From Oscarella lobularis (lineage: Eukaryota), in the NCBI RefSeq assembly GCF_947507565.1, contig NC_089192.1, positions 982,690-1,046,689 on the forward strand: a stretch of 64,000 nucleotides of DNA, in the 5' to 3' direction. Under the pieces are notes generated by a model. The model saw only the letters and a list, made by a program, of their open reading frames with translations, made no database searches and was not told the DNA's origin. Within the stretch, counting starts at the first letter, position 1. The number at the start of each line of letters is the position of its first letter. This document shows, one piece after another, positions 1 through 64,000 of the stretch. The translations under genes were made by a program, and so were the position numbers.

Positions 1-1870
1 TTAGGCTCTTAGAATCAAGGTTTAGGCCCTCAATTTTATATTTAGTCCTTTAGAATCAAAATTTAGGCCCTCAATTTAATATTTAGGCTCTTAGAATCAA
101 GGTTTAGGCCCTTAATTTTATATTGAAGCCCTCAGAATCAAAGTTTAGGCCCCTTTTTTTTATATTTAGGACCTTAAAATCAAAGTTTAGGCCCTCAATT
201 TTATATTTAGGCTCTTAGAATCAAAGTTTAGGCCCTCAATTTAATATTTAAGCTCTTAGAATCAAAGTTTAGGCCCTCAATTTTATATTTAGGCTTTAAG
301 AATCAAAGTTTACGCCCTCAATTAAATCTTTAGGCTCTTAGAATCAAGGTTTAGGCCCTCAATTTTATATTTAGTTCTTTAGAATCAAAGTTTACGCCCT
401 CAATTTTATATTTTGGCCCTTAGAATCAAAGTTTATGCCCTCAATTTTATATTTAGTCCTTTAGAATCAAAGTTTAGGCCCTCAATTTTATATTTAGGCC
501 CTAAGAATTAAAGTTTAGGCCCTCAATTTTATATTTAGGCTCTTAGAATCAAATTTGGCCCTCAATTTTATATTTAGTCCTTTAGAATCAAAGTTTAGGC
601 CTTCAAGTTTATATTTAGGTCCTTAGAATCAAAGTTTAGGCCCTCAATTTTATATTTACTCCTTTAGAATCAAAGTTTAGGCCCTCAATTTAATATTTAG
701 GCTCTTAGAATCAAATTTAGGCCCTCAATTTTATATTTAGTCCTTTAGAATCAAAGTTTAGGCCTTCAAGTTTATATTTAGGCCCTAAGAATCAAAGTTT
801 AGGCCTTCAATTTTATATTTATGTCCTTAGAATAAAAGTTTAGTCCCTCAATTTTATGTTTAGGCCCTTGGAATCAAAGTTTAGGCCCTCAATTTTATAA
901 TTAGTCTCTTAGAATCAAAATTTAGGCCCTCAATTTTATATTTAGGCCCTTAGAATCAAAGATTAGGCCCTCCATTAAATATTTAGGCTCTTAGAATCAA
1001 AGTTTAGGTCCTCAATTTTATATTTATTCCTTTAGAATCAAAGTTTAGGCCCTCAATTTAATATTTAGGCTCTTAGAATCAAATTTAGGCCCTCAATTTT
1101 ACATTTAATCCTTAGAATCAAAGTTTAGGCCCTCAATTTTATATATAGGCTCTTTGAATCAAAGTTTAGGCCTTCAATTTTATATTTAGGTCCTTAGAAT
1201 AAAAGTTTAGGCCCTCAATTTTATATTTAGGTTCTAAGAATTTTAGTTTAGGCCCTCAATTTAATATTTAGGCTCTTAGAATCAAGGTTTAGGCCCTTAC
1301 TTTTATATTTAGTCCTTTAGAATATAATTTCAGGCCTTCAATTTTATATTTAGGCCCTAAGAATCAAAGTTTAGGCCCTAAATTTAATATTTAAGCTCTT
1401 AGAATCAAAGTATAGGCCCTGAATTTAATATTTAGGCTCTTAGAATCAAGGTTTAGGCCCTTACTTTTATATTTAGGTCATTAGAGTCAAAACTTAGGCC
1501 CTCAATTTTATATTTAGGTCCTTAGAATCAAAGTTTAGGCCCTCAATTTAATATTTAGGCTCTTAGAATCAAGGTTTAGGCCCTTAATTTTATATTTAGG
1601 CCCTCAGAATCAAAGTTTAGGCCCTCAATTTTATATTTTGGCTCTTATAATCAAAGTTTAGGCCTTAAATTTTATATTTAGGTCTTTAGAATAAAGGTTT
1701 AGGCTCTCAATTTTATATTTAGTCCTTTAGAATCAAATTTTAAGTCCTCAATTTAATAATTAGTCTCTTAGAATCAAGGTTTAGGCCGTCAATTTTATAT
1801 TTAGTCTTTTGGAATCAAAGTTTATGCACTCAATTTTATATTTAGGACCGTAGAATCAAAGTTTAGGACC
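1..1870. repeat. Satellite array with a 41-bp unit, consensus about tttaggccctcaattttatatttaggctcttagaatcaaag. It has about 45 tandem copies at roughly 85-95% identity. Each unit is built from two related ~20-bp half-units that both begin tttaggc. The array is cut by the window start.
   Basis: Direct reading: the 41-bp period repeats head to tail from position 1 to about 1870 with scattered point substitutions. It ends abruptly at unique GC-rich sequence. Confidence 0.95.
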
Positions 1871-1932
1871 TCAATTGTATATATATGATTTAGTTTCGAG
1901 TTTCTTTGGAGTTTCGCCAAGCGCGCACGTGA

Positions 1933-4559
1933 TTGCTTCAACACCCGCGCGCCGAGCGGAGAATAGTACGGGCAATCCCACCGCTCTCCGATTCCTCGTC
2001 CATGAACGTCGAAGCGAGCGCCGATTCGGCCACGCTAGAGCGCGCCGCGTCGCGTCTCGTAGCGACGGATCCGAACAAAGCGACGCGCGCGCTCGTCGAC
2101 GCGATCGAGCGCCTTCGCGCGACGAATAATGCATTGGAGCGACGTCTAGCCGAGACGCAGGCCCAACTATTCGAAAGCATCGAAGAGAAGCAGCGCATAA
2201 TCGATCAGACGTCTCAGGAGAAGACGCGAACCCTTCGCGAACTACGACGCGTCGAAGGCGAGCGTATCGCACTCGCGGAAACTTTGCAGAGAGGCGGGGT
2301 CCCGGAAAGGGGCGATGCGCTTGCATCGCAAAACGCGCCGCTGCCTCTACATCGCATGCAAGTCGAACTCGCGCGTCTACAACGGCAAATGGAGTCGGCA
2401 CGAAGTCTGTTCGCCGACAATTCGCGACTGAGTGGGCGGTGCGAGCAATTAGAGAACGAATTGGAGGCAGCGCGCATGAAATTAGCGGGAAAGCGCGGAC
2501 GACGCGCCGACGGCCAATCGTTGCTCAGCGTTCGACACTCGACGACGGGTCAGTGACAATTATAGAACTCATACGTCATGATTTTATTATTCTATTAGAA
2601 GCCAAAATCTTGATTCAAAATGACCTGTACGTTTACGATGTTTCTGGCGACGGCGGAACGAGTTCGCTGGCCGTCGGCGATCGCATTCTGGAGGTTTGAT
2701 GAAAATTTAATTATATAGAGTCTGAATTTTTATATTGACTATTTAGATTAATGGAATGAAAGTGAGCGAATTGGCTTCATCTCACATACAACACATATTC
2801 GATTCATCGCGTGAAGTGCTCGTCAAAATCTCTCGACCTGCCCGTGCCGGAGCTGCAGCGCCGCCAACGTTGTTACGCGAGCCTCTTCCAATGAACAGAG
2901 TTGCCAGTCTGCCATACAATCCCCTACAATTAACCGAGACGAAAGCAAGAGTTTTTAGCATCGACGGACTGATCGGAACGAAAGGCGGAATTCTTCACAT
3001 GCCCCAAACGGGAGCGACTCTCATGGTGACCAACGGTGCCTTCGCCAGTCCGTGCCGAGTATACGTAACGGCTCGTTACAACTCAAATCCCAATTTTGAT
3101 CTGTCGCCCGACGAGTTCGTTGCTGGACCCGAAGTGACGTGCATAGCAGAACAGCAACGGTAAATATAAGCCTCTCAAAAAGTCAGGGCTGAGTATTTCT
3201 GTTGTATTTCTTTCCTAGGTTTGAGAAACCGGCAGAACTCAAGGTTCCCCACTGCATCGCAACGGAAGCGGAAAGCTGGTCTCTGCGAATTTTTCGCGGC
3301 GTGGCGAATACCGATGGAACGATCGCTTGGACGGAATTGGCTCGACTTGGTAATAGCGGGGTTCGTTTCGAGAGCGAGTGTCGCCTGGGACACGATCACG
3401 TCAACGTTCCCGTCGACAATCTGTCGAGCTACGTCATCGTTGGTCGTCCAATCCGAATGCAGATCGCCGCGTTCGGTCGCGCCGTCAACGCGAACGACTG
3501 GTCGATGCGCGTGCGAATAGCGCCCGAGCTTCGATCGACGATTCAGGCGGCGGCGGAAAGAGGTCTCGATGCGACCGCCGCCGGCTACAAGCCTCTGTTG
3601 ACGAATCAAACGTTTTCGCTTCGAAAAACTCGTCAAGATATCTCCGTGACTCTGCAATCGAAAGCGGAGACGTGGCACGTTCACAACCCAGTCACAAAGG
3701 CGAGAAGAATCAATAAATTATTAACCACGGAAAAGCGACGTCATATTTATTTATAGGTTATATCGTGGGCCGACATTGAACGGCTTGACGGCTCGTTTCC
3801 ACCGCTCGAATTCAATTTGTCGTGCGCCAGCACTCCTCTACCTCGACTATCAGCCCGACTCCTCTTGCAACAGGGCAATCACACTCTCGCTCGAGTCAAG
3901 ATAATCAAAATGGTACAGAAATAACTAATTATTTATACATGTGATAGGATTTTTCTTAGGCGATAGTTGAAAACACCTCAGAAGACGTCGTCGAATCAAA
4001 GCCGGACAAGGGACGACGTCTCTCCGTGCCGAGCATACTCTCGCTTTCCGTCATCAGCCAGCTTGCGACCTATCTCGACTCGAACAACGGCTGGCGTCCC
4101 CTCGCTAAGGCACTTCGACTCGACCGGCATCTCATCGAAGACATAGCGTCGACGTCCGAGTACAGGAGCGCCACGGAGCGAGTGCTGAGCGCGTGGAAAC
4201 CGGCGGCGGGCACCGACGTGCGAACCGTCCTCTGGAAACTTCTCACCGAATTGGGCCGCAGCGCGGCGGCGAGCGTCGTCATACCGCCCGAAGAATTAGC
4301 GCTGATTCGGCAGATGGAAGGCGAATCGAGCCCAGCCGATCGCGTGAGTTCGAGTCCTCCGCCGAGCGGTAGCGGCGTGTCGAATGGGAGCGGATACGCT
4401 GCTCCTGCTCCCGTCGCCGCCGCCGCCGCCGCCGCCGCTTCGGGAGAGTCGGATAACGATAGCACGGAAGTGAATTTCGACGGAAAATCGGAATTGAGTG
4501 GCGGCGAGCGCGTGACTAACGGCGTCAAAGTGACAACTCAAACTGAAACTTATTTGTAA
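1933..4559 (+). CDS. Multi-exon gene for a coiled-coil / ZU5-like / death-domain protein. Main exons are 1933-2556, 2756-3163, 3202-3756 and 4026-4559.
   Basis: ORF 1933..2556 is heptad and charge rich (coiled coil). ORFs 2756..3163 and 3202..3756 carry the ZU5-like motif VFSIDGLIGTKGGILHMPQTGATLMVTNGAFASPCRVYV. ORF 4026..4559 starts with a death-domain-like block (LSVISQLATYLDSNNGWRPLAKALRLDRHLIEDIASTSEYRSATERVLSAWKP...VLWKLLTELGR). The ORFs are separated by short GT..AG introns. Confidence 0.55.
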
Positions 4560-4699
4560 AAGAAGAAAAAAATCCGTTCTACGTAACCCCACTGTCTGTT
4601 ATAAGAGAACAGGTCAAATTTTGCAGGTCAGTTCGTCTTAGTTTTAGTTTAAAATCCCGCAGGCGTATCATCAATTAAATTTTTTTTTGTTTTCTTTGT

Positions 4700-6640
4700 A
4701 AGAGAAATCGCCTTAGTGAAGATTCTCACAGCTCTGATCCTAGAAGAGACGGGGGACCGCGTCTGGTTTGTTCTTCAGTCGATTCGTCGTCGCTATACAT
4801 GTCTGACGATCTCGGTGGGCCACTTCTCAAGCCTACGAGAGCAAGAAATCATTACCCAAGGCGATCCCTCAATGATCCTATGTTCCTAGACAATGCATGC
4901 AGTACCTCTTCGAGATGGCCTCGGATCTTCATCATCGAGAAGATTCCTAACAGTCGAGCCTCTTAACGACACGGATTTCATCTGCGGTTCGCTGTCTTCG
5001 CTATCGTCCTGAAGCATCTGAAGGAGACCGCCTCCACGACTGCGAGCCGATCGAGCCGATCGACGAGGCGAGTCAATTGGCCTACGTTCCTGACCACCAC
5101 GCCGCGAATTCGACCGTGGTGTCACGCTCCTCTTGCCCTCAACTAAAATAAGACATTGACGATTTCGAAATACCCAGTGCGAATCTCACCTAAACTTCTT
5201 GACGGCATCACGTCCAACCGGACTTGATTTGAACTATCGAACACTCGCCAGTCGCTGGTGCCGTCGTCGTCGTCGGCGTTGGCACCCAGCTGAGAGTTTA
5301 CGAGCGAGCCGGTCTTTCGTCTTTGTCCGATGCCCCTCGCGTTGGCCCTCTCCTCGCCGAACCAAACCGGAGTCGTGTTCGAACCCGGACCGACTTGAGA
5401 AGCGCTCTCGAAATCGTCATCGAAGTAGAAGTCGTCTCGCTCTGAAAAAAAAATGACGATACAGATAAGAGAGATACCTTTTTGTACTTGCCATTATCAG
5501 CAAGGGTGACTGTGCTGGCAAAATCAACGGTCGACTGATTGTCACTTAGTTGAAGTGATCCCCCTTCAATGAGCTGAGCGCAACGGGCGCAAATAATCTT
5601 CTGCTGTTGGCCACCATTGATAAGTTCAATGGGCGAAGTCTAATTTTTTTAGGTCAGCCAACGTTATTTACTGTATACATAGTCGTAGTGCACCCGTCTT
5701 ATTCCAACGCCACTGGCAGCAGAGAGATGGACCCCTTCTTCTTCCAGTACGTCAAGATTCTCTAAAAGGATTGCGTATCTTTTGGCAGTACTTTCATAGG
5801 AGAACATATCATTACCTAGTAGATCTGTACCTTCCCTATCGCCGCCGTCTTCAGTTGCAGCACTCTCCTTAGGCAATGCTTCACTCCGATTGGCATTTAG
5901 CAAGGACTACACAACATCAAGCGTGAATACATAGACAGTACAGTGCAACGTCAATTGATTATTATTTACAGATAGTCTACATCTTCGATCAGCTTTGGCT
6001 TTTCTAAGCTGCTTGGCACTCGGTCGTATTCTAAAAAGACCGAATCAATTAGTCAGTCACTTCTATACTACAAGACACACTTCTCGGTCCGTTTCTCTTC
6101 TCTATCGACCAACTGGCCTCTCTCACTCAACGGATACACCTGTTCCTCTTGAAAAGAATATTGTGCAACGTCATCGCTACGATATCTGCACGACGCGGAC
6201 GTTTCTGTTGCCATGGCAATCGAAGTCGACGCATCTCTCGGTTCCCTCGTCGTTCGCGTCGCGTTCGAATGCGGTTCGCTTTTAGACGCCGAGGATCGTA
6301 GGGGTCGAACGTTTCCGGGAGCGTTCAGCTTTGGTTTCGGCGTTGCGGCCGATTTCGTCGGCGTGTGCGACGCTGACGCCGAGACGCCGACGATGCGAGC
6401 CTCCTTTTTCTGTAGGACTCTTATCAGATAGCTTACGGGCTTGCTGGGCATGTCGTGGATCACTTTTGCCATTAGATCCTTGTAGAAACAAGGCGTTGAA
6501 AGTTTGTGGTTTGGCTGCACGACGCTTTCACTCACCTCAAACAGTTGGCCCACTTTGTGCTTGTCCAAGTAGGCCTGAACTCTTTGGGCAGCCATTCGAA
6601 AGAAAAAGGAGAACGGGAACTTCCGAGTGTTGTTGTGCAC
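4700..6640 (-). CDS. Multi-exon gene whose N-terminus resembles the PKA type-I regulatory-subunit dimerisation/docking (RIIa) domain. The C-terminal part is Ser/Arg-rich. Exon structure is only partly resolved.
   Basis: Minus ORF 6068..6640 with a 56-bp GT..AG intron removed gives MAAQRVQAYLDKHKVGQLFE|DLMAKVIHDMPSKPVSYLIRVLQKK. This resembles the RI-alpha D/D helix pattern (recalled consensus). Downstream exons at 5664-5903 and 5470-5643 are joined by GT..AG introns. No clear cNMP-binding FGELAL/PRAATV motifs were seen. Confidence 0.4.
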
Positions 6641-6947
6641 GTGACTGGTAAAACTATTTGAGTTCCTGAGTCCGAAAACGGAACATGGATGGTTTAGATG
6701 GCTTATTTACAGTCAAGGTAAAGCAAAAATACCAGAAAATGACCTGTCTCGGCTCAAACGAAGGAGAAACGAGGGATTGTCCGGGTTGTCTCGAGTTCCC
6801 GGTTGCTTGTCTCATTGTCGTGAACTGCAATGATTTCTCGGCTTGGCCGAGTCTCGAGTCGCTGGGCGCGTCAGATAAAGGCGAACGTACGCGTTTCGAG
6901 TCGCTTCCTCTGTCGATCGACTATCCTACGTCGGTAAGTGACGAAAT

Positions 6948-8955
6948 ATGCCGGTGAGTCATTCGATAAACGCATATAACAGGCCGCCACTTGGCTCTGC
7001 GACTATCGAACGCGTTCAAAATGTTAAGAAAACCTTCGTACGATGCTTCGCTACCGACGGTAAGTCCGAGACCGCTCACGAGACGTCGTTTCGGGCGACT
7101 CATCGCTTCTCTTCGACGCCAGGAGTGAGCAAGTTCGAAGTCAAGCTGCCAGCGCTTTCGCCGACGATGGAAAACGGGAAAATAGCGAATTGGGAGAAGA
7201 AGGAAGGCGACGAATTGTCGGAAGGCGATTTGCTGGCTCTAATTGAAACGGATAAAGCGACGATGGACTTTGAAACGCCGGCTACGGGCTATCTCGCCAA
7301 AATCCTTATACCGGCGGGAACGGAAGAAATTCCAGTGGGAAAAGTAAGATAATAAGTTTAGTATTGCTTAATTATAATGATCAGTTGAAATTGATGTTTA
7401 GTTGATTGCGATTATTGTCGATGAGGAGAGCGATGTTGCGGCGTTTAAGGATTATCAGCCTGAGCCAGAGGTAAGTTCAATGTGACGTTATGAGGGAATA
7501 TTATCTTATGAGTACATCTATGCAGGCTGCTCCATCGCCTCCTCCGAGTACTGAAGCGCCGGCTCCAGCTCCAACTCCGGTCGCTTCTCCGCCATCTCCA
7601 CCTCCTGCCGCCGTCCCTGCTACTTCGCCTCCGTCAAGTGATGGAAGAATCTTCGCTAGTCCATTTGCGAAGAAAGTAGCGGGAGAGCACGGCGTCAGTT
7701 TGGCTGTAAGTAATATGCTTCCTCGGGGTAAAACGACAGGAGCTCCTGTCTCTAGGCTATTGCTGGGACTGGACCTGGTGGACGAATCGTTGCTGCTGAC
7801 GTTGCTGCTGCAGCATCTCAAGCTCCACCAGTTGCAGGTGAAATTGTTAATCTAAAAATCTTTATTTTTTATTATGTTCTCTAGCTGCCGTTCCTGGTGA
7901 CACTTTTACTGACATTCCGCTTTCAAACGTTAGAAAGGTAGAACTCTTTCTCCCTGTCGAGATTCTCTGTGGGTAGCGTCTTCTTTCTATTATATTAGGT
8001 CATTGCTCAACGCTTGTCTCACTCTAAGCAGACAATACCGCACTATTATCTGACAGTGGAGATAGAAATTACTGAACTTCTGAAGTACGATGTTCGTCTG
8101 TCAATATTCCTTTCGTTCTTTGATATTCTTTTAGTTTGAGGCAACAGCTGAATCAGGCTTCTAGCAGAAAACTGTCGCTGAACGATTTTGTCATCAAGGC
8201 AGCGGCACTGAGTATGAAACACGTTCCCGAAGTGAATTCCTCCTGGATGGAGACGTTCATAAGACGGTAAGAGGCGACGTCTTTAATTCCTATGTGCTCG
8301 CGAATCTTTTTCTCAGTCACCATAACGTTGATATAAGCGTGGCTGTCGCTACCGATTCCGGCCTGATCACGCCAATTGTATTCGAAGCCGATGGCAAGGT
8401 AGATTGTCTTGAAAAAAACGAGCAACTCGTCGTCTTTTGTCTTCCCAGGGTCTCGAAGCCATCAACGAAGACGTTGTTAGTCTGGCGGAAAGAGCTCGAG
8501 AAAACAAGCTGAAGCCGCACGAATTCCAGGCACGGGAGATAAGCAGGAGGCCCTCCTACCCGTTGTTCAATAGTCTCTCGTAGGGTGGCACATTCACCAT
8601 TTCGAATTTGGGAATGTTTGGAGTGAAGCAGTTCACGGCCATCATCAACCCACCTCAGGTATGCACTCATAATCTATTGAAGTGACTCAATGACTGTATA
8701 TTTGTTTCAGTCGTGCATACTCGCTGTTGGAGCGTCGGAGAAGAAGATCATTCCCAACGCCAATAACGAGTCAGGGTAATGAGACTCTTTGAAATAGTCT
8801 CCCCCCCATCACTTCTTCCTGTAGATACTCTACTGGGTCCGTAATGTGCGTGACAATGAGTTGCGATCATCGCGTAGTCGACGGAGCGGTCGGTGCCGAA
8901 TGGATGCGCAAATTGAAAGGATACCTGGAGAATCCAATAACAATGCTTCTATGAG
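6948..8955 (+). CDS. DLAT: Dihydrolipoamide acetyltransferase, the E2 component of pyruvate dehydrogenase. It has a lipoyl domain, an E3-binding domain, a Pro/Ala linker and a catalytic domain, in about 9 exons with short introns.
   Basis: Lipoyl motif [47 protein letters not shown] motif [21 protein letters not shown]. Catalytic motifs [58 protein letters not shown] and the active-site [15 protein letters not shown]. Stop codon at 8953-8955. Confidence 0.85.
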
Positions 8956-9070
8956 TAGGACGGCGCGCGCTTTCCCTTCCCTAGCCCCAGTGTTCTTCGG
9001 TATACCGCATTATATATTACCTCTCTATAAACGTAATCAACGTCTCGAATGCTAAGAAATATGGGCTCCC

Positions 9071-12045
9071 TTAGATAAATTTGAAACATTTAGTTCTGTC
9101 CGAGGGTATCCTCGTCTTAAAAAGAATCGAATCGGCGCGAAATTGCGTGTAGAGTAGCGGCATGTAGCCGTAGACTTTAACGAAGTAATTAATGCATTCG
9201 TGACGTTCCTCGAAATGGCTGTTGTCGCCGGACAAGGCCTCCGGACAGCCGGGGCAGCGGAAAGTCCACCGCGAAGTAACCTAGAAATAAGATTAAAAGA
9301 GTTTCCGTTAAGAGGGTGACTCCCTTACCTTTACGGGCGGCTTTCGCGTGACGTGCGACACGAGAAAGTTCATTGCTATGTCCTCGCAGTTCATGTACTC
9401 GTCGACCTTGTCGCGTATCGATTGCGACATGGTATACGAGTAAAGATACATGTAGTACTGGGGGGGAGAAAGTCGAGCATTATTAGACAGACACTCCTTA
9501 GTTTGTCTTACCTTATGGAAAAACGCGGCACCGGTTAGTACCATTGACATTTCGCACGAATAATTCGCGTTGTAGTTCCACCTGCCTGGATGGCGTGCGT
9601 CCCACGCGTGAAACCGTCCCGGAAATCCGACGATGCGATCCTTATTCTCCCTCCAGACGCTGTTCGAAATAAGAGCCACAATAGTTGCAGTCAAGGCCCT
9701 CGCGAGAATTTTGTACCGCACCGAAAAGCAAGTTGAATTTCGTCGTGCCTTAAATGGGCGTCATCATCCATCGATAGTACGGCCTCCGTTTCGATTTTAT
9801 CGAACGGCAGGAAGCGATTGTTCAAACTGTTCTTCCCCGTCGTAATAACCTAGATAGAGGTATTGAACTGGGGGTGTATAAGCAACAGGCGAGACTCCTT
9901 TGCACTTACGTGTATTGGAATGCCAATGTTGGGCCATTCCATGTTGGCCGGCGGCGGTTGCGGATTGTTCCACACAACGACGATCGTGCGCAAGTACTGC
10001 AAATTCCGGAGCCGCTCCAGCGCCGCGGTCAGCACCAAATTGCGATCGAACGTCAACATGACAATCGTGAACTGTTCGTCCGGCACGTTGCCGGCGAGAA
10101 GAACGTCGAATTCGGGCCCATTCAAAGGCCCTCCGTCGCGAACTGTTCGGTGAAGATTCTTTCCTCGCCCGGGCCCCATGTACTGAAACCCCGAAGGCAG
10201 AGCGGAAACGAACGGCGTCACGGACGGCATCCCAACCAGCGCCCCAGGCGAATCGTTCCACGCATCGTAACTATTCAGCGTGAAATTTTTCTGAAATCGC
10301 GGCGACGGCGCTTCCACTGCTGCCACGCCACCCGCAGCCTCTCCGAACGGCGACGTTTCGCCGTCGGCAAACACGCCGACGGTGCGCGCTTCCGCGACGA
10401 CGTTCGGCGGCAAACCGATCCGCGTTCGCACGACGGCGACGACGCTATCGACGACGCGCGTCGCCGATCCGAAGTACGTCTCCCAGACGAAGCGTCCGCG
10501 TCGACGCATATCCAAGACGTCGCCTTCGGCGACGGCGCGAAGAAAGAAATTCAACTCGGTCGCTCGCGCGTCGGCGAGACGAAACGCAACGCGACTCCAA
10601 TCGAGTACGTCGTCGAAGGGAAGTCGAACGTCGCCAACGACGATGGGAACGGCGCCGGCGCGAAGCGATTCGACGAGACGCGCGTGCGTCGTCGTTTCTC
10701 CACCACCGAGAATGAGAGCGAATGTAGACGAAGATAAAGAGGCGACTCGTTGCGACGACGTTCCGCAGAGATGCCACTCGCCTGGACGCGCGACGACGGT
10801 GGCGTCTTTCGGCGCCGTCCGCGTGCATTCGGTTGCGACGACGAGTTCTTCGTTGTCGTGCGCTCGAATCGACGCCAGGTCGGCCGGCGTCGTTGCTAGC
10901 GACAACGGTTGCCGTGCGGGAGGATTCCACTCGCCGCGAAAGTAGATTAGGTAGCGTCGAAAGGCGGGAAGCTGGCGAGGCGGCGGCGGGAGTGGCGACG
11001 ACGAGGAGAACATCGCGATGGGCGGCGCGACGACGTCGAATCCACGCCGATGGCGCGGATTGGAGTGACGAGCGACGATCGCGCGACCGACGTTGTCGGG
11101 AAAGTTGTCCGTCGTCGTCGAATTGGTCACGTCGACGAGCAGGTGATTGCGACCGTCGCCGCGCCAATGGGCGAGCGACTTGAACGCGTTCTCGTCCCAC
11201 TGACGTCGTCGACTATCAACGAGAACGAGATAGAGGCACGCTCGATTTGGATTCGACGTGTAATAGGGAGCCAATTTGATGTGCAAGGCAAGACGTCGAA
11301 GCAACGCTGACTCGTCCGTCGCGGACCCCTCGTCGTACAAATGCACGGCAAATGGAGTCGTAAGAGAACAGCGCGAGAAATCGAAGCACGTCAAAAGCCG
11401 ACACGCCCCCGCCATTCTCTCGCCCGGAAACGGCACAGGAACCGCCGCGGCGTCTTGTGACGTCACCCCCGGCACAATGACTCGCTTCGGCGGTACGGCT
11501 TCGACGAGACGAACTCCTCCCCGACTCTCATCCGGGGATCGTTTCGCGACGACGACGACGTCATTCTCGACGCCGCCGCCGCCGCCTCGTTGAGAAGCGA
11601 GGCGACGAAGATCGGCGCGCGTCGCCTGGAGTTCGGCTTTCGCTTTGGCGACGTCGTGCGCGAGCGCGTTGCGTCGGCTCTTCGTCTCTTCGAGTCGCGA
11701 CGCCGCCGTTTGGGTCGCCTGTTGAATCGACTGGCGACGGCGCTCGAGATCGCGTACGTCGTTGCGTACGGCGTCGCGAAGTCGTTCGAGTTCGGCGATG
11801 CGACGCTTGAGCGACGCGCCGTCGTTTTCGTCTTCCAGCGTGCGCACTTGGGGTTTTAGGTGAACGACGGCGAAGTTTCCGTCGTCGTCGTCGCTCGCCG
11901 CGCCGTCGTCGACGTTCTTTGGGGTCGCCGGAAGGTTTAGAAGCACGCCGATGGGTACGAAGACGCCGACGACGAATAGGAGACCGAGCATCGGCCGCAG
12001 TGAGAGCCTGCGATGAAGTTGACGGAGAACACTGCGAAGAACCAT
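9071..12045 (-). CDS. Exostosin-family glycosyltransferase, EXTL3-like. It has an N-terminal TM anchor, a coiled coil, an exostosin GT47 domain and a GT64 domain. There is a large 5' exon (9850-12045) plus 3' exons.
   Basis: Minus ORF 9850..12045 begins [36 protein letters not shown] (signal anchor). It continues with a coiled coil and [41 protein letters not shown] (start of GT64). Minus ORF 9308..9721 adds [38 protein letters not shown] and [20 protein letters not shown]. The terminal exon ends ...TKCFKFI* near 9071. Confidence 0.8.
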
Positions 12046-12294
12046 TGTTATTCAGTTTTGTTATTCCGCCCACGTCCGTAGCGTGCGCTCGCGCCTCAGC
12101 GGAACTGTCGCGCGGCAATTACTGTCTCTATCCCGCTTATAGCTCCGCCGCGCGGTGTACCCCGCGGCACACCCTGAAGGCTTTCCATATGCCGCGTTGC
12201 AAAGAAATTACGCCCCTAAGCCAAACGGCCAGTGGGTGTGCTCGTATTCTAACGCGCGCTCGCGCCTTCGTTCGCGGCGGTTCGCGGAGCTGCA
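12046..12294. promoter_or_regulatory. Putative bidirectional promoter between the divergent EXTL3-like (minus) and RPAP2-like (plus) genes.
   Basis: About 250 bp separate two divergent start codons. The interval is GC- and CpG-rich. No TATA box was seen. Confidence 0.3.
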
Positions 12295-13760
12295 ATGGAC
12301 TCCAGACGAGCCGAATGGGAACGCAAAGCGCTGGAAGTCGTCGAAATACTACTAGCCGACTGTGTCGACGAAGCCACCCTGCTCGACTGCGTGAGAACGC
12401 GTCAATCGACGAAACAGAATGCAAAATGATCGATCTAACTTTCCCAGGCTAAGCGTATCAATCAAAATTACTATAGCGACGTTATCGAGGAACGATTCAT
12501 AATCAAACGATGTGGGTATCCTGTATGCGACAAGGTTCTTACCCAGGTAAACGAAGAAATTTCTACATGACACGACTAACTACATTTGTTTTGATGGCGG
12601 GGCAGCTTCCTAAGCAGAAGTATCACATTTCAGCTTCTCGGAACCGCGTCTATGATCTAACAGAGCGAAAGGTACCGAATGGACTTTTTTATATTTTTTA
12701 TTTCAATTAATGTTTCTGACGATATTTTGTAGAAATTTTGTAGCAATTGGTGCTTTAGAGCGTCGAATTATTTTGCAAGTCAACTGTCAACGGAACCGGT
12801 TTGGGCAATTGATGCCACCAAGTTGAGCATCTCCTTTGCTTTAGGAAGTGATTGTAGAGACGTGATTGACAGGTATAACGTGGAGCTTTTGACTGAGACG
12901 AAAGAGGCGGAAAAGACTCAGAGAGAGACGATTACTGCTACTGAGAGAGCGGTAGCGAAAGACAGGACGCACCTAAGTGACACTCAAGCTGAGAAAGAGG
13001 ACTCCGATTTTGCTACAGTTCAGTCCATACTGACGTCTTGGTACGAGCCGAGGCCACGTTTGTCAGAAGAAGACAATGCTGATGCCTGTAAAGGGCTCGC
13101 TGTCAGTGACGTGGAGTCCGAAGAGGATCAGAAAGTGTTGGACAAATTGAAACGATTTGGGATAAATCCTCAAACGGGGCAATTTCAGAGCGACTCCTCT
13201 AATCGAAGACCTTATGATGTCGTCGAACGTAGAACGAATGTATGTAAGGAAAAGGGAGAGGGGAAGGAGGGGCGATGAATACGAGACATGTGCAGGACTC
13301 TCCAATTGCTTTGCCACATCTTGATTCGGCGGCTCAAGACTCAAGCCGTCGTCAGATTGTGCTCGGCCATCTTAGCGCAGCATATAAAAGTTTTTCAGTA
13401 CAGGATCCAGATTATCTGAAGAAGTGCGTTCAAAAGCTAAGGTAATGCTTAGCGAGAAATGGTGTTCACACACACACATACAGGAATGCGTTGTTTCAAG
13501 GTTAGACCGTTCAAATATCGCCATGAAACCCAACCAGTGGAAACTAGCCGCTCTCATCGTTTTTCTCAGGTAGGTATCTAACGAAACAGAGGGAGCTCTT
13601 TTCTCCCCCTATGTGCTTTTGCATTTTAGCTCTACTGAAAACCCGTCGTCGACGATCCTCGACGAAGCAATGGAAAAGGTCCTTTCAAACAGTCACGCGC
13701 AGCGAGACGAGGTCAACAGACTCGCATTAGTCGTTTCGCGCAAGCAAGGTATACAGTAAA
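12295..13760 (+). CDS. RPAP2: RNA polymerase II-associated protein 2 / Rtr1-like zinc-finger protein, in several small exons. The 3' end is uncertain.
   Basis: Spliced exons read MDSRRAEWERKALEVVEILLADCVDEATLLDC | AKRINQNYYSDVIEERFIIKRCGYPVCDKVLTQ | LPKQKYHISASRNRVYDLTERK. This matches the Rtr1/RPAP2 zinc-finger core (CGYP.C ... Y.IS) by recollection. The acidic ORF 12823..13278 follows. Confidence 0.6.
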
Positions 13761-13819
13761 TGACATAAGCAAGGGAGCAGAAGCTCAAGAAATAGGTGAG
13801 ATGTGCACGTATAATATTT

Positions 13820-15096
13820 CTAAAGTTTTACTTCTTGCTCGGCGCTTCGATGCCTTCAAGCTGAGTCTATAGAGAGAAATGTTGAGGGGGAACGATTGCA
13901 TGCGCTTTTTTTCTCTTCGCCTACTTTGAGCTGGCTAATCGTTTTGCGGAGCGACTGGACTTCTTCCGTGTGCTTTGCGTCGTCCTGAACGCGTCGCTCC
14001 GCCTCTCGCTTCTCGATCGCCTCGCAACGATTCTTCGACTCTTGGAGATTTTTTTCCAATTCTTTTTTGTCTTCTTCGAGCTCTTTGATCTAGGGAGGAA
14101 GAAATCGGAAGGGGTGGATAAGGGAGGAAGAAAAGCCAGACTGGCTACCTTTTTCTCCATATCAACCTTTCCTTGTTCCGCTTGCAAAGCCTTTCGCATG
14201 CCAAAAGCAACGCTACAAAAACCGGGTATGAGCACCGTATGTACAGTGGAACCTCTCAATCAAAATTACAGTACAACACAAACAAATAATAATAATTGTA
14301 TTTTTTTGAGGTGGTGTCGAAGCTTTACCTGCTTTCATAGAGGGTTTGATACGCAGCAATAGTCATCCTGATTTCATTCCTCACCCTAGAAAAGTTAAGA
14401 GATCGTACACTTAGAGGGCAATGCTGTTACAAGAATTATCAAGAGGTTATTCTAGTAGGGTCAGAATCATAGATCGTACAGAGGGGCAGAAAGGTACCGT
14501 ACTCTTACATGTATATAAGGAGAGAGTACAGTACGTAGACTAAGTAGTCATACATTATGAGCCTATCCACGTTTACATAGGTGTTTTACTCCCTCGAGAC
14601 GAACCTGAGCAAGAGTAGCCCCCGTTCGGCGCAGTTGATCGTCACCTGACGTATGAGCTCGTCGAAACACTGCGAATAGAGCTCGCGTCGAACGGGACAG
14701 ATTCCCGTTTCGCGCGCTTGACGCTGCTGGAGACGCGTGTCGAGATGCTCCTGCAGCGCGACGACGTCCAAGCGCGTCGCCGGCGTGCTCGAGACGCTCT
14801 GCACCCAAAGCTGACCCGATTCGGTCCACTCGCGCGGCGGCAAGATCGCGTTGAGAATTTCCTCCGTTTGCTGGTTGCCCTTTTGAGTTTCGACCGACGG
14901 TAGTTTGCTTTTGGGAGCGGGCGGGACGGGGCCGCCTGTTTGCGTTTGGCGTCCGGCCGGAGATTTCTGCGCGAGAGCGCGAGAAAAATGTTGGGCTATC
15001 TAGTCGCGTTTGTTCGGGGCAAGCGCTTACCGAGGGTTTGCGTTCACCGGTTTTGCTTACGAGCACCGGGTTGTCGTATTTGACTAGGGACGCCAT
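13820..15096 (-). CDS. DNALI1: Axonemal dynein light intermediate polypeptide 1 (inner-arm dynein p28).
   Basis: N-terminus MASLVKYDNPVLVSKTGER. Then LPPREWTESGQLWVQSVSSTPATRLDVVALQEHLDTRLQQRQARETGICPVRRELYSQCFDELIRQVTINCAERGLLLLR, followed by SVAFGMRKALQAEQGK and a coiled-coil tail. The terminal exon reads TQLEGIEAPSKK*. Identity to the remembered human sequence is near-identical over the core. Confidence 0.9.
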
Positions 15097-15275
15097 CGAT
15101 TATTATTGTCAGGAACCGAACTCGGCCGTTGCTAAGACGATTGTGGCGTAGCGCGCGGTTTATTGGTAACGTCCCGCCCAGTCCCCGCAAGTCCCTGCAT
15201 AAGTATCTCTGCGGAGTTGTCTCTGCTCAGTCTGGACTCTAGAAGTGGCCCTAGTCCCAGAAAACCGAAAACGCG

Positions 15276-15669
15276 ATGAGAAAACGAAGAACGATCGGGT
15301 CAGCGGAAGCGAAGGCGGCGAAGAAGAATCGCGAGGACGTCGACGCGAGCGTGGCGACGATGAGTCACGCCGAGCTGCGTACTCGCCTCGAAGAGCTCGG
15401 AGATAAGCCCGGTCCCATAGACGATTCGAATAGGTGCAAAAATCGCTCACCCACGCCACGTACTCAAATTCAATTTCGAATCGTTCAGAAATCTCTACAA
15501 TCGCATGCTGACGAAGAAATTGGCTACTGTCGCCGAGTCCTCCCAACGAGAGGAGAAGGAGGAGGAGGTGGAGACGAAGGAAACGCCAGCTGTGACGTCA
15601 AAAGAAAGGGGTGGGAAAAAATCGAAAGAGGGCGTCTCGCAGAAAGGAAAAACGGCGCAACAGAAGGTA
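15276..15669 (+). CDS. Two exons encoding a LEM domain followed by a Lys/Glu-rich segment. The downstream partner is unclear. The second exon ends on a phase-0 donor.
   Basis: Exon 1 ends ...MSHAELRTRLEELGDKPGPIDDSN(R). Exon 2 continues NLYNRMLTKKLATVAESSQREEKEEEVETKE...KTAQQK|gtaaaa. The pattern LS..EL...L...G..GPI..S.R.LY...L.KKL is the LEM-domain consensus from memory. Confidence 0.5.
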
Positions 15670-15969
15670 AAAAATTTTTTAGTCGTGCACCTTAAAGAAT
15701 TGGCGTCACAATCGCTGATAAAGCGCGCCCTATCGAAAATCAATCGATTGCAGCCCGTTTTTACACTACGCTTTCACTTCACTTTGCGTCGTATCCGGAA
15801 GTGGTACCTCCCATTAGGATCAACAGGATATCACTTACACTCTTTCACATACACGATTCCGGATATGAGAATGCTTGAAGTTGTACATAAGACTAGCGTT
15901 TTTGCAGACCCGAATGGCCTTGTAGTCGTTAGCTCAGCTACTCGTGCAGTACATGCGATGCGTTTCTAG

Positions 15970-17406
15970 GTAAAGAAGTTGGGCATAGAGGGCGTCGTTG
16001 CCGCATCGTATACGCCCTTCAACACTGACGGGTATGTGGGGAGGAAAATTGCTTGAGGATGATGATAATACTCATTGCACAACAAGGTCATTAAATCTGG
16101 CGATGGTCGAACCTTATGCCAATTATTTGATACGTCTCGGAGTGGCGGGCGTATTCGGTTAGAAAGCAAAGTGTAACGACTTCCATTTGCGCTATTTTTT
16201 ATTCAGTAAACGGCACGACTGGCGAAGGCGTACTAATGACAGTCGACGAACGAAAGGCGATGGTAGAGGCGTGGGCGAAAGCGGTGAAGAAAAGGTATAG
16301 GACGAACCAGTGAAAGCCACGCATCTTCCACCCCCTGCACTCGCGCAGGGTCAAAGTCATCGTCCACGTCAGCTCGACTTCACTAAAAGATTGCCAAGAA
16401 ATGGTACAGATATATACAGTAAAGTGACAACCTGTGGTCCTTACGAGCTTCTTCTTGTTAAATTAAGGCTAGACATGCGTCGTCTCTCGATGGAGTCGAT
16501 GCCATAGCAGCGATGCCGCCGCTCGTTTTCAGTGCAAAAACCATAGGTCAAAACGATTTTTTCTCTTTTTTCTGAACTTTATTGATCGCTTCTTTAGAAG
16601 AGCTGCTCGTGCATCTCGAGTGCATCGCCTCAAGCGCTCCGCGCACTCCACTTCTATTGTATCACCACAGCGATATGTCTCCCTTGAATTGTAAGACGGC
16701 TCGATTTGAAAAATATGCTCGCAACTACTCGTTTTCCATAGTCAGCATAGAAGAGTTTCTTCGTCAGGCGGACAAACGTCTTCCGACGTTTGTCGGCGTC
16801 AAGTACACGGACTACAACGTCGACGTGTTCGCGCGATGTCTCAATCTGGGTCGCTATGAGATGCTATACGGTAGAGACGAGGTATAACCACGGCAGGCGA
16901 TCGATAGTTCAATCATATCGACCACGTGAATTTTCCCCCATAGCAATTGCTCGCCTCGTTGGCCATGGGCGCCGTTAGTTGCGTCGGTAGCACGTATAAC
17001 TTCACCGGTAGCATTCCCGCGAAGATTTTCGCTGCTTTCAAAAGCGGCGACATTGCTACTGCTCAGAAGGAGCAGGTTCGTTCCTGTATAAAATCGTCTC
17101 CGCCTATAAGGCACACTGCCGTTGTTTAACTATAGCTCAAGTCTCAGCTTGCTATAAAGACTTACAACGATGTTGGTGAGCTTGCAAGAATTGAGTTAGG
17201 ATTTACAAAACTTTATCTGTCTTGTCAAAGGCCGGCGTATTGGGTGCGCGTCGCCGCACGCTCTCGGCAAGGCGATCATGCACATGATTGGTTGTCCTGT
17301 CGGCGCGCCGCGTTTGCCCAGCAAGCCTCTCACCGACGCCCAGTACAAGGAGCTAAAGAGAAGTTTCGAAGAGATAGGCTTCTTCGATTGGCATCAGGCG
17401 TCGTGA
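15970..17406 (+). CDS. NPL: N-acetylneuraminate lyase (DHDPS/NAL family), in about 6 exons. The first recognisable exon is preceded by an AG acceptor, so the true start lies in an upstream exon.
   Basis: VKKLGIEGVVAASYTPFNTDG. LNLAMVEPYANYLIRLGVAGVF. VNGTTGEGVLMTVDERKAMVEAWAKAVKK. PLLLYHHSDMSPLNC. RLPTFVGVKYTDYNVDVFARCLNLGRYEMLYGRDEQLLASLAMGAVSCVGSTYNF. The C-terminus reads LGKAIMHMIGCPVGAPRLPSKPLTDAQYKELKRSFEEIGFFDWHQAS*. It is colinear with human NPL by recollection. Confidence 0.85.
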
Positions 17407-17489
17407 TGACTGCGGCGTTGTTTGATAACTTCTCTCGATTTTTGCGTGCGTTTTGATTTTTTTCTTTGTGACTTTAAGCAGATTGAAAA

Positions 17490-18250
17490 GTCGATGCAGA
17501 TTTCTGCTTTATAATGAATCGATTGAGAAATCCGTCTGTGTGATGTCGGAAGTCGTCCTAAAATAGATATTTTTCATTAGAAGTCAGTAAGTGACGTTCC
17601 TCAAGCTCGTTTTATATATTCTGTCGTCTTTCTTTTGCAATTCAACCTGTACTCGTCGACAGAAATGGAATGAAATTGAAGGCGAAGCAGAAGGCTATCT
17701 GGTTAGTACTACTATCTACAGTGCCGTTCAAAGTTCTAGGCGCCCTCATAGATACGTTTAGACTATTCCCGCTCCTCCGTTACCCCGTTTAGATTATTTG
17801 AGAGCTGATATACTGTCGTTTGCGTGTCCGAGTGTAGCGGACGTTTGGCTTGCCCGTCATAGAATCGACGTTAGCACCTTGATTTTGCTGACCAGGCGTA
17901 TTACCGCTCCTGCGTATGCGTTCGCTTTTCGCGTTCAAATAGAGACCGAATGTCTTTAGAATAGACCCGGGGGCCACAATGCATTTGCAACCGATTCATC
18001 GCTTCTACTTCTCGTCTTAGGCCATTTCGTAGCAACGTGATGATTGACGTCATGCGTTGCTTAATGTAGCGTGACAGGGCGTGTCCTGCGTACGTGGGCA
18101 CACGTTCGTTGTCCTTTTTTGCGTTTTGAATTGATTTCCAACGAAATTTCGTTTGTTTTAGCCGGCAGAAATGCATTTGAGGCCGATTGGCTGTTGTTTC
18201 GGTTCAAATGATGCCCTCTTTGATCGTGAATAGCTGCAGTCGTTCGGCCC
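17490..18250. repeat. Copy 1 of a non-coding interspersed repeat family. Relative to copy 2 it carries an internal insertion of about 400 bp (17790-18160) with gcagaaatgcatttg sub-repeats.
   Basis: 17520-17780 aligns to 22050-22310 at roughly 90% identity (gtgtgatgt[c/t]gga[a/g]gtcgtcctaaaatagata...ctgtactcgtcgacagaaatggaat...ctacagtgccgttcaaagt). 18160-18240 aligns to 22320-22400 (gcagaaatgcatttg...gatcgtgaatagct). Confidence 0.8.
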
Positions 18251-18773
18251 CAGTCGCGTTTTAAAGATTTCTAAGCGAGAAGACGCGTTTTTGGCCTTTT
18301 TAAGGTCAAACGACACGCGAGTTACCGAAGGGGGCCCCAGCTGAAATTTTGCAGAGTCTAACTAACAGTGTAGCGAATCGTGTATGACTCCCAAAAAACC
18401 CAAGTTAGCCAAGGTCATGCCAAAACATTTGAACGATACTGCGTATCTATCTAATCTTGGGTAAAGAAACCGTGGCCTGTCATTATACGTGGTAGAATAG
18501 GTAAACGTACGCTTTCGGCTTTCTCGACGACGACGACGACGGTCCCGGCCCAACGCCACGATTCATTTGGGGCGGGACTGACCTGATTAGATAGACAAGA
18601 TTGAAGCCAAGGAATTAAGGGTCATGCGTGGCAGGAACGTTTGGCATGCAGGTACAGAAGTCAGGTGCAGAGTGCAGCACAAGAATATGTCGCAAGTGCA
18701 AGAATGACTAGCTGCTACCCATATGTAAAAGAGAGCTCCAAGTACGGCAGAGCCAGAGCTCCTGCAACGAGAC

Positions 18774-21700
18774 ATGCTAAGAGTTTGGTCTTGCTTTCTC
18801 CTCGCCGCGGCGATTCGCCTTGCGTCTACTGCCGTCACGTCTCTTTCTACCGACTGGTGGCAGTGCCACGACGTCCAAGGACGCAATTTCGACGAAAAGA
18901 GTCCTGGCTCCATAATTGGCGTCCTCGTCAACACCGAGTGTACGCCCGCTTCATCAACAAAGCCCGATCACTTTTGCGAAGCCGCTTTGCTTGGCCCACG
19001 AACCATTCTGACCGCGTATGACTGCATAAAGTTATCAGAGAATCCCTCCGCAAAAGAGCGTCCGAAGTTATATTACAGCTATAAGTCAGATGGCAAGTGG
19101 CAGTGCCGTGAGGTTACTGCTCTCCAGCAACTCGGCGGATCCAGTGAAGCTGTCGGCTTTCTTGATGACGACGAGAGTCCAGCATTAGCGGCACCGTTTG
19201 TGAGTTTCGTTGGGGCCGGACAAGGGTCCGATGAGGCGCGATATAACGTTGCTCCCGAATCGCACCCCAACTATCCTGCCACCGTTTCGTCTCTCCTTCT
19301 TGGATTTATTGACGACAAACAAGTTAAACTGGGGTTTGAGTCTGATGACGATTCAGCTGTCGATGTCGTGAGCTTGAACAGTGAACCTCCTGATGCTGAA
19401 ATTCTTCCCGGAGCGACGTTTCTAAAAGAATTACCTGATTGTCGTTTAGGGGTTTTTGGTGTTTATAGCCAGCTGGTTACTGAGAGTGAAGACATAGGAC
19501 AAGTACGAGATAAGCGAGGGGGTAAGAAACCTCAGAAAGCCGCGCCAAAGAAAAAGAACGCAATGCGAAGCAAAAATCAAACTAGAGCAAAAGATCGCAA
19601 TACTGAGCTGCTGGAAAAACGCGATGAAAAACGCGATGCGATTCGAAAGGAGGAGCTTCAAGCGATAGCGAAGGCAGATGCCGCCGCAAGCAGCGCCTTT
19701 TACTTTGGAGCTAAAAGTGCGAATATTTCCGGCTGTAGAGGTTCAAGTAATTGAGTTCGTAATTTTTCTATAGTTGCAACGTTCAACTTGAATTGGACTC
19801 CGTTGCTTGATCGAGACATGGGAGACATCGTCAAAACGACGCTGCACGAAATCATTAAAGAGACGCATATCATAGCTTTTCAAGAAGCCACCGGCCTTAT
19901 GAAAAAAATATCTCTACCGAAAAACTACGGATATGTGGACTCGAAGAAAGAGTTTGTTTTTATCTACAGGTCAGATTGGTTCGTTCATGAAGACAAAGTG
20001 GAAATGCTCAATGACCTTAACACTTACAAAGCTGTCTTTCAGGTAAGATAGTTTTGGGTAAAGTTTTTGTTAAATTTCAGCTATAAATGAGATTCAAAAT
20101 ATTTTTCTGTAGGCCTGGAACATTCCTGCAGAGGGGCAGCCGCGGGATAAATGTGTCGCGTTTTATTCTGTTCACCTTCCAGCAGGAAAGGAGAAACAGA
20201 AAGACCGAGAAAAACGACTTCAAAAAATTGTTAAAAAAATGGCCGAAGACAGGAAGGAGTGCAAGGCGCGAGTTCTCTTGGGAGATTTTAATTGGCCGAC
20301 ACTTCGTGGCGAAATCTCCAATTTTGAACTGTAAATTAATTAACTGTGAATGCTACAGTTAGTTTCAAAGCCCCGAGTCTTGGGAATGCAGTCCACAAAG
20401 CATGCCAACAGTTGGTTTTGCATGGTACTCTTCTAACTTGAGACTCTCAAGTTAGAACAGTACGCTGCTATGCAATGAGACGTAACTAACCGTTATTCTC
20501 ATGCATGTGAAACCTTTGAATAAAGTAGATGCTTTGCATACTAGAATTAAGAGAGACAATGTACGTGGTAGAAGTTTAGTTTAGTTTGTTTTATTTGGCG
20601 TAACAGACCCACTAGATAGAAGGCCTTCTAAAAGAAATTCAGCAAATACAGTAGAGTAGCAGTAATGTAATTTGTCAAATTCAAACAGTTTTTGTTTTTT
20701 TAGATTTTTCACTAAATTTGAACTTGAATCTTTATCCGATTCCGTTCCGCCTCATAATATCGCTGCCGAAGATCTGAATGAATTTGGCGAAACGACTCCG
20801 AGGCACGGGGTTTATGACTACATTTTTATTACCGACGACGTCCCAACGCCTTCATCTTACTATTTACCACCAGAAAATGTTCTCTCACTTGACCATCCAA
20901 AAGCGGATTTTATAGAAGAGCGTTATCTTGATTATTTTGTACCCAAATCGAGTGTTTTGAAGAACGTTCCGGCTGTAAGATCAAGCTTCTTAAGCGATCA
21001 TCTTCCTGTTGTCGGAAAAATAGCAAAACATGGAGTATCACTTTCTATTGGAACGTGGAATTTGGAGCGCTTTAACTTGCAAACCGGGTTTGGCGGCGGT
21101 AGCCGAGAAAAGCTTTTTGAGGAAATGTACGAAAAGGTGTTTGCCAATGCAGATGTATTTGCCATTCAGGAACTCTTAGTCGCTTCTACACCAGCTAATG
21201 ACTTTTCTAATTTTGGAGTGACGTGGGTTTCGGAGGCTGTTCAGACGACCAACGGCGGAAATACAGAGGGCCTCGGGTTTGCGTATAATAAAGCTTCAGT
21301 AAAATACGTTGATAAATTTATAATTTCTGTGGAGGCGTACGGTAGCAAGACAAGCGAACGAGGAGCATTAGCTGCAAAATTTCGAATCACAAAAAATTCC
21401 GAGGTGAGCTATGAAAAGTAGTGTCTGCTAAACATCTGACATAACATGTACATGTACCATAGGAATTTGCCATTGTGAATGTTCACGTTACAAATGACCA
21501 AGTGACAAAGTGGTCGTATCGTGAAGCAATTGTCAAATTCGTCCGGGATAAAGTAAAGAAAAAGTGGGGGAAGCTACCAGTCTTTGTAGCTGGTGACTTT
21601 AATTTTGACGGATCAAATATAGCAAACCTAAGAAAGAAGTGAGATTATCTTTTTTTGTTTTAGTAACATTTGCAATTTGTTCTGCTTTCAGATGCCCCAT

Positions 21701-21950
21701 TGGTAACACCAATTGGGAATTTACAAGAATCTACAGTAAGAAAGTCCTAGATTATATTATCGCTCCAGGTCAAACGCTTCCCGGTCACGGTTTTACATCC
21801 TGTGAGACTATCCACTCCGAGCTTAGAGCTAATACAGTTGGCTCCAAACGTGCTCCGGCGTTTGGCTCGTGGCTTGAAGTGTCCGATCATTTTCCGGTTT
21901 TCAAACGTATAAGTCAAATCTGGGAAGATGTGGATATGGACTTATAAATG
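18774..21950 (+). CDS. Secreted protein locus. It has an N-terminal signal peptide and a domain of about 320 aa (18774-19754), followed by two tandem DNase-I-like (endonuclease/exonuclease/phosphatase, EEP) domains across about 6 exons. It may be one gene or two adjacent genes.
   Basis: Signal peptide MLRVWSCFLLAAAIRLASTAV. EEP domain 1: ATFNLNWTPL...HIIAFQEATG ... VLLGDFNWP ... SFLSDHLPVVGKI. EEP domain 2: SLSIGTWNLERF ... ADVFAIQEL ... VFVAGDFNFDG ... WLEVSDHFPVFKRI. Together these give the N..E / QE / GDFN / SDH motif set of the DNase I branch of the EEP superfamily. Exons are markedly AT-richer than the neighbouring genes. Confidence 0.6.
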
Positions 21951-22029
21951 AGGAGAGAAAACATGCCAGTGAGTTCATGCGACGAGTCTTACACAAAACG
22001 ATGGCATAAATTCTTGATGTTTTTTGTTA

Positions 22030-22400
22030 TACATGTATGAGTTTCTTTATCCGTTTGTGTGATGTTGGAGGTCGTCCTAAAATAGATAAGTTTCATTAGA
22101 AGTCAGTGAGTGGCGTTCCCCAAACTCATACATTCGTTTTATATATTCTGTAGAGGTTGTCTTTCTTTGGAATTCAACCTGTACTCGTCGACAGAAATGG
22201 AATAGAAATTGAAGGCGCAGCAGAAGGCTATCTGCTTAGTACTGCTATCTACAGTGCCGTTCAAAGTCCTAGGCGCCCTCATAGAAACGTTTAGACTAAT
22301 CCCGCTGGCTTGCCCGAAATTTCGTTCGTGTTTGTTGGCAGAAATGCATTTGGCCGATTGGCAGAAATTTCGGTTCAATGACGCGCTGTTTGATCGTGAA
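22030..22400. repeat. Copy 2 of the same interspersed repeat family, without the ~400-bp internal insertion. It lies in direct orientation relative to copy 1.
   Basis: See the copy-1 alignment. The two copies bracket the EEP locus. Confidence 0.8.
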
Positions 22401-22480
22401 TAGCTTGGTTCATGGCTTGAAGTATCCGATCATTTTCCGGTTTTCAAACGTATAGACAAAATTGGCCCATGAAGATCCAC
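22395..22480 (+). pseudogene. Duplicated fragment of the last EEP exon (WLEVSDHFPVFKRI...) placed immediately after repeat copy 2.
   Basis: 22395-22460 (cttggttcatggcttgaagtatccgatcattttccggttttcaaacgtatagac) is near-identical to 21858-21925 (cttggctcgtggcttgaagtgtccgatcattttccggttttcaaacgtataagtc). Confidence 0.7.
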
Positions 22481-22903
22481 ATGATGGTAGACGATGATGA
22501 TGACGTGAAGGTGAGAGGATGAAGACAAGTCTGGACGTGGTAGAATAGGAAGAGTATGTCGAGTAGATCGTTAAGGTTTTAGAATCACTTATGGTATAAA
22601 CAATATATATCCGAGTCATAAAAGCTCGTGACACGAGTAAAAGGACGTGAGAGCTTTGAAGAGCTGGCACAGCGCTCAATTTGTAAAGCACAAATAGGAT
22701 TAAATTTCCTAGAGTCTCAGATGCAAGTTTTCTTGATTGATTGATTGAGATTTTTTTCAATTTGGAACAATCACTCGGCAATCACTCAAGGCACACGCAA
22801 AAGTACTGTATGAACAACATACGGGGATTTTGTAAAGCTCGTGACACGAGTAAAGACCTCTCAGCCTCAGTAGAGACAGCAGATCAAAATCGTCACCGAG
22901 CAG

Positions 22904-25865
22904 ATGAGCGGAGGCAGCAAACGTCTCAACCGCTATACATTCGATCCCGATCGGCCCCAACTCCAGGCACCGGACAGCGACGAAATGAATCCCCTCCTCG
23001 GCTCGCAGCAGAGCGGCGCTGCGCCGACGATGACGAGCAAGGGAATGTTTCGCATGTTCGCTTGCTCGTTTATCGCAACGATCGGCTCGCTGATCTTCGG
23101 CTATTGTCTCGGATTCTCGTCGCCGGCACTCGTCGATCCGTTGCTGGTCAAGGACATACTGGGCGAGTCGGCGCAGAATTGGTTTAGCGTAAGAACACAC
23201 GCGAATCGCAGCCACGGCGCGATTTTCCTAAGATATCGTCCATGCCACGCCCTCGTGTTGTAACACGTACTGCACATAGGTGTAGAGATTTCTTTGTTGT
23301 TGAACTCTAAACATAGAGAGGTGTACGTACTCGTACAACTATTAGTAAGAGTGTTACCAATACTTTTAGTAAGTGTTTAGTGGGAGGTATCAAAATTTGC
23401 CCCATGCTTGTTCTTCCAATCAAATTATTTTCTTGGATACAAATCTTATATTTTCTCTCGCAGTCTATTATCAATATTGGTGCTGCCATTGGCGGGGTTT
23501 CCACGTCGGCTATCGCCGTCAAATTCGGTCGCAAAGGAACGATTATGTTCGCCGGGCTACCGTATGCGATCGGCTGGCTGCTTGTTCTCCTTCCCGCCTA
23601 TCTGCACACGCTGGACGGCGTGTCCAACTCTCTTCTCGTGTCACTTCTTCTCGTTGGTCGCGCCCTATCAGGCGCCGGACTTGGTATAGCGTCTGGCATC
23701 ATTTCGGTGAGTGAAAGCAAATCATTCATTTCAGATGATCCCCCCTTAGTAGTTTGTACCCTGGGTGCATGAGCAGTTCTGAGTCAGACGCAAGTAGCAT
23801 AGGCACTTCATTTTATATGCAAAGGCTACTGAGATTAGATCTCAATAATGTAACATACAGGTGCTAGTTCATAATATTAATATTATTTATTTTGCGTCTT
23901 CTAGATCTACATTTCTGAAATAGCGACTCCCGCGTATCGCGGTTTCCTCGGCACATGCTTTCAACTCTCCGTCACGATAGGCCTTCTCCTATCCTACCTC
24001 TTGGGTCGTGAGCTCGCCCACTATCCGTGGCTGGCGACGGTCGCTCTCGTCCTCACGGCGAGTCTCGTCGTTCTCGGCCTTTGGATTCCCGAGAGTCCTC
24101 GCGCACTTCTCCTCAAGAATCGTCCCGACGAGGCGCGTCGCAGTCTCGAGTGGCTCCGCGGCGGCCCGGGCGTCGACGTCGGTCGCGAGTTGCAAGACAT
24201 CGAGAAGACCCTCATGGATCAGGAGCCTTTTGCCTTGGGCGAATTGTCGAAGCCGACCATATGGAAGCCGTTCGCCGTCGCCTTGGGTCTCATGTTCTTT
24301 CAGCAATTCTCCGGAATCAATGCCGTCGCTTTCTACGCGAGCGTCATCTTCGACGGCGTCGGCTCGTCATTTCAGGAGAAGAACGGTCCACTTATCATAG
24401 CCGTCGATCAGGTATATTAATTAATTAATTACTCGCAGGGTCCATAAGTAATTTTAGTAGAAATAATCTCACAAGGTCCATGAGTTATTTTAATAGAAAT
24501 AATCTCATTCTGTAGAAAATTACTCATAGGGTCCATGAGTACATTTTCTAGAGATAGTAATGGCAGGAAGAAAAAATTCTATTTTCCCTTAGCAGTCGGA
24601 CGCTGCCATTGACCACGCCATTATTATGCACGAGTGGTGTTCCTTGCGCCTGAACCGCAAGCGCCGCTCGCGCGCAACGAGTTAGACACTTACCTCTCAA
24701 AAGTGGGCGTTCCCGCCATCGCTACACTGTAACTTTTTATGCGCGAGTGGCGTTCCATGCGCCTGAACCGCAAGCGCCGCTCGCGCGCAACGAGTTAGAG
24801 ACACTTACCCCTCAAAAGTGGGCGTTCCCGCCATCGCTACACTGTAACTTTTTATGCGCGAGTGGCGTTCCATGCGCCTGAACCGCAAGCGCCGCTCGCG
24901 CGCAACGAGTTAGAGACACTTACCCCTCAAAAGTGGGCGTTCCCGCCACATCGCTACACTGTACTTTTTATGGGCGAGTGGCGTTCCTTGCGCCTGAACC
25001 GCAAGCGCGGCTTGCGCGCAACAACTTGCAGACACTTGTTGATCAAAAGTGGGCATTCCCGTCAACGCTATATTATGCTTTTTAATTGGATGCATTTTAC
25101 TAGAAATAATCTCAAGAAAATTACTCACAGGGTCCATGAGTAATTTTACTAGAAATAATCTCAAGGAAATTACTCACAGGGTCCACGAGTAATCTCATAG
25201 AAAATTACTCACAGGGTATCTATGGGTAATTTTACCTGAAATTTTCTCATAGAAAATTAATAACTTAAAAATAATGTAGTAGAACCATCCAGCGTGTTTA
25301 TTTTATTTCATATCTTTTTTTTTCCTTACCAAAGGTTGTTGCCACTGCTATCGCCGCTCTGGTTATGGATAAGCTGGGTCGACGAAAACTCCTCGTTCTC
25401 TCTGGAACACTCCAGTGTCTAAGCATCGTCGCGCTTGGCGTCTTCTTCCAAGTCAATCACTGCCTGAACGTGAAGGAGCCATCCGATTCACCCTGTACGT
25501 CGTCGCCCGAAGTCGGTCCGCTTTCCCTCGTCGCTCTCATCGTCTACATGACGGGCTTCTCGTTCGGCTGGGGCGCCATACCGTGGCTCCTCATGTCGGA
25601 GATATTGCCGTCGAAGGCGCGAACCATTGCCGGCGGCGTGTGCACGTTCTTCGTCTGGATGTGCTCCTTTGCTGTGACGTACATGTTCAATTCGTTGACG
25701 AAGTTGATTCACAAGAACGGCACGTTTTATTTCTTCGGCGGCTGGGCGTTCGCTTCCGTCATCTTCGTGCTGCTGTTCGTGCCGGAAACGAAAGGAAAGA
25801 CGCTGGAGGACATCGAAATGTACTTTGAACGTGGCAATAAAAGAGCAATCAATGACGATTCGTAA
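22904..25865 (+). CDS. Major-facilitator sugar transporter, Tret1/GLUT8-like. It has 4 coding exons (22904-23190, ~23463-23706, ~23905-24416, ~25334-25865) and a large third intron full of repeats.
   Basis: MFACSFIATIGSLIFGYCLGFSSPALVDPL. LLVGRALSGAGLGIASGIIS. IYISEIATPAYRGFLGTCFQLSVTIGLLLSYLLG. PESPRALLLKNRPDEARRSLEWLRG. FFQQFSGINAVAFYASVIF. Exon 4 has the GWGAIPWLLMSEILPSKARTIAGG and PETKGKTLEDIEMYFE sugar-porter signatures. Confidence 0.85.
24425..24560. repeat. Intronic tandem repeat with a unit of about 42 bp and 3 copies (attactca[c/t]agggtccatgagta[a/c]ttttactagaaataatctca).
   Basis: Direct reading. The same unit recurs at 25095-25260. Confidence 0.8.
24600..25085. repeat. Intronic tandem repeat of about 122 bp with 4 copies, the last one degenerate. 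Core is gcgagtggcgttcc[a/t]tgcgcctgaaccgcaagcgccgctcgcgcgcaacgagttagagacacttacccctcaaaagtgggcgttcccgcca(ca)tcgctacactgtaactttttat.
   Basis: Direct reading. Units start near 24600, 24725, 24845 and 24965. Confidence 0.85.
25095..25260. repeat. Second block of the 42-bp intronic tandem repeat, about 4 copies, in the same orientation as the 24425 block.
   Basis: Direct reading. Confidence 0.8.
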
Positions 25866-26759
25866 GGGAAGGGAGGGAGGTTTGGTGTGGGGGGAACGGG
25901 GGAATGTGCGCCTTTCTTTTGAATACGACCAGTCATTTATTTGGTTTCTTACCCACTGTTGGTTCGCACGCATTTTTATGCTTAGAGTCGAGCAAAGGCA
26001 CACCAGGACGGTATCTCCAAGCCGAGTCCCGCCTTCAATCAATTCCATTTCAATTATAATTATTATTATCATCATTATTAGTATTATTAGTATGACCATC
26101 GTTGTGCTTTTAGAATTGAGTGCAAGTTCGGCAAAGTGCAGCAGACACGTGTACGTTCTTTCGAAGTCTCTACGCAGTCGTAGCGAGCGTTTTCTTCGTT
26201 CTCGTCTTTCTCGGCAACGGGGCAGCGAGCTCGCCGATTCTCGGCGACGCGTGTGCCGTCAAGGCGGCTCGACTCACCGTCCACGCGTTCGGATTATAGT
26301 TGTCTCGTCCGCCCTCTCTCGGTCTCGATAGCTTCTGTATGCGATCCGTTGCCATGGCACTCATGGCCCCGCGACTCACATCCCATTTCACTTCTCTGCA
26401 CGGCTCGTAGCTCGAGTGGCATCGCTTGTGCTGAGAGAGAAGGAGAATTCGATTCGACGGCTCGGCGTCTCCTCTCCTTGATTGACTTGAACCTAAATTC
26501 CTACTGGGTGTTTCCGCGTCGCGTTGGTAAGTGTGCTTGGGTTGAGCAAGCGTTCGAACTCGAGCGCTGCAGATGGCGCGCTTTGCTCTGTCGCTCACAA
26601 CCGTTTCAACCTAAATCAATAAATTTTCTGCCTACCTAAAATTATGTATTGATTGGGGCGTCTTAGTCATGTTTAATTATGCATGCATTAGACGTCATAA
26701 CCAATCAATACTAGCTGACTGGGGTTCTAATTATATCAAGTACTGCTGATTCAATACTG

Positions 26760-27460
26760 TATGTGTAGTGTGAGCTGACCTCTTTGGGTGGCTCGTACAG
26801 AGGATGACCTTCTTTTGCCTGAGAAAGCCTTTCAATTCGTTGAGGGCAGGTTCCTTGTAAAGCAGCGCTTGAAACCGGCCACATTGGGCTTGGTCTTTGT
26901 ATATGGGGAAAAAAAGTGCGCGTTTTTTTATAGATCGTTGTCTGACTGAAATAATCAAAACCTGTTCTCTAAGTAGTGAGGATGAAGTCGCTTGGAATAG
27001 TAGAGAGTCTCTTGACGAGGTGTGAGAACTAAAGTATGGACACACTCCATGAAAGATCCTCCCTGACTACGCCCCCACTTTGCTACCGTACAGTACTGAC
27101 CGAATTCGGTCGTTTTGCCTGTATAAGTCGGCACATTCCAATCCCAATAAACAGATCTTCTATTAAACAATTAGAATGAAAGACAACTCGAAGCCTATCG
27201 CATCTGATTGGCCAAATCATTTACCTGTCTTCGAGGAAGTTGCTCGGTATCGATTTCGATGCCGCCAACTCGTCGATTCGTCGCGTTTGACTCGCGTCGT
27301 ACGAAAGAGAACGCGTGCGACGTTGAGTTGACATCGCCGGGATGTTGCTACGCGACGGTACTGATACGCACGTACGCGCAGCGCGAGCAATTTGCGCATC
27401 GGACGGCGCATCATTTCCTCGTTTCGGCGAAAGGTCGACGCCATCGCGGTTTTTTGTGAC
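26760..27460 (-). CDS. Small multi-exon gene of unknown function, about 4 exons. The protein is basic and about 200 aa long.
   Basis: Minus-strand exons joined by GT..AG introns: ...MASTFRRNEEMMRRPMRKLLALRVRAYQYRRVATSRRCQLNVARVLFRTTRVKRDESTSWRHRNRYRATSSKTG | RSVYWDWNVPTYTGKTTEFGQYCTVAKWGRSQGGSFMECVHTL | VLTPRQETLYYSKRLHPHYLEN | RQRSIKKRALFFPIYKDQAQCGRFQALLYKEPALNELKGFLRQKK... There is a faint resemblance to MRPS24 but it is not convincing. Confidence 0.25.
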
Positions 27461-27545
27461 GACGTCCGAATGAACGACAGCTTAGGGTAAAACGCGCACT
27501 CGCGACGACTTGATAGGGGATCAGGAGGGCCCCCTTTCACACAGA

Positions 27546-29755
<2,210 letters not shown>

Positions 29756-30464
29756 TCATTCGACGGTCAGTGAATAAATAGAGTAGCAATTAATTGATTT
29801 TTTTGGCATCGGGTAGCATTATTCTTATTATCTATTTCACCTTAGTCGAGGCTAAACGTCGTGTACTGTAGCCAAGTCTCTTATGGTGTAATGGGAAGCC
29901 CTCCTTTACGGAAATACCTAGATAGTACGTACTCTTTAATAACGTTTGGCTTACGTTGTTGCATAGGTTTAATCGAGATAAAGCCGCGTGTACTAAATGA
30001 TTATTGTTGATAATCATTTTTTGCCTAATGACGTCATTTTGTTATATGCCTTAATCAATTAAGTACTGCGCATGTGGGAGTGGGTGCTTCCCATCGAATG
30101 GCTCATGATGTTTACCTGGAACGACATCCCAAAGCAAGAGGGAAATCCCGAGCAAGAGGGGAATTCCTAGTGACGCTCGTACGACGAGGAGCCAGGTACG
30201 AATTCTTAGAATTGCATGGGGGTGGAGTCATGTGGTTTTCACGTGCACACAAAGTTCTATTATTTCTGCTCTTAGTTAGGAAGATTTGGCGAAGACGTCT
30301 TTCTGCGTTGTTTCTTATGCACAAGGCAAGCTAAATTGTTGACGACAGATGACGACAGAGCCCTATATGACGATTGCATGTGACGCACTTGTGGCCGAAC
30401 AAGTTCAGGCATGACGAAAGGGTATATCCCAAGAAACTTCTAGAAGCTTCTAGATGATCTCTGG

Positions 30465-30472
30465 ATGGCTAT
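30465..30472 (+). promoter_or_regulatory. TATA-like element (tatataag) just upstream of the RING gene ORF.
   Basis: ggctatataagcgcgag sits about 20 bp before the first in-frame ATG at 30491. The real translation start may be a downstream Met (for example MPSALSKF at 30530). Confidence 0.35.
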
Positions 30473-30490
30473 ATAAGCGCGAGTTTTTTC

Positions 30491-32307
30491 ATGCTCGGGT
30501 TTACTCTCGCTCAATACGTCGAAGAAGATATGCCGTCAGCCTTGTCCAAGTTCAACGCTACGCCCTTCTTTGATGCAAAGAAACACACGTTTGACGTCGA
30601 CTTCTCCTCTCTTTCCTGCACTGGAAAGGCCATCACTGGCGTCGCCATCAAAAACGGCATCAACGGCGAAAAGCGCGTTCAACTCCTGTTCGGAAACGCT
30701 CGTATCGACTCGATAGAATCGCCAACGGAGGAAGAGTTTGCCGGCGTGCTGCGATCCGTCTTTCACGACAATCAACGACCGGAGTTCTTCTTTCAAACCA
30801 TCGGCCGTCCTCATCCCCTGTCCGGACGACAGTACTGCGGCTACTCGTCTCCGTGGATGCGCGGCACGGCGCTTGGAAAACTCTTGATTGAGGCGGACGT
30901 TTGGATGAAGTTGCTGTCGCGCAACATCAAGCCGATCAACGAAGAAGAAGGCGACGTTCGGTTCGTCGCGTGGAATCGGAACACGCACTTGCGTGGCGGC
31001 ATGAAAACCGCGCACGACTTTGAATCCCTCGGCCATCCGGCGTCAATTCTACTGAAATGTGAAAATGTAAAGTATTACGAGACGGAGAAGATGATGCTGT
31101 TCCCGACGAATCCTCGTATGGAAATCGAGGACGGCGTGTTACCGCAATTCGGTAGCTATCTCAGCAGCATCTTAGAAGATGTCGCCCTTGACGGGGCTCC
31201 CGTTTTCGAGCGAATTCGCGAGCTACCCAAAATGATCATGATAGCCGAATGGCTCAAAAGAAAAGGCGTTGAAATCGACGAGACGTGGCTCTGGGAGAAA
31301 ACACAGCCTCATCCCTCCGCCGTGCCCGAGACCTTTCAAGGGCTGAAACGTTCAGTCAATTCCGAAAAGAGAAGTCTCGTGAAAAAAATTGATCAATTGA
31401 GATGCGTCATGGCGCGATCCGCCTACGAGGCCGGCGACGTGATCGCAACCCCGCTTGGACCCGTCCGTCGCAAAATCGACTTTGAATTTTCCAACGTCGT
31501 CATCGACGGCTCCCGCTGCGTTGCCGACGTCGTCGAAACGCATCACATCGCCGGAGGGGAGCAGCCCGTCTTTCAACGCGAAATGACCGTTCGTGGCTCG
31601 GATTGCGACGAAGACATCGATTGGGTTTATGAAGGACTAGATCCGACAAGTCCAATCAATGCGGGGTTTGTGTGTCCTGAGGTGACGTCGTGGTCCGAAC
31701 TCCACGAACAGTCTGTTGAGCCTTTCTGGACCTTCAAAATGAAAGGAGGAGACGTCTGTTCTGCGTATTACGGCGGCTGCAGTTCGCAGTTTTCCACTGA
31801 ACGCGTTTCATCTAGCAGAAGGCAGACCTCGCACTGCCCCCCTCGCTCGCAATCACAGCCCACCTGTCCAAGAGGCGGCGTTCGTGGAGGCTACTCTGAC
31901 GACTCGGTGCAGATTGGGGGCAGAGCGAATCCTTCACAGGGGTCTACGAGTTTTTATGATTCCACGGGAGTTCCTGTTCGCACCGAAACGTCAATGAGAT
32001 TTTCCGCTCGTCCCAAAGGGGAAGATGATGGACCGGTGATTGCTTTTGGTTCTATGCCTTCGTCAAGCTTCGTCAGCGGCTACTGCTCTATCTGTTGCAA
32101 TCGTCTCGCTGCAAGCGATGCTGCGGTTCCTCCGAGTCATTGCGGCCATGATTGCCACAAACAGGTATAATACTAATACAAATATATTAGTTTGACCAAA
32201 TGTTGTAATTGTTCTGTTTTGCAGTGCCTTGAAAAGTGGATTGGAGCAGGAAGACTTTACTGTCATACGTGCTACAAGACGTTTGAGTCAGTTGCTCGTC
32301 CAGCTTA
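30491..32307 (+). CDS. Protein of about 590 aa with an unrecognised N-terminal region of about 520 aa and a C-terminal RING-H2 zinc finger, so a putative E3 ubiquitin ligase. There is one very large exon (30491-32170) plus a short second exon (32224-32307).
   Basis: ORF 30491..32170 ends ...GYCSICCNRLAASDAAVPPSHCGHDCHKQ|gtataa. After a 53-bp intron comes CLEKWIGAGRLYCHTCYKTFESVARPA*. The cysteine/histidine spacing is C-x2-C-x14-C-x-H-x2-H-x2-C-x11-C-x2-C, which is RING-H2. Confidence 0.65.
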
Positions 32308-32735
32308 GTCAAGAACTTCGTCTACGCACGGAGCGCCTCTATCATAAAAGGTAAAGGCAGATTTTCAAACTTTTTAGCCATAATACGTTTTTCTTCTCTA
32401 GATGTACATCATGTTTTGTGCTTGTATTTATTTTAGCCATACCGTATATGTATGTGTCCGTATATGTATGTGTCACATTGTAGGACATTCGCCTTCTACT
32501 CAATCTGAACGATTTGAGGGCTGAAATCGGTTCAAATTGATCGAAGCTAAACTCATTTTAGTTTCACGTCTCGTTTCGTAGCAACGCCATTTTAGTAGAT
32601 ACCAACTCCTTGGAGTCATTCCATGGAAATAGAATCTATCTTTGAGTCTCTCTATGATTAAGAATATCGTCGTAGAAAAAAAAGCAAAATAACGTTAGTC
32701 GGTCTAAATAACGTCCGGCACAAACACGACACAAA

Positions 32736-33533
32736 CTAATGAGTTGTTGCAATAGGAGGCAAAAATTGCGCTCCCGCTCTCTCCTTCATTTCCCGTCGCC
32801 GTCGATTAGCAACCGGCGTGGCAAGAGCGTTCACCGTCGTCGCCGAGCAGGGTACGAAACACTTCCTCGAAGCCAGCTGCGGCGTCGATGGCCCAAAGCC
32901 GTCCCGTCTCGACGACAAGGCGTCGCCGTCGTCGCGTGACTCGTCGTCCCACACGCTCTCCTCAATAACGCAGGGAAGCGAAATCGCCTCGCGAATTTCT
33001 GACGTCACTTCGCGACGCGCGCACGCAATCGGCGACAGCCCCATGGAGACCTTCCGTTCGCGCAGTCGACTCGAACCTTCGCCGTCGCGTCTCTCGTCGT
33101 CTCCCACGCCGTACAAATTGGGAGTCGAACGCCATCGCGAGGTGGCAATTCGCGTAGGAGGCGGAGGAGCGGAGACCGATCTCGACAGCGGCGTCTGAAG
33201 CGAGAGACGACGCTGTCGCTTTTTCAGATCGTGCTTGAGAATCTGCGTCTGCTTGTCGCACATTCGCATCGCGATGTGCATGTCCTTGTCGAGCTGCTTG
33301 ATTTGGAGATCCAAGGCGCGCTGGTCGCGCGTCACCAGACGTTTCATCGTCTCCTCGCGATCGAGGATGTCTCTCCATATGTTCGGCTGGACGGCGCGTT
33401 CTCGCGGTCGTCGTCGTCCGACGAACGGTTTTCCTGTCGATGAGTGAAGCATTTCGGACGCGTTTCTCCGGCCGGAGGGTGGTCGAACGCACGTCGCAGA
33501 CTGAATATAATTATGAATGTAAACCACGATCAC
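32736..33533 (-). CDS. Large 3' exon of an unknown coiled-coil, Ser/Arg-rich protein. Upstream exons are probably at 33568-34150.
   Basis: Minus ORF of 265 aa with the heptad region IWRDILDREETMKRLVTRDQRALDLQIKQLDKDMHIAMRMCDKQTQILKHDLKKRQRRL. Codon-position GC is consistent with the neighbouring genes. Confidence 0.35.
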   Translation of the reverse strand: MIVVYIHNYIQSATCVRPPSGRRNASEMLHSSTGKPFVGRRRPRERAVQPNIWRDILDREETMKRLVTRDQRALDLQIKQLDKDMHIAMRMCDKQTQILKHDLKKRQRRLSLQTPLSRSVSAPPPPTRIATSRWRSTPNLYGVGDDERRDGEGSSRLRERKVSMGLSPIACARREVTSEIREAISLPCVIEESVWDDESRDDGDALSSRRDGFGPSTPQLASRKCFVPCSATTVNALATPVANRRRREMKERAGAQFLPPIATTH

Positions 33534-34535
33534 GTTTTGGTTTTCTAATGAGATGTTTTTGATCTTTTCACACCCGCTTGCAGGTAGCTAAGCAACGACG
33601 GCGACGTGACGTTTTCTTGCAGAATGGCGTTTCTTGAGGTTTTGTTTCATAGGCGCTCTGTTTCAAACGACCGGTTGCTAGGGTGCATGAAAGCGAAAGC
33701 TTTTCATGTAGACTAAAAATGATATGAATGTGTTGGGGTGCGTGGGAATGGTGTGGAGGGGGAGGAAGCAGGAAAAACAAGCGCTAGATGGTCCCCAAAA
33801 AGAGGCCTCGTCTTACAACTCGGTTAAGAATCCTTGGAAATCGTAAAGAACAAGGAGGAAACGTCGAACAAGACGCCCCGCGACCAGTTCCATCCTTCGA
33901 AAAATCGATAGATCGAAGCATGCGCGCAGTGAGCCTCGATCGTGTTTAGATCTCGATCTTAGACTCCCGCAAGGCTCAATCAAATCGTCCTCGTCTTCTT
34001 GTCGCTTCGAAAAGCGGCAATTTCTCGTGGCGTTCCTCGAATGTGAAATTTCGAAAGCGAAAGCGAATGGGAAGACCCTGTAGAGAAAAGAAATGCATCT
34101 AAACGTTAGATTCCTCTTCGGAATACGAAAAACGTCATCGACCACGAGGAGCCGCCATTATTCTAGCGCCAAAATCAGCCACGGTACGATACCGTAAAGA
34201 GTACGTGGAAAATTGGCCCGAGCTTTCTCGACGAACCAGCGACTCGTTGCCCCGGTGAATCGAAGACAATGCGGTCACCAACGGATATTGCACCTGCTTT
34301 CGTATAAAAGCCGCTGCGCCATGCGCACAACTTCAGTCCTGGTTAGGTGGGGAAAGCCAACGGGCGGAACCCTGGAGGTCGTCGGCGTCGGGAAAGCCTC
34401 GGTCATGTCAACATTAATCGTGCTCAGTCGGTTGCCGTTCCTTGCTGAAGCTGTGAGGTGCAGTGGATGAGCGTCGCGCGAGTTCTTCTCGTGGCGCGCG
34501 ATCGGCACTGGGAAAGTCACTAAGGGCTCGTTGGA

Positions 34536-34845
34536 TTTCATATATTGAGAAAAACAGTATAAGAGAAGAACAGAGAGACAGGGAACAACAGCAAAGGACG
34601 AAAAACAACAACAGCTAAAACATAAATACATACAAGGGAGGGGTTAATGGGTATTGGAATTGCAGCGTGTGCTAGCCACCGCCGCTGGATTTCATATATT
34701 GAGAAAAACAGTATAAGAGAAGAACAGAGAGACAGGGAACAACAGCAAAGGACGAAAAACAACAACAGCTAAAACATAAATACATACAAGGGAGGGGTTA
34801 ATGGGTATTGGAATTGCAGCGTGTGCTAGCCACCGCCGCAAGACT
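34536..34845. repeat. Tandem repeat with a 154-bp unit, 2 full copies plus a partial leading copy from about 34470.
   Basis: 34536-34689 and 34690-34843 are near-identical (ggatttcatatattgagaaaaacagtataagagaagaacagagagacagggaacaacagcaaaggacgaaaaacaacaacagctaaaacataaatacatacaagggaggggttaatgggtattggaattgcagcgtgtgctagccaccgccgc). Confidence 0.9.
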
Positions 34846-34899
34846 AAGGGAGGCTGTCTGACTAGGCAAGATCTTCTTAACCTTGTTGATAACGATTCT

Positions 34900-35376
34900 G
34901 GCATTTTGTCGTTGTAGGACGGACGAGATGGCTTGGGTCGCGAAGCCTGGCGTACCGCGTTAATACCGAGTGGGCGTCAGGCTAAGATCAGTTCACTTTC
35001 CTGCCAAAGAAACGCGTGGGGGGCCCAGTGTCTCGTGGCTGCTTCTCACTCGGCTTAGTGACCTATAGCCGAAGATAGCCCGACTTCCCAGACCAAATCA
35101 TAGCACGTTGTTGACCTCTGGCTGTGTGCGGACTCACGTTCGGCGCCCTCCCTCATCCCGGTAGTCCCGCTTCCTCTCAAGCGAAGGACTATGGCCCTTT
35201 TGGGTCGCGGTGCGACGCGGTCGGGGGGACGGTGTGGGAGAGCCGTTCTCGATCCAGGCCGCACCGTTCGTGGATGAGCCTATGATGCCACAACTCGCTC
35301 TCAATCATTTTTGGGCTACTCAGCGTTCGAACCTCCACGCGGTGTAGCCTGGATTACGCCAATGCGAACGCAGGAC
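34900..35376 (-). ncRNA. Candidate RNase MRP / RNase P family RNA. The P3-like helix favours MRP.
   Basis: The minus-strand transcript would begin GUCCUGCGUUCGCAUUGGCGUAAUCCAGGCUACACCGCGUGGAGG. This resembles the remembered 5' end of human RMRP (GUUCGUGCUGAAGGCCUGUAUCCUAGGCUACACACUGAGGAC). A long-range P3-like stem pairs AUCCAGGC with GCCUGGAU about 100 nt apart. A CR-I-like GGGAAGUCGGGCU (GNAANNUC) occurs at + strand 35077-35090. A CR-V-like ACUGAUCUUAGCCUGAC follows, and its AGCCUGAC can pair 8 bp with GUCGGGCU to form a P4 pseudoknot. No ORF is present and the region has no codon structure. Confidence 0.4.
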
Positions 35377-35635
35377 AAAAAGGTACGTACGCGGATAGAT
35401 CGAACAGAAATTATCTCTTTTCTTTTAGGTTTTGAGCGAAGGAGCGACTCTACGCGAACAATTTCAAGATGGAGCACGCTCGTAGATATATAGAACGCTG
35501 CATGATGGTTGGACGTTGTATTTACGCATGCATGCACGTAGAAATGTCGATCAAACAGGCTCCACGCAGTTCTCGCGCGTTTCGCACGTTTCATTTCATC
35601 GCGCGCGCTAATGTCCACGAAAAGCGACTTTCTGG

Positions 35636-37640
35636 CATGAAAGCGCTCCTCTTTTCATCGTCGCTCGTTCTTTGCCTCGTTCCTTTTGTGCTCCCAATGG
35701 AAAATCGAGGCAAGATCGCCGCTCTTCTGCGCTGGCTACGAAAAGATGGCGGATACATTTCGGATCGCGTCGCGATCGTCAATTTCGCCGACGCGGGCCT
35801 CGGAATCGAAGCAGTAGAACCGATAGAAGTAAAGCGGTCATTGGCCAGTCTCGTCTATGCCACGCCCAAACGAATATTCGACATTTTTTTCTAGCGAGGA
35901 CACGTGGTCGCAAGAATTCCTCTGTCATTGCTAATGAACATCGAGCACGCGGTCGTTTCGCCCGAATTCGGTCCTGTTTTGGACGAATTCGACTATCTTA
36001 GCGATATCAACGCAATGGCCGCCTTTCTCGCTTTCGAAAAATCGAAGAAAAATTCAAAGTGGAAATCCTACATCGATCTTTTACCGGATCGCTTCTCGAC
36101 GACGCTATTCGCTTCGAAACGCGACTTAGAGGCATTGGAAGGCTCTTCAGTACAGCTGACACATTAATTAAAATCAAACTATTGGCGTATTTTTCAGGTG
36201 AAAATTTTTGCTGAACGGCGCAATGAAGCGGTGGAGAAAATGTACGAGAGACTTTCCGCTGATCTGCGTCGAGTTTTTCCGGACATTCGCTTGACGCGGT
36301 ACAGCAATGACATTATTGAATTATTATTCCCATTTTATTTAGTAGTCCGTTTATCGTAGGGAGGCCTTTTTGTGGGGTCTGTCCGTACTTTGGAGTCGAT
36401 CGCACAACGTTCGAGTTTTGGGACCAGATAGCCAATGGCATCAGGGTGAGACTTCTACCAATTAAATAATTCTCGATATGGGGGAATTGTTTCTTAGCTT
36501 CCTGCCTTATCCCTGTTGCCGATTTATTTAACATGGCTCCGAGTGATGAACAAGTGACGATTGAATGCCAAACGAATGCCAAATCGACTCATTTTGAATG
36601 TTTGGCTATGTCAACGGTATCTCGTCACTCACAGGTAGCTACTGTCCTATCATCAAAGCAGGACGTTATTGATTATCTTCTGAAAGTTATTTGTTATGTA
36701 TAGTAGCGTAGCGAGTCGGAGGCACAACAGTCACCTTCTGATGGATTACGGCTTCGTGCTCCAAGACAATCCGTATGACTGTGTCATAGTGGAAACGCCG
36801 AAGCCGCGTGACGATGACACGGAACGAAATCTAAGGCGAGTGCTATATAATATAGGATAATTCGTTATCGTTATCGTGTGATGACAAGGCACCAAATGAT
36901 TGAAAGCGTTTGATTAGTATAGTGGTGCTAGGGGCCAGCTGACGTTTGTATATTTCTCCATGTATTTTTTTGTGTATTTTGTCTGTTCGTTATTGGTGAG
37001 GCGTTTTCTATTCCTAGACTGGAGATTTTGTCGTGGGTTCCCGAACTGCAGATGCCCTACATTCAGCTGCACCGTCTCAATGCCAGTCAACTGCTTCAGT
37101 CTGCGCTGGTGAGACCGTTTAGGAGGACGCATAGTCGAAAGCCTAAAGAGGAATCAATTGCAGATGACTGCCATGAGAATACTTGTCATGCCGAAGAATT
37201 CCCTTCAAGACTTGCACGATATGAGAGGAGAAAAGAAAGGGGAGAACATTAACAAGGTAAATGTATATGCATTGATCCAAGTGTAACGCTTTTAATTAAT
37301 ATTTCTCGTCGTTTTGCAGATTGGCTCTCTGCCTCCTCCAGACGAATTAAAAGCCCTCCAAAGAGCAATGGACTTTGTTGAGAATATTTTGCGCGGATAC
37401 CCGAGCGACGAGGAGGAGGCAAGATGCACTACTACACTATAGTCTAGCGTCACCACTGGTCACTCTTCCTTTCTTTCTGTATAGGAAAATAGTGAGGATG
37501 GCGACGGTGACACGTCGTCAAAGCTGAGAACGTATGCAGTCGTTCTGTTGAGAGACGAGAAGAGGATTCTCAAAGACATCGCCGAGACGTTTGAGCAGCA
37601 AATTAGAAAAGTAACAAGACTTTTATTCGACGATCTGTAA
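35636..37640 (+). CDS. SET-domain lysine methyltransferase of the Rubisco-LSMT-like SETD3/SETD4/SETD6 class, in about 8 exons.
   Basis: N-terminus GKIAALLRWLRKDGGYISDRVAIVNFADAGLGIEAVEPIE. HAVVSPEFGPVLDEFDYLSD ... SKWKSYIDLLPDRFSTTLFASKRDLEALEGSSV. EAFLWGLSVLWSRSHNV. SRRHNSHLLMDYGFVLQDNPYDCVIVE. The last exon reads ...YAVVLLRDEKRILKDIAETFEQQIRKVTRLLFDDL*. Family-level call from motif recollection. Confidence 0.6.
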
Positions 37641-37810
37641 CAGTTTGACAAAAGAAGCACAGCAGCGCAACAACACCACAAACCATCAAGACTGCGCGCA
37701 AGAAACAACTAAAAAATCACGTTTCGCCACGACGTCAAGCATATTTTTCGTATCTGGCGGCACCTAAGAGATTATCGATATGAACCCACCTCTTTTTTTT
37801 GCACCGCCCA

Positions 37811-38277
37811 CTAACCGGAACTGGGAGTTTGAACGACAGTGGTGACGGATTCGCCTCGACGGCAGGCGGCGCAGCAGCCACAGCAGCAGAGAATGCAGAC
37901 GAGAACGATGATGACGACGATAGCAATTCCTACGCCAATGACAGCCCATATCCTGTTTAGAAGGAAGTTCGTTGTCTGGGGGAGGGTGGGGTCCACGCAG
38001 AACGTTACCACGTCGCAAGTCCGCTAACGGCGTGACTTATGTTGTCGCAGAGGTCGTTTACATCTTTCGTGCAGCACGACGAACTGCTCGAATCGCATTT
38101 GCAGCAATATTGGTCGTTGGCATTGTTGCACGCGAGTGGGGGTGACGTCGAACAGGTCTGAATTTCGGCCGTGGCGCCTGCAGAGCATTTCACTTGTTTG
38201 CGCACTCGTATCCACGTTTTGCACCTACCTGTTGCGGCGACAAGGAGGAAGACGAGCGACAACGTGCACGACGCCAT
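37811..38277 (-). CDS. Tiny three-exon gene, copy 1, for a cysteine-rich single-pass membrane protein of about 125 aa. It has a signal peptide, a Cys-rich ectodomain, a TM helix, then CCCGCCAAC and a short tail.
   Basis: Exon 1 MASCTLSLVFLLVAAT(G). A 51-bp GT..AG intron. Exon 2 GATAEIQTCSTSPPLACNNANDQYCCKCDSSSSSCCTKDVNDLCDNISHAVSGLATW. A 52-bp intron. Exon 3 IWAVIGVGIAIVVIIVLVCILCCCGCCAACRRGESVTTVVQTPSSG*. Confidence 0.55.
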
Positions 38278-38426
38278 AGATCAGATCATGTGACTGATTC
38301 GTTCGGAGCAGGTCTTTATACATTGCAATACGGTTCTAGTCTCGCCACGTGACCGTTGGGAAAGGGTCACGTAGCGAAAGGCATTAGACTAATTATTATT
38401 ACCGAGTGGTGTATTAGTGACATGCT

Positions 38427-38660
38427 GTGAACGTATGGGAAGGATCATTCTACCGACATACTGGCTCTCACTTCTATCTGGGTCAGCAGCGTGAAATGAG
38501 AGCTAGATTTGATATTTCCTCATTGGAATGCATCCATGCCTCTCTAGCTTACGCAGTCGTTCTATTAAGAGACGAGAAGAGGATTCTCAAAGACATTGCC
38601 GAGACGTTTGAGCAGCAAATTAGAAAACTAAAAAAACTTTTATTCAACGATTTGAAGACG
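38427..38660 (+). pseudogene. Mosaic pseudo-exon. A truncated copy of a TTC38 internal exon, with its flanking intron (gtgtattagtgacatg), is fused to a copy of the terminal exon of the SETD gene.
   Basis: 38427-38545 encodes NVWEGSFYRHTGSHFYLGQQREMRARFDISSLECIHASL, matching TTC38 exon 39960-40135 ([51 protein letters not shown]) with an internal deletion. 38546-38660 encodes YAVVLLRDEKRILKDIAETFEQQIRKLKKLLFNDL, matching SETD last exon 37530-37640. Confidence 0.7.
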
Positions 38661-38864
38661 GTTTGACAAAGAAGCACAGCAACACAAGACAACGCATCAG
38701 CACAGCAACACAAGACAACGCATCAGCACAGAGACGGTAAGACTGCGCGCAAGGAACAAGTAAGGAGTCACGTTTCGCCACGTCAAGCAAATTGTCCGTA
38801 TCCGCCACCTAAAGGGGATAATAGAGAGTGGACCCGCCTCTTTTTGCACCGCCCACTAACCGGG

Positions 38865-39313
38865 AGATTGAACGACAGTGGTGACGGTTTGGTCTCGACG
38901 GCAGGCGGCGCAGCAGCCGCAGCAGCAGAGAATGCAGGAGAGAACGATGATGACGAAGATAGCGATTCCTACGCCAATGACAGCCCATATCCTGTTTAGT
39001 AAATCAATTAGAGGATGTTTGTTGACTGGAGGGCGGGGTCACGCAGAAGGTTTACCACGTCGCAAGTCCGCTAATGGTGTTGCAGACATCGTTTTCTGCT
39101 TTCGTGCAGCACGACGTGCTAGTCGCACAGCAGCAATATTGGTCTTCGTCACTGTCGCACGGAAACCGAGTGTAGGGGAAAGTCGGATTCGTACAGAAGC
39201 TAATATCGGCCGCGGCGCCTGCACAGAGCATGTTTTGAAATCCACGTTTTTGCACCTACAGTACCTGTTGCGGCGACAAGGAGGAAGACGAGCGAGAACG
39301 TGCACGACGCCAT
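38865..39313 (-). CDS. Copy 2 of the cysteine-rich single-pass membrane protein gene, with the same three-exon structure and a conserved first-intron position.
   Basis: Exon 1 MASCTFSLVFLLVAAT(G). Intron. Exon 2 ...AAADISFCTNPTFPYTRFPCDSDEDQYCCCATSTSCCTKAENDVCNTISGLATW. Intron. Exon 3 IWAVIGVGIAIFVIIVLSCILCCCGCCAACRRDQTVTTVVQSPG*. Confidence 0.5.
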
Positions 39314-39368
39314 CGATCAGATCATGTGACTGACTCCTTTTGGAGCATGCGCGCGGTAAAGAGAAACA

Positions 39369-41508
<2,140 letters not shown>

Positions 41509-41621
41509 AGGATGAAGAAAGAAAAACTTAGATTGCCAAGTTTGTGGTAATGAGTAAACGAAAATTAGCTCACGTGATTGTAAAGGGGATAGCTAGGAGT
41601 CACGAGATACTTGATGCCGTC

Positions 41622-43868
41622 GACGGAGAATAGAGACCAAGTGCTCCGAACGACACTTCGAAACGTTTAATTGACGTAACTTCTCGCTTCTCTAGCCTCT
41701 TTTCAAGTCCAAATTGGGCTTGATATTGACGTGCCTCGGATCCGTGGTTGGCACGGGCAACATATGGCGTTATCCGCGTATCGTCGCTAATAACAGCGGC
41801 AATGAAGGTACTCATCATTAAACTTCTATGTTTCTCCTATTTAGCTTGTTTTCCCCGAGGTGGTCTCGTTTTTCTCATACTGTGGGCCCTTGGCTTGTGG
41901 GTCTGGTCCATACCAATCAAACTGGTCGAATTTGCCATGGGTCGCTATACGAAAAAGAACGTCATAGCGTCGTTCAAGGAACTCGTCGGTCCGTGGGCGC
42001 AGTGGATGGGCGCTTGGGTCATCTGCGTATCCCTACTCATTGGGTATATATACACACCTATTCTCTTCAGAATATTTTACGAGCAGTTATGTAGTGGTTA
42101 CTATTCGGTCGTTCTTGGCTGGTGCTTCTATTACTGCATTCACTCCATGGCCTTTCCGCTGCCGGAGTCGTACGCCGAGTCGGTCGAGCGCTGGGAGGAG
42201 CTCAACGTGCGTAAAGTCATTCTTTCGTCGTCGTAAAAACAGGAAAGATGTTTGAAATGCAGGATACTTATTATCCGTTGCTGTGTCACACGATTGGGGC
42301 GGTGCTCGCTGGCTTTTGCATTGTGCGCGGAGTGAAGACGGTCGAATGGGCGAATAAGATTCTTGTTCCGGTTCTCCTGCTGATTGTCGCTTTTTCGCTC
42401 GCCTGGTCGCTGTCTTTGCCCTACGCTTACGAAGGAATCGTCTATCTCTTTTCACCAGATTGGGGCAATGATATGTGTTATCTCCGATGAATTCACTAGG
42501 TAACATTAACCTATTTTAGATGTATTGAAAACGTCTCAAGTGTGGGTCGACGCCGTGACGCAGAACGCGTGGGACACGGGCACCGCCGGTGGAACGATGG
42601 TCGCCTACGCGACGTACATGAGTCACAAGGATGGAGTCGTCTCTATAGGAACGTTTACTCCGCTCGCCAATAATTTTGTCAGGTAGAAATCTTAATTAAG
42701 TAAAACGTATTTGCGATGTATTGATCCAGTTTTTGTTGCGGTATCATGATATTTTGCAACGTCTTCTCAGCTCTCGAATTGGAAGGTCGATCCCGACAGT
42801 ACATCGTCAATGTGCTAAAGGACAACGGGCCGGCTAACACGGGACTCACTTTTATCTGGTAGAAACATTTGGAGATGCGACGATTTGCTATCATTGTATT
42901 TTTTGCAGGATGCCACTGCTTTATAAAGACATCACTTTCGGTCGAGGACTTGCCACTCTTTTCTTCTTATCGCTCTCATTCGCTGGATTCAGTTCTCTCA
43001 TAGGAATTTTCGAGTTGCAGGCCGTCACCTTGGAAAACATGGGCCGTATGCGCAGACAGCTATAGATTAGAGGTCGCTTGTATATGCCTTATTTTAGTGC
43101 GTCGAATTCCCGCTGCCATTATTGTCACAATTGTTATTTTTCTGCTCGGATTGCCTTCGTCGCTCAATCTCAATATTCTTGCTAATCAGGTACAAAATAG
43201 TATTAGATTAATAAAAGACTCTCCTATAATTTGATATGTGTCTCTCTGTAGGATGCCTCTTGGGGCTTTGGTCTCATTCCCAGTGGCCTTCTCTTCTGCA
43301 CTCTCGTTATGTATTACGGCCCTAACCGTTTTCGCAGAGTTCTCGTCAACGAAGTAAAATCCAAATTGTTTATGAATGCTTCCAATGAAAAATTTTAGTT
43401 CGGAACGGACGATTTCAAACTACGGAAAATTTGGAATTACTTTATTGCGTAAGAGTAGAAAGATCAAACGGACAAGCTACTGTAGACGCCGCGACTATTA
43501 CAGATTCATTTCTCCTCTAATCGGAGTGGCTATTGTTATCTGGTGGATAGCCAACAACATAAGCGACGACTCCCGTTGGTATCAGTTGGAAGAGACCAGT
43601 CTCCTACTGACCCTCATACAGGTACTGTTCAGAGTAAAAGAGGACTTCTTTTTTGCTATACTTCTTTCGTAGTGGATTATTCTTCTAATTTTGGTGCTCA
43701 ACATAAATCACATTTACCAACGTTTCTTTGGCAAATCGAACTTGAGAGCGGATGAGGACACCATTCAAGATGGAAGCATCGAAGTCGGTCAACCGAAAAG
43801 CAGCCAAAAGGAGGAATATCTCGCAACGACGAGACTGCTACCCAAAAAAGAAGAAACGTCGGAACTTT
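41622..43868 (+). CDS. SLC6-family (Na+-coupled neurotransmitter/amino-acid transporter-like) gene, paralog 1, in about 11 exons.
   Basis: MPSTENRDQ|PLFKSKLGLILTCLGSVVGTGNIWRYPRIVANNSGNEG. GGLVFLILWALGLWVWSIPIKLVEFAMGRYTKKNVIASFKELVGPWAQWMGAWVICVSLLIGYIY. GYYSVVLGWCFYYCIHSMAFPLPESY. GVKTVEWANKILVPVLLLIVAFSLAWSLSLPYAYEGIVYLFSPDWG. VWVDAVTQNAWDTGTAGGTMVAYATYMSHKDGVVSIGTFTPLANNFV. Confidence 0.8.
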
Positions 43869-43967
43869 GAAGAAGACAGAGAAAAAAAATTTGCAAGAGC
43901 TCGCGTGCACGACTACTAACACGATTATTTTTCTGTCACGTGTATGTAACGGCAAATACCATCTCAC

Positions 43968-46289
43968 CATGGCCGACGACGAAATCGCCGACACGGTGAG
44001 TCTTCGCGCGAATCGAATGCATCGAAAGCGAAAGCAAGTCGCTTCTCGTCGACTCAGCCTCTTTTCAAATCGAAACTCGGGCTCGTCTTGGCCTGCATGG
44101 GATCCGTTGTGGGCACGGGCAACATCTGGCGCTATCCGCGAATCGTAGCGAACAACAGCGGCGACGAAGGTGAGCTCGTCGTTCGTTAGAGTCCCACCTC
44201 GGTGCACGCGCACGTCTCTAAGGCGGACTCGTCTTTCTCATTCTCTGGGCCATCGGATTGTGGGTGTGGTCGATACCGATTATTCTGATCGAGTACGCCG
44301 TCGGACGATACACGCGCAAGACGGTCATCACGTCGTTCAAGGCGCTGATGGGACCCTGGTGTCAGTGGATGGGAGGATGGATTACCTGTGTCATGCTTCT
44401 CATTGGGTATAGATAGAGACAGGCATACCCTTAGTCAATCTCTTGTATATGTGCATGCAATCAGGGGCTACTATTCTGTCGTTCTCGGCTGGTGCTTTTA
44501 CTTCTTCTATTATTCGATTGCCCATCCACTGCCGGAGAATTACGAGGATTCGTATGCGCGTTGGGACAAATTGCACGTATGGATATACGCTAATGATGAG
44601 CTCAGCGTTATTGTGTTTCTAGGACACCAACTATCCGCTTCTCTGTCATTTCATTGCTTGTTTTCTCGGTTTCCTGTGCATCGTACGCGGCGTCAAGACC
44701 GTCGAATTGGCCAACAAAATCATCGTTCCCATTCTACTGCTTCTCGTCATGTTCTCGCTCGCCTGGTCGTTGAGCCTACCCTACGCCTACGAAGCGATCA
44801 CCTATCTGTTCTCGCCGGATTGGGGTAAAAAAATCCCTTGGGGGAACCGAAGAACGTTGCCTTATTCCATCCATACATAGACGTTCTCAAGACATCTCAG
44901 GTGTGGGTCGACGCCGTGACGCAGAACGCTTGGGACACGGGCGCCGCCGGCGGCCTCTTCCTGACCTACGCCACTTACATGCGACGTCACGACGGAGTCG
45001 TCAGCATGGGAACGCTCACTCCCCTCGCAAACAACTTTGTCAGGTATTAAAACGAAATTCTTTCTCTCTGTGAACGTTATGTTTGAATGTTGATTTGAAG
45101 TTTATGTTGTGGAATTACCATTTTCTGCAACGTCTTCTCCGTTCTCGAGATGGAAGGTCGCGATCGAGATTACGTCGTGTCGATTTTGAAGGACAACGGC
45201 CCGGCAAACACAGGACTCACTTTTATATGGTACACTATATGCAGTATATATTCGTGTGAATTAGATAGAATTCTCTTTTCTCTTAATTAAGGATGCCCCT
45301 GCTGTATCAGAGCATCAGCGTTGGCCGATTTTTAGCCGTGCTCTTTTTTCTCTCGCTCTCGTTTGCTGGCCTCAGTTCGCTTATTGCGATGTACGAATTC
45401 ATGGCTTGCACGCTGGAAAACATGGGACGTAAGTCGTCGTCGTCGTCGGAAACGATGCTTGTTTTGACAATCGAAATGGAGGAGATTTTCTTTTTAGTTC
45501 CTCGTTTGCTTTCTGCCTTTGTCGTCTTCATTGCTCTCTTTCTCATTGGCCTGCCTTCGTCTCTGAATTTGGACATTCTCGTCAACCAAGTATAAGGGAT
45601 TCTGAAGAAAAGCGTTTTGGGCTTATTGTCTTATTTAGGATTCCGTGTGGGGATTTGCTTTGATTGTGAGCGGGCTCATGCTGATCACCCTCGTCTTGTA
45701 CTACGGAGCAGACAAATTTCGTACAGTTCTCGTGAATGACGTAAGCACTGAAAACGAAGCGAATAGTCTGCATAATTAGAATTCTCATAGTATGGCCTCT
45801 CGGATTGGAAATTACGAAAAATTTGGTCAATAGTCATATGGTATCTCTTGCAAACGACGTCACTGTGAACGCAGCCAGCTCAAAATTATCTGCATTTAGG
45901 TTTGTTTCACCTATCGTGGGTGCAGCCCTCATTATTTGGTGGATCGTGAGCACCGTCAAGGACGATCCGCGCTGGTACTATCTCGAAAACGAGAGCCTCA
46001 TTTTCACCCTTTACGAGGTGCATACGTCCACGGACGACGTCCAATAAATTTTCAATTTTTTTCTCTTTTATAGTGGGCTGCCTTGCTTATCGTCGTGCTG
46101 GCCGCCAATACGATCTATCAGGTATTCATCGCAAAGCCAAAAGTCACTCTCGACACAATTCAAGACGGAAGCGTCGAAGTGGGCAAATCGAGCAAAACGA
46201 AAACGGCGACCGACGAGGAGTATCTAGTCACGCGTAAGCTCGTCGCGGAATCGAACTCGTCGGCGAACGAAGAGACGTCGTCATTGTGA
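43968..46289 (+). CDS. SLC6-family transporter, paralog 2, a tandem duplicate of the previous gene. It shares about 70-80% aa identity in aligned blocks and the same exon layout.
   Basis: MADDEIADT|SLFKSKLGLVLACMGSVVGTGNIWRYPRIVANNSGDEG. GLVFLILWAIGLWVWSIPIILIEYAVGRYTRKTVITSFKALMGPWCQWMGGWITCVMLLIGY. GYYSVVLGWCFYFFYYSIAHPLPENY. GVKTVELANKIIVPILLLLVMFSLAWSLSLPYAYEAITYLFSPDWG. VWVDAVTQNAWDTGAAGGLFLTYATYMRRHDGVVSMGTLTPLANNFV. Confidence 0.8.
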
Positions 46290-46550
46290 AGGGGAGAGAT
46301 AAAAGACAGAAAAAAAATGTACCCAGTGTCTGTGCGTGCGCGTGCCTATTTTTTATTAGCTATTTTTTCATCTCGATTTGCCGGCTGTAGGCGTGAAATT
46401 CAAAAACATGACGTTCTTCATGAGGGCTCCGTGTGGCGTGGGCGCGTTGGCATCGGCGACGCACGTGGCCCAGTCACAAGACTCCCTATCTCGTGATCTC
46501 GTGACTACAGACACCTCGTGATTGTGGTGCTATCACATACACAAACAACG

Positions 46551-47929
46551 ATGACTACGTCTCTCCTGCTCGCCGTCGTCCTCGTCGCCTCCTGCGCGGC
46601 CCACGATCGTCTCGCCGACATCGCAAACAAAATCAACAGCGATCCGGAGTCGACGTGGAAGGCGTCGGCCGATCGTTACCTTCGCGTGCCCGAAAACGTT
46701 CTCAAGACGATGATGGGCGTTCGCATGGACGCGTTCGGCGACTCGCTTCGTCGCGAGTTCCCCAACGTCACCAACGTCCGCAGCGACATCCCGGCCGAGT
46801 TCGACGCGCGCAAACAGTGGCCCAACTGCCCTAGCATAGCCGACATTCGAGATCAGAGCGCCTGCGGAAGCTGCTGGGTGCGTAATTAAAAATTCAGTCA
46901 AAAAAGCCGAATAGCGAGAGTTCCCGTCGATTAGTATTGAGTTTGTATTTATTTATCTTGTTATATCGGTAACCAATGAGCTTGTCCTACATGTACTAAT
47001 CGAATTAGACATTAATTATGTACCTGTACATGTACCTTTCATGCTTTTTTTCTTGCAGGCGGTTGCTGCTGCTGAAGTGATGAGCGATCGCTATTGCGTC
47101 CAGTTCGGCATCAATGTCAACATTTCGGCGAACGATTTGACGGCCTGCTGTCATCTCTGTGGCAACGGGTGGGAGGGAGAAATACAAACGGTACCTCGAT
47201 GTAAATCTTATACTGTACTCATAGATGCGGGGGTGGGTATCCGCTCATGGCCTTCCGCTATTGGGAGACGTCGGGCATCGTGACCGGCGGTCAATACGGA
47301 AGCAAGTCGGGCTGCCAGCCGTACACTCTTGCGCAGTGCGAGCACCACATTCCCGCCGGCCACTATCCCGTCTGCCCCAAGGAGGAGGACCACACGCCGA
47401 AATGCACGAAGGAGTGCCAGGAAGGATACTCGGTTTCGTACGAGGCCGATAAGAGAAATCATCGCGGCGAGAGCGCCTACAACGTGCGCGGCAGCGTGGA
47501 AGGCATTCAGACGGAGATCATGACCAATGGACCCGTCGAGGCCGCCTTTACCGTCTACGAAGATTTTCTTACCTATAAGACCGGTAAGTCAACGCATGTT
47601 CTATATGGATTTATATACTATTGTCTTTTGCCCCTGTAAGGTGTTTATGAACATAAGACTGGAAAAATGTTGGGCGGTCACGCCGTTCGCGCTTTGGGAT
47701 GGGGAGAAGAGGACGGCGTTCCTTACTGGTCAGCCGTTAGTCGACGAATTAAAAATTTTAGATCCGCTTCTTGACTCTATCCTGTGTCTTTTTTATTAGG
47801 ATCATTGCCAATTCGTGGAATTCTGACTGGGGTGACAACGGCTATTTCAAAATGATCCGCGGTAAGGACAACTGCGGCATCGAAGGCGGAATGGTTGCTG
47901 GAAAGGCCAAGAAGCCCGAAAGCTATTAA
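46551..47929 (+). CDS. CTSB: Cathepsin B (papain-family cysteine protease) with a signal peptide and propeptide, in about 5 exons.
   Basis: [49 protein letters not shown] (the Cys25-equivalent). The occluding-loop region [121 protein letters not shown]. Confidence 0.9.
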
Positions 47930-48135
47930 GAGAACGACTTCTCCCTATTTGCCTGAGACATTGGTATTTGTATTTGTATTAGTATTTGTATTTGTGCTGC
48001 TAAATCAGATCACCAGTTGATTTGATTTCAGTTTCGTTGTCCTCTGTTACTGTGCTCACCAATGAATCTTTTTTTGGACGCGCGGGGGGAGTTCCTGTGG
48101 GGAGGACCACGTGCCGACATACGGGCTCGCGAAAA

Positions 48136-48646
48136 ATGGAGGACGAAAGCGAGAGTCCGCGCATGTTGCGACGTCGATCGCATCGTCCGCGCGGCCTCGT
48201 CGACCTGCAGTACGATCGTCGCAGGCGTCCGAAGCCGCGACGCGACGATCGCGCCTTCGCCGACGCCTCGTCGTGCGACGACGGCGAAGAATCGGACGAT
48301 TCGTCCGGATCCGGCGTCTTCGAGACGTGGTATCATCAGCACGAGGTCTTCGACAAGAAAGTCGACAACATCACCGTCGATTTCTTCTACAAACCGCGAA
48401 CGCTCACCCTTCTAGTAGTTCTTCTTGTCACCATGTTTATTTTCTCGTTTTGGAGGTGCTATCTAATTGTAGGTGCGAAGTCGCGTTAATTAATTGAATT
48501 TGTTTCTTTAGGGACGACAGCGGCACTGATAACAACGTCAAAATGGGCTTTCTGTTTGTCGTCATTGTATTCGAAGTTATTAGCATATTGGCTTTTCCCA
48601 ATGGGCCCTTCATTCGTCCGCATCCTGCTCTATGGAGAATGGCATT

Positions 48647-48677
<31 letters not shown>

Positions 48678-50243
48678 CCGTCCCCTTGAGTGCATATACT
48701 GTACACAGAATGTATATTTATTAATCATAAGAACCTTCTATAGTATTGAATCTGATACTACTAGACGGGTTTCCTATTGGTGGTTTTTTTCTCCTCTAGG
48801 CTTAAGTGTTGTGTACATGCTTGTGCTGATATTCGCTCTATTTCAAAAGTATCAAGACATTGTAGCCGCATTGCGATGGTTGGATCCCTCTCTCATTGGA
48901 GAGGGTCCCGATCTTACAGTATGCAGAACGTGACGATCGCTAATGGAATTATAGGCAACGCTTCTCTTTTTAGGACTACGCTTCTGATTGTTCGTTCACG
49001 TTCGCCAACGTTTGGACTCGCATCGATATCTTCATTTTCGGCCATCTGTTTGGGTGGATATTGAAAGCCATGGTCATACGCGACGTCATCCTGTGCTGGG
49101 TCAATAGCATCATGTGGGAAGTCACTGAGGCGAGCGGATCCACCGCGTCAGTTTGAGTTCACACTACGCGTTTTTTTTCTTCTCTCCCTAAAGGTTGCCT
49201 TTGCGCATTTGCTGGTCAATTTCAATGAATGCTGGTGGGACATCTGGATTCTTGACATTTTCATTTGCAATGGACTTGGAATTGCCATTGGGCTGTACAT
49301 CTGCAAGAAGTTGGAAGTCAGAGAGTATAACTGGGCGAGTTTCAAGTAAAAAAAGTCTGCGTTTGCACACCTCTACCCCTCTTGCTCACAAGCGACTTTA
49401 CGTATAGAGAATTGCGTCGACCTCAGGACAAAATAAAGAGAGCAGTTCTTCAGTTCACTCCTGAAAGGTAATACTATCAATAAAATGTTACATATAAGTA
49501 CGTCAGATCCCATGACAATGTTTAGTAGTATAAGATGACTTTATGAATACGGACACTAGTGACCGTTTTTTTCTTCCTTATCTAGTTGGACTCACGTGCG
49601 TTGGCTCGATCCGTCTTCGACGTACATGCGCTACATTGCTATTTCTATTTTTCTCATATTCTGGCAGGTACAGTAGGCGAAATAGATCTCGTAATTTTAT
49701 AAGTCTGCATCGTCTTTCGTAGATTAGCGAACTCAATTCGTTCTTTCTCAAGCACATCTTCCTCATTCCCACGTCTAATCTTCTCAACGTTTATCGTCTT
49801 CTAATCATCGGCATGATGGCTGCTCCTACGATTCGGTAGCATTGATTTCATTCGTTAGAACAAAGGTTGACTCCCTTTCTTCTAGACAATACTACGTCTA
49901 CTGCACCGATAAAACGTGCAAGAGAATGGGGACGCAAGCCTGGGTTTTTATGTAATATTTCCGAATAGCGGTTATGCCAGTGTCATCTCTTCTTTTTTGA
50001 TTTTTATTTGAGAGTGGCATAACCGTGGTCTGTCTGTTAATCGTTTATTGATTTATTATTTTTCCTATCAGAGCGGCGACGGGGTTAGAGTCTTTGCTTT
50101 GCATCAAGTGCGGCATGGAGCTCTTCTCTCAGACCCTTTTCGACAACATCATCTTCTGGGTCATCTTTCAGCTGCTCACCTGTCTCGTTGTGTTTTTCGC
50201 GCTCGTTTACGTCTCCCAACGACGCAAAAAGCGCAAAAAGTGA
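48136..50243 (+). CDS. PTDSS1: Phosphatidylserine synthase (PTDSS1/2 family) with an acidic/basic N-terminal extension, in about 10 exons.
   Basis: [160 protein letters not shown]. The C-terminus reads ...[17 protein letters not shown]. Confidence 0.8.
48655..48682. repeat. (GA)n microsatellite in a PTDSS intron.
   Basis: gagagagagagagagagagagagag. Confidence 0.9.
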
Positions 50244-50364
50244 GCGTGGACGCATTGATATGCGTGTTTTTGATTATATATTTTCCTAGTCACGTGCCGT
50301 CCTCTACCAGTTAAAAAAGGGGAAAAAAACGGAGGGAAGATAACTGCGGTTTTTCTTCTTTATT

Positions 50365-52521
50365 TCACGTTTCCGGTATCTGTGCGTAGTCGTGTTCTTC
50401 CTTTTTCGTTTCAGTGTAATCGCACCAACCGGGGGGCACATCGACGGTTTTATGACGAAACATAGCGGCGCCGCCGCCTCTCGCTTTTCCGTACGACAAC
50501 CGATCGAGATCCAACGACTGTTGATAGGCGATAGGCGACCGCACGTCCGCCGCCGGTCGAGGGGGTGGGAGTGGAGGTGGGCGGGACCCGGGCGCTAGAG
50601 GACTTTTCGATCCTCCGCTTTCGCGTTGGTACGACTTGCGCGGGAATACGGGCGACGCATAGCGCGGCGGCGACAGGGGGCTCGGCGATAGGGGGCTTGG
50701 CGGCAGCGGCGGCGAACACGTTACGCCGTCGTCCGATTCATCCTGTCCGGGAAGCGTCTTAGCGCGCTGGAGCACGTGCCTGTCCAACGAGGAACTGCGC
50801 GGGCGACTGCCGTGACGTCGCGTTGGCGGCGCCGACTTGCAGGCCGAATTGTCGTCGCCGTCTATCAAATCGAGATACGGATTCGAGCTCGACTTCTGTC
50901 CTTGCGTCGATCTGGCCTCCTCCCTCTGCCATTCGAGCAGATCTTCCATCGAATGCGCAAACCCCGTTCTCCGCGGCGACGGCGGCGGAACGCTCGCCAA
51001 TTCGGTGTGATCGATGTAAGTGGGATCTAAAGAAGAAAGGGCCCCGCGGGGAATCGTACGACGAATGACGTCCTAAAAGCGATTTATTCTCATACCTTCC
51101 GAAGGGGGCGGCGGTAGAGGCACGGGTGGCGGTAGAGGAGGCGGTCTGCGAGGCAGCGTAGCTAATCCACTTCGAATCGGGTCCGCTCGTTCGATTTCGC
51201 TCCTCCCGTTGCTATAGTTACTCGGAGGCGAATCTGAAAAAAAAACCATAAGATTCTTTTCCCCACTGCACGCCCTGTCTGCTCGCTCGTACCGCAGATA
51301 GATAGTCTCTCCATGCCGAAATTTGACATGTGTATATGCCGCGTCATGAGACTCGCGACTTTGCGTCGAAGCAGCTGAATGATCTCCTTGGAGTCGTTCG
51401 AGCAAAACTGGACCTCGTCGCCAACATAGCCCTGTTTTATCCTAATATAATAGAGAGCCCGTCCTCAATAACATATTGTCTCTATTATTGTTGAATAATT
51501 TAAATCCCACTTGGCTAATTTTATTGATACGGCACCCGTCGACTGATTGCTGCCCGGCGGCGGCTCGCGTTCGGTGAGGGGGCCCATTGACGACACGTGC
51601 CACGACGTCAATTCCTCGGCGTTGTTTTCGCGTCGTCGCAAAACGACGCTCGTGTCCGTGATAGAGAGAATGAGCGGCATGTGCGATCGGAGTGCGATGC
51701 CCGCGTTCGGGCTGTTCTCCTTGAGAACGCTGACGAGTTTTCGTCCGCCGCGATCGTCGACGAGCGCCACGTGGTAGTCCTGCGAGGGCTTGTCAATTTC
51801 TAGAGAGATGGTAAATAGTCAGAGATTCGCGGCGTTTTCTTTTTCATTCTCACGTCGAACGCCAACGTCTTCCAAACGTTTAAGCCACTTATCGACTTCC
51901 TCTGAGGAGTATGCGGCCATCTGATGTTTCATTCCGCTCACTAGGAATAAAAGTTAGGCAATAGATTGTGGCTACATAACTACGTCATCACGAGCGTATA
52001 TAGAAATCAGAGTCCTATAATAAGATAGGGCTCTGATAGAAATCAAGAGATTAGGAGTTGCCCGTTCTCGTTTTTTCCCCTCTCCTAAACCTTCCTCGTT
52101 TACCGTCCCCCCTTTTAAAAACTAATTCAATTAAATCGGAATTGGTCAAACCTAATGCGTTCTTTTCTACGAGCGCGCTTTTGTTCTTTAGTCTATCTTT
52201 CCCCCCCCTTACGCATGATTTCGAAAGCGTGCGGCCGGCCCTTCGCCGCCGGGCGCTTCCGGGTTCCGAGAGCCGAGCGGAGATCGATAGCGTCGATGAG
52301 CTTTGCTCTGTGACCTCCTTCGTAGTGTTTTAACATGAACGTCCCGTTCTCCTGTTCCAGTACGACGAAATAAGGCTTGTACTGATGCTGGACAATTACA
52401 AGTAGGTCGTGTTTACCGAGGCGGCTATGCACTGACAACGCCCTACTGACTTACGCCCGTTTTGTGCCTTCTCTTCACGTCTAGCCAGCCTTGTCCGAGC
52501 GAGTGAACGATGCTCTCCATG
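50365..52521 (-). CDS. Adaptor protein with an N-terminal PH domain, a PTB-like domain and a long Pro/Ser-rich tail, DOK/IRS/FRS-like. It has several exons. The 5' exon junction is not resolved.
   Basis: The minus exons read MESIVHSLGQGWLDVKRRHKTG... ; KHDLLVIVQHQYKPYFVVLEQENGTFMLKHYEGGHRAKLIDAIDLRSALGTRK...HAFEI ; SEEVDKWLKRLEDVG (PH C-helix) ; YHVALVDDRGGRKLVSVLKENSPNAGIALRSHMPLILSITDTSVVLRRREN and IKQGYVGDEVQFCSNDSKEIIQLL (PTB-like). The 3' exon (50365..51000) is 211 aa of PxxP/SP-rich tail, with the motifs PPLPPSPLSPSPLSPP and DYAQIPE. Confidence 0.45.
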
Positions 52522-52812
52522 GGGCAGTGTTTAGAAGATCGTTTGCGACTCGCTTCTCTCTTTCCTCTTTTCACAAAACCCGGATAACACGGGGTGAAAG
52601 GGCGTGTTTACGTGCATGCGAACCCGCCTCACTTTTCGCAGAACGTTTGGTAGGCTGTTTGTCTGCAAGTGTTTGCATATCTTTCCACTTTTAGGGCCAA
52701 TGTCTTTAGGTGCACAGTAGCAAAAAACACGAAACGTTTAGGCTAGATGCGGACAACAGTACGGCGGGTTTAGCAACGAAACTACAAAAAAATTGATTTG
52801 TTGCGAAATTGA

Positions 52813-54190
52813 TTAGCGTGCAAAAACATAGCCTATAGAAAAGACGTTTTTATTTCCATTGTCAGTAGTACTGCAAGCGGCTTGATTGCCGCAGGAATTT
52901 GAACGGAAGTTTATTCCACATTGTCCACCTTTCCGACCTCCTATTCCAATCCATGAATCAGCAGAGCCGCAGTCATATTGATTGTTTGATATTATTCCAA
53001 TTCGAACTTGCACAGCAACACTTTCGTCTCCCTTCACATTGAATCCCTCCTGTTTAGTTAAGATTTAGCTAAACATTCTTAATTTGGTCTAAACTCGTAC
53101 TCTGTTGCAGTTTGCTTGAAGAGAAGAACCGTGGATTAGGCTCTTCCAAGCACTGCGTCCTATTGAGGTCGAGTGGTATACGTTAGACGTTATGATGTGT
53201 CTCAACGAAGCCGCCCTCTTGTGCAAGGTCACCCAATTTGTCTCGTGGTTTGTTTTTAAACCAATAAGAACTTCTTTAAACGGTAGTGTCCAGAAGGAAG
53301 CCAGTTTAGCTTCGTTGTGGTCCAGATGAACGGAATCCTCGTTGTATGACGATGTCGTCGTCCACAAGGAGCTGTAGTAGTCAAACGTTTGCCTAGCACC
53401 GTTGACTTTCATTATAAGGGTCCACCCGCCTTCCTTGCAGTAAACCTATTCCGAACGTAGTAAAGATAGGTTCTGTGAGACGAGATCGTAGTTGTACCCT
53501 ATAAGCTGGATAGTTGGCTGACGGTTGGATCCAATAAACGCCCGGCTTGTAGCCGGCCAGTTTACTTAGATCTAGGCACGACGACGCTGGTTGAGCTTTG
53601 GATCCTCCGAGACTGCTAGTGGCATGTTCAGTCAGAAGAGAAATCCACTCCTTTCCATTGCAATATTGAATGACGTCGTCTATCGCGTTGTATTGCACTG
53701 ATCCTGCAAAAACGATATTTTGCGTTGTTTGCGTTTGATTTTGCCTTTGCTGGTGGTTAGTACCTGCATTTGGCACTGAACATGCCTCGTCAATATATTG
53801 CAGTTTCTGGGGTCCTGGACTACCTACAAGTCAACGGTTCACTGCAATTATATCACTTAGTTAATTAATTATTAATCACCCGCAGGTCCGGTGTCTCCTT
53901 TTTGGCCATTAGTTCCTGGCAAGCCGTGTCGTCCAGGTATGCCTGGTATGCCTAATCAAAAGATTAAATTTTCAGTGCAATTGCCAAATCAATGCATTAC
54001 CTGGGTTGCACTGACAGTCGCAAGAGACTTTGTCGTTCTAAACAGAGAAAAAAACAAAAAAACAATTTGATTGTGTCAATTATAGTAGCTGCATGCTGGA
54101 TCTTTCTGTTCCACCTTAGAAGTTTCAAGGGCTACGCTTTTAGCAGAAGTCCATACAATAGCGGCGACAAACAAAGTGATTATTTTCATT
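52813..54190 (-). CDS. Secreted short collagen plus C-terminal globular domain (fibrinogen-related / ficolin-like, divergent), copy A. It has a signal peptide, a short Gly-X-Y run and a domain of about 300 aa, in about 6 exons.
   Basis: MKIITLFVAAIVWTSA (signal). GIPGIPGRHGLPGTNGQKGDTGPAG (reverse complement of 53885-53950). SSCLDLSKLAGYKPGVYWIQPSANYPAYR | VYCKEGGWTLIMKVNGARQTFDYYSSLW resembles the FReD core (C.DL...G..SG.Y.I.P......VYC....GGWT..Q.R.DGS..F...W). The C-terminal half (CGINFRSNSCGNQAAC...NVFSIGYVFAR*) does not match canonical FReD or COLFI. Confidence 0.55.
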
Positions 54191-54379
54191 GAACACAATA
54201 TTGCCAGTTGTTGTGGCAGTTGCATGGAGCTCTTATATAAGTATCCAGAAAAATACGGAATGACGCATAAAGTAGGGACGACTACGGTTAATCTACGGGT
54301 GCGACTTCAAACCGTCGGTATAGTACGGCGGTCCCGCCGGTTCCGCCGGGGGTCGCCCGCGCATTTCGTAGTCCCGGAC

Positions 54380-54660
54380 ATGAAAGTCAGCGCTTCGTCT
54401 CGTCGGAGTATTCCGATTCCGACGTTCGCGACACGACGCACGACTTTCGTCGCGTTTCGCAAAACGTCCATTTGTCGTTCCACCCGCTCGAAGCGCCGCG
54501 CGAGCACCAGCGCGCGTCGAACGCGACGAAATTGGAACGCGTGTTCGCGAAGCCGTTCGTCGGCGATCTGGGCGCGCACGCCGACGGAATGTACGCACTG
54601 GCAAAATATCCGTCGCGTCTTTCGCGTCTCGCCTCGGGCTCAGGCAGCGTAAGGGAGGAG
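54380..54660 (+). pseudogene. Decayed duplicate of DCAF13 exon 1. The start region is frameshifted and the exon end is altered. It was copied along with collagen-FReD copy A.
   Basis: 54380-54660 aligns to 56528-56805 at roughly 85% identity. It retains LHPLEAPREHQRASNATKLERVFAKPFVGDLGAHADGMYALAKYPSRLSRLASGSG. The region after the ATG carries an indel (atgaaagtcagcgcttcgtctcgtcgg versus atgaaagtcaaagttctctctcgtcgc) that shifts the frame. No downstream DCAF13 exons follow it. Confidence 0.7.
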
Positions 54661-54748
54661 GAGGTATATTGTGAACAACAAACAAACACACAAACAAACA
54701 GAGACGGACAACACTGCGCGCAGTTCATCCATGAAGCTACAACATTGA

Positions 54749-56176
54749 TTAGCGTGCAAAAACATAGCCTATAGAAAAGACGTTTTTATTTCTATTGTCA
54801 GGAGTGCAAGCAGCTTGATTGCCGCAGGAATTTGAACGAAAGTTTACGCCGCATTGTCCTTGGAACAAATTCCGACCTCCTATTCCAAGCCACGAATCTG
54901 CGCTTTTGCAGTCATTTTCATTGTTTGAAAATATTCCAATTCGAACCCCTACGGCCGACTCTTCCTTCACATTGAATCCTTCCTGTTGGGTAAAGAATTA
55001 GTTAAACAATTTTTTTTAATTTTTTTTCTAAATGCGTCGTACTCTGTTGCAGTTCGGTTGAAGAGACGAGCCGTCAATGAGACTCTTCCAAGCACTGCGT
55101 CCTATTGAGGTCGAGTGGTATATGCCAGACGCTATGACGTGTCTCAACGAACTCGCACTCTTGCGAAAGGTCACCCAGTTCGTCTCGCCATTTGTTTTCA
55201 GACCGACAAGAACTTCGTTAAACGGTAGCGTCCAGAAGGAAGCCAGTTTAGCTTCGTTGTCGTCCAAATAAACGGAATCCTCATTATAAGAGAAACTATT
55301 CTTCCAGAAAGAGCTGTCGTAGTGAAAGGTCTGCTTAGCACCGTCGACTTTCATTATAAGAGTCCATCCGCCTTCCTTGCAGTAAACCTATTCTGTACGT
55401 TAGGATAGACTCGAAGATGAGAGGTCAGATTTTGTACCCTGTAAGCTGAGCGGTGGGCTGAAGGTTTGATCCAGTAAACGCCTGGCTTGTAGCCAGCCAG
55501 TTTACTTAGAGCTAGGCACGACGACGCTGGGTTAGCTTTGGATTCTCCGAGAGTGCTAGTCGCATGTTCGGTCAGAAGAGAAATCCACTCCTGTCCGTTG
55601 CAGTATTGAACGACGTCGTCTATCGCGTTGTATCGCACTGATCCTGTAAGAACGATCTTGTTGCCTTTGTCTGTCGCCTTTGCTGGTTGCTAATTACGTA
55701 CCTGTATTTGGCACTGAGCATGCTTCGATATATTGCAGTTTCTGCGGTCCTGGGCTTCCTGCAAAAAAATGCTGTACAGTTAGATAGGCTAACGTATGGG
55801 CTAATAGCTAAAGTACCCTTTGGACCAGCGGGTCCTGTGTCCCCTTTTGGACCAGGTGTGCCTATATCAAAAGAATAAATTTTTCAGTGAAACTGTTAAA
55901 TCAATACATTACTTGAGCGGCAGCGACATAAAGGGTCAATCTAGAAAAAAGAAAAATAGTTAGAGATCATGATTGTGATCATGATCATGAAATGAAGATT
56001 ATCATGGTCTATTAATTGTGATAGGAGTAGCAAAAATAAACTAATAGCTCTGCCGTACTGTTGCTCTGTTAGATGTGGCGACTTTTAGCTACCTGGTATG
56101 CTTCAACGTGTTCGCCTTGAGATGATGTCCAAACGACAACCACAGCAACCAAGGTGATCACTCTCAATGAACGCAT
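54749..56176 (-). CDS. Secreted short collagen plus fibrinogen-related-like protein, copy B, a tandem paralog of copy A.
   Basis: MRSLRVITLVAVVVVWTSSQG (signal). MRYNAIDDVVQYCNGQEWISLLTEHATSTLGESKANPASSCLALSKLAGYKPGVYWIKPSAHRSAYRV. MKVDGAKQTFHYDSSFWKNSFSYNEDSVYLDDNEAKLASFWTLPFNEVLVGLKTNGETNWVTFRKSASSLRHVIASGIYHSTSIGRSAWKSLIDGSSLQPNCN. ...CGVNFRSNSCGNQAACTPDNRNKNVFSIGYVFAR*. Confidence 0.55.
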
Positions 56177-56527
56177 TTTCGGTGAGGCAGGTTTACTGCA
56201 GCTGGCCTTGAATTGCGGCTTTTATAGCTAGAGTGGCGCTGTGTACTGATCATGCACTTCCTGCTGGTCTCTCCTACTTCCTACTTCCTTTACACTTGGT
56301 GTCGCATAGGAAGCAAGCCGGGGTCACGTCCTACTTACCTGCAAACCAGTGGTCACAGATAAAAGTTTGGGTGTGAGATAAATTAATTAATTGGGCTTTT
56401 TTCTTATGAGCACCCACTTAGTAAATCGTGCCAACAAAAACTGCAGAGGACAACAACTAAAAAATTTTTTCTCGGATCAACGGCACCGGCCAGAGCCTGG
56501 GCACCGCAGTGTGCTTTCCCGGATAAA

Positions 56528-58607
56528 GCATGAAAGTCAAAGTTCTCTCTCGTCGCCTCGCCGATTCGGGCGTTCGCGACACGACGCACGACCTTCGTCG
56601 CATTCCGCGAAACGTCGATCCGTCGCTCCATCCGCTCGAGGCGCCGCGCGAGTACCAGCGCGCGTTGAACGCGACGAAATTGGAGCGCGTGTTCGCGAAG
56701 CCGTTCGTCGGCGATCTAAGCGCGCACGCCGACGGCGTATACGCAATGGCAAAAGACCCGACGCGTCTGTCGCGTCTCGCTTCGGGATCATGCGACGGAC
56801 AGGTAAAATAAAATTAGAAAAGCGTAGCACGCCCACACTGTACGCATCTAGATTTGCATCTGGAGTCTTTCAAAACGTCAATGCGAGCACCAAATTAATG
56901 CGCATAGGTACAGCAGCGCGTTCCTTCGATAGATAGACCTGAAATTATTTTTCAGGGGATTTGTCAGAGGACTCTGTTTCAATCACACGGGATCTTCTCT
57001 TCTATCGGTATACACTGTTGCACGTTCTCAGGGGTTCTTTATGTGCTTGCCTATATATAATAACATAGATTGGCGACGATCAAATCATCAAGTTGTGGCC
57101 AATGGACGCCGACTTCGACGATTCCAAAGTCGTCGCCCAGCCATCGAATACGATACTAGGAAGCGTAAGGGTGGAGAAAGGCTTGGATTTTGTTTTAAGG
57201 AAAAAGGCGTGTGGTCTAGGCTATGTTCAATGGAATTGATCATCATTGGTCGAAGAGCGTCTTTGCTACGTGCAGCACCCAGGTGGACGTTTGGGATGAA
57301 GAGAGGTCGGAGCCAATTCGATCTTTCACGTGGGGAAGCGAGACGACGACGAGCGTCCGATTTAATCCCGTCGAAGTATGTAGACGTGAAATGGGCAATA
57401 ATATAGATTCATTAATTCATTGGTGGGATTTTTGATAGAGAAATGTTCTAGCAAGCACTGGATCGGACAGGACAATTGCATTGTACGATATCAGAGGAGC
57501 GACTCCTCTCAAAAAAGTGCAGAGGAGAAATTTTTTTCGTATTAGAGAAATCAATATTAGTGTTTCTTTAGGTAGTACTAGAAATGAGGACTAATTCAAT
57601 CTGCTGGAATCCAATGGAGGTAAGGGGGAAGAGAGACAGACGTGGAGTATTTTTAATAGATGAATCACTTTGCTAGGCTTTTAATTTTACTGCAGCCAAC
57701 GAAGATACAAAGTACACAAAGGTTGTCTCTTCCCCAATGCATCACCTACTATTTTCGCTAGTCTGTACACGTTCGATATGAGACGTCTCGACCGGGCTCT
57801 GAACGTGCACAAGGATCACGTAATGGCAGGCAAGTGAAAAGAAAAAAATTGAGATAAAATTTCAAAGATGACGTGAAACTTTTTTCATTTTTATAGTCCT
57901 GGACTGCGACTATTCGCCAACGGGTAGGGAATTCGTTTCAGGCAGCTACGATAAGACAATACGAATATTTCCTTTTGACAAGGGACACAGTCGGTGAGTA
58001 TAGATAATAATTAATTTTTTATTTACACATATGGTTTGGTTTTATTAGAGAGGTCTATCACACGAAACGAATGCAGAGGGTCTTTTGCGTTCGTTGGAGT
58101 GCCGACAGTCGATTTATCTATTCAGGAAGCGAGGAAACTAATATCAGGTTAGCAGTAGGCTGCAATGTTGTATATAATATTTCAATTATTTCCTTCTACA
58201 GGATTTGGAAGGCTGATGCTTCAGAGAGACTTGGACCTGTATAGGAAACATATAAGTCATTGTAGGCCAAGAGACAATGTTTTTCTTTTCTAGATATCTG
58301 CACGGCAGAAAATATCCAAAAATTACGGAAACAAACTGAAAGAGAAGTTCAAAGATCATCCACAGATTCGAAGAATTTCCAAGTGCTGTCTTCTCCATTC
58401 CTCAAAGTAACCTTGAGAAATGTATTTCTTCCTTTTCTTAGACATCGTCACGTGCCCAAGCTCATTTATAAGCAGACGAAAGAGAGACGAGAAATGCTCA
58501 AGGCGAGACGGCGAAAGGAGGAGAACGTTCGACTTCACACGAAGCCTGAAAATCAGCCAGAGCGGACGGCCGAAAGGAAGAAACCCATTGTTTCGACTCT
58601 ATCTTAA
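56528..58607 (+). CDS. DCAF13: DDB1- and CUL4-associated factor 13 (Sof1 family WD40 protein), in about 11 exons.
   Basis: MKVKVLSRRLADSGVRDTTHDLRRIPRNVDPSLHPLEAPREYQRALNATKLERVFAKPFVGDLSAHADGVYAMAKDPTRLSRLASGSCDGQ. IDHHWSKSVFATCSTQVDVWDEERSEPIRSFTWGSETTTSVRFNPVE. TIALYDIRGATPLKKV. LYTFDMRRLDRALNVHKDHVMA. VLDCDYSPTGREFVSGSYDKTIRIFPFDKGHSR. EVYHTKRMQRVFCVRWSADSRFIYSGSEETNIR. The Sof1 C-terminus reads RHVPKLIYKQTKERREMLKARRRKEENVRLHTKPENQPERTAERKKPIVSTLS*. Confidence 0.9.
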
Positions 58608-59258
58608 ACAAGTAGAGTACATTGCGTAGAGTCCTAATTAACTTTCTTTAATTATGTGGAGCGTCAGGTGATATGTGCGCACTCACTGCGCATGCTTATT
58701 CTATTCAAAATCGGCGTCCGCGATTTTTGAGCTTTTGCAGTTACTGTCCGCTCGTCTTGCGTCGCTACGCAGAACGAAATTCGTTAATCGGCGTCTCCTT
58801 GAAGGTAAGGAGCCCTGCGGGATGATACTAGACCCCGCGGAGCCCCCCTTAGGGTTCACCACGACGTCTCTCCTTTTTCCTCTGCTCTAAAGCTGTCGTA
58901 GTCAAAACCACGAACCATACGCTCTTTTCTTATCGATCTCGAACTCAATAAGCGTTCGATCGCGACGCCCAAGTTTCTTTTGGATCGTATTTCGAACGGA
59001 GCCCCCGCCCCTTCGGTTTCGACGTCAACTGGAGACTGTGGAGACAAGATATATATCTATGGTCATATATTTGAATTACAAGGACAAAGGTACGTAGTAC
59101 AACGACAAAGATACATAAAAGCTGATTCAAATTGTTTCTTTGTATAGATGGTTTTGCGTGCGCTCTCCTCTGTCGTCACGGTGAAATGGTCTATCTCTGG
59201 CGGTCGATCCAACAACTTCATGAAGACGAAGGGGGCTGCTGCACCCAAGGTACTTTCT

Positions 59259-59702
59259 CATTGATTCTCCCTGCGTCAGTTGTTTTGTCGTGTAGTCGTT
59301 CCTGCAATCCGACGAGGCAGACGCAGCCATCCCTCTGTGGCCAAGAGCGATAAATAGGCCGTACCTCTGCAGAGGCTATAGAGTCGCCTCCCCGCGTAAG
59401 GCTGAGCACTGGCGGGTAAATCAGTGACGCCCCTTGGAATTGCACCTGCGAGTGGACTGACATCCCAGCTGCCACTCGCAGGTGCAATTCCAAGGGGCGT
59501 CACTGATTTACCCGCCAGTGCTCTGCCTTACGCGGGGAGGCGACTCTATAGCCTCTGCAGAGGTGACACCTATTTAACCTCTTGGCGACCGAGGGACGAC
59601 TGCGTCTGTCAAGTGTTTGCCTCGTCTGATTGGATGCATCTGTCTCGTCGGATTGGAAGAGCCACCACTACACGACAAAACAACTGATGTGGGGAGAATC
59701 AA
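59259..59702. repeat. Large palindrome (foldback) of about 444 bp. The inner arms are perfect over about 105 bp around a 16-nt loop. The outer arms are about 100 bp longer but imperfect, with indels.
   Basis: 59349-59455 (cctctgcagaggctatagagtcgcctccccgcgtaaggctgagcactggcgggtaaatcagtgacgccccttggaattgcacctgcgagtgg) is the exact reverse complement of 59472-59578. The outer arm 59259-59348 pairs with 59579-59702 (cattgattctcc.../...ggagaatcaa). Confidence 0.9.
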
Positions 59703-60416
59703 TAACATAGTACCTGTGGAGATGAAACCAAGGTAGACGCAATCCCAAGAGACGGCTTCTTCTACTGGAAGCACGGGCGATAGAGACGAATAGTAGGAAG
59801 AACGCTCCAAAGGGTTCGATCAAAACGAGGCCGATGAACGATGGTGGAATCTCCAAAGAGACCCCACTAGGGTCCGGAGGCTACCGTTGTCGAAAACAGA
59901 CGAACTGTACCTAGAGAAACGAAAGTTATTATATGAGGCGAAGATGGAAGTTAGTTTAGACGTAGGGAAAAAACGCGAGAATTTCTGTAAAGGGGCCCCA
60001 CCAGTCGGCGTCGCCCATTTTGCTCTTACTCGCTTTCTAGTGAACGCTTCTCGTCTCAGAGGTATTCGTTGCGAATGGAACGGCTGAATTAGCTCATTCA
60101 CGACGGTGGAATCCTCAGAGACCCCACTACGGTCTTTCGACGCAATCCTTCCTTCATCCAGTTTTCCACTTCGCCTCTCGTCTTCGCATTCGGTTGGAAA
60201 CGCGAACAGAGCTCAAACGGCCGCTAAAAAACCGAAAAACGCTAACGAACTTAACGTCGACTGCGACTGCGCGAGGCTGCGTCACGCTCACGCGCCGCGC
60301 GCGGTCCAATCCGCATAACTATCCGCATGACGTATATGTTTAGAACCGCGATTCCCAATACATCACCGCAACTTACGCAGACACACACACGCAGAGACGT
60401 CACTATTCTCGCACGA

Positions 60417-62687
60417 CTAATAATCCATTTCCTCGTCTCTCTGTTCAGGAGCGAGTTTGATTAGGTCGTCGATCCTCAGTATAGTGATGGCCGCTTCTGT
60501 GGCGAATTTCAGGCACTTGACTTTGCTCATTGTCGGCTCCAAAACGCCGGCCTCTTTGTTATCTTTCACCTTTCCCTCGTACAAATCGAGCCCATACCTA
60601 TCCGAGAAGAATAACTCACAGAGTCGATAGTCTCTCTTTGTATTTTTCTTACCATTTGTATTGGATCTTTCCCTTGTCCACTTGCGATGCATTGTGAAAC
60701 GCTCTGAGCTTTGCTACGAGATCAGCAGCGTCTTGGGCCGCATTCACCGCCAAAATGCGCGGAATCGCTAACAAGGACTGCGCAAAGGACGCAATAGCCA
60801 GCTGCTCTTTCGAATGCTAAGCACACCAAACAAAAAACTAGCCAATATCCCAAATTATTTATTTAATTTTCTCACCAACATGGTAGCATAGTTCTCTAGA
60901 TAAATCGATAGGGCCGCCTCGACGGCGCCACCGCCGGCAACGAGGGACTTCGACTCGATGACGCGACGCACAACGCAGAGCGCGTCGTGAAGCGACCGTT
61001 CCATCTCGTCGACCATGAAATCGTTGGCACCGCGGAGAATCACGGAAGCGGCACTATGAGCCTTGGGTCTAGCGAAAGCAGAGTCTCTCTCTCTATGTCT
61101 ATGTTTATGCAGTAAAGAGCGTCTTGCTCTCTCTCTTAGAGACTTCTAAGTGTTGACTCTATACTAAGGCTTGCTTACTTTTTGATGAGTATGAGCTCGT
61201 CGTCGCATACTCTCTCCTGCACCACTTCTTCCGCTTCTCCGAGAAACGAACTATCGAACGAATCTTCGCCTTCTAAATTCGCTAGAGTGGATACGAGTTG
61301 ACCTAGAAAAAAAAAACCATTAGGCTTCGTTTAATTAATTAGTATTATTTTCTGACCCCCGGTTGCCCTAGCAATTCTCTTCAAATCCGCCTTCTTGCAT
61401 CGACGCACGGCCATCGCTCCCGCTTCGACGAAATACTTCAAGCAGAGATCGTCGATTCCGCCCGTCGTCAAGACGACGTTGGCACCGGCACCCAATATCT
61501 TCTCGATCTTCTCCTTCGTTATGTCGGCCTCGCGCTTGCGTATCCCTTCCAACTTCTCCGGATCCTCGACAACGACTTGAACGCCGAAAGCCATTTTCGA
61601 TTTTTGAAGATTGAAATCGATGCAGGCGATCTTCGGCGACGCGACGCGCTTCACCAAGGCTACGGGGAAACACGCAGTTAAAAAAATAAATAAATAAATA
61701 AATAAATAAATATTTATCTATGATATTACCTTGGGAAGCGACCGTGCAATTGAGCGCGTATCCGTTCACGAGTACGCTCTCCTGGGCGCTCGCGCCGTGC
61801 GCCTTCAGGACGTTGATCGATTTGATTGGACAACGCACCTCGCCTTTCACATTGGTGCGCTTCACGGCGAGACAAGCGTCGACGACTAGCTTCGAAAAAA
61901 ATTCGGAATCACTAAGAGAAATATATCAAAAAACGGGAAGACAAAATTTCAATATTTCTCATTACTTTCCGATGAGTTTTGATGACATTGACGTCTTCGC
62001 CACATTGACGAGACAGTCCTTGCCCAAGTCGTCCGAACTGACGGCCAAATGATCTTGAATGTACTTGCAAGCCTCTCTATAGGGGGGAGAATCTCGCATA
62101 GAGAACGGCAACATCGAATATTCCACGACGAAACCTGCACGCGAGCCTATATCCGCTTATAATCGACGTCGGATGGATCTTAGTCTTGACCAGGTCCTCG
62201 GCATTCTTCAATAATTCGGCGGCAATAATTACCTAAAAAAGAATAATAAAAAAATTTAAAAAAAAAGAGAAGTCTTCTCTATTCTTCGCTTACCACAGAC
62301 GTCGTTCCGTCGCCGACCTCCTCGTCTTGCAATTGAGCCAATTCCACAAGCACTTTCGCGGCTGGATGCTCCACTTCGAGCAAATTTAGAATCGTCGCGC
62401 CATCATTTGTTATGGTCACATCCTAGAGACGATACGCGAGCTCGAAACGTTCGAGGGGGCCCCCGACTTACTCCGACGTCGTCGACGAGCATCTTGTCGA
62501 GTCCCACTGGGCCTAGAGAGCTCTTCACGATGTTCGCGATCGACGAAGCGGCCATTACTGGAGATTTTTCGAAGGCGTCAGCTTTGGGATCTTCGCGGGT
62601 CGTGGAGAGCGTACCGTTTTGCGAGCGAACGCTATCGCCCGACGTTCTTTCGCCGCGAACGCTCAACTGTCCTTGCGAATCGGCCAT
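60417..62687 (-). CDS. TCP1: T-complex protein 1 subunit alpha (CCT1 chaperonin), in about 10 exons.
   Basis: [309 protein letters not shown]. Confidence 0.9.
61683..61712. repeat. (AAATA)n microsatellite in a TCP1 intron.
   Basis: aaataaataaataaataaataaataaata. Confidence 0.9.
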
Positions 62688-62877
62688 GTTTTTCGGTGAA
62701 GCGACTGCGCATGCGTCGACAGCACGTGGATTTAATCCGATTTTAATCACCTACGAAAAAATTGATTCATGAAATGGTTACTAATCCCGTGCACCTCTAC
62801 GCCCACATTTGTCTAACTGGGATTAGCAATAAAAAGGGCATATAAAGTTTTACTTGGAAAAGTCTTTTGCATTGAGC

Positions 62878-64000
62878 TCATTTTGACGTCACGTCGCCGA
62901 TTTCGTTTTCTTCGTCGTCGCCCAACAGCTCGGGGCACTTCATTTCGCCTTTTGTTATTTTATCCATAGCGCACAGCAGATCATAATTGATTTCATCCGA
63001 GACTACGGAATCCTTCTTATACTTTGGATGGCTGCGTATAAATTTGCGCATCCACTGTGCACCAGTCAATACTTTGCCTGAAGAATAAAGGGAAAAACCA
63101 AGTCAATGATTTTTTGCACTAGTGCCTGACTGACTGACTGACCTGCTGCTCTCTTTTGCATAAGATTCAAGTAGCGACGTATGGTAGAATGTGTATCCGT
63201 GTCTAGATCAATCAAATCCAAGTAACGCCATATCAGAGGAACCAGACCAGGAAATCCTCCATCCTAAAAAGTGATAATAGTTCAAATAATATCAATTAAA
63301 GTCGACGCAACTAATTTACTATTCCGTTAATAACGGCATCAATCGACATCAATTCATATTCAGGTTCTCCTTCGTTCGTCTCCAAATCTTCCCACCAGAA
63401 AAAACGTAAATAATTTTAAAAATAGGTTTGATTGTAACCGACCTGAAAACGGCTGACGCCTAAAATAAAATTCCTCCGCTTGAACTGCGTCTCTTCTCTG
63501 CGCTTTATCCATGTTCTCGTCAACCTAATAGATCGATAGTCGCCACAGAAATATACGTGGATCTTCTTACTTTGGAAATAGGCACGTAAAAGGTGAGCCC
63601 TAAAGACAAAATGGCTCTCGTAAGAAGAATGACGAAGACGGAGTAGGCGGCATTCTCAAAGTCCGTCACTTGAACCTACAAAACAAAGAGAGAAAAATAA
63701 ACAAAAATGAAGTTAATTAATTAATTAATTAAACGCACATCGCAGACTCGAAATTCGACTCTCCATCCAATATCTGAATTGGGTGGCGGCGGCTTGAATC
63801 GCATCGACTGCCAGTTAGTTGACTGAATGTTCTAATAAAACAATGCTCTATTACTAATTAATTAAATTAAAAATTCTAAGCGAAATTAGTATTTGGGGAG
63901 GTCAACCTACTTCAAAATGGTCAGACTCGTTTTCCAGATTTTGGTAAATTTTTTCAGAGAATAGAGACACTGTGTCGCGAATGAAAAGATGCGCAATGTG
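62878..64000 (-). CDS. 3' part of a multi-exon gene of unknown function. It continues past the window end.
   Basis: Minus exons joined by GT..AG introns: [35 protein letters not shown] | ... | [41 protein letters not shown] | (K)[64 protein letters not shown]. One hydrophobic segment is present. No confident family assignment was made. Confidence 0.3.

Follow-up and report, generated by a model that had tools for sequence, protein, structure and literature searches.

The locus raises the question of how a gene that encodes a secreted protein with a tandem pair of EEP (endonuclease/exonuclease/phosphatase) domains came to lie between direct repeats in the genome of the homoscleromorph sponge Oscarella lobularis. 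An earlier note on the same 64,000-nt stretch of DNA (the window) had proposed a recently acquired or mobilised cassette, with a fast-evolving, lineage-specific secreted nuclease as its other reading. The latter came nearer to what we found: dN/dS is ~0.5 and the linker of the protein is rich in indels. In our judgement the gene is probably an old, endogenous animal gene encoding a secreted tandem-EEP protein, the repeats being debris of a local duplication and the low GC3 a familial trait.

An exon model was built from the open reading frames and GT-AG junctions. The forward-strand interval 18774–21947 is a real gene of six exons, encoding a secreted protein of ~853 aa in which a signal peptide is followed by a ~210-aa decayed trypsin-like domain, a Lys/Arg-rich linker, EEP1 and EEP2 (Table 1). 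No exon is interrupted in either haplotype of the assembly, and over the 2562 coding nt there are two differences only. The second haplotype (L003) is 98.7% collinear and carries all of the repeat features. Upstream of the gene, the putative promoter segment is the sole stretch that can still be aligned to the relative L004 (79.6%).

Table 1. Positions of the features of the locus within the window.
Feature	Position	Strand	Remarks
Upstream DHDPS/N-acetylneuraminate-lyase-like gene, 3' exons	16197–17406	+	Stop 17404–17406; Pfam DHDPS match 16947–17126
Upstream repeat R_A, block 1	17530–17773	+	87% identical to 22049–22306
R_A-only segment	17774–18141	+	368 nt; includes GGCTTGCCCG at 17847–17856
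R_A, block 2	18142–18235	+	84% identical to 22315–22405
15-mer ACGTGGTAGAATAGG, first copy	18487–18501	+	
Putative proximal promoter/5'UTR, conserved	18700–18773	+	TATA-like TATGTAAAAG at 18722–18731
Exon 1	18774–19716	+	ORF; signal peptide ~aa 1–20; Cys-containing decayed trypsin-like domain ~aa 25–238; Lys/Arg/Glu-rich linker ~aa 239–314
Intron 1, preferred form	19717–19773	+	57 nt, phase 1; donor AAAA/GTGCGA
Intron 1, alternative form	donor at 19747	+	27 nt; donor CAA/GTAATT
Exon 2	19774–20042	+	EEP1 start (ATFNLNW ... AFQEA)
Exon 3	20113–20330	+	EEP1 core (SVHLP, LGDFNW)
Intron 3	20331–20703	+	Unusually long, 373 nt; 39-nt palindrome at 20425–20463
Exon 4	20704–21403	+	EEP1 end (YDYIFI, LSDHLPV; to ~21028); EEP2 start (from ~21029; GTWNLE, AIQEL)
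Exon 5	21463–21638	+	EEP2 core (NVHVTN, AGDFNF)
Exon 6	21692–21947	+	EEP2 end (conserved Cys, LDYII, second conserved Cys, VSDHFPV); stop TAA 21945–21947
Tail of exon 6, duplicated downstream	21862–21911	+	50 nt
Downstream repeat R_B	22049–22405	+	Blocks 22049–22306 and 22315–22405; 10-nt remnant between
tail', orphan last-exon copy abutting R_B	22405–22454	+	47/50 identical to tail
15-mer ACGTGGTAGAATAGG, second copy	22535–22549	+	~355 nt upstream of sugar-transporter ATG (22904)

Whether exon 1 belonged to the same gene as the EEP exons had been left unsettled in the earlier note. Homology indicates that it does: in the homologues P0021 and P0022, one transcript ORF encodes both the N-terminal domain and EEP1, and the exon 1–exon 2 junction is a conserved phase-1 intron. 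Its phase and acceptor (CTATAG/TTGCA) match those of intron 1 of the O. lobularis paralogue (TTTTCAG/TTGCA). Between the two possible donors, the size of the intron and the GTGCGT donor of the paralogue point to the 57-nt form. A TGA codon at 19752–19754 lies inside this intron, in frame with exon 2. Translation through this stop was excluded because haplotype 2 has a 1-nt insertion in the region and the stop codon is TAA in L004, both within a short segment.

The stop could instead be a genuine truncation in a dying gene, the EEP exons being no longer translated as part of the protein. L004 has a stop as well, and no full-length RefSeq protein for the window gene was found among 1.84e9 proteins, those of O. 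lobularis included; the annotation may have overlooked the gene or classed it as a pseudogene. Selection is purifying but relaxed (dN/dS 0.49–0.57 against L004; 0.49 for exon 1), and decayed duplicate fragments lie nearby. However, the stop falls exactly at the site of the paralogue's phase-1 intron, ahead of the same acceptor sequence, and two phase-compatible GT donors are available. The coding sequence is open in both haplotypes as described above, the catalytic residues of both EEP domains are intact, and synonymous changes per site exceed non-synonymous ones. A pseudogene is thus unlikely.

When the two EEP halves were scored against Pfam PF03372 (Exo_endo_phos), they gave 27.5 and 29.2 bits, above the gathering cut-off of 24.5. 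Both retain the N..E, QE, H, GDFN, D and SDHxP motifs, which are invariant across the family alignments; the two complete EEP domains behind a signal peptide that had been claimed for this polypeptide are indeed present. EEP1 and EEP2 matched each other with 98.7% probability at 16% identity (hhalign). The claim that both belong to the DNase I branch held for EEP2 only. The EEP2 profile aligned over the full length of DNase1L3 (7kiu; 1e-8) and DNase I (~1e-7) in the PDB, with E-values from 1e-8 to 1e-6 for the two, four orders of magnitude better than any other EEP structure. For EEP1, no DNase I match was obtained in the profile search of the PDB, and the best solved structures were the mannosyl-6-phosphatase BT3783 of Bacteroides thetaiotaomicron (4c1r/3mpr; 7e-5) and sphingomyelinase C (2ddr; 0.02). 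The last two are bacterial single-domain enzymes, and their E-values are weak.

The window protein also resembles the DNase I family (DNASE1, DNASE1L3) in its N/E/H/D-N/D-H catalytic motifs and its secretion by a signal peptide, and DNase1L3 in particular in a basic stretch that lies outside the catalytic core. It differs from them in the low identity of EEP2 (~16–19%), in having two EEP domains and an N-terminal non-nuclease domain, and in where the conserved Cys pair lies with respect to the D212-equivalent motif. A paper on the evolution of the DNase family (PMC9208542) describes its members as single-domain proteins, encoded by one gene in most invertebrates. The tandem arrangement, which the earlier note had thought unusual, was found described neither in a targeted reading of that paper nor in full-text searches of the literature.

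Since both domains keep the full set of metal-binding and catalytic residues, extracellular Mg2+/Ca2+-dependent cleavage of phosphodiesters is the most likely activity predicted from the sequence. Judging from homology, the substrate may be DNA, at any rate for EEP2, and EEP1 may cleave either DNA or some other phosphodiester; the basic, probably helical linker could plausibly aid binding of a polyanion. A different view would have one or both domains act on lipids or phosphoglycans, as a sphingomyelinase-like cytolysin or a sugar-phosphate phosphatase, making the protein a membrane- or glycan-directed effector. The nearest structures of EEP1, none of them a DNase, agree with this, as does the sialic-acid-lyase-like gene in the conserved neighbourhood. 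In the Foldseek search with the AF2 model of the O. lobularis paralogue (pLDDT 59), DNase1L3 ranked first, followed by TDP2, DNase I and neutral sphingomyelinase; inositol phosphatases were also present, and 3mpr ranked high. The EEP1 matches are weak, however, the end-to-end alignment of EEP2 stands well ahead with the DNases, and the basic linker suits a polyanionic substrate. A protein that is not a nuclease is therefore doubtful.

The N-terminal segment had been described as faintly trypsin-like, and this description was borne out at marginal E-values. In the profile search of the PDB, the best 60 of 126 matches were all of the chymotrypsin fold, at the His57 (C42–C58) loop, with a best E-value of 0.0065; the HGF beta chain and azurocidin/heparin-binding protein, both dead chymotrypsin-fold domains, were among the matches. 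The likeness to these domains is limited to this one motif of ~30 residues (E 0.006–0.3); the Pfam Trypsin score was 13.3 bits, below the cut-off of 20.6, and the AF2 model of the domain had a pLDDT of 36. As in the pseudoproteases, other residues stand in place of the catalytic His and Ser. Because His57 is a Tyr and 'GDSGG' reads 'GATFL', this degenerate chymotrypsin-fold-like domain would be at best a binding module. It is conserved in P0018, P0021 and P0022. The linker that follows is indel-rich when compared with a relative.

The direct repeats bracket the gene as had been reported, being 84–87% identical in their two blocks, but the wider limits given for them (17490, 18250 and 22030) did not hold: sequence past the blocks aligned no better than shuffles. 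R_B is 100% identical between the two haplotypes, and block 1 of R_A in haplotype 2 is 91% identical to R_B. GGCTTGCCCG persists in R_B at 22307–22316, between the blocks. R_B therefore derives from an R_A-like sequence by two deletions. The copy of the last exon next to R_B, put at ~85 bp in the earlier note, was confirmed over 50 nt, the rest being not significant, and beyond tail and tail' the two sequences showed no homology to each other. Read in codons, all three differences between tail and tail' are synonymous third-position changes; tail' reads FGSWLEVSDHFPVFKRI in frame, then DKIGP and a stop.

The order of block 1, remnant, block 2 and tail' is collinear with that of block 1, insert, block 2 and, further on, tail in the upstream unit. 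A local tandem duplication of a unit made of repeat, promoter and gene would have produced the flanking direct repeats, and several deletions in the interior of the second unit would have left R_B, the 10-nt remnant and the 50-nt exon tail. R_B as a deletion-riddled copy of R_A fits such a decayed tandem duplicate, and the repeats would then not be transposon ends. In L004, a decayed copy of the start of the signal peptide lies upstream of the gene. The two copies of ACGTGGTAGAATAGG (against 0.06 expected in the window) do not lie in the order that a simple duplication into two copies would give.

The idea of a recent cassette, in which a nuclease or toxin gene of bacterial or viral origin, or one carried by a transposon, had inserted between the DHDPS-like and sugar-transporter genes with the repeats marking the insertion, draws on these repeats and the adjoining exon fragment. 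However, the repeats are 13–16% diverged and carry no TIR, LTR or poly-A hallmarks; the window sequence yielded no inverted repeats, and no further copies of the repeat were found in the window, the paralogue locus (L005/L006) or the alternate haplotig (L002), ~110 kb sampled in all. R_B, moreover, is a deleted derivative of R_A and not the second end of an element.

Base composition was the other ground for the cassette. The whole coding sequence has a GC of 0.45 and a GC3 of 0.43 (exon 1, 0.47; exon 4, 0.37), below the EXTL3-like gene (0.69), the DHDPS exons (0.58/0.69), the sugar-transporter exons (0.71/0.49/0.70/0.66) and a 559-aa ORF (0.60). The AT-richness is real but moderate, and the statement that every neighbouring gene is GC-rich went too far. 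The paralogue is as AT-rich (GC3 0.44), and low GC3 would be characteristic of the family and no sign of foreign origin.

For relatives, a full HMMER scan was made of 1.84 billion protein representatives at E ≤ 1e-3. It returned 14 only, none identifiable as bacterial, the named ones being from Oscarella species and the nemertean Lineus longissimus. Among these are O. pearsei P0022 (937 aa, the same full architecture) and P0021/P0019, the O. lobularis paralogue XP_065837149.1 and Lineus XP_064651353.1; an ORF from the ENA assembly ERZ18545485 is 99% identical to the paralogue. The family is thus very small and patchily distributed, which would suit a cassette. Against it stand the introns: the window gene, its paralogue on another contig and the Lineus gene (the latter two being the relatives with genomic sequence) each have five, in the phase series 1-0-2-0-2, those of the window gene with GT-AG junctions. 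Lineus introns 1, 4 and 5 lie in loops rich in indels, 4–7 residues away from where the sponge introns are. A DHDPS/NPL-like orthologue adjoins the tandem-EEP gene in Lineus too, and the sponge exons 16197–16283, 16741–16812, 16983–17081 and 17278–17391 are collinear with it at 37–52% amino acid identity. As to the organism, the best named match of the EXTL3-like neighbour was from Corticium candelabrum. CdtB, to which the gene had been compared, shares the EEP fold and the SDHxPV motif, but gave only a marginal, partial match to the EEP2 profile (E 0.018), with no stretch passing alone, and the window gene has no CdtA/C partners and lies in a eukaryotic, intron-containing context. Recent acquisition is hence very improbable.

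The window gene is thus a member of an uncharacterised, ancient and patchily retained family of tandem-EEP animal genes. Its relatives (XP_065837149.1, XP_064651353.1 and O. pearsei EP00118_P028712/P013499/P013500) share EEP1 and EEP2 with invariant catalytic columns, and the O. pearsei proteins also the N-terminal domain. They differ in being only 25–42% identical to the window protein, and a function is described for none. In the paralogue, exon 1 is a different one of 88 aa, with no obvious signal peptide. The variable module of the family would be this first exon, which precedes the phase-1 intron and provides a signal peptide alone in Lineus, and a signal peptide, pseudoprotease and linker in the gene of the window.

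The EEP gene, whose product carries two endonuclease/exonuclease/phosphatase (EEP) domains in tandem, was assembled as six exons comprising 2562 coding nt (853 aa). The window is eukaryotic, its introns being GT-AG and mostly 50-70 nt long. The ORF of exon 1 is closed by a TGA at 19752-19754, in frame with exon 2, and the earlier note had left open whether this exon belongs to the same transcript. It does, on three counts. First, the same N-terminal domain is joined to the first EEP domain (EEP1) within single transcript-derived ORFs of O. pearsei (P0021 and P0022). Second, the 27-nt segment between exons 1 and 2 (GTAATTGAG...CTATAG) has a 1-nt insertion in the second haplotype, and the stop is TAA instead of TGA in L004, a contig of a related organism; the segment is therefore untranslated. 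Third, at precisely the same place the O. lobularis paralogue is interrupted by a phase-1 intron with the same acceptor context (...TTTTCAG/TTGCA in one gene and ...CTATAG/TTGCA in the other; the slash marks the splice boundary). Stop-codon read-through, or selenocysteine at this TGA, was ruled out by the frame-shifting insertion and by the TAA of the relative.

Intron 1 has two phase-compatible donors, AAAA/GTGCGA at 19717 and CAA/GTAATT at 19747, giving introns of 57 and 27 nt, respectively. The 57-nt form is preferred, because 53-70 nt is the usual intron length here, the donor of the paralogue is GTGCGT, and the spliced product would read ...FGAK-IATFNLNW, resembling GAKIATWNIN of the nemertean Lineus longissimus. 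An intron of 27 nt seems implausibly short. No full-length RefSeq protein for the gene was found among the matches when 1.84 billion cluster representatives were scanned with phmmer, which suggests that the gene was missed or flagged in the O. lobularis RefSeq proteins owing to its stop-containing short first intron. Intron 3 is 373 nt long, as against 53-70 nt for the other four, and includes a nearly perfect palindrome of 39 nt (GTACTCTTCTAACTTGAGACTCTCAAGTTAGAACAGTAC), which may be a small insertion.

Coordinates of the EEP gene, its flanking repeats and other features of the window
Feature	Position (nt)	Strand	Basis or remark
EXTL3-like glycosyltransferase ORF	9850-12045	-	731 aa
DHDPS-like gene	16197-17406 (3' exons)	+	Pfam
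Repeat R_A (upstream)	17530-18235
Repeat R_B (downstream)	22049-22405
First repeat block, R_A and R_B	17530-17773 and 22049-22306		87% match
Second repeat block, R_A and R_B	18142-18235 and 22315-22405		84% match
EEP gene exons	18774-19716, 19774-20042, 20113-20330, 20704-21403, 21463-21638, 21692-21947	+	ORFs and splice sites
EEP gene intron 3	20331-20703	+
Palindrome in intron 3	20425-20463
Last-exon segment (tail) and its copy (tail')	21862-21911 and 22405-22454		47/50 match
10-mer GGCTTGCCCG	17847-17856 and 22307-22316
15-mer ACGTGGTAGAATAGG	18487-18501 and 22535-22549		exact
115-nt tandem repeat	24624-25070		3.9 copies, 91% matches

Both halves of the protein were recognized by the Pfam Exo_endo_phos profile (PF03372), with 27.5 and 29.2 bits against a cut-off of 24.5, and each covered the whole profile; homologues scored 32-67 bits. 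The catalytic columns are intact. In the family alignment the invariant columns are N7, Q39-E40, H113, D150, N152, D203 and D263-H264 for EEP1, and N11, Q47-E48, H133, D170, N172, D204 and D249-H250 for the C-terminal domain, EEP2. The presence of two EEP domains in tandem, as first proposed from the sequence, was thus borne out. BLASTP found no detectable similarity between EEP1 and EEP2, and profile-profile comparison returned them as homologous with 98.7% probability at 16% identity.

Searches of the PDB with the single sequence of each half were uninformative, so the PDB results rest on family profiles. The EEP2 profile matched the DNase I group (DNase1L3 7kiu, 9.9e-9; 9fju, 2.4e-7; 1dnk, 6.8e-7) over positions 5-257, that is, its full length, and the first EEP structure after this group followed at 4e-4. 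The EEP1 profile drew no DNase I match at E<=0.1; its best matches were a Bacteroides mannosyl-6-phosphatase (7e-5) and sphingomyelinase C (0.02). Hence, the earlier placement of both domains in the DNase I branch holds for EEP2 and not for EEP1. The EEP fold is a four-layer alpha/beta sandwich. An AF2 model of the paralogue (P0023, XP_065837149.1; pLDDT 59), standing in for the window protein, gave Foldseek matches that were all EEP enzymes, DNase1L3 being the first. We assign the protein, from its profile matches, to the EEP superfamily, with a DNase-I-like second domain.

PMC9208542, a survey of DNase evolution, portrays EEP/DNase I enzymes as phosphodiesterases that are single-domain and monomeric, the invertebrate DNase1 repertoire as minimal, and a C173-C209 disulphide as common to all DNase I family members. 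EEP2 has at least one invariant cysteine (C185) and, in the family consensus, a second conserved one; HMMER set this pair against that of DNase1L3, but the same alignment misplaces the LDYII motif. DNase I family members consist of a signal peptide and a single catalytic domain of ~260 aa, whereas in the EEP protein, of ~853 aa, two EEP domains are preceded by an N-terminal domain and a linker. The likeness to DNase I is confined to EEP2, and the identity is about 16-19%. Because of this identity, the tandem architecture and the extra N-terminal domain, the protein does not appear to be an ordinary DNase1 orthologue. The suggestion of a CdtB-like toxin fared poorly: the EEP2 match to CdtB (2f1n) was marginal and partial (E 0.018), and unlike the toxin operons in which CdtB is found, the neighbours here are intron-bearing genes of eukaryotic type, DHDPS-like (DHDPS/N-acetylneuraminate-lyase, NPL) on one side and a sugar transporter on the other. 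Full-text literature searches, which took in nemertean DNase toxins and DNase I family evolution, found no description of a tandem EEP or DNase domain architecture.

Exon 1 opens, as judged by inspection, with a signal peptide (MLRVWSCFLLAAAIRLAS...), followed by a Cys-containing domain of ~210 aa with conserved counterparts in P0018, P0021 and P0022. A profile of this domain gave 126 PDB matches, the best being plasminogen (0.0065), and the 60 of them listed were all chymotrypsin-fold proteins, the pseudoproteases HGF and heparin-binding protein among them. Each of these matches fell at the C42-His57-C58 loop, correctly spaced from where the domain begins. Pfam Trypsin stayed below its cut-off of 20.6 (13.3 bits for the window protein, 15.3 for P0022), both times at a single 25-aa motif. 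The catalytic triad His57/Asp102/Ser195 is not preserved: TAAHC has become TAYDC, TAQIC or TSFEC, placing Y, Q or F at the His57 position, and GDSGG reads GATFL. AF2 modelling of this exon gave a result too poor to use (pLDDT 36). The domain is probably a decayed trypsin-like one and, since His57 and GDSGG are replaced, is put forward only as a candidate pseudoprotease. A Lys/Arg/Glu-rich linker of ~75 aa follows; it is fast-evolving, with indels and a dN of 0.32 against L004.

The base composition of the gene was one ground on which a recently acquired cassette, possibly of horizontal origin, had been proposed. The expected difference was found once GC3 was computed: 0.43 over the whole CDS of the EEP gene, against 0.49-0.71 for its neighbours (EXTL3-like gene 0.69; DHDPS-like gene 0.58/0.69; sugar transporter 0.71/0.49/0.70/0.66; a 559-aa ORF 0.60). 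The gene region has 39-43% GC, as against 46-54% over most of the window. The paralogue, on another contig, has a GC of 0.425 and a GC3 of 0.44, and low GC3 is therefore a trait of the family. The window ends are more AT-rich than the gene (31-32% GC at 1-2000; 39% at 63001-64000). The most GC-rich stretch, at 62%, is the EXTL3-like glycosyltransferase ORF (exostosin, GT47+GT64), which is uninterrupted, is found also on the alternate haplotig L002, has an exact copy on contig ptg000061l (1.0 Mb; ENA ERZ18545485), and has its best named match (44%) in the homoscleromorph sponge Corticium candelabrum.

The second haplotype (L003; contig ptg000030l, ENA assembly ERZ18545485) is collinear with window positions 9697-28987 at 98.7-99.2%. 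The two haplotypes differ at 2 of the 2562 coding nt, too few for a haplotype dN/dS. Against L004, dN/dS in the N-terminal domain was 0.49, and mild purifying selection acts on the gene. One of the sugar-transporter introns contains a 115-nt tandem repeat, of which the other haplotype has apparently about six copies (L003 14918-15608); given the differing copy number, this is a minisatellite polymorphic in length.

An exhaustive phmmer scan of the 1.84 billion representatives yielded 14 relatives at E<=1e-3. They include ORFs from O. pearsei transcripts (P0022, 937 aa; P0021; P0019), the O. lobularis paralogue (609 aa), L. longissimus XP_064651353.1 (P0024, 568 aa), an ORF from an ENA metagenome assembly (P0025), and short SRA-derived fragments, among them P0018, 80% identical to exon 1. 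The EEP1-EEP2 arrangement is common to the aligned relatives. An alignment-seeded homology search returned three entries, all for the N-terminal domain. P0025 (470 aa; L007 6001-7413, on a gene-sparse 1.73-Mb contig of ENA ERZ25878582) has part of EEP1 and the whole of EEP2 in one uninterrupted ORF, and is an intron-less relative, possibly a retrocopy. An ORF of ERZ18545485 is identical to the paralogue at 192/193 positions. The scan detected no bacterial relative, and all named relatives are animals.

Exact spliced mapping placed five introns, of phases 1-0-2-0-2, in the window gene, the paralogue (L006) and the Lineus gene (L009). Introns 2 and 3 are at identical positions or <=3 residues apart in all three, and introns 1 and 5 are at identical positions in the two sponge genes; Lineus introns 1, 4 and 5 are 4-7 residues off the sponge positions, within indel-rich loops. 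The immediate upstream neighbour of the window gene and the immediate downstream neighbour of the Lineus gene are both DHDPS-family genes, and four exons of the former are collinear with the Lineus gene at 37-52% amino acid identity. The pair is head-to-tail in the sponge and tail-to-tail in Lineus (L010 16069-22620, OU343009.1); it may represent very old microsynteny. For a genome of roughly 2x10^4 genes, we estimate the odds of the same neighbour by chance at ~10^-4, and the linkage is therefore most likely older than the sponge-bilaterian split. The proposal of a recent, horizontally acquired cassette thus fails: the named relatives are animals only, the five introns and the Lineus synteny are conserved, the paralogue is equally AT-rich, and the scan gave no bacterial relative. 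The family is ancient, rarely retained and uncharacterised.

The direct repeats and the exon copy on which that proposal also drew are real, within narrower limits than the 17490, 18250 and 22030 first described, and the exon copy is of 50 nt, not 85 nt. Beyond the repeat and tail blocks, alignments were no better than those of shuffled sequence; on such scores we rejected an extension of the repeats to the wider outer limits, as well as homology of the sequences following tail and tail'. Between its two blocks R_B keeps the 10-mer GGCTTGCCCG, which recurs within 368 nt otherwise unique to R_A; we estimate the chance of this at ~3e-4. R_B is a cut-down R_A. Tail' follows R_B immediately, so the order first block-remnant-second block-tail' is collinear with first block-insert-second block-promoter-gene-tail. 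Each of the three differences between tail and tail' is at a third codon position and synonymous, and tail' can still be read in frame as ...FGSWLEVSDHFPVFKRI, which suggests that it once lay within a functional second copy.

The best reading of these repeats, from their alignments, is that a unit of repeat, promoter and gene was duplicated in tandem, the second copy then decaying by deletion. The repeat divergence of 13-16% is comparable to the dS of 0.15-0.2 against L004. A transposable element or SINE was considered and rejected, with just two local copies in the DNA searched and the structural hallmarks absent: R_A and R_B lacked inverted repeats/TIRs, LTRs, poly-A, a tRNA/7SL head and target-site duplications, their flanks being non-homologous, and no further copies occurred in the 64-kb window, the paralogue locus (L005/L006) or haplotig L002. 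Rfam gave no RNA-family match in 17000-23000. Insertion of R_B with a 50-bp target duplication was likewise rejected, R_B and tail' being collinear with R_A...tail and R_B holding the remnant otherwise found in R_A alone. In L004 (a Logan SRR25569769 contig), exon 1 shares about 93% nucleotide identity with that of the window gene, and upstream of about -74 none of the sequence is related to the window. At nt 104-151 of this contig, ~300 nt before the true start codon, lies a degenerate copy of the coding start of the signal peptide, a hint that local duplication has recurred. The 15-mer ACGTGGTAGAATAGG occurs just twice in the 64 kb, once ~290 nt ahead of the EEP start codon and once ~355 nt ahead of that of the sugar transporter. 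It may be a regulatory motif common to both genes or a further remnant of duplication; the order of its copies does not fit the two-copy duplication model.

As to function, the protein would be secreted, with EEP2 acting as a DNase-I-type Mg2+/Ca2+ endonuclease. EEP1, having a complete active site, is likely to be active too, on DNA or another phosphodiester, and the basic linker and pseudoprotease module may serve in binding or targeting. Exon 1 could be an exchangeable module at the phase-1 intron, Lineus having a signal peptide only and the paralogue a different 88 aa. A plausible role is to break down DNA from bacteria or prey, or extracellular DNA matrices. The full proposal, of an ancient metazoan 'two-headed' secreted nuclease with exchangeable N-terminal modules, linked to NPL/DHDPS since before the sponge-bilaterian split and lost in most animals, is speculative, and we consider it rather unlikely to hold as a whole.

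Low GC3 and flanking direct repeats are, on this example, insufficient evidence for horizontal acquisition. With 14 relatives among 1.84 billion representatives, yet introns and a neighbour common to sponge and nemertean, the gene is a candidate for one that is ancient in animals and has since disappeared from nearly all of them. Two complete EEP domains with intact catalytic residues, fused in one secreted protein, are a different solution from that of the single-domain enzymes. If the proposal is true, a nicking enzyme of DNase I type, given two active sites per chain, would be able to cut both strands in one encounter or, alternatively, cut DNA and a second phosphodiester substrate together, as when filter feeders or mucus-secreting worms digest bacterial or prey DNA or biofilm matrix. 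Whether tandem nuclease domains shift cleavage from nicking to double-strand cutting would be a tractable test.

What the first reader, a model, noticed from the sequence alone, without database searches (positions are those of the whole stretch)
37640..39366. Tandem pair of tiny Cys-rich single-pass membrane protein genes inside a local duplication that also produced a mosaic TTC38/SETD pseudo-exon
Between the SETD gene's stop and the TTC38 start lie two minus-strand copies of a three-exon mini-gene. Their introns are 51-52 bp and the first intron sits at the same position in both copies. Each copy encodes a signal peptide, an ectodomain of about 50 aa with a conserved cysteine pattern (C-x6-C-x7-CC-x-C-x5/6-CC-x9-C), a TM helix, and the juxtamembrane motif CCCGCCAAC, which is a palmitoylation-like cysteine cluster. 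I cannot assign it to a named family. The duplication unit also carried the SETD terminal exon. In the second unit that exon copy is fused to a truncated copy of an internal TTC38 exon plus its intron flank (38427-38660). This records a non-allelic recombination between the two flanking genes. The ectodomain differs more between the two copies than the TM and cysteine-cluster exon does, which suggests the ectodomain has evolved faster.
Basis: seen in the sequence. Interest (0 to 1): 0.6.

Follow-up and report, generated by a model that had tools for sequence, protein, structure and literature searches.

The report
Tandem pair of short Shisa-like genes
Two neighbouring copies of a tiny cysteine-rich membrane-protein gene in the sponge Oscarella lobularis are real but belong to the known Shisa family of membrane adaptors, and the odd "mosaic exon" between them is the scar of the local duplication that made the second copy.

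Summary
Two minus-strand paralogues (127 aa and 122 aa) lie in a ~1.04-kb direct duplication, 37533-38312 versus 38550-39349 (BLAST E=7e-175).

Corrections: each gene has four coding exons and three introns (51/56/52 and 46/64/52 nt), with phases 1-2-1. The cysteine spacing is C-x7/11-C-x7-CC-(x)-C-x5/6-CC-x7-C.

My spliced model of copy B is identical to RefSeq XP_065843741.1, "protein shisa-5-like [Oscarella lobularis]". O. pearsei transcripts encode two close relatives.

The family is nameable as Shisa-like, of the Shisa-4/5 type. The evidence:
- the 8-Cys C*C*CC*C*CC*C pattern;
- a TM + CCxCC + TTVV[QH]xP module matching vertebrate Shisa-5 (hhalign 97.6%);
- intron positions and phases shared with a Saccoglossus Shisa_N gene and alligator Shisa-5.

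Against membership, the Pfam Shisa_N model does not hit these proteins, and the proline-rich PY tail is absent.

The "mosaic pseudo-exon" is the junction of one tandem duplication. A decayed, frame-broken piece of a TPR-gene exon abuts a copy of the SETD gene's 3' end. That copy carries the only AATAAA signal downstream of copy B.

The ectodomain exon is the most diverged part, at roughly intron-like rates, and positive selection is not shown. This is an ordinary new member of a known family, of modest interest for the pre-bilaterian origin of Shisa.

The parts
37735..38277 (-). Copy A coding region, 127 aa. Exons are 38277-38229, 38177-38009, 37952-37816 and 37763-37735 (stop included). Introns are 51, 56 and 52 nt with phases 1, 2, 1.
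   Evidence: Spliced translation is intact with GT..AG at every intron. It is 69% identical to copy B. The exact protein is absent from the 15-billion-sequence collection.
38783..39313 (-). Copy B coding region, 122 aa. Exons are 39313-39265, 39218-39056, 38991-38861 and 38808-38783 (stop included). Introns are 46, 64 and 52 nt with phases 1, 2, 1.
   Evidence: Spliced translation is identical to P0001 = XP_065843741.1, 'protein shisa-5-like [Oscarella lobularis]'.
37533..38312 (.). Duplication unit 1 (X). It comprises the 3' part of the SETD last exon and stop, the convergent 3' UTR of copy A, gene A, and ~35 nt upstream of its ATG.
   Evidence: Direct-repeat families D1-D11, mafft alignment, BLAST E=7e-175.
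38550..39349 (.). Duplication unit 2 (X'). It comprises the copy of the SETD 3' exon piece (38550-38660, now non-coding for SETD), copy B's 3' UTR, gene B, and ~35 nt upstream of its ATG.
38394..38546 (+). Z': a decayed copy of the TPR (TTC38-type) gene's intron flank plus exon (real copy 39934-40131; real exon about 39959-40132). It ends at the duplication junction with X' at about 38546/38550.
   Evidence: BLAST E=7.6e-25. Alignment gives 140 matches and 21 mismatches, with deletions of 7, 11, 19, 5 and 2 nt that break the frame.
38427..38666 (+). Most likely a chance ORF.
   Evidence: ORF list. Its TPR-derived half is frameshifted relative to the real exon.
37622..37627 (-). AATAAA for copy A. 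It lies antisense inside the SETD last coding exon (37485-37640).
   Evidence: It is one of only two minus-strand AATAAA in 37500-38800, about 110 nt downstream of A's stop.
38639..38644 (-). AATAAA for copy B. It lies inside the copied SETD exon piece.
   Evidence: It is conserved with the copy A signal and lies about 140 nt downstream of B's stop.
38673..38731 (.). Perfect 26-bp tandem repeat (2.3 copies) in copy B's 3' UTR. Copy A has one diverged unit.
38313..38393 (.). 81-bp filler with no match elsewhere in the window, sitting where ~0.6 kb of duplicated TPR-gene 5' sequence would be expected. It contains TATAAAG (38320-38314, minus strand, about 40 nt upstream of A's ATG) and an imperfect palindrome at 38342-38377 with CACGTGAC-type half-sites.
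   Evidence: Sequence. BLAST self inverted hit for 38342-38377, and no other hits.
39314..39469 (.). 156-bp divergent intergenic region between copy B's ATG (39313, minus) and the TPR gene's ATG (39470, plus). I infer that it is a shared bidirectional promoter. Only its first ~35 nt are duplicated upstream of copy A.
   Evidence: Sequence. The promoter role is inference only.

Best explanation
The locus carries two tandem paralogues of a short Shisa-like (Shisa-4/5-type, STMC6 superfamily) type-I membrane protein in Oscarella lobularis.

Each protein is built from four modular exons:
- a signal peptide;
- an ectodomain of about 50 residues with eight cysteines, inferred to form four disulfides;
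- a TM helix followed by CCCGCCAAC, inferred to be S-palmitoylated, and an RR-x3-VTTVVQ-x-P motif;
- a short C-terminal exon, GYGQxA in three of the four Oscarella proteins.

By analogy with Shisa and STMC6 proteins, it most likely works as a small membrane adaptor. The disulfide-rich ectodomain and TM segment would bind partner membrane proteins and influence their maturation or trafficking. It lacks the proline-rich PPxY tail that lets other family members recruit NEDD4-type ligases. This functional step is inference and was not tested.

The second copy arose by one tandem duplication of about 2.6 kb. One breakpoint lies inside the SETD last exon (~37533) and the other at the 3' end of a TPR-gene exon (~40131). 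This created the Z'|X' junction at 38546/38550. Most of the duplicated TPR 5' part was then deleted.

The copied SETD piece persists because it contains copy B's 3' UTR and poly(A) signal. The two genes converge and overlap tail to tail.

Both copies have stayed open. All ectodomain indels are in frame, unlike those in Z'.
For: Gene reality:
- The B splice model equals a RefSeq protein.
- Two O. pearsei transcriptome ORFs are 48-54% identical to A and B. They share all eight cysteines, LATWIW-VIGVGIAI, CCCGCC and the exon-4-encoded GYGQxA.

Family assignment:
- The published Shisa signature is C*C*CC*C*CC*C plus cysteines at the end of the TM helix (Shisa-5: CC[SP]CC***C), proposed as palmitoylation sites (PMC10531659).
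- An exhaustive HMM search of 1.84 billion representatives gave only 11 distant hits. They include proteins named shisa-3 homolog (Saccoglossus), shisa-4-like (Artemia) and shisa-5-like (Patiria). Two pass the Pfam Shisa_N gathering score and three give sub-threshold CYYR1 hits.
- hhalign of the four Oscarella proteins against those hits gives 98.1%, E=7e-14, across ectodomain and TM.
- hhalign against an independently gathered set of vertebrate Shisa-5 gives 97.6%, E=3e-12, over TM, Cys cluster and TTVV[QH]xP.
- The Oscarella HMM scores 120 real Shisa-5 proteins at a median of 17.9 bits. The maximum over 2520 shuffled or reversed controls is 11.3 bits.
- Intron architecture is shared. Phases are 1-2-1, with intron 1 in or next to the Gly codon ending the signal peptide, intron 2 just before the TM helix, and exon 3 of 137 nt in both copy A and Saccoglossus P0006. 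Alligator Shisa-5 has the same phases plus one extra 2-2 linker exon.

Duplication model.

Poly(A) signals.
Against: - Pfam Shisa_N gives no hit at E<=10 for any of the four Oscarella proteins, while real Shisa-5 scores 38-48 bits.
- Ectodomain-only profile comparisons are weak: 21% against Shisa-5 and 6.6% (P=0.0055) against the invertebrate set. The true Shisa-5 ectodomain against that same set reaches only 63%.
- Most of the statistical signal therefore comes from the TM, Cys-cluster and tail segment, which is compositionally biased.
- The set used had been selected by the Oscarella profile itself, so that comparison is partly circular.
- There is no PPxY motif and no proline-rich tail.
- The AlphaFold2 model is unusable (pLDDT 62), so there is no fold-level test.
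- Copy A is not in the protein collection and lacks most of B's upstream region, so its expression is unproven.
- Palmitoylation, topology and adaptor function are all inferred.
Confidence: 0.75

Rival explanations
1. The proteins are a lineage-restricted Oscarella orphan family. They only converge on the Shisa layout of a small disulfide-rich ectodomain, a TM helix and a poly-Cys cluster, and are not homologous to Shisa.
For: - No Pfam Shisa_N hit.
- Ectodomain-only hhalign is weak.
- Only one 50%-cluster representative at E<1e-10 among 1.84 billion proteins.
- A published survey that included O. carmela found no Shisa outside Bilateria (PMC7653359).
Against: - The TM, Cys-cluster and TTVV[QH]xP match to independently collected Shisa-5 is order-specific: reversed controls score at most -3.3 bits, against 17.9 median for real proteins.
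- The 8-Cys pattern is the same.
- Intron phases 1-2-1 and near-identical intron positions are shared with a Shisa_N-positive gene.
- The top distant hits are enriched in shisa-named proteins.
Confidence: 0.15
2. Only copy B is a working gene. Copy A is a young duplicate that lost its promoter and is drifting toward pseudogenisation.
For: - Copy A's protein is absent from the collection that holds the RefSeq protein of copy B.
- Homology upstream of the ATG ends after ~35 nt, so A lacks B's divergent promoter region.
- A's tail lost the conserved GYGQ motif (GAARYEKYA). Tail dN is 0.27 against dS 0.065, though this rests on few sites.
- A has a 4-residue insertion before the TM helix that the three other proteins lack.
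Against: - The ORF is intact and all six splice sites are canonical.
- All eight ectodomain cysteines and the Cys cluster are kept.
- Every indel relative to B is in frame, whereas the neighbouring pseudo-exon Z', of the same age, has five frame-breaking deletions.
- A TATAAAG lies about 40 nt upstream of A's ATG.
- O. pearsei also keeps two intact paralogues on one transcript contig.
Confidence: 0.25
3. The uneven divergence (exon 2 at 24%, exons 1 and 3 at 2-7%) reflects gene conversion that homogenised the gene ends after an older duplication. It would not reflect faster ectodomain evolution.
For: Synonymous divergence is itself uneven: about 9.6 of 30 sites in the ectodomain against 3 of 52.8 elsewhere (Fisher P=0.0015). 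Paralogues are closer within each species than between species, as expected under concerted evolution.
Against: - The junction relic Z' cannot be converted by A-B exchange, yet it is still 87% identical to its source. This argues for a young duplication.
- Introns counted with gaps are 61-78% identical, similar to exon 2 at 71%. Exon 2 may therefore simply be near neutral while exons 1 and 3 are constrained.
- The counts are small.
Confidence: 0.3

Closest known systems
Vertebrate Shisa-5 (Scotin) and Shisa-4
   Same: - Type-I layout with a signal peptide.
- Eight-cysteine ectodomain, C*C*CC*C*CC*C.
- TM helix ending in a CC-x-CC-xx(x)-C cluster.
- Basic residues followed by a TTVV[QH]xP motif (hhalign 97.6%).
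- A phase-1 intron at the end of the signal peptide, a Cys-rich exon ending in phase 2, and a TM exon running from phase 2 to phase 1.
   Different: - Oscarella proteins are half the length (122-128 aa against about 240 aa).
- They lack the whole proline-rich PPxY tail and the linker exon.
- They do not reach the Pfam Shisa_N threshold.
- Their Cys spacings differ (CC-x-C-x6-CC against CC-xx-C-x4-CC).
- Intron 3 lies after the TTVV motif rather than before it.
Invertebrate Shisa-like proteins: Saccoglossus XP_006812204.1 ('shisa-3 homolog'), Patiria XP_038071296.1 ('shisa-5-like') and Artemia XP_065569592.1 ('shisa-4-like')
   Same: - They are the best distant hits of the exhaustive profile search.
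- They are similar in size (143-258 aa).
- They share the F/W-x-C ... Y-CC ... CC ectodomain core, GLA(T) before the TM helix, a Cys cluster, and TTVV[HQ].
- The Saccoglossus gene has the same four coding exons with phases 1-2-1 and a 137-nt exon 3.
   Different: Most have six ectodomain cysteines (C*C*CC*CC) and a CP motif after the second cysteine. They carry PPxY motifs in the tail. Oscarella has eight cysteines and no CP or PPxY.
Other STMC6 families (CYYR1, WBP1/VOPP1, TMEM92)
   Same: Small single-pass proteins with an N-terminal Cys-rich segment and cysteines in or near the TM helix. Several of the distant hits give sub-threshold CYYR1 matches.
   Different: The Oscarella proteins themselves give no CYYR1, WBP-1 or related Pfam hit. 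These families act through multiple PPxY motifs (PMC11399591), which are absent here.

Membership tests
Shisa family (Pfam Shisa_N, PF13908) | Match to the Shisa_N profile at or above its gathering score (22 bits) | tested here: not met
   No Shisa_N hit at E<=10 for copy A, copy B or the two O. pearsei proteins. Positive controls scored 37-48 bits.
Shisa family | Ectodomain cysteine pattern C*C*CC*C*CC*C following a signal peptide | tested here: met
   Pattern as defined in PMC10531659. Copy A has cysteines at 25, 33, 41-42, 44, 51-52 and 60. Copy B has them at 25, 37, 45-46, 47, 53-54 and 62. All eight are conserved in O. pearsei. This is a pattern match only. Ectodomain-only hhalign is weak.
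Shisa family (Shisa-1 to -5 subgroup) | Single TM helix with a cysteine cluster at its cytoplasmic end (Shisa-5: CC[SP]CC***C) | tested here: met
   ILCCCGCCAAC follows a 19-residue hydrophobic peak. It aligns with Shisa-5 CFTCSCCCLYKxC in hhalign at 97.6%, E=3e-12. Palmitoylation itself was not tested.
Shisa family | Proline-rich cytoplasmic region with PY ([LP]PxY) or PDZ-binding motifs | tested here: not met
   The tail is only about 24 residues and contains no [LP]PxY. The same holds for the O. pearsei proteins.
Shisa family | Shared gene architecture with bona fide members. This is supporting evidence, not a formal criterion. | tested here: met
   Phases 1-2-1 with introns at the signal-peptide end, before the TM helix and after the TM-tail exon, in Oscarella, Saccoglossus P0006 and alligator Shisa-5, which has one extra 2-2 exon.
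STMC6 superfamily (Pei & Grishin 2012) | Single-TM protein with six conserved cysteines, C*C*CC*CC | tested here: met
   Definition quoted in PMC5578492. The Oscarella pattern contains it. Full-length hhalign to Shisa_N/CYYR1-type hits gives 98.1%, with the caveat that those hits were selected by the same profile. The original paper (PMC3295595) could not be read.
   No such family appears among the Pfam hits at E<=10. Only sub-threshold hits with generic TM character appear.

The most novel reading that the evidence does not exclude
The Oscarella genes are true pre-bilaterian Shisa-4/5-type genes in a minimal form: an 8-Cys ectodomain, a TM helix, a palmitoylatable Cys cluster and the TTVVQ motif, with no PY tail. 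If so, the Shisa core module and its exon structure date to the base of animals. That would contradict the survey that found Shisa only in Bilateria and none in O. carmela (PMC7653359). The PPxY tail would then be a later addition. The genes would also be prone to recurrent, lineage-specific tandem duplication with rapidly changing ectodomains, as expected for a protein that tracks changing partners.
Probability: 0.35. Interest if true: 0.45.

Novelty: new member of a known kind. Interest (0 to 1): 0.27.

Why it matters
The finding adds little mechanistically. Copy B is already an automatically annotated gene of a known family, and the structural oddity is a normal duplication scar.

It has two modest points of value:
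1. It gives sequence, motif and intron-phase evidence that Shisa-4/5-type genes exist in a homoscleromorph sponge. One published survey reported the family only in bilaterians, while another paper is cited as having found sponge homologues. It also suggests the ancestral form may have lacked the PY tail.
2. It is a clean small example of how a tandem duplication is constrained by overlapping convergent genes. The copy had to carry a piece of the neighbour's coding exon because that piece holds the mini-gene's poly(A) signal.

Tried and rejected
- **Pfam on all four Oscarella proteins.** Only sub-threshold TM-type noise (CoV_E, Baculo_F, Prominin and similar), rejected as compositional.
- **AlphaFold2 of copy B with a 12-sequence alignment.** pLDDT was 62 overall and about 56 in the ectodomain, too poor for a fold search, so none was run.
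- **PDB profile search.** Only CD9 and P14 at E>=0.08, rejected.
- **The look-up of encoding contigs for P0001, P0002 and P0003.** Nothing on record, so there was no second assembly, haplotype or O. pearsei DNA to date the duplication.
- **Word-indexed search with Saccoglossus P0006.** It returned only itself and one paralogue.
- **Pfam and NCBIfam on single exons of the flanking genes.** Uninformative. The SETD identity came from the PDB search and the TPR identity from plasmid tblastn.
- **Pei & Grishin 2012 (PMC3295595).** Not held.
- **MITF/TFE-type TCACATGA motif upstream of both ATGs.** The window count is not above chance, and the two sites are duplicates of each other.
- **Positive selection on the ectodomain.** NG86 omega is 0.64 with elevated dS, and divergence is similar to that of the introns when gaps are counted, so I do not claim it.
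- **The C-terminal GYGQ[FM]A as a GYxxØ sorting signal.** This is only a resemblance recalled from LAMP-type tails. P0003 (GYGQTA) and copy A (YEKYA) fit poorly, so it stays speculation.


Full report
**What is in the sequence**

The window is eukaryotic, with introns of about 50 nt. Copy B's protein is identical to NCBI XP_065843741.1 from Oscarella lobularis, a homoscleromorph sponge. Between a plus-strand SETD3/LSMT-like gene ending at 37640 and a plus-strand TPR gene starting at 39470 lie two direct repeat units, 37533-38312 and 38550-39349. They align over 849 columns at 76% identity, E=7e-175.

Each unit contains a minus-strand gene with four coding exons and three GT..AG introns:

| | Copy A | Copy B |
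|---|---|---|
| Exon 1 | 38277-38229 | 39313-39265 |
| Exon 2 | 38177-38009 | 39218-39056 |
| Exon 3 | 37952-37816 | 38991-38861 |
| Exon 4 | 37763-37735 | 38808-38783 |
| Protein | 127 aa | 122 aa |
| Introns | 51/56/52 nt | 46/64/52 nt |

Intron positions and phases (1, 2, 1) are identical in the two copies. The four-exon model is the RefSeq model. Its last exon encodes GYGQxA, which is conserved in two O. pearsei transcriptome proteins. Those two proteins (128 aa each, 48-54% identical to A and B) sit on one Trinity contig.

**The protein**

The N-terminus is hydrophobic and signal-like. The ectodomain is about 50 residues long with eight cysteines: C-x7-C-x7-CC-x-C-x6-CC-x7-C in A and C-x11-C-x7-CCC-x5-CC-x7-C in B. 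It is followed by a strongly hydrophobic helix, the string CCCGCCAAC, RR, VTTVVQ-x-P and a short tail. There is no PPxY motif.

**Family**

The published Shisa signature is a signal peptide, C*C*CC*C*CC*C, one TM helix, cysteines at the end of that helix in Shisa-1 to -5 (Shisa-5: CC[SP]CC***C, proposed palmitoylation sites) and a proline-rich tail (PMC10531659). The wider STMC6 group is defined by C*C*CC*CC (PMC5578492).

Direct Pfam scans do not hit Shisa_N, CYYR1, CYSTM or dispanin models. An exhaustive profile search of 1.84 billion representatives found only 11 distant hits, at E = 3e-5 to 1e-3. Among them:
- two Saccoglossus 'shisa-3 homolog' proteins that pass the Shisa_N gathering score;
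- Patiria 'shisa-5-like' and Artemia 'shisa-4-like';
- several proteins with sub-threshold CYYR1 matches and PPxY tails.

Profile-profile comparison with these hits gives 98.1% over ectodomain and TM. That set had been selected by the Oscarella profile, so the comparison is partly circular.

For an independent test I used a recalled human SHISA5 sequence only as bait to fetch real, named Shisa-5 proteins. The Oscarella alignment matches twelve of them at 97.6%, E=3e-12, but only over the TM helix, Cys cluster and TTVV[QH]xP.

An HMM of the Oscarella proteins scores 120 real Shisa-5 sequences at a median of 17.9 bits. The maximum for 2520 shuffled or reversed controls is 11.3 bits, and reversed sequences reach at most -3.3 bits.

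The ectodomain alone is weak: 21% against Shisa-5, and 6.6% (P=0.0055) in the expected register against the invertebrate set. True Shisa-5 against that same set reaches only 63%.

**Gene-structure test**

The Saccoglossus Shisa_N-positive gene has four coding exons with phases 1-2-1. Intron 1 lies in the Gly codon ending the signal peptide, intron 2 just before the TM helix (GLA|T), and intron 3 just after TTTVVH. Its exon 3 is 137 nt, the same length as in copy A.

Alligator Shisa-5 has a phase-1 intron right after the Gly that ends the signal peptide. Its Cys-rich exon ends in phase 2. It then has one extra 2-2 linker exon, a TM exon running from phase 2 to phase 1, and finally the proline-rich exons.

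This shared architecture is independent of the sequence statistics. Together with the cysteine pattern and the tail motif, it makes Shisa-like membership the best reading, at about 0.8. Two defining features are not met: the Pfam Shisa_N threshold and the PY tail.

**The duplication and the 'mosaic exon'**

The fragment 38394-38546 copies 39934-40131, which is about 25 nt of intron plus a TPR-gene exon up to its donor site. It has 140 matches and 21 mismatches, and deletions of 7, 11, 19, 5 and 2 nt. It abuts 38550-38660, a copy of the last ~36 SETD codons and stop.

This is the arrangement expected at the junction of a single tandem duplication of about 37533-40131. The end of the segment is joined to its start. 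The first copy's TPR 5' part (~0.6 kb) was later lost and is now represented by an unrelated 81-bp filler. The 79-aa ORF across the junction mixes frames of the TPR exon and is most likely accidental.

The only minus-strand AATAAA signals in 37500-38800 lie at 37627-37622 and 38644-38639. The first is inside the SETD last exon and the second inside its copy. The mini-gene and the SETD gene therefore converge and overlap. A working duplicate of the mini-gene had to take that piece of SETD exon with it. This last step is inference.

**Divergence between the copies**

Protein identity between A and B is 38/63 for signal peptide plus ectodomain, against 44/55 for TM plus tail.

NG86 estimates:

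| Region | dN | dS |
|---|---|---|
| Ectodomain | 0.27 | 0.42 |
| TM + Cys cluster | 0.04 | 0.09 |
| Tail | 0.27 | 0.065 |

The tail estimate rests on few sites. The synonymous excess in the ectodomain is significant (Fisher P=0.0015), and exon 2 differs more than cleanly aligned non-coding blocks (P about 1e-4). When gaps are counted, however, the introns (61-78% identical) resemble exon 2 (71%).

I conclude that the ectodomain evolves at about the neutral rate apart from its cysteines and a few motif residues, while exons 1 and 3 are constrained or were homogenised by gene conversion. Positive selection is not demonstrated.

All indels between A and B are in frame, in contrast to Z'. This argues that both copies have been kept as coding genes.

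Paralogues are closer within each Oscarella species than between species. With the still-recognisable junction relic, this favours separate recent duplications in each lineage, although concerted evolution is not excluded.

**Open points**

Copy A's protein is not in the searched collection. Only ~35 nt upstream of its ATG are shared with B, so it lacks B's 156-bp divergent promoter region. It has a TATAAAG about 40 nt upstream instead. Its expression is therefore unverified. Topology, palmitoylation and adaptor function are inferred from family knowledge.

**Context and verdict**

One survey of 31 animals, including O. carmela, reported Shisa only in bilaterians. The same paper notes that sponge homologues had been described elsewhere, and it proposes Shisa5 as closest to the ancestral form (PMC7653359). 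The Oscarella genes fit an early, Shisa-5-like, tail-less form.

This is a correct observation of an ordinary thing: a young tandem duplicate of an already annotated, divergent member of a known family, together with the scar of the duplication.

Noticed in passing
window 1-1882: A 41-bp satellite of about 46 copies at 84% matches (unit TTAGGCCCTTAGAATCAAAGTTTAGGCCCTCAATTTTATAT). GC is 0.32 and the array runs off the start of the window.
   Followed up: no
window 24432-25193: A 115-bp unit repeated 3.9 times (24624-25070, 91% matches). It is flanked by short 36-bp and 49-bp repeats that appear to share an AT-rich motif, judged by eye from their consensus units. It may be a repeat-bearing mobile element.
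   Followed up: no
window 34532-34839: A perfect (100%) tandem duplication of a 154-bp unit upstream of or within the 5' region of the SETD-like gene. Its perfect identity implies a very recent event or an assembly artefact.
   Followed up: no
window 10001-12000: A local GC peak of 0.63 against a window background of about 0.48.
   Followed up: no
window 38342-38377 and 38314-38320: An imperfect palindrome with CACGTGAC / GTCACGT half-sites and a TATAAAG in the 81-bp filler upstream of copy A. Copy B's upstream region instead has CGCGCGCATGC and no TATA, so the two paralogues probably have different promoters. TCACATGA lies 9-16 nt upstream of both ATGs but is not above chance in the window.
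   Followed up: partly
L001 1-5970 (Saccoglossus kowalevskii GL011187.1); P0004 (Pinctada imbricata, 366 aa): The Saccoglossus locus carries a 421-aa gene model with two Shisa_N domains overlapping the 157-aa gene. The Pinctada protein contains two complete ectodomain-TM-polyCys-VVVQGQQTP modules. Tandem copies of these small genes, sometimes merged by gene callers, therefore seem common across animals.
   Followed up: partly
O. pearsei EukProt contig comp28072_c0_seq1 (P0002 at 56-442, P0003 at 1144-1530): Both O. pearsei paralogues lie in the same orientation on one assembled transcript. This could mean read-through or bicistronic transcription of the tandem pair, or overlapping UTRs joined by the assembler.
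   Followed up: no
window 1-64000: No tRNA genes and no Rfam family matches at gathering thresholds anywhere in the window.
   Followed up: yes

Follow-up and report, generated by a model that had tools for sequence, protein, structure and literature searches.

The 64,000 nt stretch of DNA analysed here (the window) comes from the sponge Oscarella lobularis (GCF_947507565.1 NC_089192.1:982690-1046689) and contains, within about 4 kb, two minus-strand paralogues that encode collagen-like proteins, A (proximal) and B (distal), each of which faces a copy of the first exon of DCAF13 on the plus strand (Table 1). The initial annotation described this arrangement as a head-to-head unit of a collagen-like gene and DCAF13 exon 1, duplicated in tandem with a period of about 1.94 kb, and both the repeat alignments and the gene models presented here agree with that description. 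The coordinates it assigned to B (54749-56176) also hold, whereas the end given for A (54190) is one nucleotide beyond that of our model (54189).

Table 1. Features of the duplicated locus, with positions counted from the first nucleotide of the window.
Feature	Position	Strand	Details and basis
Paralogue A (proximal), CDS	52813-54189	-	343 aa, 7 exons; gene model, GT-AG introns, intact ORF
Paralogue A, exons	54115-54189, 54001-54037, 53880-53951, 53764-53823, 53498-53703, 53101-53445, 52813-53049	-	Gene model
Intergenic, A / relic exon	54190-54379	.	190 bp, GC 0.53, CpG o/e 1.45; composition
TATA-like box	54234-54239	-	Starts 50 nt upstream of A ATG; motif
Relic (proximal) DCAF13 exon 1	54380-54648	+	269 nt; 88%-identical core 54413-54645
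Paralogue B (distal), CDS	54749-56176	-	332 aa, 7 exons; gene model, GT-AG introns, intact ORF
Paralogue B, exons	56093-56176, 55913-55940, 55817-55861, 55702-55758, 55438-55643, 55043-55387, 54749-54982	-	Gene model
Intergenic, B / live DCAF13	56177-56529	.	353 bp, GC 0.47, CpG o/e 0.61; composition
TATAAA	56221-56226	-	Starts 50 nt upstream of B ATG; motif
Functional (distal) DCAF13 exon 1	56530-56802	+	273 nt, 91 codons, donor GTAAAA; protein match
Remaining DCAF13 exons	56852-58607	+	Exon 2 from 56852, stop TAA 58605-58607; protein match
Duplication unit, copy 1	52710-54665	.	Limits approximate; repeat alignments
Duplication unit, copy 2	54671-56810	.	Limits approximate; repeat and junction alignments

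The A and B proteins are 72% identical in amino acid sequence and share one layout, in which a signal peptide is followed by a CDCQC motif, a run of G-X-Y triplets, a small Cys-containing neck and a USOMP5-like / intelectin-like domain of the FReD superfamily. Their architecture differs in the number of uninterrupted G-X-Y triplets, 10 in the translation of A and only six in that of B. Both runs qualify by sequence as collagen triple helix, while their Pfam Collagen scores (23.6 bits for A, 14.9 for B) stay under the cut-off of 27.2 because the runs are short. For a stable triple helix, the six triplets of B are few. The first intron also differs in length between the two copies (77 versus 152 nt). 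Across the globular part dS is 0.34 and dN 0.11 (dN/dS 0.33; Fisher test of non-synonymous versus synonymous changes, p = 5e-8). A further O. lobularis paralogue (P0001) aligns with A over its full length at 55% identity, and with this protein as outgroup a relative-rate test counted 21 changes unique to A and 17 unique to B (p = 0.63). Both genes are under purifying selection and are evolving at equal rates. Neither was found in the protein collection that includes the neighbouring DCAF13, perhaps for want of annotation or because of low expression; their apparent absence from the protein set makes them candidates for the annotation of O. lobularis.

The globular domain had been flagged as ambiguous, with an N-terminal half that looked fibrinogen-related and a Cys-rich C-terminal half that resembled neither FReD nor COLFI, and comparison with the Fibrinogen_C and COLFI models was proposed. 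Profile comparisons bear this out, in that the N-terminal subdomain is FReD-like. The domain belongs to a USOMP5-like family: searches returned 228 matches at E <= 1e-3, many of them named USOMP5 or USOMP5-like, and the homologues so named reached E-values of about 1e-36 to 1e-51. A and B keep every one of the 30 invariant columns of a 10-sequence alignment, an outcome built into the comparison, as the alignment consists of A, B and eight family members. Fibrinogen_C (PF00147) gave no match to A at E <= 1 and a score of 17.0 bits for B (cut-off 22), confined to residues 122-181 and to profile positions 13-77 of 221; similarly weak matches occur in 25 of 65 family members. All single-sequence matches of the globular domain to Pfam and NCBIfam fell under the cut-off, and a single-sequence search of A against PDB sequences recovered collagen repeats only. 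Among other candidates, COLFI (PF01410) is favoured neither by the Pfam gathering score nor by the closest fold, a GON domain appeared in one of 65 family members (E 0.006), and GGGWT_bact reached 23.1 of the 30 bits required.

At the level of fold, the domain falls within the fibrinogen-related superfamily, on the basis of profile similarity in the N-terminal subdomain ('SC...GVY...YCDM..GGGWT') together with a FReD fold. The family profile matched PDB entries for lamprey serum lectin (1.3e-11; counted here among the intelectins), XEEL (1.8e-9), intelectin-1 (4.7e-9) and fibrinogen beta (6e-9), in each case over the N-terminal subdomain only, and the matches to intelectins end after some 50-70 N-terminal residues. 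Structural likeness to intelectin over the whole domain was found on an AF2 model of the 55% identical paralogue P0001, rather than of A or B, and the TM-scores of that model against intelectins are only 0.38-0.48. Judged from this model, whose fold comes closest to intelectin, the whole domain has a FReD fold of an intelectin-like kind and belongs to the USOMP5-like family.

The distal copy of DCAF13 exon 1 is, as the initial annotation had it, the only one with the rest of the gene behind it. A gene model that starts from this exon is identical at 446 of 449 positions to a protein named 'DCAF13-like [Oscarella lobularis]' (P0121), for which Sof1 (PF04158) and WD40 domains have been precomputed; the three mismatches fall at splice junctions that had been guessed, and the match agrees with the species of origin of the window. 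The predicted protein is a full-length orthologue; against the animal DCAF13 proteins among the matches listed, its identity is about 57-62%.

The proximal exon, by comparison, is a relic. It is homologous to the live exon, as proposed, and the identity of 'roughly 85%' suggested for the pair becomes 88% over 233 nt in our exon-1 alignment. Behind it lies the 3' end of gene B, with no downstream exons of its own. The frameshifting indel reported after its ATG is present as a net gain of 2 nt ahead of the conserved core, in the first ~44 nt of the exon, and the changed 3' end is a 6-nt deletion ahead of the splice donor, GTAAGG, which is retained (GT at 54649-54650). The ORF that opens at the relic ATG is 90 codons long, out of frame, and ends at a TAA at 54650-54652; splicing from that frame would enter exon 2, which requires phase 0, in phase 2. 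The relic's own DCAF13 frame is open, without a stop across the whole exon, and has no in-frame ATG upstream. A 32-mer common to both exon-1 copies had no matches in metagenome contigs.

At the 14 sites where relic and live exon differ in amino acid, eight animal DCAF13 proteins served as outgroups; they side with the live exon at 11 and with the relic at two (p = 0.022). At seven of these 11 live-favouring sites the live residue occurs in at least seven of the eight outgroups, and relic replacements including R27Q, D30H, P31L, L33F and Y42H affect sites that are invariant in all eight. Between the two exons dS is 0.20 and dN 0.104, and differences fall at the three codon positions in a ratio of 13:3:10; the resulting dN/dS of 0.52 is almost exactly what a pair with one neutral and one constrained lineage would show. 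Given the frameshift and the radical replacements at residues invariant among animals, the relic cannot encode the N-terminus of DCAF13. The segment thus bears the marks of a pseudo-exon, being homologous to a parent exon, disabled by a lesion, under relaxed constraint and followed by no exons that belong to it. The label 'dead exon', given to it earlier, is apt at the coding level, where the frameshift and replacements apply, but goes too far beyond it, as the ATG and the GTAAGG donor are kept.

The geometry of the duplication can be read from two sets of direct repeats: 52808-54016 versus 54744-55928, with 71-97% identity at a spacing of 1933-1942 nt, and 54413-54645 versus 56561-56793, 233 nt that are 88% identical at a spacing of 2148 nt. 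Past the stop codons homology is weak and extends for about 75-100 nt (52710-52807 versus 54671-54743; alignment score 46, against 22.5 +/- 4.1 for shuffled sequences, none of 300 scoring as high). The shared 40-mer 'cgtgcaaaaacatagcc...', which had been placed beyond the unit boundary, does not lie there; it is the coding sequence of the final 13 codons of both genes. At the other end, the breakpoint was placed 0-20 nt into DCAF13 intron 1, at about 54650-54670, and the junction sequence (54671-54743) showed no homology when compared with that intron. No third copy of the collagen-like gene occurs within the window.

Divergent spacing of about 200-350 bp had been noted for the two gene pairs, in keeping with the ATG-to-ATG distances of 190 and 353 bp (DCAF13 ATGs at 54380 and 56530), which fit the geometry of a candidate bidirectional promoter (< 1 kb). 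The two intergenic regions do not resemble one another: their global identity of 42% is at the shuffled level, their best local score is below the shuffle mean, and their sole likeness is the TATA-like box at -50 in each. The claim that a 'promoter unit' was duplicated therefore stands for the unit, while its promoter part can be deduced only from the flanks, since the DNA between the genes can no longer be aligned.

Together these observations suggest the following history. A segment of about 2 kb was duplicated in tandem in O. lobularis, presumably by unequal exchange or replication slippage, with one breakpoint about 100 nt past the stop of a secreted, collagen-stalked, lectin-like gene and the other just within intron 1 of a divergent housekeeping gene, DCAF13. 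As the latter breakpoint falls within ~20 nt of the boundary of exon 1 and intron 1, exactly one exon was copied, together with its splice donor. This left two lectin-like genes, A and B, both complete and both provided with an upstream region, and a spare DCAF13 exon 1 that was redundant and led into no further exons belonging to it. The spare exon has drifted, acquiring the frameshift after its ATG and the radical replacements; DCAF13 would be expressed from the distal exon 1, and A and B have been kept by purifying selection. We consider it highly probable that this account, in which a duplicated unit kept both lectin-like genes and lost its spare DCAF13 exon to decay, explains the locus as a whole. 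To judge from their sequences, A and B are presumably expressed, and their products are predicted to be secreted and probably form trimers; the mature proteins should consist of an N-terminal Cys cluster, a short collagen helix and a USOMP5-like head. By analogy, their ficolin-like design suggests binding of glycans or matrix.

One feature, the uneven divergence along the unit, would not be expected from one clean duplication unless gene conversion followed or turnover was faster in mid-unit. While dS is about 1.3 in exons 1-3 of the collagen-like genes, it is 0.34 in the globular exons and 0.20 in the DCAF13 exon; introns are 51-88% identical, and the intergenic DNA is at random level. It is thus possible, if on balance unlikely, that the duplication is much older than a dS of 0.2-0.34 implies, and that gene conversion has homogenized patches of it (the exons of the globular domain, the DCAF13 exon 1 core and the final 62 nt of the collagen-like genes), in which case the apparent decay of the relic would date only from the last conversion. 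Such a history would fit the greater divergence of the relic's first ~44 nt than of its core (13 of 42 versus 28 of 233 positions mismatched, p = 0.004), as well as the 97% identity of 52808-52869 to its counterpart, with no synonymous differences in the last 16 codons. However, unevenness can also be produced by selective constraint and by indel-prone, low-complexity sequence such as the collagen repeats and the promoter, the contrast between dS 0.20 and 0.34 depends on 10 synonymous differences, and a perfect run of ~49 nt is only marginally unexpected (P ~0.08, a rough estimate from 86% identity rather than a formal test). Gene conversion would in any case alter the dating of the structure and not its nature.

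The retained ATG and donor bear on whether the relic exon is still in use, either as an alternative first exon of DCAF13, largely non-coding or truncating the N-terminus (54648 spliced to 56852 across the antisense gene B), or as the source of a transcript that regulates B. Its donor, GTAAGG, is nearer the consensus than the live GTAAAA, its 3' deletion of 6 nt is in-frame, its stop-free DCAF13 frame would be in phase 0 on reaching exon 2 and contains an internal Met ('DGMYALA'), and the DNA upstream is GC- and CpG-rich. Yet the relic ATG is shifted by 2 nt relative to the DCAF13 frame, with no in-frame ATG before it, and a start at the internal Met would cost ~70 conserved N-terminal residues. 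The open frame is itself weak evidence in an exon of 62% GC that is CpG-rich and in which all three frames are largely open. Seven residues found in at least seven of the eight outgroup animals are replaced in the relic, dN/dS fits neutrality, and the single close O. lobularis DCAF13 match in the protein collection, P0121, uses the distal exon. We therefore regard continued use as improbable. Slightly less probable again is exaptation of the orphaned exon, with a housekeeping-type promoter, through a transcript running antisense through B into exon 2 or through a new Arg-rich ORF of 90 codons (54380-54652); were this true, an antisense transcript would couple or repress the expression of B, and the relic would be a regulatory or de novo coding innovation caught in the act.

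That the tandem copies are instead an assembly artefact, whether two haplotypes or a mis-joined repeat, can be set aside: nothing was found in its favour, there are no N runs in the window, the copies differ by ~12-16% in their exons (~15% divergence) and by many indels, intron lengths and the number of collagen triplets, their intergenic regions are unalignable, and the A and B ORFs are each intact and independently constrained.

As a duplication, the locus has familiar counterparts. Partial 'unprocessed' duplicates leave orphan first exons beside a complete duplicated neighbour, and the relic likewise sits at a unit boundary, without downstream exons, frameshifted and with neutral-like substitution; it shows no essential difference from typical cases and is particular only in that the breakpoint lies within ~20 nt of the boundary of exon 1 and intron 1. 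The doubling of a complete gene and part of its neighbour is a neat instance of gene duplication, though not an unusual one.

The closest relatives of the A and B heads are USOMP5-like proteins, which include the 'uncharacterized skeletal organic matrix protein 5' of Acropora millepora as well as cnidarian, sponge and bacterial members. A domain of ~220 aa aligns with these at 35-48% identity and shares the invariant motifs GGWTL..K..G, LQ.NCN.EGFN, RIG...N...C...DS.IG.G, NSCGN and DNG. Unlike most of these relatives, which carry EGF, PAN or TSP1 modules or none, A and B have their head preceded by a signal peptide, a cluster of Cys residues and a collagen-like stalk; among the matches listed in the USOMP5-like search, three of 120 have a Pfam Collagen domain. 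USOMP-5 was identified in a coral skeletal proteome (PMC3748352). Our literature search found it only as an incompletely sequenced, uncharacterized coral skeletal protein, and returned nothing on this Oscarella locus. To our knowledge Oscarella has no mineral skeleton, and a role of USOMP5 in biomineralization is therefore not transferable to A and B.

The intelectins or X-type lectins (human intelectin-1, Xenopus XEEL, lamprey serum lectin) resemble the family in sequence in ~50-70 N-terminal residues only, and vertebrate intelectins, as far as we know, have no collagen stalk. A collagen-like stalk joined to a fibrinogen-related head is the design of ficolins, which A and B resemble; unlike ficolins, their head has no canonical Fibrinogen_C domain (a sub-cut-off Pfam score over the first ~60 residues only) and their stalk is far shorter, at 6-10 triplets. 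The likeness is most simply explained by convergent domain shuffling.

The locus overturns nothing in current understanding, and the points it makes are modest. It offers a clean, datable case of the 'by-catch' of a small duplication, in which the complete gene is kept twice and the partial neighbour decays. It also places a collagen-stalked head of intelectin-like / USOMP5-like type in a homoscleromorph sponge, which is relevant to the early-animal origin, by domain shuffling, of collagen-stalked lectins of the ficolin, collectin and C1q types, and it shows that the domain of the coral 'skeletal matrix protein 5' is not specific to biomineralization.

The locus carries a genuine tandem duplication of a unit consisting of a minus-strand lectin-like gene (paralogues A and B) and the first exon of DCAF13, placed head-to-head. 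The segments 52808–54016 and 54744–55928 are direct repeats, spaced 1933–1942 nt apart and 71–97% identical, in keeping with the period of about 1.94 kb given in the initial annotation. A second repeat, of 233 nt (54413–54645 and 56561–56793, spacing 2148 nt), is 88% identical, such that the high similarity claimed for the exon copies stands but the figure of about 85% does not. A base-by-base global alignment of both units gave the same picture as the repeat search. On the left, weak homology runs ~75–100 nt past the stop codons (52710–52807 against 54671–54743; local score 46, shuffles 22.5 ± 4.1, 0 of 300 shuffles as high), and on the right it stops within ~20 nt of the DCAF13 exon 1/intron 1 boundary; the unit junction itself showed no similarity to DCAF13 intron 1. 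This pattern is what one simple tandem duplication leaves behind, with breakpoints 3' of the lectin-like gene and a short way into intron 1 of DCAF13. Misread haplotypes and an assembly artefact, the latter raised in the initial annotation as a possible undoing of this reading, are both excluded because the copies differ by ~12–16% in their exons as well as in intron lengths and indels; there are no N runs anywhere in the window.

Coordinates of the duplication units and of the genes and motifs discussed in the text (window positions)
Feature	Position	Strand	Remarks
Duplication unit, copy 1	~52710-54665		limits of homology
Duplication unit, copy 2	~54671-56810		limits of homology
Paralogue A	52813-54189	-	7 exons, intact, GT-AG introns, 343 aa
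Paralogue B	54749-56176	-	7 exons, intact, GT-AG introns, 332 aa
TATA-like hexamer TATATA	54234-54239		starts exactly 50 nt upstream of A ATG
TATA-like hexamer TATAAA	56221-56226		starts exactly 50 nt upstream of B ATG
Live DCAF13 exon 1	56530-56802	+	ATG 56530
Remaining DCAF13 exons	exon 2 from 56852, stop 58605-58607	+	complete DCAF13 encoded
EXT-like glycosyltransferase gene	9850-12045	-	uninterrupted 731-aa ORF

The annotated DCAF13 protein uses the distal, live copy of exon 1, since a gene model built by hand from it, with some splice junctions guessed, is identical at 446 of 449 positions to P0121 ('DDB1- and CUL4-associated factor 13-like [Oscarella lobularis]'), the three mismatches falling at the guessed junctions. 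This match identifies the source of the window as O. lobularis, a homoscleromorph sponge. In the proximal copy, the relic, the ATG at 54380 is followed by a net gain of 2 nt compared with its live counterpart, which puts the conserved core out of frame with it, and from the upstream stop to the core the DCAF13 frame contains no ATG. The ATG frame is instead a 90-codon Arg-rich ORF ending at a TAA that overlaps the splice donor; a transcript spliced in this frame would enter exon 2 in phase 2, where phase 0 is needed. Within the 222-nt in-frame core, relic and live copies differ at 26 sites (13:3:10 by codon position), with dN 0.104 and dN/dS 0.52 at a dS of 0.20, values that would be expected if one lineage had evolved neutrally (adding ~0.10 to each class) while synonymous changes alone had accumulated in the other. 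The 14 amino acid differences were polarised with eight outgroup DCAF13 proteins (from cnidarians, a calcareous sponge, a placozoan, a brachiopod, an echinoderm and human), which side with the live copy at 11 sites and with the relic at two (P = 0.022). The live residue occurs in at least seven of the eight at seven sites, and in all eight at five of these (R27Q, D30H, P31L, L33F, Y42H). At its 3' end the conserved SGSCDG motif is two codons shorter in the relic, which nevertheless keeps a GTAAGG donor. The relic has therefore lost its coding capacity, as the initial annotation had proposed from the indel after the ATG and the altered 3' end. Exaptation of the relic as a promoter, a source of antisense transcripts or a new ORF seems very improbable.

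The two copies of the unit have not diverged evenly. Their intergenic regions (190 and 353 bp) are no more alignable than shuffled sequence, exons 1–3 of A and B have a dS of ~1.3, introns are 51 to 88% identical, and dS falls to 0.34 in the globular exons and 0.20 in the DCAF13 exon-1 core; in the relic exon, divergence over the first ~44 nt significantly exceeds that of the core (P = 0.004). At the other extreme, a 62-nt 3' tract (52808–52869 and 54744–54805), which takes in the final 13 codons of A and B, their stop and 5 nt beyond it, is 97% identical, compared with 84–89% elsewhere, and the last 16 codons contain no synonymous differences. This tract is possibly a small gene-conversion tract, or reflects extra constraint such as 3'-end processing; an AATAAA hexamer lies within it on the mRNA strand, ~40 nt ahead of the stop codon. 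The unevenness could stem in part from rapid turnover of indels in the promoter and collagen repeats, and for the remainder from patchy gene conversion, all of which bears on dating and leaves the nature of the structure unaffected. Because the intergenic DNA cannot be aligned, the duplication of a bidirectional promoter proposed initially is inferred from the flanking genes, rather than seen in promoter DNA.

The live DCAF13/B intergenic region contains three ACTTCC motifs (56256–61, 56276–81, 56283–88) and an inverted GGAAGC (56309–14), all of them ETS-type GGAA cores. Such cores are common in bidirectional housekeeping promoters. No exact ACTTCC was seen by eye in the relic's intergenic region (54190–54379). 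CpG observed/expected exceeds 1 in every 4-kb bin of the window (1.12–1.65) and reaches 2.0 in both exon-1 copies, with 52 CpGs in the relic and 55 in the live exon; methylation-type CpG decay is thus absent from this region. Elsewhere, an AT-rich satellite (1–1882, GC 0.32; 46 tandem copies of the 41-bp consensus TTAGGCCCTTAGAATCAAAGTTTAGGCCCTCAATTTTATAT, 84% match) reaches the first base of the window and is perhaps a subtelomeric repeat or one at a scaffold end. A CpG-rich 115-bp unit is repeated 3.9 times at 24624–25070 (91% match), flanked by two-copy repeats of 36 bp (24432–24507) and 49 bp (25094–25193), and a 154-bp unit is duplicated in tandem at 34532–34839 with 100% identity, pointing either to a very recent event or to an assembly stutter. 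The EXT-like gene, which matches Exostosin GT47 (E 1e-26) as well as the beginning of a GT64 domain, lies where the GC content of the window is highest (0.63).

The A and B proteins (72% identical) share a layout of signal peptide, Cys cluster (CDCQC in A, CRC in B), G-X-Y repeats (10 and six triplets, respectively), short Cys-containing neck and ~220-aa globular domain. Both end in ..NKNVFSIGYVFAR*, and the shared 40-mer, initially put downstream of the unit boundary, turns out to be their last 13 codons. In the globular part (dS 0.34, dN 0.11, dN/dS 0.33) non-synonymous changes are significantly under-represented (Fisher P = 5e-8). With P0001, an O. lobularis paralogue, as outgroup, A has 21 unique replacements and B 17 (P = 0.63); neither is degenerating faster than the other. 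Every invariant column in an alignment of 10 sequences, A and B themselves included, is kept in both, and we infer that both are probably functional. No further copies were found in the window with tblastn of both proteins. Neither protein is present in a collection of 5.8 billion sequences, where the nearest match is an O. lobularis paralogue on another scaffold (55% identical; none above 59%); because the same collection holds the adjacent O. lobularis DCAF13 (match at 99%), A and B may be missing from the deposited annotation.

Single-sequence Pfam and NCBIfam matches to the globular domain all fall below cut-off and are confined to the first 40–60 residues (GGGWT_bact 23.1 bits, COLFI 17.7 and Fibrinogen_C 17.0, the last two being among the models initially put forward for checking), consistent with the initial remark that the Cys-rich second half matches neither FReD (fibrinogen-related domain) nor COLFI. 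By sequence homology, A belongs firmly to the family named after coral USOMP5 ('uncharacterized skeletal organic matrix protein 5'), with members in corals, octocorals, Nematostella, sponges and myxobacteria (the last as 'fibrinogen-like YCDxxxxGGGW' proteins). Oscarella is not known to have a mineral skeleton. All that the coral name conveys is that a relative is occluded in skeleton (PMC3748352). Among 65 members, 25 match Fibrinogen_C weakly, nine match COLFI and one matches GON, and the family therefore has no Pfam model of its own. Against PDB sequences, the family profile matched lamprey serum lectin (1.3e-11; counted here among the intelectins), Xenopus intelectin XEEL (1.8e-9), intelectin-1 (4.7e-9), fibrinogen beta and gamma (~7e-9) and, weakly, procollagen C-propeptides, always in the N-terminal subdomain only, within the half previously described as FReD-like. 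A structure model of P0001, standing in for A and B (55% identical to A, same architecture), has pLDDT >90 across the domain, and Foldseek agreed with an intelectin-like fold, at modest TM-scores (0.38–0.48). The domain, which we class as USOMP5-like/intelectin-like, represents a separate branch within the fibrinogen-related superfamily, with a second half predicted to resemble intelectin.

The initial interpretation was essentially right, with four corrections (the 40-mer, promoter alignment, exon identity and domain class). The locus is a new, well-resolved case of something well known, in which tandem duplication leaves part of a gene behind as a relic, and A and B are additions to a protein family that is known but uncharacterised. 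Like A and B, ficolins and other collagen-stalked lectins combine a secretion signal, Cys cluster, collagen stalk and lectin-type head. Because of this architecture and the fold, the product of A and B is most likely a secreted, disulfide-linked trimer that would bind glycans or matrix components.

Follow-up and report, generated by a model that had tools for sequence, protein, structure and literature searches.

The window, by which we mean the whole 64-kb stretch of DNA analysed here, carries a large palindrome in the spacer between two convergent genes, DCAF13 and TCP1. Read from left to right, the features in and around this spacer are the following.

58383-58607, + strand: last coding exon of DCAF13 (Pfam Sof1, E = 8e-14)
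59209-59245, - strand: left outer tail of the repeat unit, outside the recognisable palindrome and weakly conserved among copies
59246-59362, - strand: left outer arm, a consensus-like partial unit
59363-59455, - strand: left half of the core, with 1 mismatch in 93 against 59472-59564
59456-59471, no strand: loop of 16 nt, ACTGACATCCCAGCTG, belonging to the small hairpin of the unit itself
59472-59564, + strand: right half of the core, left-arm-like and family-consensus-like
59565-59716, + strand: right outer arm, an old, degenerate partial unit
59717-59785, + strand: right outer tail of the unit, weakly conserved, with a second CCAAGGTA at 59728-59735
60417-60692, - strand: open reading frame (ORF) containing the last coding exon of TCP1 alpha (Pfam Cpn60_TCP1, profile positions 440-488 of 490)

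The stop codons of DCAF13 and TCP1 lie 638 and 698 nt, respectively, from the palindrome, and the TCP1 assignment is also backed by named homologues. Other genes in the neighbourhood encode Death, Ig, SNF-transporter and exostosin domains, which mark the genome as metazoan. No gene is called in the DCAF13-TCP1 interval in any of the three contigs that contain it. Between the two stops (58550-60450) the + strand lacks both AATAAA and ATTAAA, and the sole signal of the - strand, an ATTAAA (TTTAAT at 58647), is reached only after the palindrome, 40 nt downstream of the DCAF13 stop. The 3' flank of TCP1, between the palindrome and the TCP1 stop, also contains an imperfect direct repeat of ~37 bp (ACGAyGGTGGAATC.TC.AGAGACCCCACTAsGGTC), at 59838-59874 and 60100-60134, 262 bp apart.

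A gapped arm-to-arm alignment defines the full inverted repeat as 59245-59719 (475 bp), with a left arm of 211 nt (59245-59455) and a right arm of 248 nt (59472-59719). An inverted-repeat scan identifies it as the largest inverted repeat of the window. If the tails are included, homology to the repeat family reaches about 59209-59785 (~577 bp in the family alignment). The near-perfect core comprises 93 bp on each side of the loop (59363-59455 and 59472-59564), and its single mismatch, T at 59403 opposite T at 59524, separates exact runs of 52 and 40 bp. Just beyond the core, the arm alignment passes through a 1-nt indel and then a 4-nt divergent patch. The outer arms are ~77-87% identical, with 21 substitutions in 116 positions (18%) and 38 gap columns between left and right; all three insertions are in the right arm, and one of them, 34 nt long (59605-59638), is an old, diverged tandem duplicate of the next ~20 nt. 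As RNA, the palindrome folds at -381 kcal/mol (z = -31.6), a value reached by none of 100 shuffled sequences, and the core as DNA folds at -147 kcal/mol (z = -31.4). The palindrome is far beyond chance.

These results confirm the initial annotation in placing a large palindrome with a 16-nt loop between convergent DCAF13 and TCP1, the genes being recognised by their Sof1 and Cpn60_TCP1 domains, and they revise most of its geometry. The inner arms, described there as perfect over 105-107 bp, differ at six positions when 59349-59455 is compared without gaps to 59472-59578, and the extent of ~444 bp was an underestimate. Its account of outer arms interrupted by indels holds as far as the indels go, but the pairing continues farther than was given. 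The statement that no ORF spans the structure does not stand, as an 87-aa ORF (59424-59687, + strand) and a 91-aa ORF (59218-59493, - strand) both cross the loop. Neither contains a Pfam domain, and a large word-indexed protein search with the 87-aa ORF retrieved no homologue. Searches by blastn, Pfam and protein comparison found no similarity between the palindrome or its ORFs and any protein-coding gene.

We also considered a small exon at 59148-59249 (34 codons, ending in AAG directly followed by GTAC) that would make the palindrome intronic. This candidate was rejected because its "donor" is the conserved terminal block of the repeat, because upstream of it the copies align with indels whose lengths are not divisible by three, and because no downstream exon was found. 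A search for an orthologous empty site with DCAF13 exon 1 returned a best match of only 68% identity. In the nearest TCP1 relatives (L009 and L010), the exons are 64-73% identical and TCP1 is not beside DCAF13, so the spacer has no counterpart for comparison.

Several other repeats occur in the window. Positions 1-1882 are occupied by a 41-bp satellite (46 copies, 84% identity, G+C 0.32) that continues past the window start in L001 and L002; its consensus, TTAGGCCCTTAGAATCAAAGTTTAGGCCCTCAATTTTATAT, includes two TTAGGC motifs, the nematode-type telomere hexamer. A 115-bp tandem repeat (24624-25070, 3.9 copies, 91%) precedes a 49-bp repeat in two copies (25094-25193), and a self-palindromic 31-mer, AAAATTACTCAyAGGGTCCATGAGTA..TTT, flanks these tandem repeats at 24516 and 25117. 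The arrangement may represent a small repeat-bearing element inside the region of a sugar-transporter gene. Upstream of DCAF13 there is an old local duplication of ~1 kb (52808-53829 and 54744-55764, 82% identity). A 265-bp copy of DCAF13 exon 1, probably a pseudo-exon, lies 2.1 kb upstream of the real exon (54379-54642 versus 56529-56790, 86% identical), and it contains a weak inverted pair at 54425-54456 and 54520-54551. Contig ptg000030l has a haplotype-specific insertion (L004 14132-18183, equivalent to window ~34620-35136) with a LINE-like 1223-aa ORF that contains reverse-transcriptase and endonuclease domains and that the window haplotype lacks; the insertion adjoins a perfect 154-bp tandem duplication (window 34532-34839).

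Repeat family and arm mosaic

Both arms of the palindrome are partial copies of a non-coding interspersed repeat of ~550 bp. An exhaustive HMMER search with the 91-aa ORF matched four representatives (P0241-P0244) at 73-91% identity, whose clusters contain about 10 ORF variants on at least nine contigs, all from ENA. These sole homologues of the ORF are themselves ORFs read from other copies of the repeat. Every repeat locus that was fetched sits in ENA assembly ERZ18545485, a long-read assembly with hifiasm-style contig names, in which the family was previously undescribed. The four loci verified at the DNA level are the window and the following three.

L011 (with L012), contig ptg000061l near 1.009 Mb: 817-bp palindrome
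L013, contig ptg000061l near 174 kb: one non-palindromic solo unit
L014 (= L015), contigs atg000803l and atg000864l: one non-palindromic solo unit

The L011 palindrome consists of 318-nt arms at 98% identity, 47-nt outer arms at 94% and a 59-nt centre. The representative P0250 has the same centre in a different sequence elsewhere on its contig, and therefore the long palindromic form occurs at no fewer than two loci. The solo units align with each other over about 550 bp and carry ~85 bp that are missing from the palindromes. The short-form junction of the window is absent from all other ORF variants examined. The window holds no second copy by blastn (word size 7), a search of the window and the fetched loci with a profile of the unit added no further copies, and a 27-mer taken from the core had no exact match in JGI metagenomes or IMG/VR. 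The initial annotation had proposed a search for other copies in the genome, and such copies exist as both solo and palindromic loci.

The unit profile (nhmmer) matches the palindrome twice, as a left unit at 59236-59495 and a right unit at 59391-59778. A sharply conserved outer block, CAAGGTAyT..ATTGATTCTCCCCGCATCAGTTGTTTTGTCGTGTAGT, is common to all six arms, and next to it comes a weakly conserved tail of 40-70 bp. The left outer arm opens with this common terminal block (CAAGGTAyT..ATTGATTCTCCC..CAGTTGTTTTGTCGTGTAGT), and its outer tail can be aligned with those of L013 and L014 (TGCAGCAGCC..TTCAyGA..). On the other side, the right tail, ..CACGGGCGATAGAG, aligns to the L014 tail, ..CACGGGTGAGCAGG. 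Every unit also has an internal short hairpin with a 10-bp stem and a 16-nt loop, CTGCGAGTGG - CAGCTGGGATGTCAGT - CCACTC(G/A)CAG. In the window, the left stem of this hairpin is the last 10 nt of the left core (59446-59455, CTGCGAGTGG) and the right stem is the first 10 nt of the right core (CCACTCGCAG), so that the palindrome is centred exactly on the hairpin of the unit. In the L011 palindrome, the centre coincides with or adjoins another mini-palindrome of the unit, TTTATT-T-AATAAA, and hence the axes of both palindromic forms fall on or next to pre-existing short inverted repeats.

The L011 locus also includes an internally repetitive ORF of more than 1000 aa (5200-6456), located 1.7 kb from the palindrome and running off the locus, whose self-matches (82-98% identity) are offset by multiples of ~45 bp. 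Across the family, the core (59363-59455 and its equivalents in L011, L013 and L014) shows 0-8 differences in 93 positions versus 5-31 in 116 for the outer arm. This stronger conservation could reflect functional constraint in source copies or family-wide conversion.

The two arms of the window palindrome differ in their relationship to the rest of the family, as the following differences show.

Left arm against right arm: core 1/93; outer 21/116 substitutions plus 38 gap columns
Left arm against L011R: core 2/93; outer 10/116
Left arm against L013: core 6/92; outer 11/116
Right arm against the four copies at other loci: core 3-5/93; outer 20-31/115

The left arm is 94.5% identical to L011 and 94.6% to L014, and outside the core L011 and L013 resemble it more closely than its own partner arm does. 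When the arms are measured against the consensus of the family, 51 alignment columns are private to the right outer arm (the 34-nt duplication included) and one to the left outer arm. Counted as substitutions, the asymmetry is roughly 13 to 1 (binomial p about 0.001). Arms that were born identical should decay symmetrically, and the 51 private columns versus one therefore speak against a common birth. The step in identity is abrupt at 59564/59565: the right core is left-arm-like, whereas the adjoining 44 nt, which are well conserved in other copies, have ~10 changes in the right arm. The core is the most conserved part of the family, so the identity of its two halves could partly reflect slow divergence; even if the core evolved three times more slowly, however, at most one difference in 93 positions would be unlikely (p about 0.007, by our own estimate).

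By these comparisons, the right outer arm is old and decayed, and the left arm, the loop and the inner 93 nt of the right arm are younger and near the consensus. The right half of the core was probably copied or converted recently, and the near-perfect core is best read as a recent copy or conversion tract across the centre, laid over an older inverted pair. The initial annotation had taken perfect arms as a sign of youth and had offered an inverted duplication as one explanation. The first view gives way to a mosaic of an old right outer arm with a consensus-like left arm and core. The second, in so far as it implied duplication of local unique sequence, is not supported, given the membership of both arms in the family and the closer similarity of the left arm, outside the core, to other loci. 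Near-perfect palindrome arms need not mean a young insertion, and here a perfect core is embedded in an old, asymmetric structure.

The other explanation in the initial annotation was a recently inserted MITE or foldback transposon, which would have arrived as a ready-made palindrome. Parts of this description fit: the sequence is short (below ~800 bp), non-coding, multi-copy and dispersed, and its longer palindromic form is not confined to a single locus. Both ends also have an 8-bp direct repeat, CCAAGGTA, nearby, for which chance predicts about 0.01 occurrences in the boundary windows that were scanned. The recent insertion and the target-site duplication (TSD) do not fit. We rejected the CCAAGGTA pair (59245 and 59728; hAT/P-like) as a TSD since family homology runs through it and other copies lack it, and a TA duplication in AGG-TA...TA-CCT was rejected on the same ground of continuous family homology. 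No convincing TSD flanks the terminal inverted repeats at the window, nor is there one at L011, L013 or L014, although the element ends are uncertain; ends, TSDs and element class (DNA or retro) are all judged from these four loci only. The asymmetric decay of the arms, the confinement of the short-form junction to the window and the presence of the element in all three haplotype contigs also argue against a recent arrival, which we consider unlikely.

The LINE reverse-transcriptase/endonuclease ORF in L004, the sole mobile-element ORF seen, has no similarity to the unit. Features of a SINE are missing, as the window has no tRNA (ARAGORN), A-rich tails are lacking and the search for a TSD gave none. 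An Rfam search of L011, L013 and L014 revealed no head derived from a small RNA, and neither Rfam nor ARAGORN supports an origin of the unit from a hammerhead, another ribozyme or a tRNA. Helitron-like ends (3' CTAG) were rejected by inspection, given that the flanking bases and the hairpin do not fit.

Haplotype contigs and the loop

Exact-protein look-ups trace the window to ERZ18545485. The palindrome is present in three contigs of this assembly (ptg000061l, atg000334l and atg001182l) and is thus fixed in all the haplotype contigs sampled. Arms and flanks are identical among the three, and the 1.8-kb intergenic region differs at the 16-nt loop only. Contig ptg000061l reads CAGCTGGGATGTCAGT here, exactly the reverse complement of the ACTGACATCCCAGCTG found in the others and equal to it in length, and the adjoining 256 bp on one side and 289 bp on the other are identical between contigs. 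The T/T mismatch at 59403/59524 and the stems are unchanged in the flipped contig, which places the inversion breakpoints within the inner 52-bp perfect stems. The contigs share 13.6 kb with many SNPs and indels, yet over 56500-61305 (4.8 kb) the loop inversion is the sole variant; the inversion is therefore very recent relative to point mutation. The two alleles are read from assembled contigs, and the flipped one from a single contig.

Template switching between the arms of inverted repeats is known to lead to arm homogenisation and reversible inversion of the spacer (PMC8604942). When the loop of a perfect hairpin is inverted, the stems show no trace of the event, and perfect stems can be both created and maintained by template switching (PMC8794818; PMC5453318). 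The exact reverse complement, equal length and perfect 52-bp inner arms observed here agree with this pattern, and the loop inversion is a known signature of template switching or of recombination between inverted-repeat arms. The locus is a clean natural example from a metazoan germline, in which the 16-nt loop between perfect stems of 52 bp is inverted while the 4.8-kb haplotype background around it does not vary.

Two further candidates for small inversions among the haplotype variants (54646-54680 and 62239-62284) were discarded because the alleles are not reverse complements, and a flip at the centre of the L011/L012 palindrome was dismissed because its alleles do not differ. The window haplotype equals atg000334l at 50430-64000 (compared to L006, L007 and L008) but equals ptg000061l at 20491-42170. 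There are three haplotype combinations at the locus, all of which share the invariant block 56500-61305, implying that the sample is a pool or polyploid, or that the contigs switch phase.

The initial annotation had raised the possibility that the palindrome stems from a chimeric read, to which a missing-adapter read may be added, and a flipped loop might in principle be a consensus error. Library artefacts can create palindromes, and the flip is seen in one contig only. However, unique sequence flanks the palindrome on either side, its outer arms have diverged and contain indels, it recurs in three contigs, and the family has other palindromic copies as well as solo copies. The contig with the flipped loop is a long primary one, and the loop in it is cleanly and exactly reverse-complemented, unlike a random consensus error. 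A chimeric-read origin of the palindrome is thereby excluded, and an assembly or sequencing artefact of any kind is highly improbable.

Origin and comparison with known systems

We think it probable that the palindrome is a short, centre-truncated palindromic copy of the dispersed non-coding repeat, the core of which was generated by strand or template switching at a short hairpin. In the window, two partial units meet head to head exactly at the hairpin of the unit, and its 10-bp stem is thereby extended to one of more than 200 bp. In the proposed scheme, a nascent strand would copy the left unit through its short hairpin, snap back to copy about 93-105 nt of itself, and then return by homology to the old inverted right unit, deleting the intervening sequence. 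Gene conversion within the palindrome would give an equivalent result for the core. A later switch, or reciprocal recombination within the inner 52-bp perfect stems, could then flip the loop on one haplotype. A general model of template switching has been described (PMC5453318). For the palindrome, the switch and the order of events are reconstructed from end products that can be read directly from the DNA, namely the anatomy, the family membership, the arm mosaic, the centring on the hairpin and the loop inversion; reciprocal arm recombination or cruciform processing would lead to the same inversion. The contrast between a younger left unit and an old, inverted right unit may be due to a second insertion, to ectopic conversion of one arm or to a different subfamily; such conversion, if it affected the left arm, could add to the asymmetry.

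The junction might alternatively have arisen by deletion from a long L011-type palindrome, if slippage between symmetric 10-bp direct repeats had removed a centre of ~380 bp. The left arm of L011 holds the required arrangement (CTGCGAGTGG-ACTGACATCCCGGCTG-CCACTCGCAG), with its mirror in the right arm, and a deletion between these repeats would leave an identical junction. The long form exists in more than one copy, and palindromes are known to suffer central deletions (reviewed in PMC7999016). The two loop orientations would then indicate which repeat pair was used, or a later flip. Deletion alone, however, leaves both the age asymmetry of the arms and the identity step at 59564/59565 without an account, and unless an inversion followed, the two orientations would need two independent deletions on otherwise identical haplotypes. 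We regard this route as rather unlikely, though less so than the arrival of a ready-made transposon.

A stem of this length also raises the question of a hairpin RNA (hpRNA) or endo-siRNA locus, in which read-through from DCAF13 or TCP1 would transcribe the palindrome and Dicer would make siRNAs against the repeat family. Such loci are well documented in Drosophila (PMC10317233). The structural prerequisite, a long inverted repeat, is present, and the predicted stem is very stable, with a nearly perfect 93-bp core and more than 200 bp in total. With no canonical poly(A) signal before the palindrome on either strand (the + strand of the spacer has none, and the single - strand signal at 58647 lies beyond it), read-through is conceivable, where the use of AATAAA is an assumption for the host. 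The multi-copy family to which the arms are homologous would be a possible target. On the other side, the arms have homology to a non-coding repeat family only and to no protein-coding gene, and no gene is called in the interval. Matches to Rfam miRNA precursors all fall below their gathering thresholds (bits/gathering: MIR9776 50.9/100, mir-1756 40.3/100, mir-2576 34.8/83 and mir-8510 26.6/60). They are centred on the perfect hairpin, one of them on both strands, which marks them as generic long-hairpin matches, and the unrelated centre of L011 gives a match of the same kind. A functional locus of this type is about as doubtful as a recent transposon insertion. A stricter version, in which the palindrome would be a working hairpin-RNA gene expressed by read-through, with siRNAs against its own family and a core kept perfect by recurrent template switching, is more doubtful still; were it true, the flip/flop loop would be a visible trace of that recurrent switching. 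In a related and similarly doubtful view, the family would spread as hairpin DNA that snaps back at its internal short inverted repeats.

The palindrome is best seen as structurally active but probably inert repeat DNA between two convergent genes. It is a clear but ordinary case of inverted-repeat dynamics, and no function is indicated. With solo, long-palindrome and short-palindrome forms in a single family, it would, given reads or population samples, offer a convenient system for measuring flip rates and the birth of palindromes.

Foldback elements and palindromic MITEs, for example the Drosophila FB elements and human MADE1-type elements, are among the known repeats to which the palindrome can be compared. 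Like them, it is short, non-coding and multi-copy, its inverted repeats make up nearly the whole element, and the family is palindromic at more than one locus; the long form recurs (P0250), the short form is seen at the window only. Unlike them, the window copy shows no convincing TSD, its arms are of unequal age and it has no known autonomous partner, and the family also includes non-palindromic solo units with the ~85 bp absent from the palindromes. The arms of Drosophila FB elements consist of tandem subrepeats, whereas no tandem array was found in the window arms, where the 34-nt local duplication on the right, an old one, stands alone.

Transposon copies that lie inverted and close together, as in inverted Alu pairs, are also comparable. 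The palindrome shares with these and with hpRNA loci (PMC10317233) the presence of two inverted copies, a very short spacer and a long hairpin or cruciform-prone structure; its transcript, were there one, would be a dsRNA substrate homologous to the repeat family. The arms of hpRNA loci typically derive from a protein-coding target gene, in contrast to the window arms, which derive from a non-coding repeat.

Palindromes primed by snap-back or fold-back at short inverted repeats (PMC7999016), including those of the ODIRA model (PMC10766183), resemble the present case in that the axes of the window and L011 palindromes are on or next to an inverted repeat of the solo unit. Those models cover inverted duplications and amplifications from kilobases to megabases (PMC7999016; PMC10766183), whereas the structure described here is interstitial, measures 0.5 kb and involves no copy-number gain of flanking DNA.

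The palindrome is also like the template-switch cases that follow the Ripley model (PMC8604942, PMC8794818, PMC5453318). As in those, an exact reverse complement of equal length takes the place of the spacer without any change to the stems, and a (near-)perfect core lies beside diverged outer sequence; here the inversion is a recent polymorphism at the level of haplotypes. The scale is much larger. Published yeast examples have arms of about 5-16 bp and spacers of 2-5 bp, the loops of the rRNA cases mostly measure 4 nt and no pattern exceeds 59 bp (PMC8604942, PMC8794818, PMC5453318), compared to a 16-nt loop, 52-bp perfect stems and an apparent copied tract of 93-105 nt in the window. With stems this long, ordinary homologous recombination between the arms is an equally good mechanism. 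To a specialist, the scale of the flip and its family context would be notable rather than surprising, and they fit within the current understanding of inverted repeats without overturning it.
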